In this document: positions 1 to 55,519 of the stretch, in pieces
How positions within the stretch are numbered: the first letter of the stretch is position 1
Layout of the letters: every line of letters begins with the position of its first letter
NCBI GenBank assembly: GCA_937893795.1
Contig: CALCTH010000562.1
Location: forward strand, 1 to 55,519
Source of the DNA: an uncultured Myxococcales bacterium
GTDB lineage: Bacteria > Myxococcota_A > Polyangia > Polyangiales > Houyiibacteriaceae
Direction: 5' to 3'
DNA: 55,519 bases
Notes under the pieces: model-generated
What the model was told of the DNA's origin: nothing
The model's database searches: none
Seen by the model: only the letters and a program-made list of their open reading frames with translations
Position numbers and translations under genes: made by a program

Positions 1-333
1 ATCAACCGCCCCCGGCCGCGACGACGCAGGCTCCGACCGCGCCGGCGCCGCCGCGCGGGAGCCAGGCGGCCTGCGGGTCGTGCCACGCAGCTCTACGCAC
101 GCCTGGAGCGGGCGCTGGCGAAGGCCGGCGCGGAGCGCCCGCCGGGCCGCACGCCGACGGAGCACGTCGCGCACCTCGAAGCGACGAGGCCCCCGGCCGC
201 GGCCCCGGCCGGCGAGGTCACGCGGGCCTACCTGGCGGCCCGCTTCGGCGACGCTCCCCTCGGCGACGAAGCCGCCCTCCTCGCCAAGATCCGCGAAGTC
301 CGTACGGCCCGCCCCCCCGAAGCCGCCGAGTAG
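1..333 (+). CDS. 3' end of a DUF4129-domain protein (likely transglutaminase TgpA-like), partial at window edge
   Basis: Frame 1 is open from base 1 to TAG at 331-333. It reads ATQLYARLERALAKAGAERPPGRTPTEH...YLAARFG, matching the DUF4129 pattern (Y..L...L...G..R..G.TP.E...Y..ARFG). Not in the ORF track because it lacks a start. Confidence 0.65.
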   Translation: MNRPRPRRRRLRPRRRRRAGARRPAGRATQLYARLERALAKAGAERPPGRTPTEHVAHLEATRPPAAAPAGEVTRAYLAARFGDAPLGDEAALLAKIREVRTARPPEAAE

Positions 334-425
334 CCCCGCCCCGGGCGGACGCGACCCGAGAAACCAACGGCCCCCAGAGCCCGGTCCCTATCGAGCCCCG
401 CATGCACGAGGCCTGGCCGCCACGC

Positions 426-1847
426 TCAGCGCGTGAGGTGCACCCAGGTACCGCGGGTCCGCCGCCGCGCGTGCCACTGGTCCGGCAGGTCCGGGCTCGT
501 GAACTCGAAGAGGAAGCGCGCGTCGTGCGGCGCGATGTTCACGCAGCCGTGGCTCCGGACCTCGCCGAAGCCGTCGTGCCAGTAGGCGCCGTGGAGCGCG
601 TAGCTCTGCCAGAAGTACTGGGTCCACGGGACCTGATCGACCTCGTAGGGACCGTCGACGGGGTCCTCGCCGGTCATCGTGGTCGAGAGGTACTTCTCGC
701 GGACCTGGAAGGTGCCCTTGACCGTCTCGTAGCCCTCGCGCCCGGAGCTCACGAGGGTCATCAGCACCGGCGCGTCGCCCTCGTAGGCGACGAGGGTCTG
801 CTCGGCGAGGTCCACGTGCAGCCAGCGTACGTCGGCCGGCACGCGCTCGGGCCGCGCGATGGTGCGTGCGACGCGCACGTGCTCGCGGAGCAGCGCGCGG
901 CCTTCGGCGTCGACCACGTAGCTCTGCCCGTCGATGTCCCGCTCGCCCACGACGACGAGGCGCGCGTGCTTCTCGGCGACGCCCACCTCGACCACGTTCG
1001 TGCCGTGCACGCGAAAGAGCGGTCGCTCGTCCGCGCCGTAGGCGAAGGCTCGCGGCGCCACGTCGCCGTCCGAGAGCGTCGCGCCCACGAGGCGCGGCGT
1101 CTCCTGCACGGTCACGTCCTCTTCCGCGAGCACGCGTCCCTTGAGCGTCCGGACCCAGCCCTCCTGCTCGGGCTTGGCCTCCGGGCGCGCGTCGAGGGCG
1201 ACGAAGTAGTCGCCGTTCAGCACCTCGTGCACGACCTCCGGGAGCGGCGTCGCCGTCGTGTCGGCCACGTGCGCGGCGAGCGCGGCCTTCTCCGCCTCAG
1301 TCGGAACGCGGTAGAAGCGCGCGGCGCCGCGCCGCACGAGCCCGTAGCGGTAGGGGAGGGGAGCGGCGTCATTGACGGCCTGGCGGTCGAGCTCGAGCTC
1401 GCCCTCCTCGCGCCCGACGTGGAAGCCGTCGCCGGTGCAGACGAAGCCGCCCGGGACGCCGTACCAGCTTCCGCCGCGGCAGCTCCCGCGCCGGGCCTCG
1501 GCGGGAAGGCGCCGACCTCGGCGCACCCAGCCGACGATCTCCGCGCCTTCGCGCGCCCGCTCGTAGACCGGCGCCTTGAAGTGGTAGGCCGTCGCGACGA
1601 AACCCTCTGGCGCGCTCCCCCGCTCGAGGGCGGCGACCTCGCTCGGAGGCGCCAGAGCCCGAAGCCGCTCGCGCCCGCTGGCGTCTTCCTCGGAAGGGGT
1701 CTCGCGCGGCGCCTCGGCGGCCACGCCCGGATCCTCCGGTACGGGCCCGGTCTCGGCCGCCCGCGAGCAGCCCGCCCCGCAAAACGCCAGGGTGCACGCG
1801 GTGGCGGCGGCGGCCAGGAGGGCAGCGGCAGCGGCGGCGCGCGGCAT
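426..1847 (-). CDS. L,D-transpeptidase family (YkuD) exported protein/lipoprotein
   Basis: C-terminal VDLAEQTLVAYEG...VSSG...ALHGAYWHDGFGEVRSHGCVN (HxxxxxxxxxxxxSHGC motif). Signal/lipobox follows ATG at 1847. Confidence 0.9.
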   Translation of the reverse strand: MPRAAAAAALLAAAATACTLAFCGAGCSRAAETGPVPEDPGVAAEAPRETPSEEDASGRERLRALAPPSEVAALERGSAPEGFVATAYHFKAPVYERAREGAEIVGWVRRGRRLPAEARRGSCRGGSWYGVPGGFVCTGDGFHVGREEGELELDRQAVNDAAPLPYRYGLVRRGAARFYRVPTEAEKAALAAHVADTTATPLPEVVHEVLNGDYFVALDARPEAKPEQEGWVRTLKGRVLAEEDVTVQETPRLVGATLSDGDVAPRAFAYGADERPLFRVHGTNVVEVGVAEKHARLVVVGERDIDGQSYVVDAEGRALLREHVRVARTIARPERVPADVRWLHVDLAEQTLVAYEGDAPVLMTLVSSGREGYETVKGTFQVREKYLSTTMTGEDPVDGPYEVDQVPWTQYFWQSYALHGAYWHDGFGEVRSHGCVNIAPHDARFLFEFTSPDLPDQWHARRRTRGTWVHLTR

Positions 1848-2078
1848 GGCGCCGAATATGGGACGAAAGCGTCGCAGCGTCGAAGAAGAGCGGGCCAGGG
1901 GCTTGGCGCCGTCGCGTGCTCGCTGCTCGACAAGCTCCTGGTTTCGGACGCGCGAGCGACCGAGTGACTGAAATCGTTGAGAAAAAGGTGGCCTTTGGTT
2001 TTGTTGGTTCCGTCCGTCCCCTCGGGGATGGGTCGATTGCTTGCGTGGGTGGGGGGGATCCCGAAGGATGGGGCCGTC

Positions 2079-3317
2079 ATGGGAGACGACGCAGAGCGTC
2101 ATGGCGCGCCCGAGGGCTCCGAGCGAGGCGCGCTTCGGCGCTCACCGCGGCCCCGCACGGCGGCCATTCACGGCGGCGAGCCTGGCGCCAGCGAGCGCAT
2201 CGATGGTGCCGTGGCGGCGCCCCTCGTCACCAGCAGCACCTTCGACCTCGGCGACCCCGAGACCTTCGACGACATCAAGTACATCCGCCTGAACAACACC
2301 CCGAACCAGCGCTGGGTCTGCGAGAAGCTCGCAGCGCTCGACGGCGCGGATGCGGCGGTGGTGCTGCCCTCGGGCACGGCGGCCATCTGGATGGCGCTCG
2401 TCACGAGCCTCGACGCCGGCGACGAAATCCTCGCGCCCTTCCGCGTCTACGGCGGCACGCGCAAGATCCTCGACGAGCTCGCCCGGAGCCACGGGGTCAC
2501 GGTCACCTATGTCGACCTGCTCGACCCGACAACCTGGAAGGCGAGCGAGAAGACCCGCGTCTTCTACGCCGAATCGCTCACCAACCCGTGGATCGACGTG
2601 CCGCCGCTCGACGAGGTGGTCGCCTTCGCGCGGCAGCGTGGGCTGGTCAGCATCGTCGACAACACTTTCGGCACCCCCATCGCCTACCGGCCCGTCGAGG
2701 CAGGCTTCGACCTGGTGGTGCACAGCGCGTCAAAGTACCTCAACGGCCACACCGACGTGGTCGCGGGCGCCATCGCCGGCGAGGCGGAGCGCATCGAGCG
2801 TATCCGCAAGCGCATGAACCTGATGGGGATCTGCCTCGACCCCCATGCGTGCCACCTGCTTCACCGCGGCCTCAAGACGCTCAGCGTGCGCGTGGAGGCC
2901 CAGTTCGCGTCGGCGCGCACGCTCGCCGCGATGCTCGCGGCGCATCCCGACGTCGAAAGCGTCCGCCACCCGAGCCTCGCGAGCGACCCGGCCCACGCCA
3001 ACGCGAGCCGGCTCTTCGAGGGCTACGGCGCCATGCTCAGCTTCACGCCGAAGGGCGACCCGGAGCGCGCCCGCGCCCTCGTCGAGGCCCTCGAGCTCGC
3101 CGTCGAAGCCCCGAGCCTCGGCGGCCTCGAGACGCTCGTGACGCGCCCCATCACGACCAGCCACGCCGGCCTCCCGGCGAGCGTGCAGGCGGCCATGGGC
3201 ATCGACCCGCGCATGATCCGCGTCAGCGTCGGCCTCGAAGACATCCGCGACCTCGTCGCCGACTTCGAGCGCGCGCTCACCGAGAGCGCCCGCCTGGCCG
3301 CCGCCGCCGCCGAGTGA
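2079..3317 (+). CDS. Trans-sulfuration PLP-dependent enzyme (cystathionine gamma-synthase/lyase or methionine gamma-lyase family)
   Basis: YIRLNNTP, VYGGT, IVDNTFGTP, HSASKYLNGHTDVVAG (PLP Lys), SLGGLETL, IRVSVGLED. Start taken at ATG 2079. Confidence 0.92.
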   Translation: MGDDAERHGAPEGSERGALRRSPRPRTAAIHGGEPGASERIDGAVAAPLVTSSTFDLGDPETFDDIKYIRLNNTPNQRWVCEKLAALDGADAAVVLPSGTAAIWMALVTSLDAGDEILAPFRVYGGTRKILDELARSHGVTVTYVDLLDPTTWKASEKTRVFYAESLTNPWIDVPPLDEVVAFARQRGLVSIVDNTFGTPIAYRPVEAGFDLVVHSASKYLNGHTDVVAGAIAGEAERIERIRKRMNLMGICLDPHACHLLHRGLKTLSVRVEAQFASARTLAAMLAAHPDVESVRHPSLASDPAHANASRLFEGYGAMLSFTPKGDPERARALVEALELAVEAPSLGGLETLVTRPITTSHAGLPASVQAAMGIDPRMIRVSVGLEDIRDLVADFERALTESARLAAAAAE

Positions 3318-3350
3318 AGCGCGGCCTCGGGCCGAGCAGACTGCCGCGCG

Positions 3351-5735
3351 TCAGCGCGCGATGACGGCCCAGTCGCCCGTCGCGCCGTCGAAAGCGAGCA
3401 GGCCGCGGCCTTCGATGGTGGTCATGAAGCCGACCCCATCGGTTCCCGGAGCGGTCAGCTCGCGCACGTCCCCGGGCATGGTGCGTTCGTAGCGGGGCGC
3501 CCCCGTCTCCGGATCGAGGGCCCAGAGCGTTCGCTCGTAGGCCACGAACACGACGCCGCCGGACACGGCGATGTCCGCGGCCTCGACGAAGTCGCCGGCC
3601 AGCTTGCCTGGAAAGTCGCGCAACTCGCGCAGCGAGCCCGAGCCATCGAGGGCCACGGCGACCAGCCGAAGCACCTCGCCGCCAAGGCGGCTGGCGCGCT
3701 GCAGAAGGAGCGCTTCCTCCCGTGCCGGCGCCACGGCGACGGCCCGGGTCTGGGCTGCGGTCACCGGACCCTCGGAGGGCGCCGCGCGGGCGAGCACCCG
3801 GACCGCGGGGAGGTCGAGCAGATCGCGCGCCAGCACGTCGCCGAACACGTCGTCGACGTACACCAGCGCGTCGCCGCCGACGTCGAGCGCGGGCAGGTGG
3901 TTGGGGTTCCCGGTCCCGTCGGAGACGATGCGCGTGACCTCGCCGGACGCGAGGTCGATGCGATCGATGGCACCCATGTCGTCCATGACGAAGAGGCGCG
4001 CACTCTCCGCGTCGAGGGCCGCGGATCGCCACGAGGATCCGCCGGCGAAGCCCATCGGCCGGCGCTCGCCACCCTCGACGCCGAGCGACACGTCGAACGC
4101 GCCGTTGGCGTCGGCGAGCAGCACGCGGTCTTCCAGGCGAACGACGCCCCAGGGCCCGGAGAGCCTCGGCCCGGACCCGACGGCCCCGAGGTCGAGCTCT
4201 CCTCCGCGCACCGTGACGGGGTCGAAGGTGCGAAGCGGAAGGTCGCGCACGTCACGGCCGACTTCCGCGATGCCGACCATGACCCCGTTCGCGGGGTCGA
4301 CCACGAAGCCGCGCAGGGACGGCATGGTGCCAAGCGGCGACGCGACGCCAGCTTCGACGTCCAGCTCATAGGCGCGGTAGCGGATGTCGCGTCCCACGAC
4401 TCGCTCCGCGAACCCATCCCACGCCAGCTCTAGCATCGGGCTTTCGGCCTCGATCTCCATCACCGTCGCCGCGGCCTCGCCGGGCACGAGCGTCTCGTAC
4501 TCCGGCAGCGCGGACTTCGGGCACAGAAGCACGATGTCGCGCGTCGGGTCGTAGGCGGCGTCGCACGTCCGGACCACGCGGGCGACCTCCACGCCGCGGC
4601 GGGCTCCCGTGTCGCGGTCGATGAAGGAGACGCCGTCGGGCGTCGCGTAGACGATGAGCTCCCCCTCCCGAAGGGCGAGGAAGACCGGGTCGGGAGCGAA
4701 GCGTTCCCCGTAGCTCGAGAGAAGCTCGGCGCCGCGCCCTTCGTCCCGGAAGACCGCGGTCTCGAGGGTTGGCGTTCGCCCGCTGACGTAGAGGCCTCCC
4801 GCGTCGGCCGCGACGCCGTTGAGCGTGCGGAGCGCGAAGCCGAGATCGGCGCGAAGCAAGGCCAGGCCCGCCTCACGATCCACCTCGAGGACGCGGTAGC
4901 GAAAGCGCTCGCTCGCTCGGTCGAGCTGCTGGTCCGCGAGGAGAAGTCGACCGCGCCCGGAATCCACGCCGAGCGCCACCAGCTTCGTCGGGAGCGAGGC
5001 GCGGGTCAGCACGAACGTGTCCTCGACCTCGTCCCGCACGGCCACCTGGACGACCTGTCGGCCCTCCTGCAGGGCGACACGACCCTCCCAGGCATCGGTC
5101 GCGGCGTCATAGGTGGCCTCGACCTCCCCGTCGGGCGCGATGAAGCGAACCGCGTCGCCCGAGGCTGCGTCGACGCGCGCGCGAAGCGTCAGAGCGGACA
5201 GCTCGGTGAGGGCGGGTGCCGGCGGGAAGAGCGGCTCCGCGAGGCGCGAAGGCACGACGACCACGTCCGGTTCGTAACGATACGCCAACGGCGCGCTACA
5301 GCCGGAGCGCGGGCGACCGGGAAGCAGCGCGTCGGCACTGAAGAGCGTCTCGCCCGCGTCCACCTCGACGGGCACGCCAAACGCTCCGGCGACCCGCCTC
5401 ACGTCCCGAGGCTCGCCTTCGCACGCGCCATTCGAGAAGAGGCGAAGCTCCGCACTCGGAGCTGCGGTGCCGATGACCACGGGGCTGGGCGTGTTGCCGG
5501 GGGATCCGGGGACGGTCTCCGTCAGCGTCGGCGTCGGCGTCTCGAAGGGGCCCGCGTCGACCGGGCCCGCGTCGGCCGGGGCGGCATCCCCCATGTCCTC
5601 ATCTCGCGGCGGCCCGTCCCCGCGGCTCCGGAAGCAGCCCGACGCGAGGAGCACACACGCGGCGACGAGGCTCCAGCGCGGCGAACCTCGGCGCTCGCGG
5701 GGTGGTGAGCTCGGCTGCGCTGGCGAGTGGACCAT
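3351..5735 (-). CDS. Large lipoprotein: Ig-like domains plus probable beta-propeller
   Basis: Lipobox LASGC, DAG linker, myxobacterial Ig-like segment (PTLTETVPGSPGNTPSPVVIGTA...SGCSAPLAY) and repeated propeller-like strands. The ORF-track extension to 6380 overlaps a real + strand gene. Confidence 0.7.
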   Translation of the reverse strand: MVHSPAQPSSPPRERRGSPRWSLVAACVLLASGCFRSRGDGPPRDEDMGDAAPADAGPVDAGPFETPTPTLTETVPGSPGNTPSPVVIGTAAPSAELRLFSNGACEGEPRDVRRVAGAFGVPVEVDAGETLFSADALLPGRPRSGCSAPLAYRYEPDVVVVPSRLAEPLFPPAPALTELSALTLRARVDAASGDAVRFIAPDGEVEATYDAATDAWEGRVALQEGRQVVQVAVRDEVEDTFVLTRASLPTKLVALGVDSGRGRLLLADQQLDRASERFRYRVLEVDREAGLALLRADLGFALRTLNGVAADAGGLYVSGRTPTLETAVFRDEGRGAELLSSYGERFAPDPVFLALREGELIVYATPDGVSFIDRDTGARRGVEVARVVRTCDAAYDPTRDIVLLCPKSALPEYETLVPGEAAATVMEIEAESPMLELAWDGFAERVVGRDIRYRAYELDVEAGVASPLGTMPSLRGFVVDPANGVMVGIAEVGRDVRDLPLRTFDPVTVRGGELDLGAVGSGPRLSGPWGVVRLEDRVLLADANGAFDVSLGVEGGERRPMGFAGGSSWRSAALDAESARLFVMDDMGAIDRIDLASGEVTRIVSDGTGNPNHLPALDVGGDALVYVDDVFGDVLARDLLDLPAVRVLARAAPSEGPVTAAQTRAVAVAPAREEALLLQRASRLGGEVLRLVAVALDGSGSLRELRDFPGKLAGDFVEAADIAVSGGVVFVAYERTLWALDPETGAPRYERTMPGDVRELTAPGTDGVGFMTTIEGRGLLAFDGATGDWAVIAR

Positions 5736-5867
5736 GGCGAAGCATACCAAACGGTACGACGGGGGCTCGACGTGCGGCTCGACTCGCGGCCGAGGTACAC
5801 GTCCCCTACCGCGCACGCCCCTAGCTGCGGTCTCGCGGTGCCCAGCCGCCGGTTCCAAGATGAGCGC

Positions 5868-6353
5868 GTGAGCGCCGACGACGAGCACGCCTTCGAGGCC
5901 GCCATCTCCTTCGATGAAGGGCAGGAGAAGGGCTACATGAAGCACTTCGTGCCGGTCCCGCCCGGCGTTGCCGAGGCGCTGGGAAGCGCCGGCGTCGAGC
6001 GCATCGAGGGTCAGCTCGGGGCGATCCCCTTCCGTCGAAAGCTCATGCGCGCGACCGACGGGACGCCCTGCGTGAAGCTCGGCGAGGGCTGGCTCCGCGA
6101 CGCGGGTCTCGAGGTCGGGGACGTCGTCCGCGTCATCCTCTGGCCCGACCCGGACCCGGACCGCGTCGACGTTCCCGATGCGCTCGCCGAGGCCCTCGCG
6201 CGGGAGCCGGACGTCGCCGCGCACTGGGAGACGCTCACGCCGGGCAAACGCCGCACCCTCGCGTACGCGATCACCCGCGCCAAGCGGCGTTCCACGCAGG
6301 AAAAGCGCGCCGAAGCGCTCGTCGACGAGCTCCGCGACGCGATGCGCCGCTGA
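5868..6353 (+). CDS. DUF1905 / YdeI-OmpD-associated family protein
   Basis: AGLEVGDVVRV..PDPDPDRVDVPDALAEAL...WETLTPGKRR...ITRAKRRSTQEKR is the typical OmdA/YdeI C-terminus. GTG start at 5868. Confidence 0.85.
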   Translation: MSADDEHAFEAAISFDEGQEKGYMKHFVPVPPGVAEALGSAGVERIEGQLGAIPFRRKLMRATDGTPCVKLGEGWLRDAGLEVGDVVRVILWPDPDPDRVDVPDALAEALAREPDVAAHWETLTPGKRRTLAYAITRAKRRSTQEKRAEALVDELRDAMRR

Positions 6354-6394
6354 CGCTCTCGACGACTCGCGTTCACCCACCTAAAACGTTCGGT

Positions 6395-8023
6395 ATGCCC
6401 GCCGTGCGCAGCCTTTGCCTCCTCCTCGTGCTCTTGGCATGCAACGCGAGCACGGCGCTTCGTGTGGTCCCGGCCGACGGCGGAGCGGACGACCGCGACG
6501 CGCGCCCGCCCGATGCTCCGCCGGCGGAGGACCTGGACCCACTGGCCGCTGGCGAGCCGCATCGCGTGTTTCCCGGCGCCCGGCTCGGACCCATCGTGTG
6601 GACGCCCGAGGATGGAACGGCGTCTCGTGAGCGTGGCGTCACGGAGGACTCGTTCTTCAGCGTCTCGGGCTTCGACGACGACCGCTTCGACCTCGCTGGA
6701 GCCTACGTCGACGAATTCTACGAGGGTCGCCGCTGCGACGTTCGTGCCTTCGAGAGGGGCGAGCTGCCCCGCTGCGTGCCTCCGACGCGTGCCACTCGTT
6801 TCGCTTTCGAAGACCGAGCCTGCCAGGCCCGCCTATCGGTGGCCGCTCCTTGCGACGACGAGCTTGCGTTGGTCCTCGCGCCCCCCTTCGGCCCCCTTCG
6901 GCTCTTGGCGCGCGAAGGCCCCGTCGCCGTGGACGCGGTCTTCGCTCCAGCTGGAGGGTGCACCGAGGTCAGCCGTGAGGCCGTCGGCTGGGCGCCCGAC
7001 GCGGAGGTCTTTCGCTGGGCTCCCGTCCCCAGCGCCGAGCTCGTACGGCTCGCCAGCGTCCAGCGCGAAGCCGACGCGCCCGGTGCCGTCGTCGTCGAAC
7101 GGCGCTTCACCGACGGCACCGTAGAGCAGGCGCGGGAGCCCGAGAGCCCATGCTGGGTACGGCTCACGAGCGAGGGCTATCGCTGTTTGCCGCAGCGCGC
7201 CTTCCCCGTCGGACGCGTGCGCGCTTTCGCCGACCCCGAATGCACCGAGGTCGCCTATGACGTGGCGGGAGACCCGGGCCTGATCTTCGCGATCGCGGAC
7301 GACGCCGGTGTGCCCGCGCTCTTCGAGCTGATCGAGCAGCGCGAAGGGAACCTCTACGAGCGCGACGCCGGCGGCTGCATGCCGGTTGCGACGAGGCGAG
7401 CGTTTCGCTTCGCGCTCGCTGCCTCCGCCGACCTGTCGGCCAACCCGCGCCTCACGCCTACACCGGTTGGGGAAGGGCGCCTTCGACCCGTCCGCTGGTT
7501 GGACGAGGGAGGGCGCGCCTGGAGCGCGCTCCCCGTCTCGCCGGACCTGACGTTGCGGGACCTCGGCAACGGGGCGTACGACGTCGCGTTTCGCTGGGGT
7601 GAGCGTTTCTTCGATACGGAGCTGGGGGTCGAGTGCACGCCCTGGGAGACGCCGACGGGTCCGCGCTGCCTCCCTTCGCTGCCCCTGTCGGAGGTCGGTG
7701 CATGGGTCAGCGGCAGTTTCCGCGATGCGTCGTGCTCGGAGCCCATCGTCTTCCGCGTGCTGCCGCCCGCCGGGTTGACCGACCGGCCGACGCGCTACGT
7801 GTACGAAGCGGAGGACGGTGCGCCCACGGTCCCGGGCAGCTGCGGTGCCCCGGCTCCCGTCACGGTCCGTCCTCTCGAGGGCGAGCTCACCACGGTGGCG
7901 GCGGTCTACTCGGAAGGCCCCTCTGGCTGCCTTCCGAGCGCCTTTCGCAACGTGACGGTACTCGCGAGCGCGATCGGCGAGCCGGTGCCCCTCGAGCGTT
8001 TCGCGGCGTTCCGGGAAGACTAG
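6395..8023 (+). CDS. Uncharacterised Cys-patterned lipoprotein with internal repeats (paralogue of 23138..24561)
   Basis: Lipobox LLACN. Repeated RC(L/V)P...F.D..C units. GEGRLRPVRWLDEGG and FFDTELGVECTPWETPTGPRCLP. Confidence 0.75.
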   Translation: MPAVRSLCLLLVLLACNASTALRVVPADGGADDRDARPPDAPPAEDLDPLAAGEPHRVFPGARLGPIVWTPEDGTASRERGVTEDSFFSVSGFDDDRFDLAGAYVDEFYEGRRCDVRAFERGELPRCVPPTRATRFAFEDRACQARLSVAAPCDDELALVLAPPFGPLRLLAREGPVAVDAVFAPAGGCTEVSREAVGWAPDAEVFRWAPVPSAELVRLASVQREADAPGAVVVERRFTDGTVEQAREPESPCWVRLTSEGYRCLPQRAFPVGRVRAFADPECTEVAYDVAGDPGLIFAIADDAGVPALFELIEQREGNLYERDAGGCMPVATRRAFRFALAASADLSANPRLTPTPVGEGRLRPVRWLDEGGRAWSALPVSPDLTLRDLGNGAYDVAFRWGERFFDTELGVECTPWETPTGPRCLPSLPLSEVGAWVSGSFRDASCSEPIVFRVLPPAGLTDRPTRYVYEAEDGAPTVPGSCGAPAPVTVRPLEGELTTVAAVYSEGPSGCLPSAFRNVTVLASAIGEPVPLERFAAFRED

Positions 8024-8697
8024 GCGTGCGCCACGAGCCAGCGGTGCAGGGCGCCCATCGGCTCGAAGCGACGTAGGCACCAGTCGAGGAAGCCGCGGCG
8101 GGCGATGGTCTTGGGCGCCGGGAGCGTCACGCTCGCGTGGAAGTGCTTCATGCGGAGGAAGCGTTCGAGCGGGTGGTCGGGATCGTAGCCCTTGGGCACG
8201 CGCTTCAGGACCGGCTCCGACGTCCCGAGGCCGGCGCTGCTGCGCTCGGCTTCGGCGAGCGCCGCCCGAAATGCGTCTCCGTGCCCCACGAGCCCCTCGC
8301 GCCAGCGCGACAGATCCGGGAGCATCATCGATCCGACGCCGAGGTTCACGCGCGCGGGGTGGAGCGCGAGATAGAAGCCCGAGCTCACCTTCTTGCTCGG
8401 GCCCTCCCACACGAAGAGCGCCTGCTGGGTCTTGTAGGGCGACTTGTCCTTCCCGAAGCGCGTGTCCCGGTGCAGGCGAAAGAGCGAGCCATCGACCTTG
8501 GGCTCGGCCACGACCCCCGGCGAGACGCGCGCCGAGAGCGCGTCGGCGAGCTCCACCACGAACCGCTTCGCCGGCTCGACGACGCCCGCGTCGTACACGG
8601 CCCGGTGCGCCTCGAAGAAGGCCTTCGAGTTGTCCTGCTCGAGTCCCGCCAGCACCGCGAGCCCCTCCGGCGAGAATCCCTGAAATCGTTCCGTCAT
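8020..8697 (-). CDS. DUF2461 (TIGR02453) family protein
   Basis: FQGFS...L..LEQDNSKAFFEAHR..Y and FRLHRDTRFGKDKSPYK, LKRVPKGYDPDHP. SD GAGGAGG precedes ATG 8697. Confidence 0.92.
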   Translation of the reverse strand: MTERFQGFSPEGLAVLAGLEQDNSKAFFEAHRAVYDAGVVEPAKRFVVELADALSARVSPGVVAEPKVDGSLFRLHRDTRFGKDKSPYKTQQALFVWEGPSKKVSSGFYLALHPARVNLGVGSMMLPDLSRWREGLVGHGDAFRAALAEAERSSAGLGTSEPVLKRVPKGYDPDHPLERFLRMKHFHASVTLPAPKTIARRGFLDWCLRRFEPMGALHRWLVAHA

Positions 8698-8870
8698 CAC
8701 GACCTCCTCGGAGTGACGACGGGCGGCCGAGGTCGACTTCGACACGTCTGGCGCAGATGCGCCGCACGCGTGAGGTACTCCTCCTCCGTCCGGCGCCCCG
8801 CACGCCGGCTCTTCCAGGCCGACCTCGACCACTCCCGGGAGCAGACCGTCGTCGAAGAGCGGCGCTCGCC

Positions 8871-9668
8871 CTAATCGGCCCGGCGGAAGCCGCCCGAGAA
8901 GCGCACCTCCACGGGCGCCTCGTGCAGCACGCTCATGAGCACCGTCGGGAAAGGCAGCGTGCGCAGCGGCGCCACGTAGGTACCTCCGCGAAAGCGCTTC
9001 CCGTGCTTGAGGATGAGCTCCTCGGGCGTGATCTCGACGAAGCGCACGTCTGCCCACGCCACCCGTTGCCGGCGCTTCCGCGTGGTCCAGGCCGCCGCCT
9101 CTGCGGAGATCGTGAGCGCGCCGAAGGTGAGCCCTTCGCCCTCGTCGAGCGCCTTCAGCGCTTCGAGGCGCACCGGCCGGACGACGTGCCGCTCGATGTG
9201 GCGGGCGAGCTCCGCGCCGTCCACGACGTCGTTCGGGATGCGCAGCCGGTCGCCGTCGGTGCCGACGAGGTCGAGTTCCCCGCCTGTGACCACCTTCGCG
9301 GACAGCACGCCGGCCGTGTCGAAGCGGCGAAAGAGGTCACGCACCCCCTCGAAGCGGACGACCACGTCGGGGCGCAGCCAGCGCCGTCCGCGGTACCCCG
9401 TCTCGTGCACGACCACCTCGCGCAGCCGCCCGAAGTGGAAGCCCACCACGACGACCAGCCCGAGGAGGACGGACTGCCCGAGACCGCGCACGCTCGCGCT
9501 GCCGCCGGCGCCGGCCACGAGCAAGCCGATGAGCACGCTCATGCCGAGCAGCACGAGCAAGAGAACCCACGCCTGCGTGCCGCGCACGCGATGCCGTGCG
9601 CGCACTTCCCCGAGCGGGGCCGGCGGCTCGGGCGGCACCGGCGCGGGGTCTCGGTAGGGCGCGCTCAC
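8871..9668 (-). CDS. Membrane protein with two N-terminal TM helices and PH-like/DUF6585-like C-terminal region
   Basis: Two hydrophobic helices, then VVVHETG.R and GEGLTFGALTISAE...VAWADV pattern. Confidence 0.65.
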   Translation of the reverse strand: MSAPYRDPAPVPPEPPAPLGEVRARHRVRGTQAWVLLLVLLGMSVLIGLLVAGAGGSASVRGLGQSVLLGLVVVVGFHFGRLREVVVHETGYRGRRWLRPDVVVRFEGVRDLFRRFDTAGVLSAKVVTGGELDLVGTDGDRLRIPNDVVDGAELARHIERHVVRPVRLEALKALDEGEGLTFGALTISAEAAAWTTRKRRQRVAWADVRFVEITPEELILKHGKRFRGGTYVAPLRTLPFPTVLMSVLHEAPVEVRFSGGFRRAD

Positions 9669-9923
9669 GTCGGCGCACCATACCGAGACCCGCGGGGCGC
9701 AGCACGGGCGAAGTCGACTCGGGCACGCCAGACCCTTCCCTCGCGGATCGGCACCGCGAGCCGGCGGTCGTCTCGGTGCTGGAAAGCGTGGGAGCGAGGG
9801 GACTCACCCTCGAAATGGGCGCCGGTGCGCGTAAGGTGTCTGCCGTCGAGTGACCGGGAAGCCGACGACACGATCGTGCGCATCACCTGATCGCTGCTCC
9901 GACGCGAGGCATGGGAGTCCAGG

Positions 9924-12767
<2,844 letters not shown>

Positions 12768-12819
12768 CCGGCTCGCTTACCATGGGAGGCTGCCACGCTG
12801 GGTCGCCCCGCGGGGCACC

Positions 12820-14184
12820 TCACCAGGAGAGGCCGCTCGGCGGACCGACGGACCAGGCAGCGTCCCCACGGATCTCTCCGCTGAGGTTGCGCGGCCAGAG
12901 CAGCGAGAGGGGGACGTCCCCGCGCACGGCGATGGCCCGCGCGTTGCCGCTGGCGCCGCGGACGGGGAAGGAGACGCTCCGGTCGTAGCCCGAGGGGAGG
13001 GGCGGCATCGTCGCCGCGGTGTCCCTCGTGAGGAGCGAGATGGACACCACCCGCTCGCCCAGCCGGTACTGAACCTCGTAGAGGTCGACGTCCGGTGCCG
13101 GTGCCGTCCAGGTCACCTCCTCGTCCCAGCGCCGGGCCCGCGTCACCCGCGGCACGTCCAGCAGCCCCAAGCTCTCGGCGGGCGGTCGAGTGGTGAAGGA
13201 GCGGACGGAGTAGACGAGGGGGGCGCCGCTCTCCGACGAGACCGCGAAGGGCGCCAACCACCAGACCAGCGCCTCGTCCTCCAGGCCCGGGAAGACCAGG
13301 AGGCGGACCGTGACCTGCGTCGCTTCGACGACGAGGTCCGTGATGACGCTCGTCATGAGCCCGGTCCCGGCCTCGGCCGTGTAGAGCCACGTCGGGCCGA
13401 GCGAGCCGCTCACGGCGTCGTCGAGCTCTTCGGTGCGGAAGGGGCTCCCGGGGTCGTCGGGGAGCTCGATGACGCGCTCGACGGCCTCCGGCGCCTCCTC
13501 GAAGCGGCCATCGAAGGCGACGGTCGCTTCGAGGCCCTCCTCGCTGGTCACCCACGCGCCGCGCACGAAGTCAACGAGCTCACCCTCGGCGTCAAAGGCG
13601 AAGGCGTGTACGTAGTCCGGCCACTCCGCGACCCGTCGTGCCTCGATGCTCAAGGGGCCGGTCGACTCCACGCCGAGGCAGCGGAGCTGAAGGCGCGCTA
13701 GTCCGAGGCACCAGCGCCCGCCGCTCGGGACGCCCGTCGCCCGGACGAGGACCGGGACGCGTTCGCCCGGTGTCTCGAGCGGCGTGAGCACGAGAGGCGC
13801 CCTGCTCAGCTCGGCGAGGTCGGCCGGGTCGAACCCGTCGAAGGCGAAGATGCGAAAGCCCTCGAGCGCCACGACGCCGTCGAAGGTCTCGGGTCCCGCC
13901 GGCCCCTCGATGCGGAAGGCGCCGAGCGCGTCCGTCGTCGCCTCGAGGCGCCCCCGGCCCAAGGGATCGAGGGCCACGTTCACGCCGTCGAGAGGCCTGC
14001 CCTCCCGGTCCTCGACCGTGCCCTCGAAGACGAAGGGCCGGGGCACGTCCGGCTCCGTACCCGCGTCCACGACGGGGTCCGCGCCGCCGTCGACGGCCGG
14101 CTCGTCACCGCCGCCAAACACGATGGACGCATGACAACCGAGGGAGACCGAGGCCGCCAGCACGTACATCAACCAGGCCTTCAT
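12820..14184 (-). CDS. Lipoprotein with carboxypeptidase-regulatory-like (CnaB/Ig) domain
   Basis: MKAWLMYVLAASVSLGC lipobox, DGG/DAG linker, FEGTVEDREGRPLDGVNV...ATTDALGAFRI. Confidence 0.7.
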   Translation of the reverse strand: MKAWLMYVLAASVSLGCHASIVFGGGDEPAVDGGADPVVDAGTEPDVPRPFVFEGTVEDREGRPLDGVNVALDPLGRGRLEATTDALGAFRIEGPAGPETFDGVVALEGFRIFAFDGFDPADLAELSRAPLVLTPLETPGERVPVLVRATGVPSGGRWCLGLARLQLRCLGVESTGPLSIEARRVAEWPDYVHAFAFDAEGELVDFVRGAWVTSEEGLEATVAFDGRFEEAPEAVERVIELPDDPGSPFRTEELDDAVSGSLGPTWLYTAEAGTGLMTSVITDLVVEATQVTVRLLVFPGLEDEALVWWLAPFAVSSESGAPLVYSVRSFTTRPPAESLGLLDVPRVTRARRWDEEVTWTAPAPDVDLYEVQYRLGERVVSISLLTRDTAATMPPLPSGYDRSVSFPVRGASGNARAIAVRGDVPLSLLWPRNLSGEIRGDAAWSVGPPSGLSW

Positions 14185-14348
14185 CGTCGGCACCCTTTCC
14201 ATCGCGTGTCCGGAAGGTACTCGAACGGCCCGCCCGGTGCTGGCGTCTGGACGGCGAGCGGCTCTGGACCTCGTGGGCGTGTCGCCGTGCCCTACCCCGT
14301 CCCACGTATCTCTTGACCAGAAGGGTCGGGATTGGGCACTCACCCTCG

Positions 14349-15320
14349 GTGCTCGACCTGGGCCTCTATGATCGCGTTCGGCTGAGCCGGAGGCCCCTCG
14401 CGCAGCGGCTCATCGCCGAGTGCTTCCTTCGCTTCGACTACCGGAAGATCTCGCTGCGCGTGGAGGGGCTCGAGAACCTGCCGCCGCGGCCAGTGGTTCT
14501 CGCGATGAACCACACGGACAACTACAACTACTGGCCCCTCCAGTACCGGCTTCACCACGAGGACCGCTACACGGCGACCTGGGTGAAGGGGAAGAACTAC
14601 GAGAACCCGGGGGTGAGCGCCTTCATGCGCTCGACGAACAACATCCCGGTCGCGTCGCGTGGCTACGTCATCACCCGCGACTTCCTCAACGCGATCGGTC
14701 GTCGCCCGGAGCCCGAGGAGTACCGCGCGCTGCGTGATGCGGTGGATCGGCTGGAGCCCGTGGAGCGCGGCGCCGTGCCCGCAGCGCTTCTCGACGAGGG
14801 CCGCGACATGCTCGGACGGCCCTTCGACCCGACGCGCGAGGCCTACCACGACGCCATCGAGGCGCTGATGAACCGCCTCAACGAGCGATTCCTCGACCTC
14901 AACCGCGAGGCGCATCGCGTCGGCTGCGACGTGCTCGTCTTCCCGCAGGGCACGCGCTCGATCCGGCTCTCCAAGGGACATATCGGTGTCGCCCAGATCG
15001 CGTGCTTCCTGGGCGCCGACATCGTGCCCGTCGGATGCAACGGCACGGACGTCATCTATCCGAGCCGGGCCATCCGCGCGAAGCCCGGTGACGCCGTGTA
15101 CCGGATCGGGAAGCCCATCGAGCTCGCGTCCTTCGGCGACCTCCTCCCGCCGGAGGGCTTCACGCCCTTCACCCGGGACGCCGAAGACAAGTACCGCGAC
15201 CGCTTCCAGGCCATGGTCGACCGCGTGATGGACGCCATCGACGGCCTCCTCGACGAGCGCTACCGCTACGGCGACGACAAAGAGAGCGACGGAACGACGG
15301 GCACCGACCGCTTCGTGTGA
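14349..15320 (+). CDS. Lysophospholipid/glycerol acyltransferase (PlsC superfamily), atypical motifs
   Basis: VEGLENLP..PVVLAMNH, VLVFPQGTRS, ADIVPVG, YRIGKPI. Motif I is NHTDNYN and motif III is FPQGTR. Confidence 0.82.
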   Translation: MLDLGLYDRVRLSRRPLAQRLIAECFLRFDYRKISLRVEGLENLPPRPVVLAMNHTDNYNYWPLQYRLHHEDRYTATWVKGKNYENPGVSAFMRSTNNIPVASRGYVITRDFLNAIGRRPEPEEYRALRDAVDRLEPVERGAVPAALLDEGRDMLGRPFDPTREAYHDAIEALMNRLNERFLDLNREAHRVGCDVLVFPQGTRSIRLSKGHIGVAQIACFLGADIVPVGCNGTDVIYPSRAIRAKPGDAVYRIGKPIELASFGDLLPPEGFTPFTRDAEDKYRDRFQAMVDRVMDAIDGLLDERYRYGDDKESDGTTGTDRFV

Positions 15321-15347
15321 GCGTCCAGCGCTCCTTTATCCCTGCCG

Positions 15348-16535
15348 CTAAGGCAATACGCGGAACGAATCGAGGCACGGGCTGAGCTCCCGCCGCTGCT
15401 CGTCGGACTCGAACATGATCTGCACGAAGTAGAGGGTGCGACCCGCCTGCACCGTGCGGATGACGTAGCCGCGCTGCCGCCGTCGTTCCTGGAGCTCCGC
15501 TTCGCGCCCACGGTACGTCCCGATGAACACCGTCACGTCGGAGACGACGTGTGCGTATCGACCGCGGGCGGCGCGGTCGATCACGTGATCGAAGCTCTCC
15601 TCCGGCGACGGCACCGGACCGTCGGCGGGGAAGGTCGCCACGAGCGTCGAGCAGCCGCGGCCATTCGCCCAACTGAGCCACGCGGTCGCCGATCCTGCGC
15701 CGCCGGGCATGGGAAACCGCGAAGGGCGCCGCTCGGGCGGTACGGGCATGTCGGCGAAGGCCCGCCCATCGGGCGAGGCCCAGCGATGCCAATCGGCGGG
15801 CGTGGCCACCGGTGCCGGGGAGAGCGTGTCTTCGCCCGTGCTCGCGTGCTCATGGATGCGCAGTGACCGGACGCAGCGTTGCGCCGCTGCCGTCTCCGAT
15901 GGCCAGGAGGCGAGCGCCTGGACGAGCACCAGCTCGTCCGGTGAAACGAATGCCCGGAGGAGTACGTGCTCGCTTCGTTCGTCGATCAAAAGCAGCGTCG
16001 AGAGCTCGTGCCCCGGCCGCCCGTCGACCTCTACCTGCTGGTGGCGCTGCGTCTCGCCCATCTGATCGAAGGTCCGGCGGAGGTTTGCGTAAGCCTCTTC
16101 GACGATGTCGGGCTGGGGGGCCGAGAGCTTCAGGTGCGTCACCGTGCAGGTGAACCGTCCCGTCGACGCAGACCAGAAGCGGTAGACGCCGCCCACCAGG
16201 TCATCGGGGGCTGGACGCTCGGTAAGCGTCGGCCTCTCCGGCATGTCGATCTCCAGCACGCCGTTGGGTGTTTCCCATCGATGCCAGACGAGCTCGGCCT
16301 CCCAGGGTGCTTCCGGCAGCTGCGGCGGCTCGGTCGCCACTGGGTCGTCTCGACGTTGCATGTCGCTGGGCGCGAGGGCGCCCGGCACCGAGGTCGACCC
16401 CGTCGAAGAAGCGCTGACGCAGCCCACCCAGGCGGCCATGGCGGCCAACTGACGCACCGTCCCGGCGACGCGGCGAGCGCCACCCCCGGCGCCTTCGCAA
16501 GATCGTCTCGCTGCCTTCCTCCACACGAGTCGCAC
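15348..16535 (-). CDS. Putative lipoprotein with two tandem PsbP/DcrB-like domains (start uncertain)
   Basis: Two homologous halves, WHRWETPNGVLEIDMPERP...VDGRPGHEL...CVRSLRI and WHRWASPDGRAFADMPVPP...IGTYRGREA...CLDSFRV. Possible lipobox WVGC. Confidence 0.6.
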   Translation of the reverse strand: MRLVWRKAARRSCEGAGGGARRVAGTVRQLAAMAAWVGCVSASSTGSTSVPGALAPSDMQRRDDPVATEPPQLPEAPWEAELVWHRWETPNGVLEIDMPERPTLTERPAPDDLVGGVYRFWSASTGRFTCTVTHLKLSAPQPDIVEEAYANLRRTFDQMGETQRHQQVEVDGRPGHELSTLLLIDERSEHVLLRAFVSPDELVLVQALASWPSETAAAQRCVRSLRIHEHASTGEDTLSPAPVATPADWHRWASPDGRAFADMPVPPERRPSRFPMPGGAGSATAWLSWANGRGCSTLVATFPADGPVPSPEESFDHVIDRAARGRYAHVVSDVTVFIGTYRGREAELQERRRQRGYVIRTVQAGRTLYFVQIMFESDEQRRELSPCLDSFRVLP

Positions 16536-16540
16536 TCAAC

Positions 16541-17356
16541 TCACATGGGGAGGCCGAACACGCCGTCCAGCGTGACACTCCAATAGGAGAGCAGCGCCGC
16601 GTAGGCACCTAGGATGACCAACATCCACACGATGGTCATGAGCCCTGATACGGCCTCTAGCTCCCGCAGCGTGAGGAGATAGACGATAAAGTAGAGAGCA
16701 AGTCCCGTGGCAGTCACGACCCGGAATGAGACCCAGAGAAGGGCCGAAAGTATGCCTGCGACGAGGAGGAACGACATCGCCACACCAATGGGTGCTTTCC
16801 CGGTTCGGGGTCGACCGTTGTACTCGACGCCTAGCCAGTAGCCTAGCCGCACGAAGTACCAAGCGAGCCAGCCAACGGATCGGTTCCCGTTGACCACCGT
16901 CACGATCTCGCGGAAGAGCTCGTCAGCGTCGTGCCGCTCGATGGCCACGTCCTCCGGGGGCTCATCGCCCTTGCTCACTTTGAGAACCCCGTAACGGAAG
17001 GCGTAGTCGTGGACGAGCGACGCGACGAGGAGCACGCCCAGCGGGCGCAGCACACCGACGGTAATGAGACTCACCAACCAGGGTGCCGGGACCGATGCAC
17101 CGTCGAACTCGAAGCGCTCCCCACCCGTCTCCTTCGGGACGACGATGGTGCCGGAGTGCTTGGGGAATCGAGCAGAGCGTAGCTCAAGGCTCCAGTCCTC
17201 CGTCAGGTAGAAGAAGCGCCTGACGGTGGCGATGGCGATTTGCCTGAGCCAAGGGGCGTCGGGTTTGGTGGAGATGGATTTGAAGATGATCTTCGGCAGA
17301 CTCGTGACCGTCACGAGGACGTCGTTGACATCGCCAAAGCTCTCTCGCTGGTACAT
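16541..17356 (-). CDS. DUF1353-domain protein with C-terminal TM helices; lower GC, possibly 5'-frameshifted
   Basis: FEFDGASVP...ASLVHDYAFR...RHDADELFRE...YFVRLG is the DUF1353 signature. Many A/T-ending codons relative to neighbours. Confidence 0.8.
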   Translation of the reverse strand: MYQRESFGDVNDVLVTVTSLPKIIFKSISTKPDAPWLRQIAIATVRRFFYLTEDWSLELRSARFPKHSGTIVVPKETGGERFEFDGASVPAPWLVSLITVGVLRPLGVLLVASLVHDYAFRYGVLKVSKGDEPPEDVAIERHDADELFREIVTVVNGNRSVGWLAWYFVRLGYWLGVEYNGRPRTGKAPIGVAMSFLLVAGILSALLWVSFRVVTATGLALYFIVYLLTLRELEAVSGLMTIVWMLVILGAYAALLSYWSVTLDGVFGLPM

Positions 17357-17602
17357 GCGGCGGCTCCAATGCTCGATGAAGACAATCCCGCCAATGGTCG
17401 CGGGCGACCGTAGGCAATGAGAGTCGCATGCTTCGCTGCGCCCCCCAATGCCGTCGCCGTCCAGGCAAGCAGTCGATCGTGAGACACGGTTCCCTGCGTG
17501 CTCGTGGTTGACGCCCGCCGACGTTCTCGATCGCAGGAGGGTGCGGTCAGCGCGCCGCGGGCGTTAGCCTGAGCCCGCCGCCGCGCGAACGCTGGAGCCC
17601 GA

Positions 17603-18223
17603 ATGACCAACTTGACCTTCTACACGAACCCGATGAGCCGCGGCCGGATTGCACGGTGGATGCTCGAGGAAGTCGGCGCCTCCTACGAGACCGTGGTGCT
17701 CGAGTACGGGCCGCACATGAAGGGCGCCGAGTACGTAGCCGTGAATCCCATGGGGAAGGTGCCGGCCCTACGGCATGGCGACGTGGTCGTGACCGAATGC
17801 GCGGCCATCTGCGCGTACCTGGCGGACGCCTACCCCGACGCGGGCCTCGCCCCCGCGGCGAGCGATCCACAGCGCGGCCCCTATCTGCGCTGGATGTTCT
17901 TCGCGGCGGGGCCCGTCGACGCCGCCGTGACCAACCACTCGCTCGGCTGGGTCCCGGAGGGGCCGAAGGAGGAGGCGCGCGTGGGCTACGGGACGCTCGG
18001 CCGCGTCACGGACACGCTCGAAGAGCTCGTGTCGAAGAGTGGCCCGTGGCTGCTCGGGGAGCGCTTCACCGCGCTCGACGTCTACCTCGGTTCGCAGATC
18101 GCGTGGGGCCAGGCCTTCGGCACCATGGAGAAGCGCGCGTCCTTCGAGGCCTATGTCGCGCGCATCACAAGCCGGCCCGCCGCGGTGAAGGCCAAGCAGA
18201 TCGACGACGCGCTCATGGCCTGA
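17603..18223 (+). CDS. Glutathione S-transferase family protein
   Basis: FYTNPMSRGRIARWMLEEVG, NPMGKVPAL, TECAAICAYLAD, WLLGERFTALD. SD GGAG. Confidence 0.95.
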   Translation: MTNLTFYTNPMSRGRIARWMLEEVGASYETVVLEYGPHMKGAEYVAVNPMGKVPALRHGDVVVTECAAICAYLADAYPDAGLAPAASDPQRGPYLRWMFFAAGPVDAAVTNHSLGWVPEGPKEEARVGYGTLGRVTDTLEELVSKSGPWLLGERFTALDVYLGSQIAWGQAFGTMEKRASFEAYVARITSRPAAVKAKQIDDALMA

Positions 18224-18273
18224 GCGGTCGTCGCTCGGCCGCGCGCCGCAACGCGACCGTGGTAGCGTGACGC

Positions 18274-18845
18274 GTGGACCCTCGTTCCGAGGTGACGGCC
18301 CTTCTGGAGAGCCTCGAAGCGGCAGGCCCCGAGGCGGCGGCGGACCGAGAGCGGCTCCTCGGGCTCATGTACGACGAGCTTCGGCGCCTGGCCGGGAAGC
18401 TCATGGCCCATGAGCGCCGGGTGGTGACGCTTCAGCCGACGGCGCTCGTGCACGAGGCCTACGTCCGACTGGTCGAGCAACGCACCCCCGGCTGGTCGGG
18501 GCGCGCCCACTTCTTGGCCGTGGCCGCGACGTGCATGCGGCGCGTGCTCGTCGACCATGCCCGCGCCCGGCGCGCGCAGAAGCGAGGCGGACCGCTCCAG
18601 CCCGTGACCCTCGACGAAGACGTCGACGGGTCGGCGAGCCCCGAGCTCGAGACGCTGCTCGTGCACGACGCCCTCGAGCGCTTCGCCGCGCTGGACCCGC
18701 GCGCCGCGCGCGTCGCCGAGATGCGCCTCTTCGGCGGCATGAACGTGCGCGAGGTCGCCACGGCGCTGGACGTCTCCAAACGAACCGTCGACGGCGACTG
18801 GGCCACCGCGCGCCTCTGGCTCAGCCGCGAGCTCAGCCTCGACCC

Positions 18846-18849
<4 letters not shown>
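18274..18849 (+). CDS. ECF sigma factor, TIGR02999 (Rhodopirellula/Verrucomicrobium, kinase-associated) type
   Basis: YDELRRLA...TLQPTALVHEAYVRL...RAHFLAVAA..MRRVLVDHAR.R.AQKRGG and VSKRTVDGDWATARLWL. Confidence 0.93.
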
Positions 18850-21131
<2,282 letters not shown>

Positions 21132-21334
21132 AGTGTCGAGTGAGGCGGGGAGCGGGCGCGTGCTGGACCCACCCCTACGACTGCAAGGCCTTGACGAGAG
21201 GGTGGACGATCGCTTCGATGGCCGAACCGACGCGCGTGCGGAGTGAGGTGCCGGCAGGCCGCAGGCGATGCCGCCAGCGTCGACGCCGCGGCGACTATGC
21301 TGCAGGCGCCGTCCGACACGCGGCGCTACCCGTC

Positions 21335-21880
21335 ATGAAGCCAGCCCCGCTCACTGCCTTGTGCGTCACGGTGCTCTTCGGCGCCTTCGCGCCATGCGCG
21401 CGCGCCGAGGCCTCCGCGGAGGGCAGTAGGGCCACGCTGCCCGTGCTCACGGCGTCGCTCGCGCTCGAGCTCGAGCGCGAGGACCCGCAACAGTAACGGC
21501 TCGCAGACCCCAACGCGACGACCATTGGGGTGGCACAGATGGGCGGCGTGCTGACCATTGCCGCCAACGGCAACCGCCCGTCCCAGACGACGTCCCGCGG
21601 CCTCACGCGCGCAGGCGCAACGCTCGCGCTGACGAGTCTGACCGCGGCCCTGGCGGTCGCCATCACACAGGTGGTCCGGGTGCGGCGCCGCTATCGTCAG
21701 CTGCGGCGCCTCGGCTTTCCAGTACGCAACCACCGCGACGCGGTGGCCTGGGCGATCCTGATGCCCTTCCTGACGCCATGGCCGACGAGCCTGGGCGCGA
21801 TGCAGCAGCACCGCGACAACCTCGAGGCGGTCGGGCGCGACCGCCGCGCCTATCCAGGCCTTCGTCCCCGCGCGTGGTGA
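21335..21880 (+). pseudogene. Small exported/membrane protein interrupted by an in-frame TAA
   Basis: Signal peptide MKPAPLTALCVTVLFGAFAPCARA from ATG 21335, TAA at 21494-21496, and the same frame continues into ORF 21530..21880 with a TM helix. Confidence 0.55.
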
Positions 21881-22212
21881 GGAGCACCAAGGAACTCGGC
21901 AATCGGCCCTTGCGACCCGCTGCGGGCCTAGATGCCGGCGTCGGGCGCCAAACACGAGTCGAGCCCAACGTTCCAGATCGGGCACCCCCACTCATCGACG
22001 GCCGGCTCGAACGCCGTGGGTGCGGCGTCGTTGACGCAGGGTCGGCAGGCGTCGATGTCGGCGGCCCAGCCCCGAGCTCCGTGCACCCGCAACTCGGGAT
22101 ACCGCGCGCGCAGAGATCAGACCCACCAGGCGCTGCGGACGGTTCAGGTGGATCGAGTCACGCGGGGCGACTCGGAGATTGCGAGGTGGAGTGCTTCGTC
22201 TAGCTTGTAGCC

Positions 22213-23079
22213 ATGACTTTGCTTCGTCCGCTCCTCGGCGGTGCGCTGGTGCTCGTCCTCGCGGTCGCGCTCGCCGGAACGGCGGCCGCCTGTAGCCTCG
22301 TGAACAACACGGTCGAGGAGGTGCTCGGGGAGATTCCCTTGGCAGACGAACGCGCCGTACCGAGCAACGTCGCCATTCGCGCTCCCTCGGCGTCCTCCGC
22401 CGATTTCGTGGCGGCCGGCATCCCGCTCGTCCGCGTGGACTCGTCGATGGAAAGGCTGAGCGAGCGGGCCACCGGTCCCGCCGACACCCTGCCACCGAGC
22501 GCGCCCACGGTGCTCCGCGCCACCACGTCCTTCCAGGAGTTTCCCGATCCTGCGGAGGACTGCTTTGGGAGCCAGCGCTCCATCACCCTGCAGGTCGAGC
22601 CCTCCCTCGACGACCAGGCCACCCCCGACCGGCTGACCTACGCCCTCTTCTTCGGCGCGACGGGGAGCGAGGCGCGCGAAGCCGCGACCCCCGACTTCGT
22701 GCTCGCCGACTTCGAGGGGGACTACGTCGGGACGCAGGTCTACGCGGAGGCCGGGGCCATCGCGGCGCCGGGTGCCTGGGTCCGGGTCGTGTTCCTCGAC
22801 CAGGCCGGCAACGCGAGCGCGAGCAGCGAGCCCGTCGAAGTCGACGACACCACGCCGACCGAGCCCCCCGACATGGGCGCGACAGACGAGGACATGGGCG
22901 CGCCGCTCGACATGGCGGCGGCCGACGACATGGGCTCCCCGGCGGCGGACATGGCGAGCTCGGGTGCGAGGTCGGACGACTCCGGCTGCAGCGCGGCTCC
23001 CGGGGCGGCGAGGTCGTGGTGGCTCCTGATCATGGCGCTCGTTGGCTGCCGGCGCGCGTTGTCGACGCGTCCGGGCTGA
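22213..23079 (+). CDS. Secreted protein with DMG linker and MYXO-CTERM-like sorting tail
   Basis: Signal peptide, PPDMGATDEDMGAPLDMAAADDMG linker, tail SGCSAAPGAARSWWLLIMALVGCRR. Confidence 0.8.
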   Translation: MTLLRPLLGGALVLVLAVALAGTAAACSLVNNTVEEVLGEIPLADERAVPSNVAIRAPSASSADFVAAGIPLVRVDSSMERLSERATGPADTLPPSAPTVLRATTSFQEFPDPAEDCFGSQRSITLQVEPSLDDQATPDRLTYALFFGATGSEAREAATPDFVLADFEGDYVGTQVYAEAGAIAAPGAWVRVVFLDQAGNASASSEPVEVDDTTPTEPPDMGATDEDMGAPLDMAAADDMGSPAADMASSGARSDDSGCSAAPGAARSWWLLIMALVGCRRALSTRPG

Positions 23080-23137
23080 TGGCGTGACGGCGAGACGCGG
23101 TCGTCGAGTCCGACGAGACCACCGTAGGCAGCACGAC

Positions 23138-24561
23138 ATGCACTTCGTGATCCCGGCCCTTCTCGTCGTATGCGCCGGCTGCGCCGAGAGCTCGCTTCCC
23201 AGCCACGCGGGTGGTTCGGGCCCGGGCGACCAGGGTCCGACCGAGATGTCCCGGGAGTCCGACGCGCTTCTCGTGCCGCCCGGTGAGCTTGTCGCCGTGG
23301 TGCCCGGACGTCGGCTTCGAGAGCTCGCCTACGTACCCAACGATGGAACGCGCAATGTCCTGCCGCGTTGGCTCCTCGACGCACGCTTCGACGAACCATG
23401 CTTCCCGAGCGATCAACTCGAGGGCGAGCGGACGCGTTGCTTGTCGGGTCGCTTCGACAAGCGCATCTTCGACCTGCCCTTCCCTGGCTCGACGCGGAGT
23501 GTTCCGTGCGCGCCATGCCCGACCTCGCCCGATGCGGTGAAGTGGGGCGCCTCTGGCTCGTCCCGCACGACCCACCGATCCCCCTCCGCGAGTCCATCGC
23601 GCGCCGTTGGGTCGTCGTGCAACGGACCGGCGCTGCCCTCGACCTCGCGACGCGCGATGCCTTCGAGCTCGGTTTCGACGGCGGGGGTCGCTGGGCATGC
23701 CACGCATCCGTCGCCCCGGTGTCGCCCGACGCAGCAGAGCTGGCGGGCGACACGTTCCGCGAGGGTCGCCGGGTTTCGGAGAGCGAGCTCGTGGAGCTGG
23801 TCGAAGAGCGTGTGGTCCGCGAAGGAAGTTTGGTGCGGGAAGTTCTCCGCCGGTATGCCGACGGGACGCGGGTTCTCTCTCGTGAGCTTCCCGCTGACGG
23901 GAATCGACCTGCCCTCAGGCGAAGCGATACCGGCACGATTCACGCGGTACCCTATGACGAACGAGACGCGATCGACCTCAGCGTCTATCCGGTGCTCCGC
24001 CCGGTGTCGGTCGGTACGGGGCGCCTACGACCGCTTCGCTGGGTCGACGAGGCCGGCAGCGCGTGGCCCTTTTATCGGTTCTCAAACCTCGAGCGGAACT
24101 TCCTGCGACGCGGCCACTACGCCCTGTTCGTGGACATGCGGCTCGGCGTCGAGTGCATGTGGTGGGACACGGTCGAGGGCGGCCGCTGCCTCCCCCGAGG
24201 GACGGTGACCCTGGACGCCCGGGCCAGCGGTTTCGACGCATCGGGCCCGGCCGCCGCCGCCTATGCCGACCCAGGCTGCACCGAGCGCCTCGTTGCTCGA
24301 TACGCGGGCATCACGCCAACGCACCTCGCGGTGGTCGAGGACCCCGATGCGATCTGCCCGGTTCCCCACCTGGTCACGGAGCTCCGCCGGCTCGACACAC
24401 CGCTGACCGAGGGCGCGCCGATCTACTCACGCAGTATTCCAGACGGCGCGTGCTTCTTGCACAGCCGGGTGCGCGCCGGCTCGCCTCTCCTCTTCCGGCA
24501 GGAGGACAGCGCGCCCGAACCACTGTCGCGCTACGCGAGGCTCGACGGGCGTTCGCCATGA
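23138..24561 (+). pseudogene. Frameshifted lipoprotein, paralogue of 6395..8023
   Basis: N-part MHFVIPALLVVCAGC...GRRLRELAYVPNDGT in one frame. Homology continues in another frame from about 23482 (WLDAECS...GTGRLRPLRWVDEAG...FVDMRLGVEC...RCLP). One base appears missing at CCCTTCCCTGG. Confidence 0.7.
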
Positions 24562-24615
24562 GCGCGCGTGTAGCGGCGGTGCGACGGTCCGCAGCGCCGC
24601 GCAGCGCCGCGCCGC

Positions 24616-25434
24616 TCAGCGCACCTCGAGGATCGGCGCTCCCCAAAAGGACCAGTCGTTTTGGATGTCCCCGCTGGCCGCGGCGATCAGGGTGAGCGAC
24701 GTCGCGCCGGCGGGAATCGGCACGTCGATGGGGAAACGACTCCCGGGCGCGCTCACTCCACGCTCCTCGAAGACGATCGCGTCGTCGACGGCGACGAGGA
24801 AGGAGAGCACGTTCTCCGCCAAGGGCGTGCGGTTGCCGATGCCGGCCGTCGCCTGGAAGCGCACCGGCGTCCCATGGGCGGCCGCGATGGCTGCCAGGTC
24901 GAACGTGATGCCCTTGTTGGCGTGCGCGCCGATCTGCGGGCCTTCGAACTCGGTGACGATGCTCGAGTTGGTGCCGTTCCAGAGGTGGTCCCAGGTGGAC
25001 TGCGTGAAGATGCTCGGTGCCCAGTCCGGAACGCCCGTCAACGTCGTACCATCGCTCCGGATGGGTACGGGCGCGTCCTCGGCCTCGCCGCCGTCCGGAC
25101 AAAAGACGCCGTCCACGAGCGCGTTCTCCGCGGGCACGTAGACGTTTGCCGGGCAGTCGAGCGCGAGCGCCCGCATTGGCGCCGCGAGCCCCGTGAGCAT
25201 GTCGATGCCCCGATCGCCGCCGCTGCCCGTGCCGTCGCCGCCTCCGACGATGTCCGCGAGGTCGATGCGCGTGCCCGGGCTCATGTCCGGCGGCATGTCC
25301 TCGCCCGCGTCGTCGACGCCTGCCTCACCGGCCCCTTCGTCGGAGGCCAGGTCCAGCACCACGTCGGCGTTCGAGTTTCCTCCGCAGGCCGCGAGCGCCC
25401 ACCACGCAGCTGCCCAGACGAGCTCTCGTCCCAT
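24616..25434 (-). CDS. Lipoprotein with NPCBM/NEW2-like carbohydrate-binding module
   Basis: Lipobox LAAC, DAG/DM linker, IDLADIVGGGDGTG, VDGVFCPDG, HANKGITFDLAAI, FQATAGI...IDVPIP....LTLIA...DWSFWGAPIL. Confidence 0.75.
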   Translation of the reverse strand: MGRELVWAAAWWALAACGGNSNADVVLDLASDEGAGEAGVDDAGEDMPPDMSPGTRIDLADIVGGGDGTGSGGDRGIDMLTGLAAPMRALALDCPANVYVPAENALVDGVFCPDGGEAEDAPVPIRSDGTTLTGVPDWAPSIFTQSTWDHLWNGTNSSIVTEFEGPQIGAHANKGITFDLAAIAAAHGTPVRFQATAGIGNRTPLAENVLSFLVAVDDAIVFEERGVSAPGSRFPIDVPIPAGATSLTLIAAASGDIQNDWSFWGAPILEVR

Positions 25435-25532
25435 GGACCGAGGGTACCCCGCGTCCCGGGTGGGGCTTCGAACCCGCGTGACCGGGGCGCGTCGGGTTCA
25501 CCACGGCGTGATGCGGCTCGTATGGTCTGAGC

Positions 25533-27779
25533 ATGGAGGGGACGGAGGCCATCCAGGAGGACGCACGACGCGCGTGGTCGCAGCAAGACACCGCGGCCGC
25601 CGCGCGCCTCGTCGCGTTTCTGGCCCGCCGCCGCGCGTCGGCCTCTCCGGAGCTCGTCGCCGCGGCGTGTCTGGGCGTCGCTCAGGTCGCCTGGTGGGCA
25701 CAGCAGGATCCAGAGCGCGCGCGGCGTTACGTCGACGCGGGCCTGGCGCGTTTGGACATCGACCTGGCCACCCTCGTCGGCCTTCGGCTCCTCAACTTCT
25801 CGGCGTTCTTGGCGAGCCAGCAAGGACGCATCCTCGAGGCGCTACCAGCGGTGCTCTCCGTGCGGCGCCTCGCGCCGGACGTGCCGGGCGCGGAGCGCGA
25901 GCTCCTCCAGGCGCAATACACGCTCGTCGCCATCCTCACCCATCTCGGCGCCCTCGACGAAGCGGAGGCGCTGCACCGCGAGCTCCGGGAGGAAGGAGGG
26001 GCGTTTGGCCCGGGCGAGACGGAGCACGCTATTCTGCTTCTTCGCCGCGGCGACGTCGACGCCGCGCGGGAGGTGGTGGCGCGCCTGCGTTCGACGCTGG
26101 AGGGCGGGCGGCCGGCCGCGCCCAAGGTGCTCTCCGTGCTGGACGCCTGGATCGCCCTCGCCGACGGGAAGCTCGAGGACGTCCTGGAGAAGGCCACCTA
26201 CGCCGTCGGCGTCCCGCCCGCCTGGCACCAGCTCGAGGTGGTCGCGCTCTGGCTTCGCGCGGAGGCGCACCTCGCCCTCGGCGACCCCGTGGCTGCGGAG
26301 GCCGATGCGCGAAAGGGCCTCGGTCACCTGCGCTACCCCGCCGGCGGCCTGGTTCATCGCGACCTGACCACGGTGCTCGTCCGTGCCCTCCACGGGCAGG
26401 GCCGTCACGATGACGTCATCGAGGAGGTGGCGCAGCGCACGAGCGCGCTCGGTGGGGCCGGGGAGCGCTTCGCCGTCGGGTTGCTGCGGATGGTGCGCGA
26501 CTTCGACCGGCAGCTCGAGCGGCTCCGCTACGTGGAGGTCGAGGCGCGTGCCCAGGCCCTCGCGCGCGTCAATCGGGAGCTCGAGGAGGCCCGCGATACG
26601 GCGGAGGCGGCTCTCGCCGCGCAGCGGGCGCTCCAAGAGCACCTCCAGCGCGCCGCCAAGCTCGAGGCCGTGGGTCAGCTCTCGGCTGGCCTCGCCCACG
26701 ACCTGAACAACTTCCTCACGACGGTCTACGGAAGCGCGGACGGCCTTCGGCTCCAGCTGGGAGAGGGCGGGCCCGCTGCGCCCTTTCTCGCCGAGCTCGA
26801 CACGGCGTCCGAGCGCGCGTCACGCCTGAGCCGTCGCCTCCTCGCGCTCACGCGGCGTCGCACCGACCCTGCGAGCACCGTCGCCATTCACACCGTCATG
26901 GAGCGCGTCGCCGAGCAGGCACGAGAGCGGCTCGGGCCCGAGGTGACCTTCGCCCTCGAGCTCGGTCCGCCCGCCGTCGCCCACATCGCTGCCGACGCCG
27001 TCGTGCAGGCCCTGATGAACCTCGTCGTCAACGCCCAGGAGGCCATCGAGGGGGAGGGGCGCGTGACGCTGCGGCAGGAGCTCGGCCTCTGCCCCGAGGG
27101 GCGCCCGGCGATCCGCGTGGTGGTCGAGGACGATGGCGACGGGATGAGCGAGGCGGTGAGGCGCCGCGTCTTCGAGCCCTTCTTCAGCACCAAGGACCGG
27201 AAACCGGGGAGCGGCCTCGGTCTGACCATCTGCCAACAGGTAGCGGTGGAAGCCGGCGGCGTGGTCGACGTGCGCAGCGAGCCGGGACGAGGCTGCTCCG
27301 TCGCCCTCGTCCTTCCCCAGGTCGAGGGTGCCACCCGTCCGCGCGCGCCGAGCGACGTCGACGCCCCGTCGCCCCAGCCCAGGAGCTCCGGTGAGGTCAT
27401 CCTCCTGGTCGAGGACGAGCCCCTCGTTCGCCGCAGCACGGCCCGCTGCCTTCGGCGCCTCGGCTTCGAGGTGTGGACCGCCGAGAACGGGCGCGAGGGC
27501 ATGGAGCGCTTCGACGAAGGCCCCGAGCGGGTCACCGCCGTCATCAGCGACATCGTCATGCCGGAGGCGAGCGGGGTCGACGTCGCCCGCTACGTCGTCG
27601 AGCGTCACCCGCGCTGCCCCGTGCTCCTCATGTCCGGGTACGCCGAGGAGGAGGCCCTCGGGGATCTCCTCGCGCACCCGCGCGTGCGGTTCTTGGCCAA
27701 GCCCTTCCGCTATGCCGAGCTCGAGGAGTGCCTCGCCCAGGTGCTGGTGCTCGCGCGCGACCACGAGGCGGCGGGGTAG
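25533..27779 (+). CDS. Cytoplasmic hybrid histidine kinase/response regulator with helical TPR-like N-terminus
   Basis: AHDLNN H-box, NLVVNAQEA, DDGDGM, FEPFFSTK, GSGLGL; receiver LLVEDE...SDIVMP...LAKPF. Confidence 0.93.
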   Translation: MEGTEAIQEDARRAWSQQDTAAAARLVAFLARRRASASPELVAAACLGVAQVAWWAQQDPERARRYVDAGLARLDIDLATLVGLRLLNFSAFLASQQGRILEALPAVLSVRRLAPDVPGAERELLQAQYTLVAILTHLGALDEAEALHRELREEGGAFGPGETEHAILLLRRGDVDAAREVVARLRSTLEGGRPAAPKVLSVLDAWIALADGKLEDVLEKATYAVGVPPAWHQLEVVALWLRAEAHLALGDPVAAEADARKGLGHLRYPAGGLVHRDLTTVLVRALHGQGRHDDVIEEVAQRTSALGGAGERFAVGLLRMVRDFDRQLERLRYVEVEARAQALARVNRELEEARDTAEAALAAQRALQEHLQRAAKLEAVGQLSAGLAHDLNNFLTTVYGSADGLRLQLGEGGPAAPFLAELDTASERASRLSRRLLALTRRRTDPASTVAIHTVMERVAEQARERLGPEVTFALELGPPAVAHIAADAVVQALMNLVVNAQEAIEGEGRVTLRQELGLCPEGRPAIRVVVEDDGDGMSEAVRRRVFEPFFSTKDRKPGSGLGLTICQQVAVEAGGVVDVRSEPGRGCSVALVLPQVEGATRPRAPSDVDAPSPQPRSSGEVILLVEDEPLVRRSTARCLRRLGFEVWTAENGREGMERFDEGPERVTAVISDIVMPEASGVDVARYVVERHPRCPVLLMSGYAEEEALGDLLAHPRVRFLAKPFRYAELEECLAQVLVLARDHEAAG

Positions 27780-27845
27780 CGTCAGCCGCTCGTGCGAGCG
27801 ACCGGCGGCGCGTCCCCCGAAAGGCGCCGCCGGTCGGTCGGTCTC

Positions 27846-29909
27846 TCAGTCGTCGCGGCGCCGGCGCGCCAGCGCGAGCAGACCCAGGAAGAAGGCCCCG
27901 CCGCCGGTCCCGCCGGCCGCGCACCCGCCACCGCTGGAGGGCGGCGGCCCCACGGGCATCCCCGCGTCCATGGTGGGCGTCACGCCCATGTCGTCCGTGC
28001 CGGCGTCCGGCTCCGGACCCATCTCGGGCACGCCCGGGTCCGGCCGCATACGCACGAAGTCGGTGCAGTCGATGTTGCAGCCCCCGAAGACCATGCCGTT
28101 GGTGTCGCCGTCGTCGCAGGTCTCGGTGTCCGACACGAAGCCGTCGCCGCAGGTCGACGGCTGGCAGAGCGGGTTGCAGTCATCGGCCGCGTCGACGTTC
28201 CCGTCATCGCAACCCTCGCCGCTGTCTATCACGGCGTCGCCGCAGAAGGCGTCGCGGCAGATCGTGCGGCAGGCGTCGGGGTCGACGTCGCTGTTGTCCT
28301 CGCCGTCGTCGCACTCCTCGGCGCCCGTCACGATTCCGTCGCCACAGCGATCGGCGACGCAGGCGTCACACCCGTCGTCCGGGTCGTCGTTGCCGTCGTC
28401 GCAGTCCTCCACGCCGACGCGGACGATTCCGTCGCCGCAGATGGCGTCCGTGCAGGCGGCCGTGCAGCTGTCGCCGTCGAAGGAGTTGCCGTCGTCGCAC
28501 TCCTCGCCGAGCAGGCTCTGGAGGATTCCGTCGCCGCAGAAGGCGATCCGGCAGGCGTTCGAGCACATGTCCTCGTCGATGACGTTGCCGTCGTCGCACT
28601 CCTCACCGCTGTCGACGACCCCATCCGTGCAGAACCCGAAGAGGCAGCCACCGCCCGCCGTCGCGCGGCAGGCGTCGGGCTCCGTGTCGCTGTTGTCCGG
28701 GCCGTCGTCGCATTCCTCGGTGGTCGCGCGGCGGCCGTCGCCGCAGACCGGGAGCGTGCAGTCGTTGGCGCACTCGTCGAGGTCGAAGCCGTTGCCGTCG
28801 TCGCACTCCTCGACGCCGATGTTCTGGACGCCGTCGCCGCACACGTTGAGCCGGCAGAAATCGGTGCAGCCGTCCGTGGCGATGGTGTTCCCGTCGTCGC
28901 ACTCCTCGAACTCGTCGAGTTGCAGCACACCGTCGCCGCAGTTGGGCGGCGGCGTGAAGAGGAAGTTTACGATGCGGTTCTGGTCGATGGGAGCGATGCC
29001 CTCGAGGGCCCGCGGGGCCAGCAGCGGATCCGTGTAGCTGCGTGCCAGCGTCTCGGCGCTCGCGCTGTCGGCACCGGTGGGAAAGGAGAAGTGCAGGAAG
29101 ATGACCGTTTGCCCCGCCCGAATGGTGATCGGTTCATATTCCCATGCCAGCTCGTCCGCATCGAAGGTGCTGGAGGTCGCGAAGGGGTTGAAGGCAGCGT
29201 AGGCGACACGTCCGGGTGCCCCAGGGCCGGCCGTGACGTGGCCGATGTTCTGGTCCATAGCGGTCGTGCTCCGCGTCGTGAACCAGTTCACGCCCGCGCC
29301 GATGGTCCCTCCGAGGCTGCTCGCGCCGACCGTTTGAGTGGTGTCTCCGAGCTCGGCGAATCGTGTCGATGTCGTCCCGACGCGTACGCGAACTGTCTGG
29401 GGAGACCCCGAGGTGTTCTCGATAATCTCCATATAACGGATGAATGGCGTACCCGATGCAGGGATGAACGTGCGTCGCTGGGCCGTGATGCCACTGCTTC
29501 CGCCGGCCACGGGACGGCTGACGGTAATGATCTCATCCGTGCTCGTCGGGCCCATGACCCGCGATGCGAAGCGGCCGAAGGTCGCGCGGAAGTCCTCGGT
29601 GGTCTGATTGCAGGTCGTTCCCGGGAACCCTCCGCGGGCGACGTCCAGCACGCAGAGGTTCGGCCAGCTGGAATACGTTCCGCTGTAGGCCGTCAGAAAG
29701 GGCGACGTTCCCAGCGACGAGATCTCTCCGCCATCGTCGTCGTCCATGTTGAACGTGACGGTACCGCCACTCGAGAGGGTGCCCACACAGCTCGTGAACC
29801 CATCTGGGTTCTGGCACTGGGCGGCTGCGCCGGAGGGTGCGACGGCGAGCACGACGAGGGAGAAGGTGAGTGACGCCAATCGCCACCCCCATCGGGTAAG
29901 TAAAGTCAT
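27846..29909 (-). CDS. Surface protein: unknown N-terminal domain + ~9 Myxococcus Cys-rich (DUF4215) repeats + MYXO-CTERM
   Basis: Signal peptide, repeated CGDG...EECDDGN...C...C, tail GGGCAAGG...FFLGLLALARRRR. Confidence 0.88.
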   Translation of the reverse strand: MTLLTRWGWRLASLTFSLVVLAVAPSGAAAQCQNPDGFTSCVGTLSSGGTVTFNMDDDDGGEISSLGTSPFLTAYSGTYSSWPNLCVLDVARGGFPGTTCNQTTEDFRATFGRFASRVMGPTSTDEIITVSRPVAGGSSGITAQRRTFIPASGTPFIRYMEIIENTSGSPQTVRVRVGTTSTRFAELGDTTQTVGASSLGGTIGAGVNWFTTRSTTAMDQNIGHVTAGPGAPGRVAYAAFNPFATSSTFDADELAWEYEPITIRAGQTVIFLHFSFPTGADSASAETLARSYTDPLLAPRALEGIAPIDQNRIVNFLFTPPPNCGDGVLQLDEFEECDDGNTIATDGCTDFCRLNVCGDGVQNIGVEECDDGNGFDLDECANDCTLPVCGDGRRATTEECDDGPDNSDTEPDACRATAGGGCLFGFCTDGVVDSGEECDDGNVIDEDMCSNACRIAFCGDGILQSLLGEECDDGNSFDGDSCTAACTDAICGDGIVRVGVEDCDDGNDDPDDGCDACVADRCGDGIVTGAEECDDGEDNSDVDPDACRTICRDAFCGDAVIDSGEGCDDGNVDAADDCNPLCQPSTCGDGFVSDTETCDDGDTNGMVFGGCNIDCTDFVRMRPDPGVPEMGPEPDAGTDDMGVTPTMDAGMPVGPPPSSGGGCAAGGTGGGAFFLGLLALARRRRDD
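28070..28945 (-). repeat. About 9 tandem CGDG-x-EECDDG Cys-rich coding repeats (~31-38 aa)
   Basis: Visible in translation and as recurring ccgtcgtcgcactcctc in the DNA. Confidence 0.85.
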
Positions 29910-30252
29910 TTGTGATACCGTGAAGAAAGAGCCGTTATACCGAGCGCACGCCGGTTGGCGTGGTGTGAGAAGCTCGGTGTCAGTGGGGTTGTGAGGCGCG
30001 ATGGCGCCGGCGGCGAGCTGTTCTTTTCAGACTCGTAACCGGCATCACCACGCCCCTCCCCAGAAAAACATAACGGGCAATCTGCTCATTGGCTACATCG
30101 CTTTAAGGACAAAGCTCGCTCCAGAAGGGCCTGCCCCGAGGTTGGGTCTCGCCGGCTGCGTCATCGGCGTACCTCGTTCGGGGGTGAGTAGCGGCTCGCC
30201 CACTCATGACGTCGTGATCCGTACCCCGACGCGGCGAGGCGCGGAGAGTGCT

Positions 30253-30448
30253 TCACGCGGATGCCGCCTCAGCTTCCTCATCCGCCAAGAGCAGCCGTGT
30301 CGAAGTCCACGCGAACCACCCGAACACCACCGTGAAGACCGGTCGGTGGGGAACACCGTAAGTCAGCGTGCAGCACGGCAAAGACGACGAGGGCTGCGCC
30401 AAAAAGCGCGACTGCCGAAAGGCCGGAGAGCGCCGCGAGCTCCCGCAT
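30253..30448 (-). pseudogene. Internally deleted membrane-protein remnant (DUF998-like)
   Basis: N-terminal helix MRELAALSGLSAVALFGAALVVFAVLHAD is joined, after a frame change near 30360, to a C-terminal-like GVPHRPVFTVVFGWFAWTSTRLL...TGA. Confidence 0.45.
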
Positions 30449-30474
30449 CGACCGAGTACGGTTCACGACACCTC

Positions 30475-32256
30475 TCACGGCGCCGGCAGGCTGATGCCCG
30501 TCGGCGTGACGCGAACGTCGAGGGTGCCGCTCGCCCGGCTCACGGTCTTGACGACCAAGAGGTGCCGGCCCGGCATGGGCACCCGAAGGCGGTCGCTCAG
30601 CGGCGTGCCGGCCACGCCGGCGCCGCACACCGTGGGGCTCGTGAAGGGACAGGCGACGGATCCCGCGCGAAGCGCGTAGGCAAAGTCGGCCGGTGCGTCG
30701 ACCTCGAGGTCGACGCGCTCGTTGGACACGGTGGTGGCGAAGGCGAAGAAGGCGTCCTGACCCGTGGCCCTGGCCGGGCACCCGAGGCTCGTCGCGTCGC
30801 TGCTCATCACGTCGAGGTCGAGCAAGGCGCGCTCCCCCGGAGAGAGCGCGCAGGCCTCGTCGCACGCATCGCACACGACGGGGTCGAGCACCTCGACGTC
30901 GAGCTGGTGCTGCGTCGCGACCCGCTCGAGGGGCTCGGCCACGAAGTCCAGGGTGCCCGCGGGGACGTTTCCCACGAGCACGTGGATGGGCCGAAGGAGC
31001 TGCGTCTCACAGACCGAGGCGGTGCCCGAGAGCTCGAGCCCCGCGGCGGCGATGTCGACGATGCCCTCCGTCGTCCGCAGCGTCGTGCGGACGGAGCGTG
31101 GCTCGGTGAGCGTGAGGGCGTAGCACCGGTCCGGCGCCGTCGGCGCGGCGCCGCAGCTCGGCCCAGCCGCATCGTCGCCCCGGAAGATACGAGTCGAGAG
31201 TCGGCCCTCGGGCGGAATGATCTCGGGAACGCACGTTCGGGGAGCCGACGGCGTCACCGTGAGCAGCAGGTCGAGCAACCCCTCGAAGCCCGTGGCGTAG
31301 AGGAGCCAATAGGTGCCCGGCGCGAGATGCTCGAGCTCGAGGAGGTTCGGGAAGCACTGCAGGAAGTCGCGGTCCGCGGCGAAGTCACCGACGCAGACCG
31401 ACTCCCCGCCCGCGCCGCGCAGCTCGAGCACCCCGTCGCCCTCGACGAAGGCGCGGAGGTCGCTCGTTTCCGTGAGCTCGAGGCGAAAGACCACGTCTCG
31501 AATCGGGTCGCTTCCGCTCACCGAGCAGGAGATGGTCCGGTCGAAGGCTGCATCGCGGGTGGAAAAGCGATAGGTGCCCGAGCCCGGCAGGAGCTGCGCC
31601 GTGGCGCAGGTGTCGTTGGCGGTGGGGCAGTCGTCGTCGTCGACGTCTGTGAGCCCGTCGCAATCGTCGTCGCGCCCGTTGGCGCAGAGCTCCTCGGGGC
31701 CGCAGCACTCCAGTGGCAGCTCGACCATGCAGCCCGGCGGGGGGGCGCAGGGATCTGCGAAGTCGTCGAAGGTACATCCGCTGCCCGGCGTGCAGCTGTC
31801 GACGGTGCAGGCATCGCCGTCGTCGCAGGTCGGCGCATCGCCGCTGGCGCAGCCCGTCGTCGTGCAGGTCTCGGCGCCGTTGCAGGGCTCGGCGTCGTCG
31901 CAGAAGGTGTCGTCGAGGGTAGGCGCGAGGCAGAGCGCGTTCGCTTCGTCGCAGGCGCTGAGCGTGCAGTCGACCTCGTCGTCGCACGGGTCCATGCCGC
32001 GCGCGCAGAGGCCGCCGGAGCAACGCTCCGCTCCATTGCAGAAGCAGCCGTCGTCGCACTCGGCGTCGCCGAGGCACGGGCTGTCGAGGGTGGCGTCCAA
32101 CGCGCACGCGCGCGTTGCATCGGGGGCGACGTCCGGGGCGGCGTCCGCCGCGCCGCCGAGGTCCCGGTCGCCCGGGGGACTGGTCGTGGATGCGCAGCCA
32201 AACGCTGCGATCATCCCGAGAACCCACCGCAACTGGCGGGGAGAATAAGAAAGCAT
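30475..32256 (-). CDS. Cys-rich lipoprotein with CDDG..CT.D.C repeats, putative metal-binding (MopE-related) motif and three beta-sandwich (PPC-like) domains
   Basis: Lipobox AAFGC, CDDGCFCNGAERC, CDDGDACTVDSC, ELCANGRDDDCDGLTD, then SC.....D(V/A) repeats. Confidence 0.8.
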   Translation of the reverse strand: MLSYSPRQLRWVLGMIAAFGCASTTSPPGDRDLGGAADAAPDVAPDATRACALDATLDSPCLGDAECDDGCFCNGAERCSGGLCARGMDPCDDEVDCTLSACDEANALCLAPTLDDTFCDDAEPCNGAETCTTTGCASGDAPTCDDGDACTVDSCTPGSGCTFDDFADPCAPPPGCMVELPLECCGPEELCANGRDDDCDGLTDVDDDDCPTANDTCATAQLLPGSGTYRFSTRDAAFDRTISCSVSGSDPIRDVVFRLELTETSDLRAFVEGDGVLELRGAGGESVCVGDFAADRDFLQCFPNLLELEHLAPGTYWLLYATGFEGLLDLLLTVTPSAPRTCVPEIIPPEGRLSTRIFRGDDAAGPSCGAAPTAPDRCYALTLTEPRSVRTTLRTTEGIVDIAAAGLELSGTASVCETQLLRPIHVLVGNVPAGTLDFVAEPLERVATQHQLDVEVLDPVVCDACDEACALSPGERALLDLDVMSSDATSLGCPARATGQDAFFAFATTVSNERVDLEVDAPADFAYALRAGSVACPFTSPTVCGAGVAGTPLSDRLRVPMPGRHLLVVKTVSRASGTLDVRVTPTGISLPAP

Positions 32257-32295
32257 ACCCACAGGCTAGCCCCTTCCGGCCGCGTTGCTCGGGCG

Positions 32296-32543
32296 ATGAG
32301 CATCGTGGTCTTCTCACGCTTCGGGCTCACGCCCACGTCGAGAGATTCGGCGCTGAATCGCGAGGAACGCACGAACGAAGCGAAGGCTCTCTTCTGCGCG
32401 AGCTGGCGGTCGAGATCGGCCCGCGCGAAGCCGGGACCGCCGAAGAGCTGGCGGCTGCGGACTACGTCGAGGCGGAGCTCTTCGGCCTGGGCTACGCCTC
32501 GACGCACGCTGCCGGAGGGCGATACGGCTCAGTGTCGCGGTAG
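32296..32543 (+). pseudogene. N-terminal remnant of an M28-family aminopeptidase
   Basis: LRELAVEIGPREAGTAEELAAADYVEAELFGLGY matches the M28 N-terminal L...IGPR.AG..E..AA.Y....L...GY. It is out of frame with ATG 32296 and truncated at the convergent kinase gene. Confidence 0.6.
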
Positions 32544-34787
32544 CTCCGCGACGACGGAGGGCCCCGCCGCGAGGGCCCGCGTCTGGACGAGGGCCCTCAG
32601 CGCCGCCACCTCGATGGGCTTCTCCAGAAGCGGATTCGGGAGAGTCTCCATGTCTTCCCGCGTCTCGCCGGCGAAGGTCCCTCCGCTGATGAAGACCACG
32701 GAGTTGGCCGGCGTACGCGCGTCCTCGGTCTCCGCGAGCCGCCGGAGCAGCTGCGGTCCAGTCATCTCCGGCATCATCACGTCGCAGAGCACCACGTCGA
32801 ACGCCGTGTCGCGGCAGCGCCGGAGGCCCTCGCGCGGGTCCGTCGTCGTCTCGACCTCGTGGTCCCGGAGCGCGCGCGCGAGGGTACGTCCGACCACCGC
32901 GTCGTCGTCGACGACGAGCACGCGAGCCCGGACCATTTGCGGGGCGCCCGAATCCTGGACGCGGCGCTCCTCGGGCGTCGCCACGGCCCGAGGCAATCGA
33001 ACCGTGAAGCGCGTCCCGGCGCCCACCGTCGACGTCACGCTGATGCTCCCTTCGAGGGCACGCACGATGCCGTGTGCGATGGAAAGGCCGAGCCCGGTCC
33101 CCTCGCCTTGAGGCTTCGTCGTGAAGAAGGGGTCGAACACCTGAGGAAGATGCTCCGGCGCAATGCCGGATCCCGTGTCCTCGACCTCGAGGGAGACCAT
33201 GCGACCCTGGGCGCGTGCCCGGACGATGACCTGCTCGTTCTCGGCGCCCCCGGGCGCGAGGGCCTGGGCCGCGTTGAGCAGAAGGTTGAGCAGCACCTGT
33301 CCGAGGCGACCCTCGTCCGCCTGGACGGCGACGCGCTCCGGCACGTCGATCACCAGCGAAGCCCGGTGCCGGAGCTCGTGGCGCGCGAGCTGTGCCGTCG
33401 CCTTCACCAGCGGCAGCAGAGCGACCGGCGCAAGCGTCGTGGGGGGCTCCCGCGTGAGCGTCTTGAGATCGCGGACCGTGTCCTGCACGCGGGCGCAGCC
33501 CTCACGCATCTCCTGGGCGAGCGTCAGGAGCTCTGCGCGGAGCTCCGACGACATCGAGGCGTCGTCCTCCAGGCGCTCGAGGAGGAGGAAGGCGTTGGTC
33601 GCGACCGCCGAAAGCGGGTTGTTGATTTCGTGCGCGGCCCCGGCGGCGAGCGTTCCGAGCGACGCGAGGCGGTCCGCCTGCGCGAGCTTTGCCTCCGCAC
33701 GTTCCCGCTCGCGGAGGTCGAGGACCGTCAGTACCGCGCCGGGCGCATCGCCTAGCCGATTCGCCACCTCCACGGGGATGCTTCGGCCGGCTGCGCGAGC
33801 GATGACGCGGGTGGGCTCGATCACGTCGCCGAGACGATCGAAGAGCGCCGGGTCCTCGAAGAACTCGCCGAGCGGCCGGCCGAGCGTCTCGGCGCGCGGC
33901 GTGCCGAAGAGCGTCTCCCAGGCCGGGTTCACGTCCACGACCACGCCATCTCGGTGCAGGGCGATGCCCTCGCGCGTCGCCTCGGCGAGCAGCTGGTAGC
34001 GCGTTTGGCCGGCCCGGGCCTCCACGGTCCTCTCGTCCACCGTCTCCTCGAGTCGCTCGAAGAGGGCGGTGACACGCAGATCCTGCGACCAGCTGATCAG
34101 GAGACCGGTGATCGCGAAGGCCCAGTGGAACACCCGAATGCTCGAGCTCCATCCCATGTGAACCGTGATGTCATTGGCGACCGCGACGATCATCAACACC
34201 GCGAGCACCCGGATCTCGCGGCGCGTCACGGGCAGGGGTACGTCGGAGAGACCCTCGGAGCCCCGAAGGACCCGGACGACGACGACCACCGTGCCGGCGG
34301 CCATCGGCGCGGCGATCCAGATCAAGAGCGGTCCCGGCTCGGCGCTCCACATCAGTCGCCCCAAGGCGTCGACGCGCTGGATGGCGGTGTCCGAGGTGAC
34401 CAGGTCCGTTCCGACGATCAACGCGACGACACCGAGAACGAAGGAGCCATAGCGCCTCAGCCACGCCGGCAGTCCGCGCAGCCCTCCCAGCGCACGGGCG
34501 ATACCCAAGGCCACGAACGTCATCGACACGCCGGCGGCGAAGCGAAGCCGGCCTCCGAGCACGGCGGCTTCGGGTGCGTCTGCCGTCAGCTGGAGCAGGC
34601 GTCCCGCGATGTAGACGAGCGCCGCCGCGTTCCACAACGTGGCCCAGAGGTTCGGCTCGGTCAGCGGTCCGCGCCGACCAAGAACGAGCGACTTGAGGGC
34701 CAGCACGCCCGTCGCGCCCATCAGCGCGAGGAGTGCCCACACCTCCGCCTGGGTGTTCCAGCCGATCGCATACCTCCCCGTGGCCAT
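32529..34787 (-). CDS. Hybrid histidine kinase: HisKA_7TM-like sensor, PAS, HisKA/HATPase, receiver
   Basis: About 7 TM helices, PAS (DVNPAWETLFG), AHEINNPL, NLLLNAAQA, DTGSGI, FDPFFTTK, GTGLGL, VLVVDDD...CDVMMP...LEKP. Confidence 0.93.
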   Translation of the reverse strand: MATGRYAIGWNTQAEVWALLALMGATGVLALKSLVLGRRGPLTEPNLWATLWNAAALVYIAGRLLQLTADAPEAAVLGGRLRFAAGVSMTFVALGIARALGGLRGLPAWLRRYGSFVLGVVALIVGTDLVTSDTAIQRVDALGRLMWSAEPGPLLIWIAAPMAAGTVVVVVRVLRGSEGLSDVPLPVTRREIRVLAVLMIVAVANDITVHMGWSSSIRVFHWAFAITGLLISWSQDLRVTALFERLEETVDERTVEARAGQTRYQLLAEATREGIALHRDGVVVDVNPAWETLFGTPRAETLGRPLGEFFEDPALFDRLGDVIEPTRVIARAAGRSIPVEVANRLGDAPGAVLTVLDLRERERAEAKLAQADRLASLGTLAAGAAHEINNPLSAVATNAFLLLERLEDDASMSSELRAELLTLAQEMREGCARVQDTVRDLKTLTREPPTTLAPVALLPLVKATAQLARHELRHRASLVIDVPERVAVQADEGRLGQVLLNLLLNAAQALAPGGAENEQVIVRARAQGRMVSLEVEDTGSGIAPEHLPQVFDPFFTTKPQGEGTGLGLSIAHGIVRALEGSISVTSTVGAGTRFTVRLPRAVATPEERRVQDSGAPQMVRARVLVVDDDAVVGRTLARALRDHEVETTTDPREGLRRCRDTAFDVVLCDVMMPEMTGPQLLRRLAETEDARTPANSVVFISGGTFAGETREDMETLPNPLLEKPIEVAALRALVQTRALAAGPSVVAELPRH

Positions 34788-34943
34788 CCGCCCGCCACTC
34801 GTTTCCCGTTATAACGACAAAGCGCAGACTCTCACCGGCGGAATGGTCGGAGCATTCTGACGGCCTCCCCGAGTCGGCGTCGCCACGCACCCGTGCCGCC
34901 CATGGCTTGTGAGGAGTGCGCGCTTCGCGCTTTGCTAGTCCTC

Positions 34944-37136
34944 ATGAGGGGTTTGGGGGGACTGGTCGCGCTCTCGTTGCTCGTCGCGTCGTCGGCGCTC
35001 GCGAGACCTGACTACGGAGATCGTCTCCCCAACGGGAGTCGCGTCGGCTGCACGGCGTGCCATCTCACATCCGGCGGAGGCGACGAGTGCGGTGAGCCGC
35101 CGTGCCTGAACCCCTTCGGCGAGGACGTGAGGCCCTTCGTCTTCGGCGGGACGCTGGGACCCGTGTGGGAGGGCAGCACGCTGGCCTCCCAAGACCCCGA
35201 CGGCGACGGCTACACCAGCGGCTTCGAGTTGGGCGACCCCGCCGGTACGTGGGTGACGGGCGCGCCCGATCCCACCGATGGGCCCATCCGTTCGCCCGGC
35301 CTCGACGACGGCGTCGACGGCGAGGATGTCGATGAGTGCGCCTTCGGAGTGGACGACTGCGTGGCCCTCGCGACGTGCACGGACCTCGTGGAGCCCATGC
35401 CGGCTCGGCGCCCGAGCTTTCGCTGCACCTGCCCCAACGGACGCGTCGGGGACGGCACCACGGGCGGTACGGGGTGCGTCGACGCCGGTGGCTTCGATGG
35501 CTACCTCGGCGCGCGTCCCGTGTTCGACGGCCAAATCGTCGACGTCGACACCACGCAGAGCACGTCGGAAGTCGTGGAGTCCTCCTGCGGCGCGACCGGC
35601 CGCGACGTCTGGCTTCACTACCACTTCGAATGCCCGAGCGAGCTGAGCGTCGAGGTGGTGGAGGCCGACTTCCAGGTGTCCGTCGCGCTCTTCGACGACG
35701 ACTCGCTCGGCGATCCCACGCTGCTCCCCACGGAGCTCGCCGAAGTCGCCTGTCGGAACGGTGAAGGAACGCTCTCACGCCGGTGGGCGCGGGCCGGTGC
35801 GGTCATCCGCGTGTCTGGGCAGAGCGGCGAGGTGGGGCTGGCGCGCCTCCGCGTCTCGTGCGCGAGCCTCTCGAGCCATTGCAGCTCGGCCGGCGCCCTC
35901 GTCGACGGCACCGTCGAGTACGTGAGCGACAACCCCTTCGTGGGTCGCGACCCTCTGTCCGACGATCCCTGCCCCATCGATGGCGACAAGTGGTGGACGT
36001 ATACGGTCCCCTGCACGGGCACAGTCACCTTCGGACTCACCGAATACACGCCCACGATCTGCGAGCGCGAAGACGTCGGGGTCGCGGTGTACCGAGAAGC
36101 GGAGTGTGAGACGCAGGACACGCCGCTCGCCTGCAACGTCGTCCCCGTGGACTGCGACGAGCCCCTGCCCGAGGTGCGCGTCTTCGCGCTCGCGGGGGAG
36201 GAGTTTCTGCTGCGGGCGGGCGGCACGCTCCAGCACGTCGGGTCGGTGAACGTCTCCTGCGCGGAGGCGACCACGTGCACGGACTTCGACGACCAGTGCG
36301 ACGCCCGCGCGCTCTGCATCACGGACAACATGGGCGCGCTGACCTGCCAGTGCCCCGTCGGCTTCTCCGGCGATGGGCTCGCGCGGGGCACCGGCTGCAA
36401 CTTCGACGGCCCGTGCGTGGAGGCCGGCCTCACCTGCGGCGAGCACGCCCGGTGCCTGGCCGTAGACGGGGGCGGTCGTTGCCTCTGCGGTCCGGGCTAC
36501 GTGGATGGTGGCCTGACCTGCCTCGACGAGCGCGAGTGCTCTTCGGGCGTGGGCACCGCTGCCTGCAGCTCCAACGTCGCCAGCGCTCGTACGGTCTGCC
36601 TCGAGCGCGAAGGCAGCTTCGGCTGCGCATGCGAGGCTGGCTTCAGCATCGACACGGAGGCCTCGACGTTCCGCTGCGTCCGGCGCTGCGGCGACGGTCA
36701 GCGCGCGCCGCCGGAGCTCTGCGACGATGGCAACACGGTCGACGGCGATGGCTGCAGCGCCAGCTGCGACGAAGAGGTCGGCTTCCGCTGCTTCGAGACG
36801 GGTGACACCGCGAGCCGATGTGCGCCCACCTGCGGCGACGGCCTCATCGACGCCGAAGCCGGCGAGTCATGCGATGACGGTGCCCGCAACTCGGACACGC
36901 GCCCGAACGCATGCCGCACCGACTGCACGCTCCCCGTGTGCGGCGACGGGATCGTGGACACGGACTTCGACGAGGTCTGCGAGCCGAACCCCGACGAGCC
37001 GAGCTTCGACTGCAACCGGTTCTGTAAGCGGGGCTTCGGCTGCGCGACGTCGGGAAGCCCGTCCAGCGCAGCCTTCGTGACGGGCTTGCTCGTGCTGGCG
37101 CTCGTGCGTTTCCGGAGACGCCACGCGAGCGCATGA
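34944..37136 (+). CDS. Surface protein: temptin-like CxxCH domain, Ca-binding EGF repeats, beta-sandwich domains, DUF4215 repeats, MYXO-CTERM-like tail
   Basis: Signal peptide; GCTACH; LNPFGED...DPDGDGYTSGFELGDP; DVDEC EGF units; CGDG...LCDDGN; tail GCATSG...LLVLALVRFRRR. Confidence 0.85.
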   Translation: MRGLGGLVALSLLVASSALARPDYGDRLPNGSRVGCTACHLTSGGGDECGEPPCLNPFGEDVRPFVFGGTLGPVWEGSTLASQDPDGDGYTSGFELGDPAGTWVTGAPDPTDGPIRSPGLDDGVDGEDVDECAFGVDDCVALATCTDLVEPMPARRPSFRCTCPNGRVGDGTTGGTGCVDAGGFDGYLGARPVFDGQIVDVDTTQSTSEVVESSCGATGRDVWLHYHFECPSELSVEVVEADFQVSVALFDDDSLGDPTLLPTELAEVACRNGEGTLSRRWARAGAVIRVSGQSGEVGLARLRVSCASLSSHCSSAGALVDGTVEYVSDNPFVGRDPLSDDPCPIDGDKWWTYTVPCTGTVTFGLTEYTPTICEREDVGVAVYREAECETQDTPLACNVVPVDCDEPLPEVRVFALAGEEFLLRAGGTLQHVGSVNVSCAEATTCTDFDDQCDARALCITDNMGALTCQCPVGFSGDGLARGTGCNFDGPCVEAGLTCGEHARCLAVDGGGRCLCGPGYVDGGLTCLDERECSSGVGTAACSSNVASARTVCLEREGSFGCACEAGFSIDTEASTFRCVRRCGDGQRAPPELCDDGNTVDGDGCSASCDEEVGFRCFETGDTASRCAPTCGDGLIDAEAGESCDDGARNSDTRPNACRTDCTLPVCGDGIVDTDFDEVCEPNPDEPSFDCNRFCKRGFGCATSGSPSSAAFVTGLLVLALVRFRRRHASA

Positions 37137-37212
37137 CGCGGGTCGCCCGTGAGGCGAGGATCGCGAAAGGAACGGGTCGTGAGCGGTGATATCGTGGCGC
37201 CGGGTCCTCGTC

Positions 37213-37899
37213 ATGCCCTGGTTCGCCGACCTCGCGCCGCTCACCTATTTCACCCGGCAACCCGGAAGCCTGCGTGCCATCGGGTGGCTGAACGCGAACC
37301 ACGGCTATGCGAAGGGCCCGGTCGCGGAGGAGGACTTCGCGCGGCTCTGCGAGCTGCTCGTCGACCCGTGGGAGCCCGGGGGCTTCACCGGCTCCCATGC
37401 GTGCGACCTCTGCCGCTTCACCTCGGGGCCCACTAACGTCCACTTCCGGAAGAGCAGCGTCAGCGTCGGCCACGCCAACCTCTTCCTGCCTGCGGGCGAC
37501 GTGCTCTTCGTCGCGCCTTCGCTCGTGGTTCACTACATCGACGCGCACGAGTATCAGCCGCCGCCGGTCTTCTGGGAGGCGGTCCGGGCGTGCCCGCCGA
37601 TGCGTAGCCTGGCCTACAAGAAGGCGCTGCTGGCGGCCGGAGGCGGGGCGTTGCTGGAGCACGAAGCGCGGGAGGGTCCGGTGCCGAGTCGCTGGTCCGA
37701 GCGGCCCAAGAACGTGCGTCTTCCGCCGGGTGCGTTGGAGGCTCCCCGGCCGGCGACGTGGCGGGTCATGCGCATCGACGACAACGGCAACCAGTTCGAG
37801 GTCGCGCGCTTCGCCACCGAGCGCGAGGCCGACGACGCGGCCATGCGCTTCGAGGCCCGCGGTCACAAGCAGAGCTACTGGGTCGAAGGAGTGGGCTGA
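37213..37899 (+). CDS. Two-domain hypothetical protein: HxCxxC-type domain fused to a small SPOR-like domain
   Basis: FADLAP..Y, AIGWL, GSHACDLC, FVAPSLVVHYIDAHEYQPP; C-terminal WRVMRIDDNGNQFEV..F..E.EA....FEARGHKQSYWVE. Confidence 0.75.
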   Translation: MPWFADLAPLTYFTRQPGSLRAIGWLNANHGYAKGPVAEEDFARLCELLVDPWEPGGFTGSHACDLCRFTSGPTNVHFRKSSVSVGHANLFLPAGDVLFVAPSLVVHYIDAHEYQPPPVFWEAVRACPPMRSLAYKKALLAAGGGALLEHEAREGPVPSRWSERPKNVRLPPGALEAPRPATWRVMRIDDNGNQFEVARFATEREADDAAMRFEARGHKQSYWVEGVG

Positions 37900-38002
37900 T
37901 TCGCCGGGCCGCTCCCTACGCGGGACGGTTGATCGAGCGACCCTCGAGCCGGCGGCGCTGCATCCGCTGGCGTCGTCGGAGCCGGATGGCAACGCTGCGC
38001 GG

Positions 38003-38437
38003 GTGATCGATGTGCGTCCGGTAAATGCGGCGGAGCTACCGGCGCTTCGGGTGCTGGTCCGCGACGCGATCCGGGACACCTACCCGGACATCGTCGCGCG
38101 CATCGGCGACCCGGACCTCGGCGCCCCCGGGCGCTGGGTGCCGGCGCTCGTCGCGCTCACCAGTCGCGCGCTCGTCGGCGTAGGCCTCGCCCAACGAGCC
38201 GTCGTCACCGACCTCTGGGTCGCGCGCCCGGCCCGGGGCCGCGGCGTCGGCGCCGCGCTGCTCGCCGCCCTCGAAGCACGGGTCGCCAGCGAGGGTCACT
38301 CGAGGGCTCGGCTGCGATGCGTCGCCACGAACACCCGGGCTCGCGCCTTCTATCGCCGGGCCGGGTGGCATGTGGTCGGCCAGCATGCGCACGAGCGCTT
38401 CGGGCACCCGATGGTGGACTTTGCGAAGCGTCTCTAG
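38003..38437 (+). CDS. GNAT family N-acetyltransferase
   Basis: DLWVARPARGRGVGAALL (motif A) and NTRARAFYRRAGW. Confidence 0.88.
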   Translation: MIDVRPVNAAELPALRVLVRDAIRDTYPDIVARIGDPDLGAPGRWVPALVALTSRALVGVGLAQRAVVTDLWVARPARGRGVGAALLAALEARVASEGHSRARLRCVATNTRARAFYRRAGWHVVGQHAHERFGHPMVDFAKRL

Positions 38438-39693
38438 AAGCCGCGCGGGCTTCTGAGGGCGGCGGCTTGCCGGGCGGCGAGCTGTTCGGCGCGGGCTTCG
38501 GGACCGACATGCGGTTCGTCGTGCGGAAGGTGCGCGCGCAGCTCATCGAAAGGAACGACCCGAACCGTGGGGCGGTGCGCCTTGCGGAAGCGGCGCCCCG
38601 GCAGGCCCTGCCAGCGGAGGAAGGCGAACACCGTCGACGCCCCTGCCGGGTCGAGCCAGTTGGCGACGCCGGGATCCCGTCGGCTCACCACCATGTGCAG
38701 CAGGCCGTCCGAGCTCGGCCGAGCCTGCGCCGCGGTCAGGCTTGTTTGCCGGCGGGTGTAGTCGAGGCTGTTGAACCACAGGTCGCCCACCTGGATGGAC
38801 TGATAGCGGGCGCGCGACCGGGGCACGCTGATGACCGTCGCGGTGTCGGCGTGCGCCGGGAAGACCCCCTTCACGTTGAACTGGCCCGTGAGGCCTCCGC
38901 TGGCGGACTCCGCGGGCTCGCTCAGCGTGTTCGGCTCCAGCTCGCCGAGGAGCTTGCCCACGAAGGCGACCCACCCGGCCGTGGAGGTCGTGAGGTGTTG
39001 CGCGGCGCGCGCGTACTGGCCGCTCACGAGGTCGGGGGTGACGAGCGGGCGCGGCGTCCCCCAGGTGTCCGTGCGTTCGATGGTCCAGGTGCCCGCCGTC
39101 TCGCGCTCCCAGTCCATGAAGCTCTCGCGAATGAGCACCGTGGTCGCGCCCCGCTCGCCATCGGCGATGGCCAGCCAGTTGTCCCCCTCGCACGTGTCGC
39201 TGATCACGATCTCGAAGTTCCCCTCGTCGTCGGTGACCAGCTCCTCCGACGACATCTGGCTCACGGTCTCGAGCTTGAAGACGCCGGAGCCGACCTGGAT
39301 CTGGAGGTCCGCGCTCGTGCCTCGACGCCCGCGCACGACGTACCTCCCGGGCGCCGAGATGGACGCCAGGTGATAGCGATTGTCCGGGTTGAAGAGGCCG
39401 AACTGATTGTGCCGATCGCTCAGCCGAAACTCGGGAAAGAGCGGGTCGTGGAGGATGAAGCCCTGGTCGAGCGCGGCCGAGATGTTGTGCTTCAACTGCC
39501 GCTCGGCCGCCGCCCGCTCCAGCGGCCTGTTCTCGTTCCGGAGAAACCAGGGCGCGCCGAGCATGATCCGGCGCGCCCGCTCGATGGCCCGGGCGAATCG
39601 CTCCGGTCCATCGAGGGTCGCGAGGTCGTGGGCGGGGGCAAGGGGCTGGGTTAGGTAGGGCGGCTTCGCGTGGGGGGTCGTGATTCGAGTCAT
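38434..39693 (-). CDS. DUF1214-domain protein
   Basis: FGLFNPDNRY, YVVRGRRG, DDEGNFEIVIS, IRESFMDW, WFNSLDY..RQTSL, VSRRDPGVANWLD, FLRWQ. Confidence 0.85.
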   Translation of the reverse strand: MTRITTPHAKPPYLTQPLAPAHDLATLDGPERFARAIERARRIMLGAPWFLRNENRPLERAAAERQLKHNISAALDQGFILHDPLFPEFRLSDRHNQFGLFNPDNRYHLASISAPGRYVVRGRRGTSADLQIQVGSGVFKLETVSQMSSEELVTDDEGNFEIVISDTCEGDNWLAIADGERGATTVLIRESFMDWERETAGTWTIERTDTWGTPRPLVTPDLVSGQYARAAQHLTTSTAGWVAFVGKLLGELEPNTLSEPAESASGGLTGQFNVKGVFPAHADTATVISVPRSRARYQSIQVGDLWFNSLDYTRRQTSLTAAQARPSSDGLLHMVVSRRDPGVANWLDPAGASTVFAFLRWQGLPGRRFRKAHRPTVRVVPFDELRAHLPHDEPHVGPEARAEQLAARQAAALRSPRGF

Positions 39694-39785
39694 GAGTCGC
39701 CTCGGGAGCTGGAGCGTCGGTGCGCGGCCGCGGGGCAACCGTCGCCCCCCGACCACGACGAAGCTGCGTCCGCTCCCGGGCCCTC

Positions 39786-39804
39786 GCGACTTAAGGCGAC
39801 TTAA
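39786..39804. promoter_or_regulatory. Direct-repeat operator candidate (OmpR/PhoB-type) upstream of the DUF1214 gene
   Basis: GCGACTTAA-G-GCGACTTAA: a perfect 9-bp repeat at 10-bp period with an AT-rich core in GC-rich DNA. Confidence 0.55.
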
Positions 39805-39876
39805 CGCGCGCTGCCGATGGCCGGGCGCGTCGCTTCGGGCTCGCAGCACACACGAGGTTCGCCGGACCCGAGGTCG

Positions 39877-41121
39877 CTAGCTGCCGGTTTCGACGCAGTA
39901 GAGGCGAAGGTCGGAAGCCGAAGCGCAGCGGCGTGTACGAAGGGTCCAGAAGGCGCCGTTCACCGGCGACGCGGGGAACCCGTAGTGGCCGCGGATGTCG
40001 CTCGAGTCCGAGCCCCAGTCGTCGCAAGACGTGTCGCCGAGCGCGTCGATGCGTTCGCTTCCGGTCCACACGCGGCGCACCTCGCTCGGGTACGTGCCGT
40101 CGCCCTGCTGCCACGCCCCCGTTCGCCACTCGCCGACCGCGAGCTGCGCGCCGGTGCCGACGGCGACGCCATCCGGGCGCACGTAGGTAGCGGCCGGGTC
40201 GAGGACTTCGCTCGCGGCGCTAGTGCCCGTGGCGAGGAGGGGTGCGATGTCTCCTGCACCGGCGGGCTTGCTCGCCTCACAGGCGGCCGCGGGCGTCACG
40301 CTTCCGCCCGGCTCGAAGTCGTCGTTGGTGAGGTAGATCAAGCGCCCGGCCTCTCGCTCCGGCACGACCTCGCGCGAGTGCACGTTCTCGATGCAGTAGA
40401 TGCGCCGCGGGGAGCACGTCGACGAACCGCGGCTGGTCCACGCGCGGGGGCCCCCGTCGGCCCTGCCCGTCGTCATCCCCTGCGTCGCATCGGTCCAGTC
40501 TCGGCAGTGGTTGGCGGAGCGCGCGCCTTCCGCGTCCGTCCCCGTAGCGACGACTTCCTCGGGAGGGACGCGAGCACCCGTCTCGTCGAAGGCCACGCCG
40601 CGAAACACCTCGCTGGCCAGCACGTCGTCCGCAAAGGGCTGCCCGTCCATGCGCACGAAGCCTCGGGCCGGGCCCAAGCGGCTCGCGGCCGTGCTCGCGG
40701 CGTCGCTCATCCAGGCCATGAAGCGGGCGTCGTCGGCACCCTGGAGCCCGGCGCGGGTCGCGAGCCGGTTGCACGCGGCGTCGTAGGGCCCGACCCCTCC
40801 CAGGTCCATCGCGAGGGTCTCCGAGCTGACGAAGACGCGATTGAGCGCGGAGCTCGGTGAGCCCGCGTCGAAGGGCGCCGCGACGTCCCGTGGGGCGTCC
40901 ATCAGGCTCGCGTCGGGAGCGCCCGTGCCATCCGGTGGCCCAACGTCGGCCGCGTCCGACGCCGCGGCATCCGGCACCAGTGCGGCATCGGCGTCCGGCG
41001 CTTCGAGCTCCGGTGGTAGCGCCGCATCCGCGTCGAGCGGGGAAGGGCCGGACGGCCTCGACTGGGCACAGCCCACGAAACAGAGCGCAGCCATGCCGAC
41101 GCAGACGGAGGGTGTGGCCAT
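39877..41121 (-). CDS. Lipoprotein with two DUF1554 (endostatin/Len-like) domains
   Basis: Lipobox FVGC, long DAx linker, RVFVSS...DLGG...DAACNRLATRAGL...FMAWMSD, HCRDWT, RIYCIE; second copy ends RLYCVE. Confidence 0.8.
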   Translation of the reverse strand: MATPSVCVGMAALCFVGCAQSRPSGPSPLDADAALPPELEAPDADAALVPDAAASDAADVGPPDGTGAPDASLMDAPRDVAAPFDAGSPSSALNRVFVSSETLAMDLGGVGPYDAACNRLATRAGLQGADDARFMAWMSDAASTAASRLGPARGFVRMDGQPFADDVLASEVFRGVAFDETGARVPPEEVVATGTDAEGARSANHCRDWTDATQGMTTGRADGGPRAWTSRGSSTCSPRRIYCIENVHSREVVPEREAGRLIYLTNDDFEPGGSVTPAAACEASKPAGAGDIAPLLATGTSAASEVLDPAATYVRPDGVAVGTGAQLAVGEWRTGAWQQGDGTYPSEVRRVWTGSERIDALGDTSCDDWGSDSSDIRGHYGFPASPVNGAFWTLRTRRCASASDLRLYCVETGS

Positions 41122-41274
41122 GGACACGTCCGGGACGTACGGCAGCCCATCGATGTCTCGAAGACCTGCCTGGGCAGTCGTCGCGTCGAGTCGCGCTCCG
41201 AGCGCTCCGGAGGCACCCGGGAGTCGGCTTCCGGACGTACGCTGCTCAGCCCGCGAGCGCGGCGTTCCAAGGAC

Positions 41275-42783
41275 GTGGTGTACGGTGCCCGTGTGCGCTT
41301 CTTATCTTGCTTGATTTTGGGGGTGACGTGCGCGTGCCCCGCGTCCCTCGAGGGCGTCCCGCCGGATGCAGGTGGTGACGGAGCGGCCGACGCCAGCGCG
41401 GACGAAGGCTGGGACCTCGCGCCGGTCGTCGACGCGGCGACTTTGGGGCCCACCCTAATCGTCGAGCTGCGCGACCGCTTGGACCGACCCGTCGCCGGAC
41501 ATCCGGTCGCCGTGAGGCTCGGAGATCTCGGCGACGTTTGGCGAGGGGAGTCCGACGGCGCGGGGGAGGCCCGGTTCCTGGGCCTCTCGCTCGATGGTGC
41601 GGCCCTTCTTTCGCTCACGACCTACGAGCCGGAAGGCATCCCCGTTGGGGAGGCCGCCGAAGTTGGCGGCGTTTGGAGCGAGCCGCTCTTCTTGGCGGGC
41701 TCGCCGGAGGGTGACGACTGGCGTGTCCGCCTCGTCGTGGACGACTACTTCGCTCGCCCGACGGTGCTTCGCGGGCGCGTGCGCGGTGTGTCGGGGTTGC
41801 CACTGCCCCAGTTTCGGTTGACCGGGGGCGTTCTCTCGGGTGGCGCGGTGGACACCGGCCCGGACGGCACCGCCTTCAGCGTGGCCGCCGTGCAATGGAC
41901 CACGACGCTCGCACCCTGGATGGTGGTGAGCTTCACCGCCGAGGACCGCTTCGTGACTACCGCCGTACCCTGGCCTGCGGGCCTCCCCAGCGAACCGCAA
42001 ATGGTCGACATCCAGCTCCCGGACGCGGAGATGACGCCGGCCGAAGTCTCCTTCGAGACGCCGCGGATCGAGGAGGCCAACTGCGCCGTCACCGTGCGCG
42101 CTGCCGGTGTGGGGCTCCTGGGGCTGAGTCGGTACGCGCCATGCGACGGAGCCCTTCGGACGCTGACCTGGGTCCCCTTGGCGGGCACGCGCGACGGCAC
42201 GCTCTTCGTGCAAGGGGCCACCGGCGAGCCCCCCCGGCGGCGGACGCAGCGTGGCCTACCAGACGAAGTGTTCGCGGAGCTGCCGATGAGTCCCGAGCTG
42301 CCCTCGACGCCCCGTCTTGCGGGCAGCGAGTTCACCACCGCCGCGGAGCTTGCGGCAAGCCTGTCCACGGTCGAGGCGTCCGTAGTTCGAAGCCTCCGGG
42401 TGCGCGCGCCGCTCGTCACGCTCGACGTCCGTATCGGGTCTTCGCCCGGCCGCGTTCCGCCGCTCCCGGGTGAGCTCCGGTGGGCGCAGGTTCGGGAGCT
42501 CGCCACGAGCGACGCCTTCTTCGTCGCGGTGAGGGACACCAAGGTCTTCGCGGGCCCACCGGAAGCACCCACCCACTTCGCCTTCGCCGAGGACGGCGGC
42601 AGGAGCCTGTTGTCGGTCGACGAACGTGACGCCCGGACCCCCCGTCCCTCGCCCATACTCGCGCGCCACGAGTCGCATCGAGTGGCCCGGCGCCCTGGTC
42701 CGACTAGCGTCCTACCTGGGGCGACGAACGGGCCGACAGGGCTCCACGCCCAGCGTGCCGCGAGGCACGGGACTTACTTATGA
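41275..42783 (+). CDS. Uncharacterised lipoprotein (Ig-like; C-terminus possibly run-on)
   Basis: Hydrophobic signal ending VTCAC, DAG linker, VELRDRLDRPVAGHPV...SDGAGEARF. The last ~50 aa look non-coding-like. Confidence 0.65.
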   Translation: MVYGARVRFLSCLILGVTCACPASLEGVPPDAGGDGAADASADEGWDLAPVVDAATLGPTLIVELRDRLDRPVAGHPVAVRLGDLGDVWRGESDGAGEARFLGLSLDGAALLSLTTYEPEGIPVGEAAEVGGVWSEPLFLAGSPEGDDWRVRLVVDDYFARPTVLRGRVRGVSGLPLPQFRLTGGVLSGGAVDTGPDGTAFSVAAVQWTTTLAPWMVVSFTAEDRFVTTAVPWPAGLPSEPQMVDIQLPDAEMTPAEVSFETPRIEEANCAVTVRAAGVGLLGLSRYAPCDGALRTLTWVPLAGTRDGTLFVQGATGEPPRRRTQRGLPDEVFAELPMSPELPSTPRLAGSEFTTAAELAASLSTVEASVVRSLRVRAPLVTLDVRIGSSPGRVPPLPGELRWAQVRELATSDAFFVAVRDTKVFAGPPEAPTHFAFAEDGGRSLLSVDERDARTPRPSPILARHESHRVARRPGPTSVLPGATNGPTGLHAQRAARHGTYL

Positions 42784-44324
42784 CGAAGACACGACTTCTC
42801 TTGGTGGCCGCGCTCGCCGTGGCCGCCGTCGCCTGCGGCGACGATGACGCGTCCACGGACACCGGGGCCCTCGATGCCGGCACGGAGTGCCCCGCGGGTC
42901 AGCTGCTGTGCGGGAGGGAGTGCGTCGACACGGGCGTCGACCCCTCGAACTGCGGCACCTGTGGCGCGGTATGCGGGGCCGGTGAGCTTTGCAGCGCCGG
43001 AACGTGCGCCCTCTCCTGCGGCGGAGGCACCACCCGGTGCGGCGAGCTCTGCGCCGACACGCAGCTCGACCCGGCGAACTGCGGCGGCTGCGCCGTGGAC
43101 TGCGCAGCCGGTGAGCTGTGCTCCATGGGCACCTGCGGCCTGAGCTGCGTCGGCGGCACGACGCGCTGCGGCGACGCCTGCGTCGACACCGCGAGCGATC
43201 CGGTGAACTGCGGCGGCTGCGGCGCCGCCTGTGCGCCCGGCGAGCTCTGCAGCGCGGGCGCCTGCTCACTGAGCTGCGGCGGAGGCAGCACCCAATGCGG
43301 CGACCGCTGCGTCGATACCATGAGCGATCCGGCGAACTGCGGGGGCTGCGACGCGGCCTGCCCGCGCGGGGAGCTCTGCCTGGAGGGCACCTGCGCCCAA
43401 GCGTGCCCGGCGCCGAACGTGGCGTGCGGCGACCGGTGCGTGGACACGGGCTCGAACCCGGACTTCTGCGGCGCCTGCGACGTGGCCTGTGCCGCCGGTG
43501 AGTTCTGCACGGACGGCGTCTGCGCGACCGAGTGCCCGGTACCGAACGTGGTCTGCGGTGACCGGTGCGTGGACACGGCTTCGAACCCGGACTTCTGCGG
43601 CGCTTGCGACGTTGCCTGCGGGTCCACGGAAGCGTGTTTGGCCGGGCGCTGTCTCCCGCTCGAGCAGCTCGACGTCCTCGTCTACTCCGACGACGAGACG
43701 CGCTTCGACGCCACCACGCATCCCGTCGTCGTCGCGGCGGCGGCCGTCGGCTTCGTCGATGTGACCCTCATCTTCGACGACGAGTTCGCCTTCGAAGCCG
43801 CGCGTCTGGCCGGAGACGTGGACCTGCTGGTCGTCGACGCGAGCCTCGCCATCCTCCCGGACGAGGTGCTGGCCGCCGCCGAGGCGCGCGCCCGTGCGGA
43901 GCTTCCGCTGGTCTTCAGCTACTGGAACCTCGACAACACGGACGCGGCGGAGACGTCCCTCCGCGCCGCGCTCGGCGTCACCACGCGCAGCTACAGCGTG
44001 GCCGAAGGCGTCTTCGTCACGGCGGGCGCGGACCCGAACCTCTTCACTTTCGAGGAGACGGTCACCTCGCCGATGGCGGCCACCGACCGCGTCGTCGACG
44101 ACGGCGACTATCTCGATCTCACGGGCGCGGGCGACGTGCTCTTCTCCGCAGGCGGCGCGGCCGGCAGCGACAACCTCGGCGTGCTCACCAACCGTCGCAC
44201 GTCCCTCGTGCTCGGCTTCCTCCTCGCGAACCTCGACGACAGCGACGTCGACGCGGACGGCATCGACGACGTCGACGAGCTGATGACCAACATCCTCGCG
44301 TGGTTCGCGGCGGGCCGGCCGTGA
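42780..44324 (+). CDS. Lipoprotein with six Stig1/MXAN_6577-like Cys-rich repeats and an acidic C-terminal domain
   Basis: Lipobox AVAC and repeated CVDT..DP.NCG.C...C..GELC..G.C. Confidence 0.88.
   Translation: MTKTRLLLVAALAVAAVACGDDDASTDTGALDAGTECPAGQLLCGRECVDTGVDPSNCGTCGAVCGAGELCSAGTCALSCGGGTTRCGELCADTQLDPANCGGCAVDCAAGELCSMGTCGLSCVGGTTRCGDACVDTASDPVNCGGCGAACAPGELCSAGACSLSCGGGSTQCGDRCVDTMSDPANCGGCDAACPRGELCLEGTCAQACPAPNVACGDRCVDTGSNPDFCGACDVACAAGEFCTDGVCATECPVPNVVCGDRCVDTASNPDFCGACDVACGSTEACLAGRCLPLEQLDVLVYSDDETRFDATTHPVVVAAAAVGFVDVTLIFDDEFAFEAARLAGDVDLLVVDASLAILPDEVLAAAEARARAELPLVFSYWNLDNTDAAETSLRAALGVTTRSYSVAEGVFVTAGADPNLFTFEETVTSPMAATDRVVDDGDYLDLTGAGDVLFSAGGAAGSDNLGVLTNRRTSLVLGFLLANLDDSDVDADGIDDVDELMTNILAWFAAGRP
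42921..43655 (+). repeat. Six tandem ~129-bp (43-aa) Cys-rich coding repeats
   Basis: Units start at 42921, 43050 and onward. Confidence 0.85.
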
Positions 44325-44458
44325 CGCGACGCGAGGCGCTCGCCGTCTTCGGTAGCCCGCGGGCTCCGGCTCGCTAAGCTGGGGGCTCGTGAGGGGATCC
44401 GGGCGCCGATCTCGTAGGGTGAATTGAGAGCAGCGTTCGTCTCCTGGGAGCCACACGC

Positions 44459-45679
44459 ATGACGCACGTCCCGACACATTGGACCGGCATCGGTCTCCTC
44501 ATCGCCTCGTCACTGCTCGCCTGCGGGGAGGCGAACGAGCCTACTGATGGCCCCGGCGACGCAGATGCCGGTGCGATGGATGCAGGCACGAGGGACGCCG
44601 GGTCCATGGACGGCGGTTCGCTGGATGGTGCGCCGCCGGATGACGCAGGCTCGCCGCCCGACGCCGGGGGAACGCCCGACGAGCTGGTCGCAGCCATGCT
44701 CGACCTGGTCGATACCGAAGTGGACCCCAGCTACGTCTACGAGTTCGAGGGCGCCCGCTTCGTCCCGCCGGAGGGCAAGACGCTGCTCATCCTCGGGCAG
44801 ACCCTCGACGCGGTCGAGGAGCTCACCACGAGCTTCCCCGACGCGCCGACTCCCGGCGGCTGGTCGGCCTACTGGGGCATCCCGTCGATGGACTACGTGA
44901 CTCGCGAGACGACGAACGAGACGGGCGACCGGCACCACCATCAGGCCCTCGTGGAGCGATTCCCCAACACGGTGCTCCACAGCGGGATGTGGATGGTGGG
45001 AACGTGGGGCGTTGCCCAGCGAACGGTGGACGGTGAGTTCGACCCGGTCATCCGTGACTTCAGCACCTGGGCCAAGGCCGCCGCGCGCCCGATCTACCTC
45101 CGCATCGGCTACGAGTTCGACGGACCGCACAACGAGCTCGACCCCGCCACGTACATCGCCGCCTACCGCCGCATCGTAGACATCATGCGCGAGGAAGGCG
45201 TCCAAAACGTGGCCTTCGTCTGGCACTCCTTCGCCGCGCCGCCGGCGGGCGGGCGCCCCATCTCGGCGTGGTGGCCCGGCGACGACTACGTCGACTGGGT
45301 CGCCGTGTCCCTCTTCGGACAGCTCTACGCGAGGACGCCCGGACGCTGGGTGGACGCGGTCTTCGACTACGCGCGGGAAAAGCGAAAGCCCGTCCTGGTG
45401 GCAGAGGCGAGCCCGACCAACGGCATCAACCCCGGCAGCAACGCGGTCTGGGCCAGCTGGTTCGCGAAGCTCTTCTCGTTGAGCTACGCGCGGAACATCA
45501 AGGCCATCGCCTTCATCAGCCAGAACTGGCGCCGAAACCCCTCGAATGGCGTCACCTGGGAGGACGCGCGGCTGTCGAACAACCCGCTCGTCGGCCGGGC
45601 CTTCTTCGCCGAGACCAACCAGGACCGCTACCTCAAGCAGTCCCCCGAGCTCTTCGAAGAGCTTGGCTACACGCCCTAG
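44459..45679 (+). CDS. GH26 glycoside hydrolase lipoprotein, beta-1,3-xylanase-like
   Basis: Lipobox LLAC; PIYLRIGYEFDGPHN (acid/base Glu), AFVWH, WWPGDDYVDWV, KPVLVAEASP (nucleophile Glu), W.DARL; ends SPELFEELGY. Confidence 0.88.
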   Translation: MTHVPTHWTGIGLLIASSLLACGEANEPTDGPGDADAGAMDAGTRDAGSMDGGSLDGAPPDDAGSPPDAGGTPDELVAAMLDLVDTEVDPSYVYEFEGARFVPPEGKTLLILGQTLDAVEELTTSFPDAPTPGGWSAYWGIPSMDYVTRETTNETGDRHHHQALVERFPNTVLHSGMWMVGTWGVAQRTVDGEFDPVIRDFSTWAKAAARPIYLRIGYEFDGPHNELDPATYIAAYRRIVDIMREEGVQNVAFVWHSFAAPPAGGRPISAWWPGDDYVDWVAVSLFGQLYARTPGRWVDAVFDYAREKRKPVLVAEASPTNGINPGSNAVWASWFAKLFSLSYARNIKAIAFISQNWRRNPSNGVTWEDARLSNNPLVGRAFFAETNQDRYLKQSPELFEELGYTP

Positions 45680-45706
45680 ACCGCGCCGCACCTCGTACGA
45701 GGCACC

Positions 45707-46507
45707 TCAGGGCAAGAGATCGAGGTGCCGGAGCGGAGCTTCGCTCGCGTCGTCGAGGGGCACGATCAACTCGATGTCGAGGCCTTCGAGCGATGCGTCG
45801 AAGAGGGCGCCGAGCTGACCGAGCAGCGAGGTGATCTGAAGCCGCTCGCCGCCGGGTAGCTCGATCGCGATGGGGAGGATGCCGGCCGTCGGCGGGGCCG
45901 GATCATGGGGCGAGATGTGGTCGAAGAGCCCGCGCTCGAGCGCCTCGTCGAGCGTCTCCCGCACGAAGGCCGAGCGTGCCGCCGCGTCCTGGAGGCGATG
46001 GAAGAGGGCCGTGCTCGCTTCCTTCCAGTTGGTGACGAAGGCTCGAAACCCGTCCGAGAGCAGGATGCGGAGCATGTTGCGTTCGTGGCCCATGGTCGCG
46101 ATGAGGCGTGCGCCGGCGGCGTTCTCCCGGAGGAGGTTCCAGTCGTGGTCGAGCACGAACGCCGGGAAGGGCCAGTGCGAGAGGACGCGGCGCTCGAGGA
46201 GCGCGAGGCCCGCGGCGCGAGCCTGCGGGTCGGGCGTCGTCGAGAAGGGGTTCTCGAAGCCCGACGCCCGGAAGAGCGTCCGGCGCTGCGGATCGCTGAG
46301 CGGCAGCTCCGCGCAGAGGCGCCCCAGCATGCGGCGGCTCGGCGCCGACCGGCCCGTTTCCAGGAAGGAGACGTGGCGCTGGGTCGTGCTGATCTTCTGC
46401 GCGAGCGCGAGCTGCGTGAGGCCAAGCTGGTGGCGTACGCTGCGAAGCGCCGCCCCGAAACCGTCGTCGAGGGAGATCACCGGATGTCCGTGAGGCTGCG
46501 TGACCAT
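45707..46507 (-). CDS. XRE-family HTH regulator with MmyB-like ligand-binding domain
   Basis: FGAALRSVR...LTQLALA...RHVSFLETGRSAPSR and PFPAFVLDHDWNLLREN. Confidence 0.9.
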   Translation of the reverse strand: MVTQPHGHPVISLDDGFGAALRSVRHQLGLTQLALAQKISTTQRHVSFLETGRSAPSRRMLGRLCAELPLSDPQRRTLFRASGFENPFSTTPDPQARAAGLALLERRVLSHWPFPAFVLDHDWNLLRENAAGARLIATMGHERNMLRILLSDGFRAFVTNWKEASTALFHRLQDAAARSAFVRETLDEALERGLFDHISPHDPAPPTAGILPIAIELPGGERLQITSLLGQLGALFDASLEGLDIELIVPLDDASEAPLRHLDLLP

Positions 46508-46519
46508 TGCGCAAGGCTC

Positions 46520-46536
46520 ATTCCCTCCGACGGAAT
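46520..46536. promoter_or_regulatory. Palindromic operator ATTCC-N7-GGAAT between the MmyB-like regulator and the MAPEG gene
   Basis: ATTCCCTCCGACGGAAT lies in the divergent promoter just upstream of the regulator start. Confidence 0.55.
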
Positions 46537-46605
46537 CGACGGTCGTCGAGCGCGCCGTAGGTGTGCTGTCGGGCGACGCTCGCCCCGCAACACGGGAACG
46601 ACACG

Positions 46606-46986
46606 ATGACGATGTGGCTCTTGGCCGGCCTCGGCCTCTATCTCTTCCAGATCTACCTGCCGACGACGCTCTTCCTGCCGGCGGAGGGCGTCATGAACCA
46701 CCTGGGCGGGCGCGACGCGCTGCCGGAGCCGAGCAAGTGGGTGGGACGGTCTCGCCGCGCGCTCGCCAACATGCAGGAGAACCTCCCGATCTTCGCCACG
46801 CTCGGACTCCTCTGCATGGTGGTCCCAGGCGCGGACAGCGAGCTCGCGGTCCAGGGGGCCGCGGTGTTCGTCATCGCCCGCATCCTCTACGTGCCGGCCT
46901 ACCTCTTGGCCCTCACGGGGGTGCGGAGCGCGTTCTATCTGGTGGCCCTCGGGGGTCTCGGAGCCATGCTCGTCGCGCTCCTCTGA
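46606..46986 (+). CDS. MAPEG family membrane protein
   Basis: GGRD...GRSRRALANMQENLPIF...FVIARILYVPAY. Confidence 0.9.
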   Translation: MTMWLLAGLGLYLFQIYLPTTLFLPAEGVMNHLGGRDALPEPSKWVGRSRRALANMQENLPIFATLGLLCMVVPGADSELAVQGAAVFVIARILYVPAYLLALTGVRSAFYLVALGGLGAMLVALL

Positions 46987-47114
46987 CGCTGCCGCGACGG
47001 ACTCTCTCCTTGCCGCGGCCCGTCTTCCCGCGCGGGTTCGCCTGGCTTCACGGACGCTCCACACCTGCGCCCTAGCGTGGCGGTGGGCGGGGAATCGCCC
47101 GAGAGGAGATGCCC

Positions 47115-48899
47115 GTGCCCCACGCTCACCCCCCGACGCTCACCATCTTGCTCGCGGTCGCCCTGCTCGCCGCCTGCGGCGAGGACGCGGCTCCGCTCGA
47201 GCCCGAGGACACGCGCTGCGAGGCCCCGCCGCTCGTGCGCACGACTGCGGCGGGCGTCGACTTCGTGCGCACGCCGGACGCCTGCTTCGCGGCGCTCCCG
47301 GACTGGCCCTACGCGCCGCGCTACGTGGAGCTCGACGGCCTCCGGCAGGCCTACGTGGAGGAGGGTCCCGAGGACGGACCCGTCGTGCTGCTGCTCCACG
47401 GGCAGCCCTCCTGGTCGTACCTCTACCGGAAGATGATCCCCGTGCTCGCCGAGGCGGGATACCGGGTGATCGCGATGGACCACCTGGGGATGGGCCGCTC
47501 GGACAAGCCGGTGGACATCGGGGCCTACAGCTACCTCGGGCACGGTGCGCGGCTCCTCGGCTTCATGGACGCGCTCGCTCTCGAGGACATCCACCTCTTC
47601 GTGCAGGACTGGGGGAGCCTCGTCGGGCTCCGCGTGGCGGGGCTGAACCCCGAGCGCTTCGCGCGCATCGCCGTCGGCAACGGCGCGCTGCCCGTGGTCC
47701 CGGCGGGGACGGAGCTCATCGCGCCCATCGAGGACCCGGACACGCCGGCGGCGCTCATGAGTCCCTTCGCCGCGGTGCCGGATCAGCAGGTGCCGTTCTA
47801 CGAGGGCGAGGACGGCTGCGACCCCCGTTTCCCGGCGGGCGATTTCTCCGAGGGCTTCGGGACCTGGGCGACCTACGCGATGCGGGGCGAGGACTTCCGG
47901 CCGAGCGAGGTCCTCGAGGCGCTCACCTGGTTCCCGCTGCCCGATGACGAGGAGTTGGCCTACGACGCGCCCTACCCCTCGCGCAGCTACATGGCCGGCG
48001 TGCGCTCGTTTCCATCGCTCGTGAACGAGCTCGGCGGAGCGAACGAGGAGGCCTGGGCGGGCCTCACGTCCTTCACGCGGCCCTTCTACACCATCTGGGG
48101 TGCCAACGACGCGGGCAACCAGGGCTCCTGCGAGGCGCAGCAGATCTTCGTCGACAACGTGCCCGGCGCTCGGGGCGTGCCGCACACCCGTGTGCCCGAG
48201 GCGGGGCACTTCCTCCAGGACGACCAGGGCGCCTTCATCGCGGAGCAGCTCGTGGCGTTCTTTGGCTTTCGGCCCTTGAGAGCGACGCCGCCGCCCTTCC
48301 GCTATTGCGAGATCCTCCTGGTGAATGGTGGCCCCGAGGGCGTCGCCGCGGACGTATGGGGGACGCAGAACGTGAGCGAGTGCCCGGCCGAGAGCTGGGA
48401 CGCGCTCGACCCCGACGAGGTGGCGGCAGAGAGCGGAGCGCTGGCCGCGCTCTTCAACGGTCCGAGGATTTGGCTCGCGCCCGGCGTCTTCGGGGAGGCG
48501 ACGGCCTTTCCCTCTCCCGAGCGCCGCACCTTCGGAGATCTCGAGATGCGGCTCCTCGCGAGCCTCTCCCTCGACCCGTCGCAGCTCGACCCGACGGCCG
48601 GGTCGACGCCCTACACGGAGAGCGACGTCCGCCGAAACACGGTGTTCCGCTTCGAGGCGGGGGCCGAGATCTACGAGCTCGAGGCGCCGGGCGGGATGCG
48701 CTACGTGATGCAGTCGCTCTCGCAGATCGTGGACGCGGAGCTCGCGCTCGAGGACCTGCCGACGCTCGGCGCGCGCCTGAGCCTCCCCGAAGGCTGGACC
48801 TACCGCGCGCGGGTGCTGGACGAAGCCCTCACGCTGGTCGCCGACGGCCTGGCCGTGGTGATCCAGGACGAGCTGACGAACACGTACCAGCGTCTTTGA
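47115..48899 (+). CDS. Lipoprotein haloalkane dehalogenase (HLD-I-like) fused to a ~200-aa C-terminal domain of unknown function
   Basis: Lipobox LLAAC; VRTPDACFAALPDWPYAPRY, LLHGQPSWSYLYRKMIP, FVQDWG (nucleophile Asp), WGAND, AGHFLQDD. SD GAGGAG; ATG 47109 is an alternative start. Confidence 0.88.
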   Translation: MPHAHPPTLTILLAVALLAACGEDAAPLEPEDTRCEAPPLVRTTAAGVDFVRTPDACFAALPDWPYAPRYVELDGLRQAYVEEGPEDGPVVLLLHGQPSWSYLYRKMIPVLAEAGYRVIAMDHLGMGRSDKPVDIGAYSYLGHGARLLGFMDALALEDIHLFVQDWGSLVGLRVAGLNPERFARIAVGNGALPVVPAGTELIAPIEDPDTPAALMSPFAAVPDQQVPFYEGEDGCDPRFPAGDFSEGFGTWATYAMRGEDFRPSEVLEALTWFPLPDDEELAYDAPYPSRSYMAGVRSFPSLVNELGGANEEAWAGLTSFTRPFYTIWGANDAGNQGSCEAQQIFVDNVPGARGVPHTRVPEAGHFLQDDQGAFIAEQLVAFFGFRPLRATPPPFRYCEILLVNGGPEGVAADVWGTQNVSECPAESWDALDPDEVAAESGALAALFNGPRIWLAPGVFGEATAFPSPERRTFGDLEMRLLASLSLDPSQLDPTAGSTPYTESDVRRNTVFRFEAGAEIYELEAPGGMRYVMQSLSQIVDAELALEDLPTLGARLSLPEGWTYRARVLDEALTLVADGLAVVIQDELTNTYQRL

Positions 48900-49012
48900 G
48901 GGCAGCGGGCCTAGGTCCTGGAAGGCGGGAACTCCGGGCGCGCACGAGGGCGCTCACCTCGCGGTGTATGCTCCGAGACCGAGGTCCGCGGCCTCGTGCC
49001 TTCGCGCGCATC

Positions 49013-50332
49013 ATGTCGAGCTCGTCCTGGAAGCGTCTCTTTCCGCCGGAGGAGCGGTTGCGTCGGCTCAAGGAATGGGACGCGCACGTCCGGCAGCAGG
49101 CGGGACGTACCTTCGTCTACGCGGGCTGGTGGTTCGTCGGCGGGCTCGGTCTCGGCTTCCTTGCGGACGTGCTCTTTCTGGGCGCGGACGATCCCGTGTG
49201 GATCCCGCGCGTGGGCGTGCTCGCGCAGATCGGCGTGCTGCTCGCGGGCATCGCCATGTTCCGCGTGTCGGCCACCGTCCGTGCCCATCCGCACCCGCTC
49301 TGCACGCTCTTCTCCGCGGTCGTCGCAGGGATCGGCGGCGTGGTGCTCGGGTCCCTCGGGGGCATGGACGGGCCGTACTTCTACGTCAGCTACCTGCTCT
49401 CGGCGACGGCCCTCGGGCTGCCCGCACACCTCGGCTGGCGCATCGGCTTCAACCTCGCCCTGCTCGCCGCCTTCTTCGCGACCTTCTTCGGTCTCCACCC
49501 GGAGCACGCCAACGTCCCGCATGCGCACGTTGCCTGGCTGCACCTGACCTGCATGAGCGTCGGCACGATCGTCTTCGGGCACGTGCTCCACCTGCAGGCT
49601 CGGGAGCTCTTCATGCACCGGGCGGCCGCCGAGCAGCGCGGCGACGCGCTCGTCGAAGAGGTGGCGCTCCGCACCGAGCGCCTCGTCGCGGTGACGGAGC
49701 GCGCCGAGCGCGTTCGCGAGGAGGAGCGCCAGGACATCGCCCGGCTCCTCCATGACGACATGGCGCAGCTCATCGTCAGCGCGCGCATCAACCTGGAGCA
49801 CCTCGAGCGCAGCGTGGACGCGGACCACGCGCGTGCGGACGTGCGCTCGCTGCGCCAGGTGGTCTCGCAGATGGAGCATTCGACGCGGAGCGTGGTCGGT
49901 GGCCTGCGCGCCGCGGAGCTGCCCTTCGAGGTGGCCGCGGAGGACCTGGTGGAGGCCTTTCGCGCCCTCGGCGAGCTCGCGATCACCTTGGAGCTCGATT
50001 GTGCGCACTCGGAGCCGGCGCGACCGGTGCGACACGCGGCCCTGCGCACGATTCAGGAGAGCCTCTCGAACGTGCTGAAGCACGCCGACGCGAAGCGCGC
50101 GACGGTCCGGGTGACGCAAAGCGGGGGCACGCTGATCGTCTCGGTGACCGACGACGGCCGTGGCCTCGACCCGGCGCGAAGGGCCGAGGGCTTCGGCCTC
50201 GAGGGAATGCGGGAGCGCGCGAGCTCGCTAGGGGGGTCGCTCTCGCTCTCGGCCGCGACGCCGCGCGGTACGGAGGTGCGCGTGGCCCTCCCGCTTCGGG
50301 CGCCGTCCGGCTCCCTGGGGTTCAGCGGGTGA
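49013..50332 (+). CDS. Membrane sensor histidine kinase (HisKA_3)
   Basis: About 5-6 TM helices, ERQDIARLLHDD, QESLSNVLKHA, DDGRG, GFGLEGMRER, GTEVRV. Confidence 0.92.
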   Translation: MSSSSWKRLFPPEERLRRLKEWDAHVRQQAGRTFVYAGWWFVGGLGLGFLADVLFLGADDPVWIPRVGVLAQIGVLLAGIAMFRVSATVRAHPHPLCTLFSAVVAGIGGVVLGSLGGMDGPYFYVSYLLSATALGLPAHLGWRIGFNLALLAAFFATFFGLHPEHANVPHAHVAWLHLTCMSVGTIVFGHVLHLQARELFMHRAAAEQRGDALVEEVALRTERLVAVTERAERVREEERQDIARLLHDDMAQLIVSARINLEHLERSVDADHARADVRSLRQVVSQMEHSTRSVVGGLRAAELPFEVAAEDLVEAFRALGELAITLELDCAHSEPARPVRHAALRTIQESLSNVLKHADAKRATVRVTQSGGTLIVSVTDDGRGLDPARRAEGFGLEGMRERASSLGGSLSLSAATPRGTEVRVALPLRAPSGSLGFSG

Positions 50333-50937
50333 TTCGTGTCTTCCTCGCCGATGACCACCCCGTCGTCCTTCAGGGCGTGAAGCGCGTTCTCGACCTCGAG
50401 GCGGACCTCGAGGTCGTGGGCGTCGCCGAGCGCGCCTACGCCCTCGCGGCGCGCGTGCAGGAGACCGGCGCGGACGTGCTGGTGCTCGACCTGGACATGC
50501 CCGGCATGGGTGGCGCGCGCACGCTCCGGAGGCTCGCGGCGGCCGGCGTCTCCGTGGTGGTCTTCAGCCACTACCCCGAGGGCGTCGTGCGTACCGACCT
50601 CCTCGCGGCCGGCGCCCGCGCCGTGGTCAGCAAGGAACGGGACCTCGCCTATCTGGCCGCGGTGCTCCGGGAGGTGGCCGCGGGCCGTGCCCCGGCGCCC
50701 GAGTCGCCGCCCGAGCTGCCGCCGCTCAGCGCGCGCGAACGTCAGGTCTTCGATGGCATCGCCCGAGGCATGCCGCTCAAGGCCCTCGCCGCGGAGCTGA
50801 ACCTCTCGATCAGCACCGTGCACACCTACGCGCTCCGCGTGCGCGAGAAGCTGAACGTGGCCACCAACGCGGATATCGGTCGCTACGCGGACCGCATGGG
50901 CCTCTCGCTCATCGGCTCGCGCGGCGAGCCCTCCTAG
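50329..50937 (+). CDS. NarL/FixJ-family response regulator (REC + LuxR HTH)
   Basis: ADDHPVV, VLDLDMPG, LSARERQV...LNLSISTVHTY. GTGA overlap with the kinase. Confidence 0.93.
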   Translation: MIRVFLADDHPVVLQGVKRVLDLEADLEVVGVAERAYALAARVQETGADVLVLDLDMPGMGGARTLRRLAAAGVSVVVFSHYPEGVVRTDLLAAGARAVVSKERDLAYLAAVLREVAAGRAPAPESPPELPPLSARERQVFDGIARGMPLKALAAELNLSISTVHTYALRVREKLNVATNADIGRYADRMGLSLIGSRGEPS

Positions 50938-50958
50938 GCGCTCCGCGCGCTGCGGCGC

Positions 50959-50990
50959 CGCCGCGTGTAGCGAAAGCACTACACGCGGCG
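50959..50990. promoter_or_regulatory. Perfect 12-bp inverted repeat, probable response-regulator site upstream of the PI-PLC gene
   Basis: CGCCGCGTGTAG-CGAAAGCA-CTACACGCGGCG, with a -10-like TAGCGT at 51006-51011 and no U-tract. Confidence 0.6.
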
Positions 50991-51080
50991 ATGGATGCAT
51001 CGGCGTAGCGTGGCGTCCTGGGAGTACGGCGCTGCATGGCGCCGCTCACGGCCGCGCGACCGGCCCAGGAGGCAGCGACG

Positions 51081-53225
51081 ATGACGAAGAGGATGCGAAG
51101 GGGAGGGCGTATGGCTTTGGCCGCGCTGCTCGTGGGGAGCGCGTTGAGCGCGGGCGCCGCAGAGGCTCAGAACGTCCGCCTGGAGGCCTGGATGACCGAG
51201 ATGAGCGGAACGCTCGGCGGCGTCCCGCTCAACCGCATCGCCATGCCCGGAAGCCACGACGCGGGCACCTACCGCATTCACCGGAGCCCGGGATGGTCAG
51301 GTGGAAGGAACAGCGCCTGGCTGACCCGGCTCATGCGCTCGATCTCCGGCAACCCCTTCGAGGCGCAGCTCGTCGCGGGACTCTCCCGTGCACGCCAGGA
51401 GAGCGCGCTCAACGACGTGCAGGGTGCGCTCTGGGCGACGCAGAGCCAATCGATCGTTCGGCAGCTCGAGCTTGGCGTCCGCTACTTCGACTTCCGCGTG
51501 AGCTGGGATCCGGAGCAGCGAGCGTGGTTCCTCTATCACGGGACCTGGGTAGAGGCCGACGAGGCCTACTTCGGCCCCATGAGCCACTCGCTCGAGAGCG
51601 AGCTCCCGGGCATCGCGCGCTTCGCGGCGACCCATCCCGGGGAGGTGTTCGTCCTCCACCTTCGCAAGCTCAACGGCGGGGGGCGGGCTGAGCGCGTGGC
51701 GCTCTACCGTCGCTTCGACCAGCTCTTCCGTTCGAACGGTCGTTCGCGGCTGGCCCCGGGAGGGGACGGCGGGCTCTCGCCGTCGAGCCGGCTCCAGGAG
51801 TTCGTCGAGGCCGGCACGAACGTCGTCCTCCTCGACGACTATGGCACGCTCTCCGAGGCCGCGCGCGCGGTCACGGGCTCCATGCCGCAGCCGCGCATCT
51901 GGGGCCCGGCCTCCAGCTTCACCGCCGGCGTGAACGACTCGAACGGCTACGTGAACGCGCCGAGCTTCCGGGCGATCCTCGACCAGGTCGAGCGCACGCT
52001 GGGGGCGCGGGAGATGGCACCGGAGCCGACGACGTTCCAGGTCACGCCGGTCTTTCCGCCGGCCAACAACCTCAAGTATTGGGCGTCGGCGATCTACGAG
52101 CGCTACGTGCGGCGCCTGCCTGGCGGGAACGAGGTCAATCGCCTGCTTCAAAGCGTGCGCGTGAGCTGCCCCGGGGGGAGCCTCCCGGACCTCGCCACGG
52201 GCCAGTGCTTCCGCTGCCCGGGAGGCTTCGACCGGAACCCGCTGGTGGCGCCGAACGCGGACGGCGCGTGCACCCAGCCGCCGCGGGAGGAGCAGCGGGC
52301 CGGCGTCCCCCGCGGGGCACCCACGGGCCTCCTCCGCACCGATTGCCCGCGTGGCGCGATCCTGAACATCGCGGACGCGCGCTGCTATGCCTGCCCCTCG
52401 GGCTTCGCGAAGAACAACCTGCAGACGGACATGCGGCAGGGGAACGCCTGCCTCCGCCACTCCCTCGGCTCGACGCGCGCCGCGGAGCCCGTGGGGCGGG
52501 CGCGGGGCATCGGCTCGGACCGCTACTTCGACCCGCAGGCGTCGTTCCTGACCATCGGCCGGGGCCTCAACGGGGCGCTGATGCGTCGGCTGGGGCGCTG
52601 GTCGGCGAACGAGTCGCTGCGCTCACGGCTCAACGTGCTCATGGTGGACAACGTCGCCATGGCCCGAGAGCCCGGCGACACGCGGGTGGATCCGAGCCTC
52701 ATGCAGGCCATCGTGGCGATGAACCGCGGCACCGTCGCGCCGGCGCCGCCGCCGCTTCGCGTGGCGACGGAGCCGGGGAGCGGACCCGCGCGAACGAACC
52801 GGCTGATCATCGGCCAGAACGAGGCGAACTATGGCCGGCACCGGCTCGTCGGAGGGTTCACGCCGGACCCGCACACCATCGGGAACGTGCGGAGTGGGGG
52901 CAGCGAGGACGTGGCGACCATGGGCCTTCCGCCCAACTGCCGCGGTTTCGCGACGCGCCAGCCGGACGTCGTGCTCGACTATTCGCAGGCGCGGGGCTTT
53001 TTGCGCTTCTACGTGCAGGCCGAGGGGGACACGGTGCTCGTCATCAACGACGCCCGCGGCAACTGGCACTGCAACGACGACACGGCGGGCCGGAACCCGC
53101 AGGTGGACATCCGGAACCCGCCCGCCGGCCACTACGACATCTGGGTCGCGAGCTACGCGCGGGGGCAGAACACGACGGGGACGCTCCACATCACCGAGCT
53201 CACGAGCCGGAGCGTCCAGCCTTAG
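51081..53225 (+). CDS. Secreted phosphatidylinositol-specific phospholipase C (PI-PLC X) domain protein with Cys-rich insert and C-terminal PPC-like domain
   Basis: Signal ending AEA; MPGSHDAGTY, TQSQSIVRQLELGVRYFDFRV, FLYHG, HPGEVFVL, LNVLMVD; C-terminal GFTPDP...DTVLVIN...WHCNDD...GHYDIWV. SD AGGAGG. Confidence 0.85.
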   Translation: MTKRMRRGGRMALAALLVGSALSAGAAEAQNVRLEAWMTEMSGTLGGVPLNRIAMPGSHDAGTYRIHRSPGWSGGRNSAWLTRLMRSISGNPFEAQLVAGLSRARQESALNDVQGALWATQSQSIVRQLELGVRYFDFRVSWDPEQRAWFLYHGTWVEADEAYFGPMSHSLESELPGIARFAATHPGEVFVLHLRKLNGGGRAERVALYRRFDQLFRSNGRSRLAPGGDGGLSPSSRLQEFVEAGTNVVLLDDYGTLSEAARAVTGSMPQPRIWGPASSFTAGVNDSNGYVNAPSFRAILDQVERTLGAREMAPEPTTFQVTPVFPPANNLKYWASAIYERYVRRLPGGNEVNRLLQSVRVSCPGGSLPDLATGQCFRCPGGFDRNPLVAPNADGACTQPPREEQRAGVPRGAPTGLLRTDCPRGAILNIADARCYACPSGFAKNNLQTDMRQGNACLRHSLGSTRAAEPVGRARGIGSDRYFDPQASFLTIGRGLNGALMRRLGRWSANESLRSRLNVLMVDNVAMAREPGDTRVDPSLMQAIVAMNRGTVAPAPPPLRVATEPGSGPARTNRLIIGQNEANYGRHRLVGGFTPDPHTIGNVRSGGSEDVATMGLPPNCRGFATRQPDVVLDYSQARGFLRFYVQAEGDTVLVINDARGNWHCNDDTAGRNPQVDIRNPPAGHYDIWVASYARGQNTTGTLHITELTSRSVQP

Positions 53226-53435
53226 GCCATGCGGCGGCACCTGGGGACAACACCTCGCAGACCCAATCCGCGCGAGCCTCCGGGCCGGGGTGGACATCGA
53301 GGGAGAGTATCGCTCGGGTCGGAACCACGAGTGGCGGGGCGACGAGCCGAGCGCTCGTGGTCTGGGCGCCGGCGGGCGCGCACCGAAGGCTCCGAGGTCA
53401 GGGCCTCATCGCCGGCACGGCGGTCATGAACAGCG

Positions 53436-54140
53436 TCACCCGCAGCGGCCGGCGGTGCACGTGCGTCCAGCGCCGCAATGCGCATTGGTGACGCACTCGA
53501 CGCACATGCCGCGGCTGCAGCGGCCGGTGGCGCACGCCCCTTCGGGGCAGGGCTGACCGACGGTCGCCGTCGTGTCGTTGCAGGCGCCCTCGAAGCAATG
53601 GCGACCCGGGCCGCAGTGCGCGCTGGTGACGCACTCGACGCACATGCCGCGGCTGCAGCGGCCGGTCGCGCAGGCGCCCTCGGGGCAGGGCTGACCGACG
53701 GTCGCCGTCGTGTCGTTGCAGGCGCCCTCGAAGCAGTGGCGACCCGGGCCGCAGTGCGCGCTCGTGACGCACTCGACGCACGTGCCCTGGCTGCAGCGGC
53801 CGGCGGCGCAGGCGCCCTGCGGACACGGCTGGCCGATCGCGGCCGTGGTCTGATAGCAGGCAGCCTCGAAGCAGTGCCGGCCTTGGCCGCAATGCGCGTT
53901 CGTGACGCAGGCGACGCACATGCCGTTCGAGCAGCGGCCGCCCTTGCATTCGCGGGCGTCGGCGCAGCCTTCGCTGGCGTCGCGCTGGTCCTTGCAACTC
54001 CCCTCGTCGCAGTACTTCAGGTCGCCACAGCCGGAACCACAGCCGACGCCGCTCGCGTTGGCGGCCGGGACCTCGCTCGTCGTCGTCGGGCCGCAGCCGA
54101 GAGCGAGGGCGAAAAGGGCGACGAAGCGAAGCGCGTTCAT
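53436..54140 (-). CDS. Small Cys-rich tandem-repeat lipoprotein
   Basis: MNALRFVALFALALGC lipobox and 46-aa units with 8 Cys each. Confidence 0.85.
   Translation of the reverse strand: MNALRFVALFALALGCGPTTTSEVPAANASGVGCGSGCGDLKYCDEGSCKDQRDASEGCADARECKGGRCSNGMCVACVTNAHCGQGRHCFEAACYQTTAAIGQPCPQGACAAGRCSQGTCVECVTSAHCGPGRHCFEGACNDTTATVGQPCPEGACATGRCSRGMCVECVTSAHCGPGRHCFEGACNDTTATVGQPCPEGACATGRCSRGMCVECVTNAHCGAGRTCTAGRCG
53470..53935 (-). repeat. 138-bp tandem repeat, about 3.4 copies
   Basis: GTGACGCACTCGACGCAC recurs at about 53488, 53626 and 53764. Confidence 0.9.
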
Positions 54141-54157
54141 GCGCGGAGGGGTACCAC

Positions 54158-54480
54158 CTCTCGGCTTGGAAGCGCGAACGGCTGCCCGAGCCGTGGGATA
54201 CGCGGCCCATCGACGTCCGGCCCGACGGGGTCTGCGAACTCCTGTCTCCGTCGACCCAGCGCCACGATCGCCTGACGAAGGCGAAGCTCTACCCGCGAGG
54301 CGAGCCTTCCCGCGATGTGGCTGATCGACCCGGAGGCGCGCGTGCTGGAGGCCTTCGCGCTGGAGCGGGCCGGTGGGTCGAGGTCGGCCGCTGTGGCGAC
54401 GAAGACGCCGCTCGCATTCCTCCGTTCGAAGCGATCGAGCTCGAGGTCGGGCGCCTCGTTCCGCCGGAGCGAGCGAGCCG
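54158..54480 (+). pseudogene. Uma2 (DUF820) family endonuclease remnant, 5'-truncated and frameshifted
   Basis: AWKRERLPEP...PDGVCELLSPSTQRHDRLTKAKLY, then after a shift WLIDPEARVLEAFALE, then after another shift GRWVEVG..GDEDAARIPPFEAIELEVGRL. Confidence 0.85.
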
Positions 54481-54648
54481 TGCGCGGCGTCGACGCGCCT
54501 TGGCGAAGGGTCGCGCTTCGGCGTCTAGGTCGCTCCTTCTCTCCTCGGGGTCGGCGCGCCCGACGGACGACGCCCCCACCCCGCCGGCGTGATCGGGCCG
54601 ACGGGGCAGGGGCGAGCCCAAACAAAAAGGAGGGACTGACCAGGCGTG

Positions 54649-55374
54649 TCAGGCGTCGATCACCTCCTCTCGGTTGGGAGCCTCGGCGCCGTTGGCGGGC
54701 GCCGGTGTGGGCTCTTCGCGCGGTGCGGGTCGGCCGGTGCGTCGGAAGCCCATGAGGCGGAGGAGGCGCTTGTCGCTGATCACCGCGCGGGCGATGGCCG
54801 ACCACTGGAGGTACCAGCGCCACACGGCTTCTTCGGCCGCCTCGAGGCGCTCGCGGTCGACGGCGGGGGCGGCTTCGGCGGGCTCGGCGACCATGCGGAG
54901 CTTGGTCACGAGCGCGTCAGCGAAGGCGAGCTCTTCGTCGTCCAGGCCGCGCTCCATGAGGAGCGCGCGGGCGGCGCCACCATCGTCGCCGACCGCCGGG
55001 TCGGTCTCGAGCGCGCGGACGCGCGCGATGAACTTCTGCACGCTGAAGACGACCTGGGAGCCGCTGGTCTGCCGGAGGTTCTGGAAGACGTAGGCCTCGA
55101 CCGCGGGGTAGGCGTACTGCAGCGTCGCCCGCGCGATGGGGAACCAGCGGTTCTCCCACCGGTCGAGGCGCACGAGCTCTTCCGGGCTCGCGACGCGAGG
55201 CACGGCCCGGTCGAGGCGCCCGTCGGAGAGCGCGCGGAGGCGGTTCCACCCTTCGTCCGCATCGCGCTCCGTGAACCCGTGCTGCACGAGCGCGCGGCTC
55301 ACGTGGGCGTTGCTCATGCTCAGGAGGAACTTGAGCACCCGGTCGGCTTTGTCGCCGACGCTCAATCTGGCCAC
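54649..55374 (-). CDS. Conserved-looking all-helical hypothetical protein
   Basis: Strong GC3 bias; GFTERDADEGW, LDRWENRWF..ARATL...YP, YVFQNL...G, WYLQWSAIAR..I.DKRLLRLMG. GTG start at 55374 inferred. Confidence 0.75.
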   Translation of the reverse strand: MARLSVGDKADRVLKFLLSMSNAHVSRALVQHGFTERDADEGWNRLRALSDGRLDRAVPRVASPEELVRLDRWENRWFPIARATLQYAYPAVEAYVFQNLRQTSGSQVVFSVQKFIARVRALETDPAVGDDGGAARALLMERGLDDEELAFADALVTKLRMVAEPAEAAPAVDRERLEAAEEAVWRWYLQWSAIARAVISDKRLLRLMGFRRTGRPAPREEPTPAPANGAEAPNREEVIDA

Positions 55375-55519
55375 TTTCACTTCTTCTCTTTCCGACCTCC
55401 CATCAGCGGGGGTCGGGGGCGTGTCTCGGGGGTCGCGGCTCGCAGTTGCGCGGTCCGGAGAAAAAAAACCCGGGTGCAGAACCCCCCGCCCCTCGTCGCG
55501 CGACGCCACTCGACTATCC

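Follow-up and report, generated by a model that had tools for sequence, protein, structure and literature searches.

The Temptin_C domain family (Pfam PF24784) takes in the animal temptin pheromone, the N-terminal module of lophotrochozoan DBH-like copper monooxygenases and the oomycete 'Temptin Cys/Cys disulfide domain' proteins. According to a previous study (PMC2762978), temptin replaces the DOMON domain in lophotrochozoan DBH-like proteins, eukaryotic temptin relatives are fused to copper monooxygenases, and the cysteine residues of the LC...DPCC pattern form the mapped temptin disulfides. DOMON in DBH-like monooxygenases and cytochrome b5 in desaturases are haem electron donors, and their likeness to temptin is one of position only. 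To our knowledge, no eukaryotic temptin is known to bind haem, and haem c cannot be attached in the eukaryotic secretory pathway; a literature search for work linking temptin to haem or cytochromes found none. In proteins exported by the Sec pathway, an invariant CxxCH motif is the standard signature of haem c, and the CxxC of such motifs usually lies in a short helix with the histidine residue following. In cytochrome f, the motif is found ~15–20 residues from the mature N-terminus, and neither methionine nor histidine serves as the distal ligand.

In the present study we analysed a gene from an uncultured Myxococcales bacterium, contained in a stretch of DNA of 55,519 nucleotides (hereafter the window). 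Its product is predicted from the sequence to be a surface protein, the outer tip of which probably carries a covalent haem and a calcium ion.

RESULTS

Gene and domain architecture

The gene occupies positions 34944..37136 of the forward strand and, from the ORF list and its translation, encodes 730 amino acids starting at ATG 34944. Two alternative in-frame starts are present (GTG 34893 and ATG 34902), and the translation given in the preliminary description is that of the ORF 34893..37136 (+). ATG 34944 is the likelier start, as it yields the 730-residue protein on record (P0002). The N-terminus reads as a putative Sec-type signal peptide, MRGLGGLVALSLLVASSALA (34944..35003, +), with cleavage expected after ALA, followed from 35004 by the mature N-terminus RPDYGDRLPNG. 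A hydrophobic core ending 10–34 residues ahead of the first cysteine residue was also found in 143 of 149 relatives, the remaining six being N-terminally truncated gene calls.

The mature protein begins with a Temptin_C-type domain (35004..35300, +), the putative monohaem c and calcium-binding head. Pfam PF24784 matched residues 37–129 over profile positions 3–90 of 98 (E 2.9e-9), with a score of 37.7 bits against a gathering cut-off of 27, and 41.4 bits in the genome search. All of the core motifs (PNG, His, NxFG, Trp and DxDGDG..NG.ELGDP..W..G) are in the window domain, except for a serine in place of asparagine in the loop, and the order after CTACH up to 35300 is CGEPPC, LNPFGEDV, W, DPDGDGYTSGFELGDP, W, G and SPG. 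Comparison of the bacterial with the eukaryote-type profile gave a probability of 99.9% (E 5e-37). As a lead only, an Atlas structural comparison gave TM scores of 0.74–0.75 to mollusc clusters of Temptin_C plus copper monooxygenase. Temptin_C, in its bacterial form, thus makes up the ~100 N-terminal residues. The homology to temptin proposed in the preliminary description was supported, and its reading of the motif string at the mature N-terminus and of the EGF and DUF4215 repeats was confirmed.

The head is followed by a calcium-binding-EGF-like module (D-V-D-E-C ...; approximately 35325..35483, +), read from the sequence and matched by Pfam EGF_CA in four stretches (E 3e-4, under the family cut-off), and then by two cysteine-containing modules of ~130 amino acids each (approximately 35484..36275, +), for which the Pfam scan gave only a weak GBD_T9SS_assoc match (E 0.048). 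EGF_3 repeats (approximately 36276..36617, +; Pfam E 1e-12, three stretches, the best at 462–496) precede DUF4215/myxo cysteine-rich acidic repeats (approximately 36624..36992, +; Pfam DUF4215 E 2.1e-10, three stretches), where the NCBIfam model of the myxo cysteine-rich repeat, TIGR02232, scored 54.4 bits. A second DUF4215 protein is encoded within the window at 27849..29909. The C-terminus is a MYXO-CTERM-like tail (37038..37121, +), GCATSGSPSSAAFVTGLLVLALVRFRRRHASA, in which the GC pair, a serine-rich stretch, the hydrophobic helix and the arginine cluster (RFRRR) are all present; the scores of TIGR03901 (MYXO-CTERM; 18.4 bits against a cut-off of 20) and GC_trans_RRR (14.9 against 15.85) were slightly under their cut-offs. 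The Pfam and NCBIfam results thus support the earlier picture of a head borne distally on a stalk of repeats with a MYXO-CTERM-like tail.

Extent of the family

An exhaustive HMMER scan detected 761 representative relatives at E<=1e-3 (clusters at 50% identity) from more than ten phyla; a word-index homologue search with the domain returned the window's own protein only. Family columns and motif counts were taken from the best 150 of the 761 representatives, which gave 149 aligned bacterial domains. The genome of the window contains three copies of the domain family. In two genomes of the same genus (G001 and G002), the matches resembled only one paralogue, C309, and the window gene was not found. 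Across the family the domain almost always stands directly after the signal peptide, and its partners are Ig, PKD, EGF, CHRD, T9SS tails and MYXO-CTERM, with cupredoxin domains in two relatives; the simplest members are small stand-alone proteins. The relatives carry source names such as 'hypothetical protein', 'CHRD domain-containing' and 'cysteine-rich repeat protein'.

Conservation of the CxxCH motif

The sequence C-T-A-C-H (35049..35063, +), a putative haem c attachment motif with its histidine as candidate proximal ligand, lies 15 residues past the predicted cleavage site and is the sole CxxCH in the protein. The preliminary description had placed the conserved temptin histidine inside this motif and proposed a survey of its retention. 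The motif was kept in 149 of the best 150 representatives, the only exception being an oomycete protein, and each of C, C and H was 100% conserved in the 149 aligned bacterial domains. All 80 of the loci drawn from named genomes of more than ten phyla also have it (Ignavibacteriota, Myxococcota, Verrucomicrobiota, Latescibacterota, Gemmatimonadota, Planctomycetota, Bacteroidota, Omnitrophota, Chloroflexota and others), as do ten of ten loci from relatives and each of the three family copies in the genome of the window. Since the motif falls in a column of the alignment that is invariant throughout the family, its presence is more than chance: CxxCH is a family rule in bacteria and not an accident of the window protein, and the placing of the histidine within it holds throughout the bacterial family. 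In an AlphaFold2 model of the domain (mean pLDDT 86.2), the CxxC is located in a short helix (residues 11–18) with the histidine just after it. PF01578, the cytochrome c assembly family, was matched three times in the genome at scores exceeding the cut-off (best 127.5 bits; Ccm or Ccs type).

Other cysteine residues, calcium loop and axial ligands

The window domain has a further pair of cysteine residues in a C-G-E-P-P-C insert (35088..35105, +), a probable self-contained disulfide loop. At the position of this insert, cysteine was absent from 126 relatives, occurred exactly twice in 14 and never once (ten were unparsed). As these residues are optional and always paired, they are most likely bonded to each other; disulfide formation between the CxxC and CGEPPC, the scenario named beforehand as speaking against haem, is therefore unlikely. 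No cysteine beyond the CxxC was present in 99 of the 149 bacterial domains.

A 12-residue EF-hand-like loop is found at 35193..35228 (+), where DPDGDGYTSGFE fits DxDxDGxxxxxE. The family pattern is DxDxDGxxNxxE, with serine replacing the usual asparagine at position 9 in the window, and its columns are highly conserved (D 99%, D 99%, D 100%, G 95%, N 99% and E 100%), which supports the earlier assignment of a putative calcium site. A weak local match to the EF-hand protein polcalcin in a PDB sequence search was not significant (E=1).

No conserved column of methionine or of a second histidine was detected in the 149 aligned bacterial domains, and 55 of them, like the window domain, contain neither. 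The window domain thus lacks the methionine or histidine distal ligand of a low-spin electron carrier, an absence that is compatible with a five-coordinate or unusually ligated haem.

Searches against known cytochromes and structures

Searches with the domain model gave no row of six at E<=0.001 against the PDB (Foldseek), none of 48,161 chains at Z>=2 (VIA-align) and no match in BFVD. Because the domain is small, loop-rich and cofactor-dependent, this result is not evidence of a new fold. None of the cytochrome models of Pfam and NCBIfam matched the window domain (Pfam: none at E<=1). With the family profile, the PDB sequences returned cytochrome c-554 only, which was not significant (E 0.16); FlgD matches in this search stemmed from the tails of other alignment rows and were discarded.

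The NCBIfam family NF041762, 'GEGP motif-containing diheme protein', was matched in its first-haem region (positions ~47–112 of 359, from the CxxCH through the DxDGDG loop) by 41 of the 150 relatives, and two paralogues in the window's own genome also matched. The model has two haem motifs over 359 positions and a cut-off of 300 bits, whereas the relatives score at most 35 bits; the window domain, from a protein with one CxxCH, gave no match at E<=0.01. A search for a paper on NF041762 found none.

Gene neighbourhoods

At three loci from three phyla (L030, L067 and L027), a small temptin-type gene stands in an operon directly upstream of a Rieske gene, which is followed by a cytochrome b gene. 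At L030 and L027 the next gene encodes a c7-type (pentahaem) cytochrome c with five CxxCH motifs; at L067 the gene that comes next lies on the opposite strand and matched no family. The start and stop codons of the temptin-type and Rieske genes overlap at L027, where cytochrome b is 59% identical to that of L030 (BLASTP, E 7e-148). This context occurred in only three of the 80 loci, all of FCB-group phyla and of a subfamily other than that of the window protein. Ferrochelatase was found near the family gene at four loci. CxxCH was present in 24 of 407 neighbouring ORFs, spread over 21 of the 80 loci, and six of these 24 (at five loci) have 5–13 motifs each. The window has no other CxxCH gene in frames of at least 150 codons, bar one likely spurious edge frame. 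A UPF0093 (HemJ-like) neighbour scored 29.9 against a Pfam cut-off of 34.2 and was dropped as evidence. Across the family as a whole no neighbourhood is conserved; the largest cluster of neighbours was found at 11 of the 80 loci, all Melioribacteraceae-type.

Relation to eukaryotic temptins

A homologue search passed 869 proteins, the best 120 of which were all of oomycete type. The eukaryote-type set consisted of oomycete/stramenopile and metagenomic proteins; no animal temptin was retrieved, and the animal comparison thus rests on the Pfam model, the Atlas cluster labels and PMC2762978. At the site of the CxxCH, [LIV]GH was present in 147 of 149 eukaryote-type temptins, the histidine thus being kept, and the histidine columns of the two profiles align. 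The oomycete temptin-type proteins follow the pattern that the preliminary description gives for Aplysia temptin, with [AV][LIV]GH at this site. The DPCC cysteine residues are present in 144 of the 149, whereas the bacterial members have CxxCH without LC...DPCC; the window domain lacks these residues and reads LA..QDPDGDG and DPAGTW. Three sequences combine CxxCH with at least one eukaryote-type cysteine (L083 and the metagenomic P0208 and P0210), and two of them, P0210 and L083, have CxxCH plus the full LC/IC...DPCC set.

In a moderately supported tree that was rooted arbitrarily and contained no animal sequences, the eukaryote-type sequences formed one group nested among the bacterial ones, and the bacterial neighbours of this group belonged, with the same moderate support and arbitrary root, to a subfamily other than the window's. 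For the earlier suggestion of a possible relation to the origin of the animal domain, the tree thus gives a nesting of eukaryote-type among bacterial sequences, but not a place next to the window's own subfamily. A covalent haem and a calcium ion in the bacterial domain, which we consider probable, would suggest a small bacterial cytochrome as the ancestor of the eukaryotic temptin domain. An Atlas cluster in which Temptin_C is joined to a lipid desaturase in Haptophyta provides a further lead only.

DISCUSSION

We consider it reasonably likely that the window head is an uncharacterised monohaem c and calcium-binding redox module displayed on a stalk. The temptin-type domain would be exported by the Sec pathway, and a cytochrome c maturation system would then attach one haem covalently to the Cys-x-x-Cys, with the following histidine as proximal iron ligand; the EF-hand-like DxDxDGxxNxxE loop would hold a calcium ion. 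As there is no conserved methionine or histidine, the sixth iron position would be open, weakly ligated or occupied by an unusual ligand. We take the ancestral job of the domain to be extracytoplasmic electron transfer, because small stand-alone members exist and some are encoded in Rieske–cytochrome b–multihaem c operons. In the window protein, the head is borne by a long stalk of cysteine-rich EGF and DUF4215 repeats that ends in a MYXO-CTERM-like anchor, and this position makes a surface-displayed redox or small-ligand-binding head, and not a wire to the cell, the most likely role.

It is unlikely, in our view, that no haem is bound and that the CxxC and histidine form a redox-active disulfide or a Cys2His (copper or zinc) site in a calcium-stabilized extracellular domain, possibly for copper handling. 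Such a site would agree with the lack of a conserved distal ligand and of a fold or profile match to any cytochrome, with the Cu-binding_MopE metal-binding motifs fused to four of the 150 relatives, and with the copper monooxygenases joined to eukaryotic relatives (Atlas clusters and PMC2762978). In addition, at six Latescibacterota or Gemmatimonadota loci a small relative adjoins the gene for an HMA-domain P-type ATPase, lying immediately upstream at five of the six, and RND pumps are found near some of these. However, the invariant CxxCH of a Sec-exported protein, the Rieske/cytochrome b/multihaem operons, the nearby ferrochelatase, the cupredoxin fusions and the likeness to a curated 'diheme' family all argue for haem. 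The histidine outlasts both cysteine residues in eukaryotes, which is not how a single metal site made up of all three would behave, and we know of no periplasmic copper motif with Cys2His at the CxxCH spacing.

A mainly structural haem in a head that acts as a calcium-dependent, adhesive protein- or ligand-binding module is also unlikely. Animal temptin is reportedly 'the glue' of a pheromone complex, in the title of Cummins et al. 2007, the partner domains of the family (Ig, PKD, EGF, CHRD, T9SS tails and MYXO-CTERM) are adhesin-like, and a head at the distal end of so long a stalk would be too far from the membrane for a one-haem electron relay; yet the smallest members have no adhesive parts and stand in respiratory-type operons. 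The window gene also adjoins a divergently transcribed 7TM-PAS hybrid histidine kinase gene (32529..34787, −) across a gap of ~115–155 bp, and a haem with its sixth position open would lend itself to the sensing of gases or ligands. That the head is an extracellular sensor paired with this kinase is nevertheless very improbable, as kinase-core-like neighbours occurred at only four of the 80 loci, with just a receiver domain at two more, and both their position and their strand varied. These genomes are rich in histidine kinases (the window encodes another hybrid kinase at 25533..27779), and G001 and G002 showed matches to the paralogue type alone; the pairing is therefore unsupported.

The redox module that we favour may belong to a wider picture, which we put forward tentatively and consider less likely than not. 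Temptin_C would be an unrecognised class of c-type cytochrome with one haem, an EF-hand-like calcium site and no methionine or histidine distal ligand, always at the mature N-terminus, a position that may let the free amine ligate the iron, as in cytochrome f, if the sixth site is not open. Eukaryotic temptins would descend from a Myxococcota-like bacterial subfamily, having lost covalent attachment, gained disulfides and kept the axial histidine. The molluscan pheromone, the DOMON-replacing module of DBH-like copper monooxygenases, the lipid-desaturase fusion and a large oomycete expansion would all be descendants, and eukaryotic temptins may still donate electrons by way of haem b or a metal.

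Should the bacterial domain prove to be a cytochrome, the biochemistry of temptin would have a place to start from; so far the domain has been known only as an animal pheromone or 'glue' and, without explanation, at the N-terminus of copper monooxygenases. Bacterial respiratory and surface biology would gain a monohaem family that is widespread but unannotated, and the family would provide a clear case of a cofactor-binding fold swapping its cofactor for disulfides on the move to eukaryotes.

Among known systems, the Temptin_C family matches over the whole domain and shares with the bacterial form PNG, the histidine, NxFG, W, DSDGDGxTNGxELGDP, W, G and PG, and in eukaryotes, as in bacteria, the domain directly follows the signal peptide; the two differ in the exchange of CxxCH for [LIV]GH plus LC...DPCC. 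The MYXO-CTERM-anchored cysteine-rich surface proteins of Myxococcota have in common with the window protein the DUF4215/TIGR02232 repeats, the EGF modules and the GC–hydrophobic–RRR tail, but the window protein is set apart by its haem-motif head and by a MYXO-CTERM score slightly below the cut-off. The likeness to cytochromes c1 and f, small monohaem cytochromes of Rieske/cytochrome b complexes, lies in a Sec-exported domain of ~100 amino acids with one CxxCH near the mature N-terminus, and in the Rieske and cytochrome b genes alongside which small family members are encoded. The distance of the motif from the mature N-terminus (~15–20 residues) also resembles that in cytochrome f, as does the lack of an evident methionine or histidine distal ligand. 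Unlike cytochromes c1 and f, the window domain has no sequence or structure match to solved cytochromes, adds an EF-hand-like calcium loop and stands at the head of a surface stalk, outside a respiratory complex.

The Temptin_C-type head of P0002

The gene lies in an ORF at 34893..37136 (+; 747 codons counted from the first GTG), and the protein on record (P0002, 730 aa) starts at the ATG at 34944. In both start forms a signal-peptide-like hydrophobic stretch ends in ALA, after which the mature chain starts as RPDYGDRLPNG at 35004 (+), and the CTACH sequence is encoded at 35049..35063 (+). Pfam analysis placed Temptin_C (PF24784) at residues 37–129 (E 2.9e-9, 37.7 bits compared with a cut-off of 27), followed by EGF_3 and DUF4215 in three stretches each, and the NCBIfam model of the myxobacterial cysteine-rich acidic repeat scored 54.4 bits. 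The MYXO-CTERM model scored 18.4 bits, slightly under its cut-off of 20, and the C-terminal tail (GC, a hydrophobic helix and RFRRR) has the form expected of MYXO-CTERM; a stalk of ~600 residues separates the head from this anchor. Since the ORF, mature N-terminus, CTACH, domain matches and tail were all as the preliminary description had them, its observation of a CxxCH-bearing head followed by repeats and an anchor is real and correctly placed. The window has a G+C content of ~71%, and Myxococcota are among the named relatives of the family.

Retention of CxxCH in bacteria

With the 102-aa domain as query, HMMER was run exhaustively against 1.84 billion cluster representatives and gave 761 relatives at E<=0.001, 30 of them at E<=1e-10. 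All of the best 150 of the 761 matched Temptin_C, and 149 contained CxxCH (once in 146, twice in two and five times in one); the sole exception, P0141 of the oomycete Lagenidium giganteum, carries A-I-G-H at the motif position in both of its tandem domains. A one-genome-per-species scan gave 606 pattern matches and 253 confirmed relatives, and the best 80 loci, all with CxxCH in the domain, came from Ignavibacteriota (including the cultured Melioribacter and Rosettibacter), Myxococcota, Verrucomicrobiota, Latescibacterota, Gemmatimonadota, Planctomycetota, Bacteroidota, Omnitrophota, Chloroflexota, Marinimicrobia and others. The survey of bacterial homologues that the preliminary description had named thus found the motif kept.

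The family was detected in 15 of 31 genomes related to that of the window, among them 13 of the 18 others that belong to its taxonomic family, usually heading open frames of 750–950 codons, and CxxCH was present in 10/10 loci fetched from related genomes. These genes often stand in tandem pairs, ~800 codons long and 2–3 kb apart, as on contigs G007:C33 (28000 and 30336), G009:C53 (19796 and 22159), G014:C11 (200348 and 202739) and G005:C7 (82342 and 84954). Two further copies, both with CxxCH, were found in the window's own genome: G000:C707:3911-4114 (L093) heads a very long open frame of 1556 codons, and its Ca loop, DTDGDGPSNSSE, is degenerate; the copy at G000:C309:136-354 (L001) is truncated by the contig end.

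Conserved residues and predicted structure

Alignment of 149 bacterial domains showed that both cysteine residues and the histidine of CxxCH are 100% conserved, together with P-N-G ahead of the motif, (R/L)-N-x-F-G behind it and one tryptophan. The Asp, Gly, Asn and Glu positions of the 12-residue loop D-S-D-G-D-G-x-T-N-G-x-E, the canonical EF-hand pattern, are 95–100% conserved; in the window's loop serine replaces asparagine at position 9. No conserved methionine or second histidine column was found in this alignment: 55 of the 149 domains, and likewise the window's domain, have neither residue outside the motif. The CxxC cysteines are the only ones in 99/149 domains. Between CxxCH and NxFG there were no cysteines in 126 relatives, exactly two in 14 and never one (ten could not be parsed), and therefore the CGEPPC-type insert supplies its own partner cysteine. 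The disulfide between CxxC and CGEPPC that the preliminary description had considered as a refutation is thus unlikely on the evidence of the alignment. A signal-peptide-like hydrophobic core ends 10–34 residues ahead of the first cysteine in 143/149 relatives, the other six being truncated gene calls; thus the domain is almost always at the mature N-terminus.

An AlphaFold2 model of the window's domain, built with 90 aligned sequences (mean pLDDT 86.2, pTM 0.79), contained short helices (residues 4–7, 11–18, 37–47, 58–61 and 72–75), with CxxC inside helix 11–18, the histidine at 20 and the half with the Ca loop at pLDDT >90. Foldseek against the PDB listed six rows, none at E<=0.001, VIA-align found no match at Z>=2 among 48161 representative chains, a BFVD search with the model found no match, and PDB sequence searches with the domain gave no significant match.

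Redox and metal genes beside the relatives

No family-wide conserved neighbour was found in the 80 loci. CxxCH occurred in 24 of 407 neighbouring ORFs, in 21/80 loci (raw counts, related loci not being independent), and six neighbouring ORFs in five loci had 5–13 motifs. The informative subfamily comprises small proteins (~147–152 aa, range 140–200 aa) with a conserved C-terminal tail, T-A-V-E-x-T/S-T/S-W-x-Q-I-K-x-L, which has no assigned family and, from its sequence, may be an amphipathic anchor or sorting signal (L024, L027, L030, L043–L046, L049–L051, L058, L063 and L067). In three phyla of the FCB group the order temptin-type gene, Rieske, cytochrome b was found on one strand: L030 (5902..8835, Gemmatimonadetes), L027 (5908..8772, Handelsmanbacteria) and L067 (5914..8061, Latescibacterota). 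Cytochrome b is followed by a pentahaem c7-type cytochrome (five CxxCH) in L030 and L027, and by an opposite-strand gene without a family match in L067. The L027 and L030 cytochromes b are 59% identical (E 7e-148, from translation), and in L027 the temptin-type stop codon overlaps the Rieske start (5908..6366 and 6363..6824). The small temptin-type protein may act in a Rieske/cytochrome b complex as a subunit, or accept its electrons, in a way not yet described.

Eight Latescibacterota loci (L024, L043, L045, L046, L049, L051, L058 and L062) have, immediately upstream on the opposite strand, a divergently transcribed gene for a soluble 606-aa protein with an N-terminal Rieske domain and ~480 residues without a family, and with no predicted membrane helix or CxxCH. 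One to three genes upstream in L014, L027, L044 and L067 lies ferrochelatase. An HMA P-type ATPase gene stands behind the small temptin-type gene on the same strand in six loci (directly in five), in some with an AcrB-type RND pump nearby. In 11 Melioribacteraceae-type loci (L009, L012, L019, L020, L021, L023, L029, L041, L047, L052 and L054) a T9SS-tailed temptin-type gene precedes a same-strand gene for a conserved ~370-aa protein without a Pfam family. This protein contains CxxCH exactly once and may be a further unannotated cytochrome.

Partner domains among the 150 relatives were T9SS tails (23), FlgD_ig (17), Big_7 (13), bacterial TSP3 (10), CHRD (7) and MopE (4), besides EGF, Ig and PKD; two relatives have amicyanin- or plastocyanin-type cupredoxin domains. 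The source names of the relatives were uninformative.

Eukaryote-type relatives and descent

Searches started from an oomycete protein or from a profile built on its relatives yielded 149 distinct proteins. Phytophthora, Pythium, Saprolegnia and Aphanomyces account for most of them and Aureococcus for one; many have the UniRef name 'Temptin Cys/Cys disulfide domain-containing protein'. [LIV]-G-H replaces CxxCH in 147 and D-P-C-C is present in 144. The other two, P0208 and P0210, contain CxxCH and are metagenomic, with bacterial-looking signal peptides. P0210 and L083 (G021:C89), the latter a 185-aa ORF with a MYXO-CTERM-like tail in a genome related to that of the window at order level, combine CxxCH with cysteines of the eukaryote type (C..DSDGDGQTNG.ELGDPCC.W), and in sequence both appear intermediate between bacterial and eukaryotic members. 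Oomycetes have a large Temptin_C expansion (P0153–P0301; in the size range 55–289 aa, 869 proteins passed E<=0.001); some members are annotated 'Cleavage induced conserved protein', and one Phytophthora contig carries several.

The bacterial and eukaryote-type profiles aligned over the whole domain, histidine on histidine (probability 99.9%, E 5e-37), which together with the PF24784 match bears out the homology to temptin proposed in the preliminary description. In a quick maximum-likelihood tree (215 rows, 114 columns, arbitrary root, moderate support), the 70 eukaryote-type rows formed one group (SH-aLRT 92) nested in a bacterial subclade of small proteins with MYXO-CTERM tails, L083 and P0210 among them (support 80–85). 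As to the suggested link to the origin of the animal domain, with this root and no animal rows the eukaryote-type group falls among bacteria, and the window's domain is in a different subclade. Atlas clusters of mollusc Temptin_C with Cu2_monooxygen (TM 0.74–0.75 to the window's domain) and haptophyte Lipid_desat with Temptin_C are leads only. One report (PMC2762978) describes two mapped disulfides in Aplysia temptin, and temptin in place of the N-terminal DOMON domain in lophotrochozoan DBH-like monooxygenases.

A probable c-type cytochrome module

Taken together, the results are most simply accounted for if Temptin_C in bacteria is a cytochrome module of the c type. This would explain the invariant CxxCH in Sec-exported proteins of more than ten phyla, the joint loss of both cysteines in eukaryotes with new disulfides and a retained histidine, the operons shared with genes for Rieske, cytochrome b and multihaem c proteins, the cupredoxin fusions and the likeness to a 'diheme' family. 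Eukaryotes are not known to produce secreted proteins with haem c. Three matches to PF01578, a cytochrome c assembly family, are present in the genome of the window. We consider attachment of haem to the bacterial CxxCH likely. Lacking a Met/His ligand and a fold match, the module would be a new kind of cytochrome. A haem-free metal or disulfide site is an unlikely alternative.

The window's protein would hold a haem-bearing head on its long stalk, and one haem so placed could hardly relay electrons to the cell. The best guess, reasonably probable as a whole statement, is a head displayed at the surface with a redox or ligand-binding role. A mainly adhesive role appears rather improbable. The gene adjoins an opposite-strand gene for a 7TM-PAS hybrid histidine kinase (32529..34787), and another hybrid kinase of this type of enzyme is encoded at 25533..27779 (+); a sensor paired with the adjacent kinase is nevertheless very improbable, as kinase-like neighbours occur in 4/80 loci and a receiver domain only in two more. 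The other neighbours are a DUF7919 protein (37186..37899, +) and a GNAT acetyltransferase. Elsewhere the window encodes a DUF4215-rich protein (27849..29909, -; E 3.6e-38) and a protein with six cysteine-rich repeats like those of Stig1 (42780..44321, +), whose family takes its name from a protein of the plant stigma. Among ORFs of >=150 codons in the window, no other contained CxxCH except one edge frame that is probably spurious.

That Pfam Temptin_C includes bacterial proteins is already known, and automatic names mirror this. A literature search for temptin or the Temptin_C domain with haem or cytochromes found no linking paper, the 'heme' query being swamped by 'tempting', nor was a paper found on the GEGP family.

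If c-type cytochrome modules, these domains could have a five-coordinate or unusually ligated haem iron. In cytochrome f the N-terminal amine ligates the haem iron and, because the Temptin_C domain is constantly at the mature N-terminus, this amine is by analogy a candidate sixth ligand. The NCBIfam family NF041762 ('GEGP motif-containing diheme protein') was matched by 41 of the best 150 of the 761 relatives and not by the window's domain; on closer checking, 18/40 small relatives matched profile positions ~45–120 of 359 at <=35 bits, far under the cut-off of 300. Therefore this curated, haem-named family shares the module, although the proteins described here do not belong to it.
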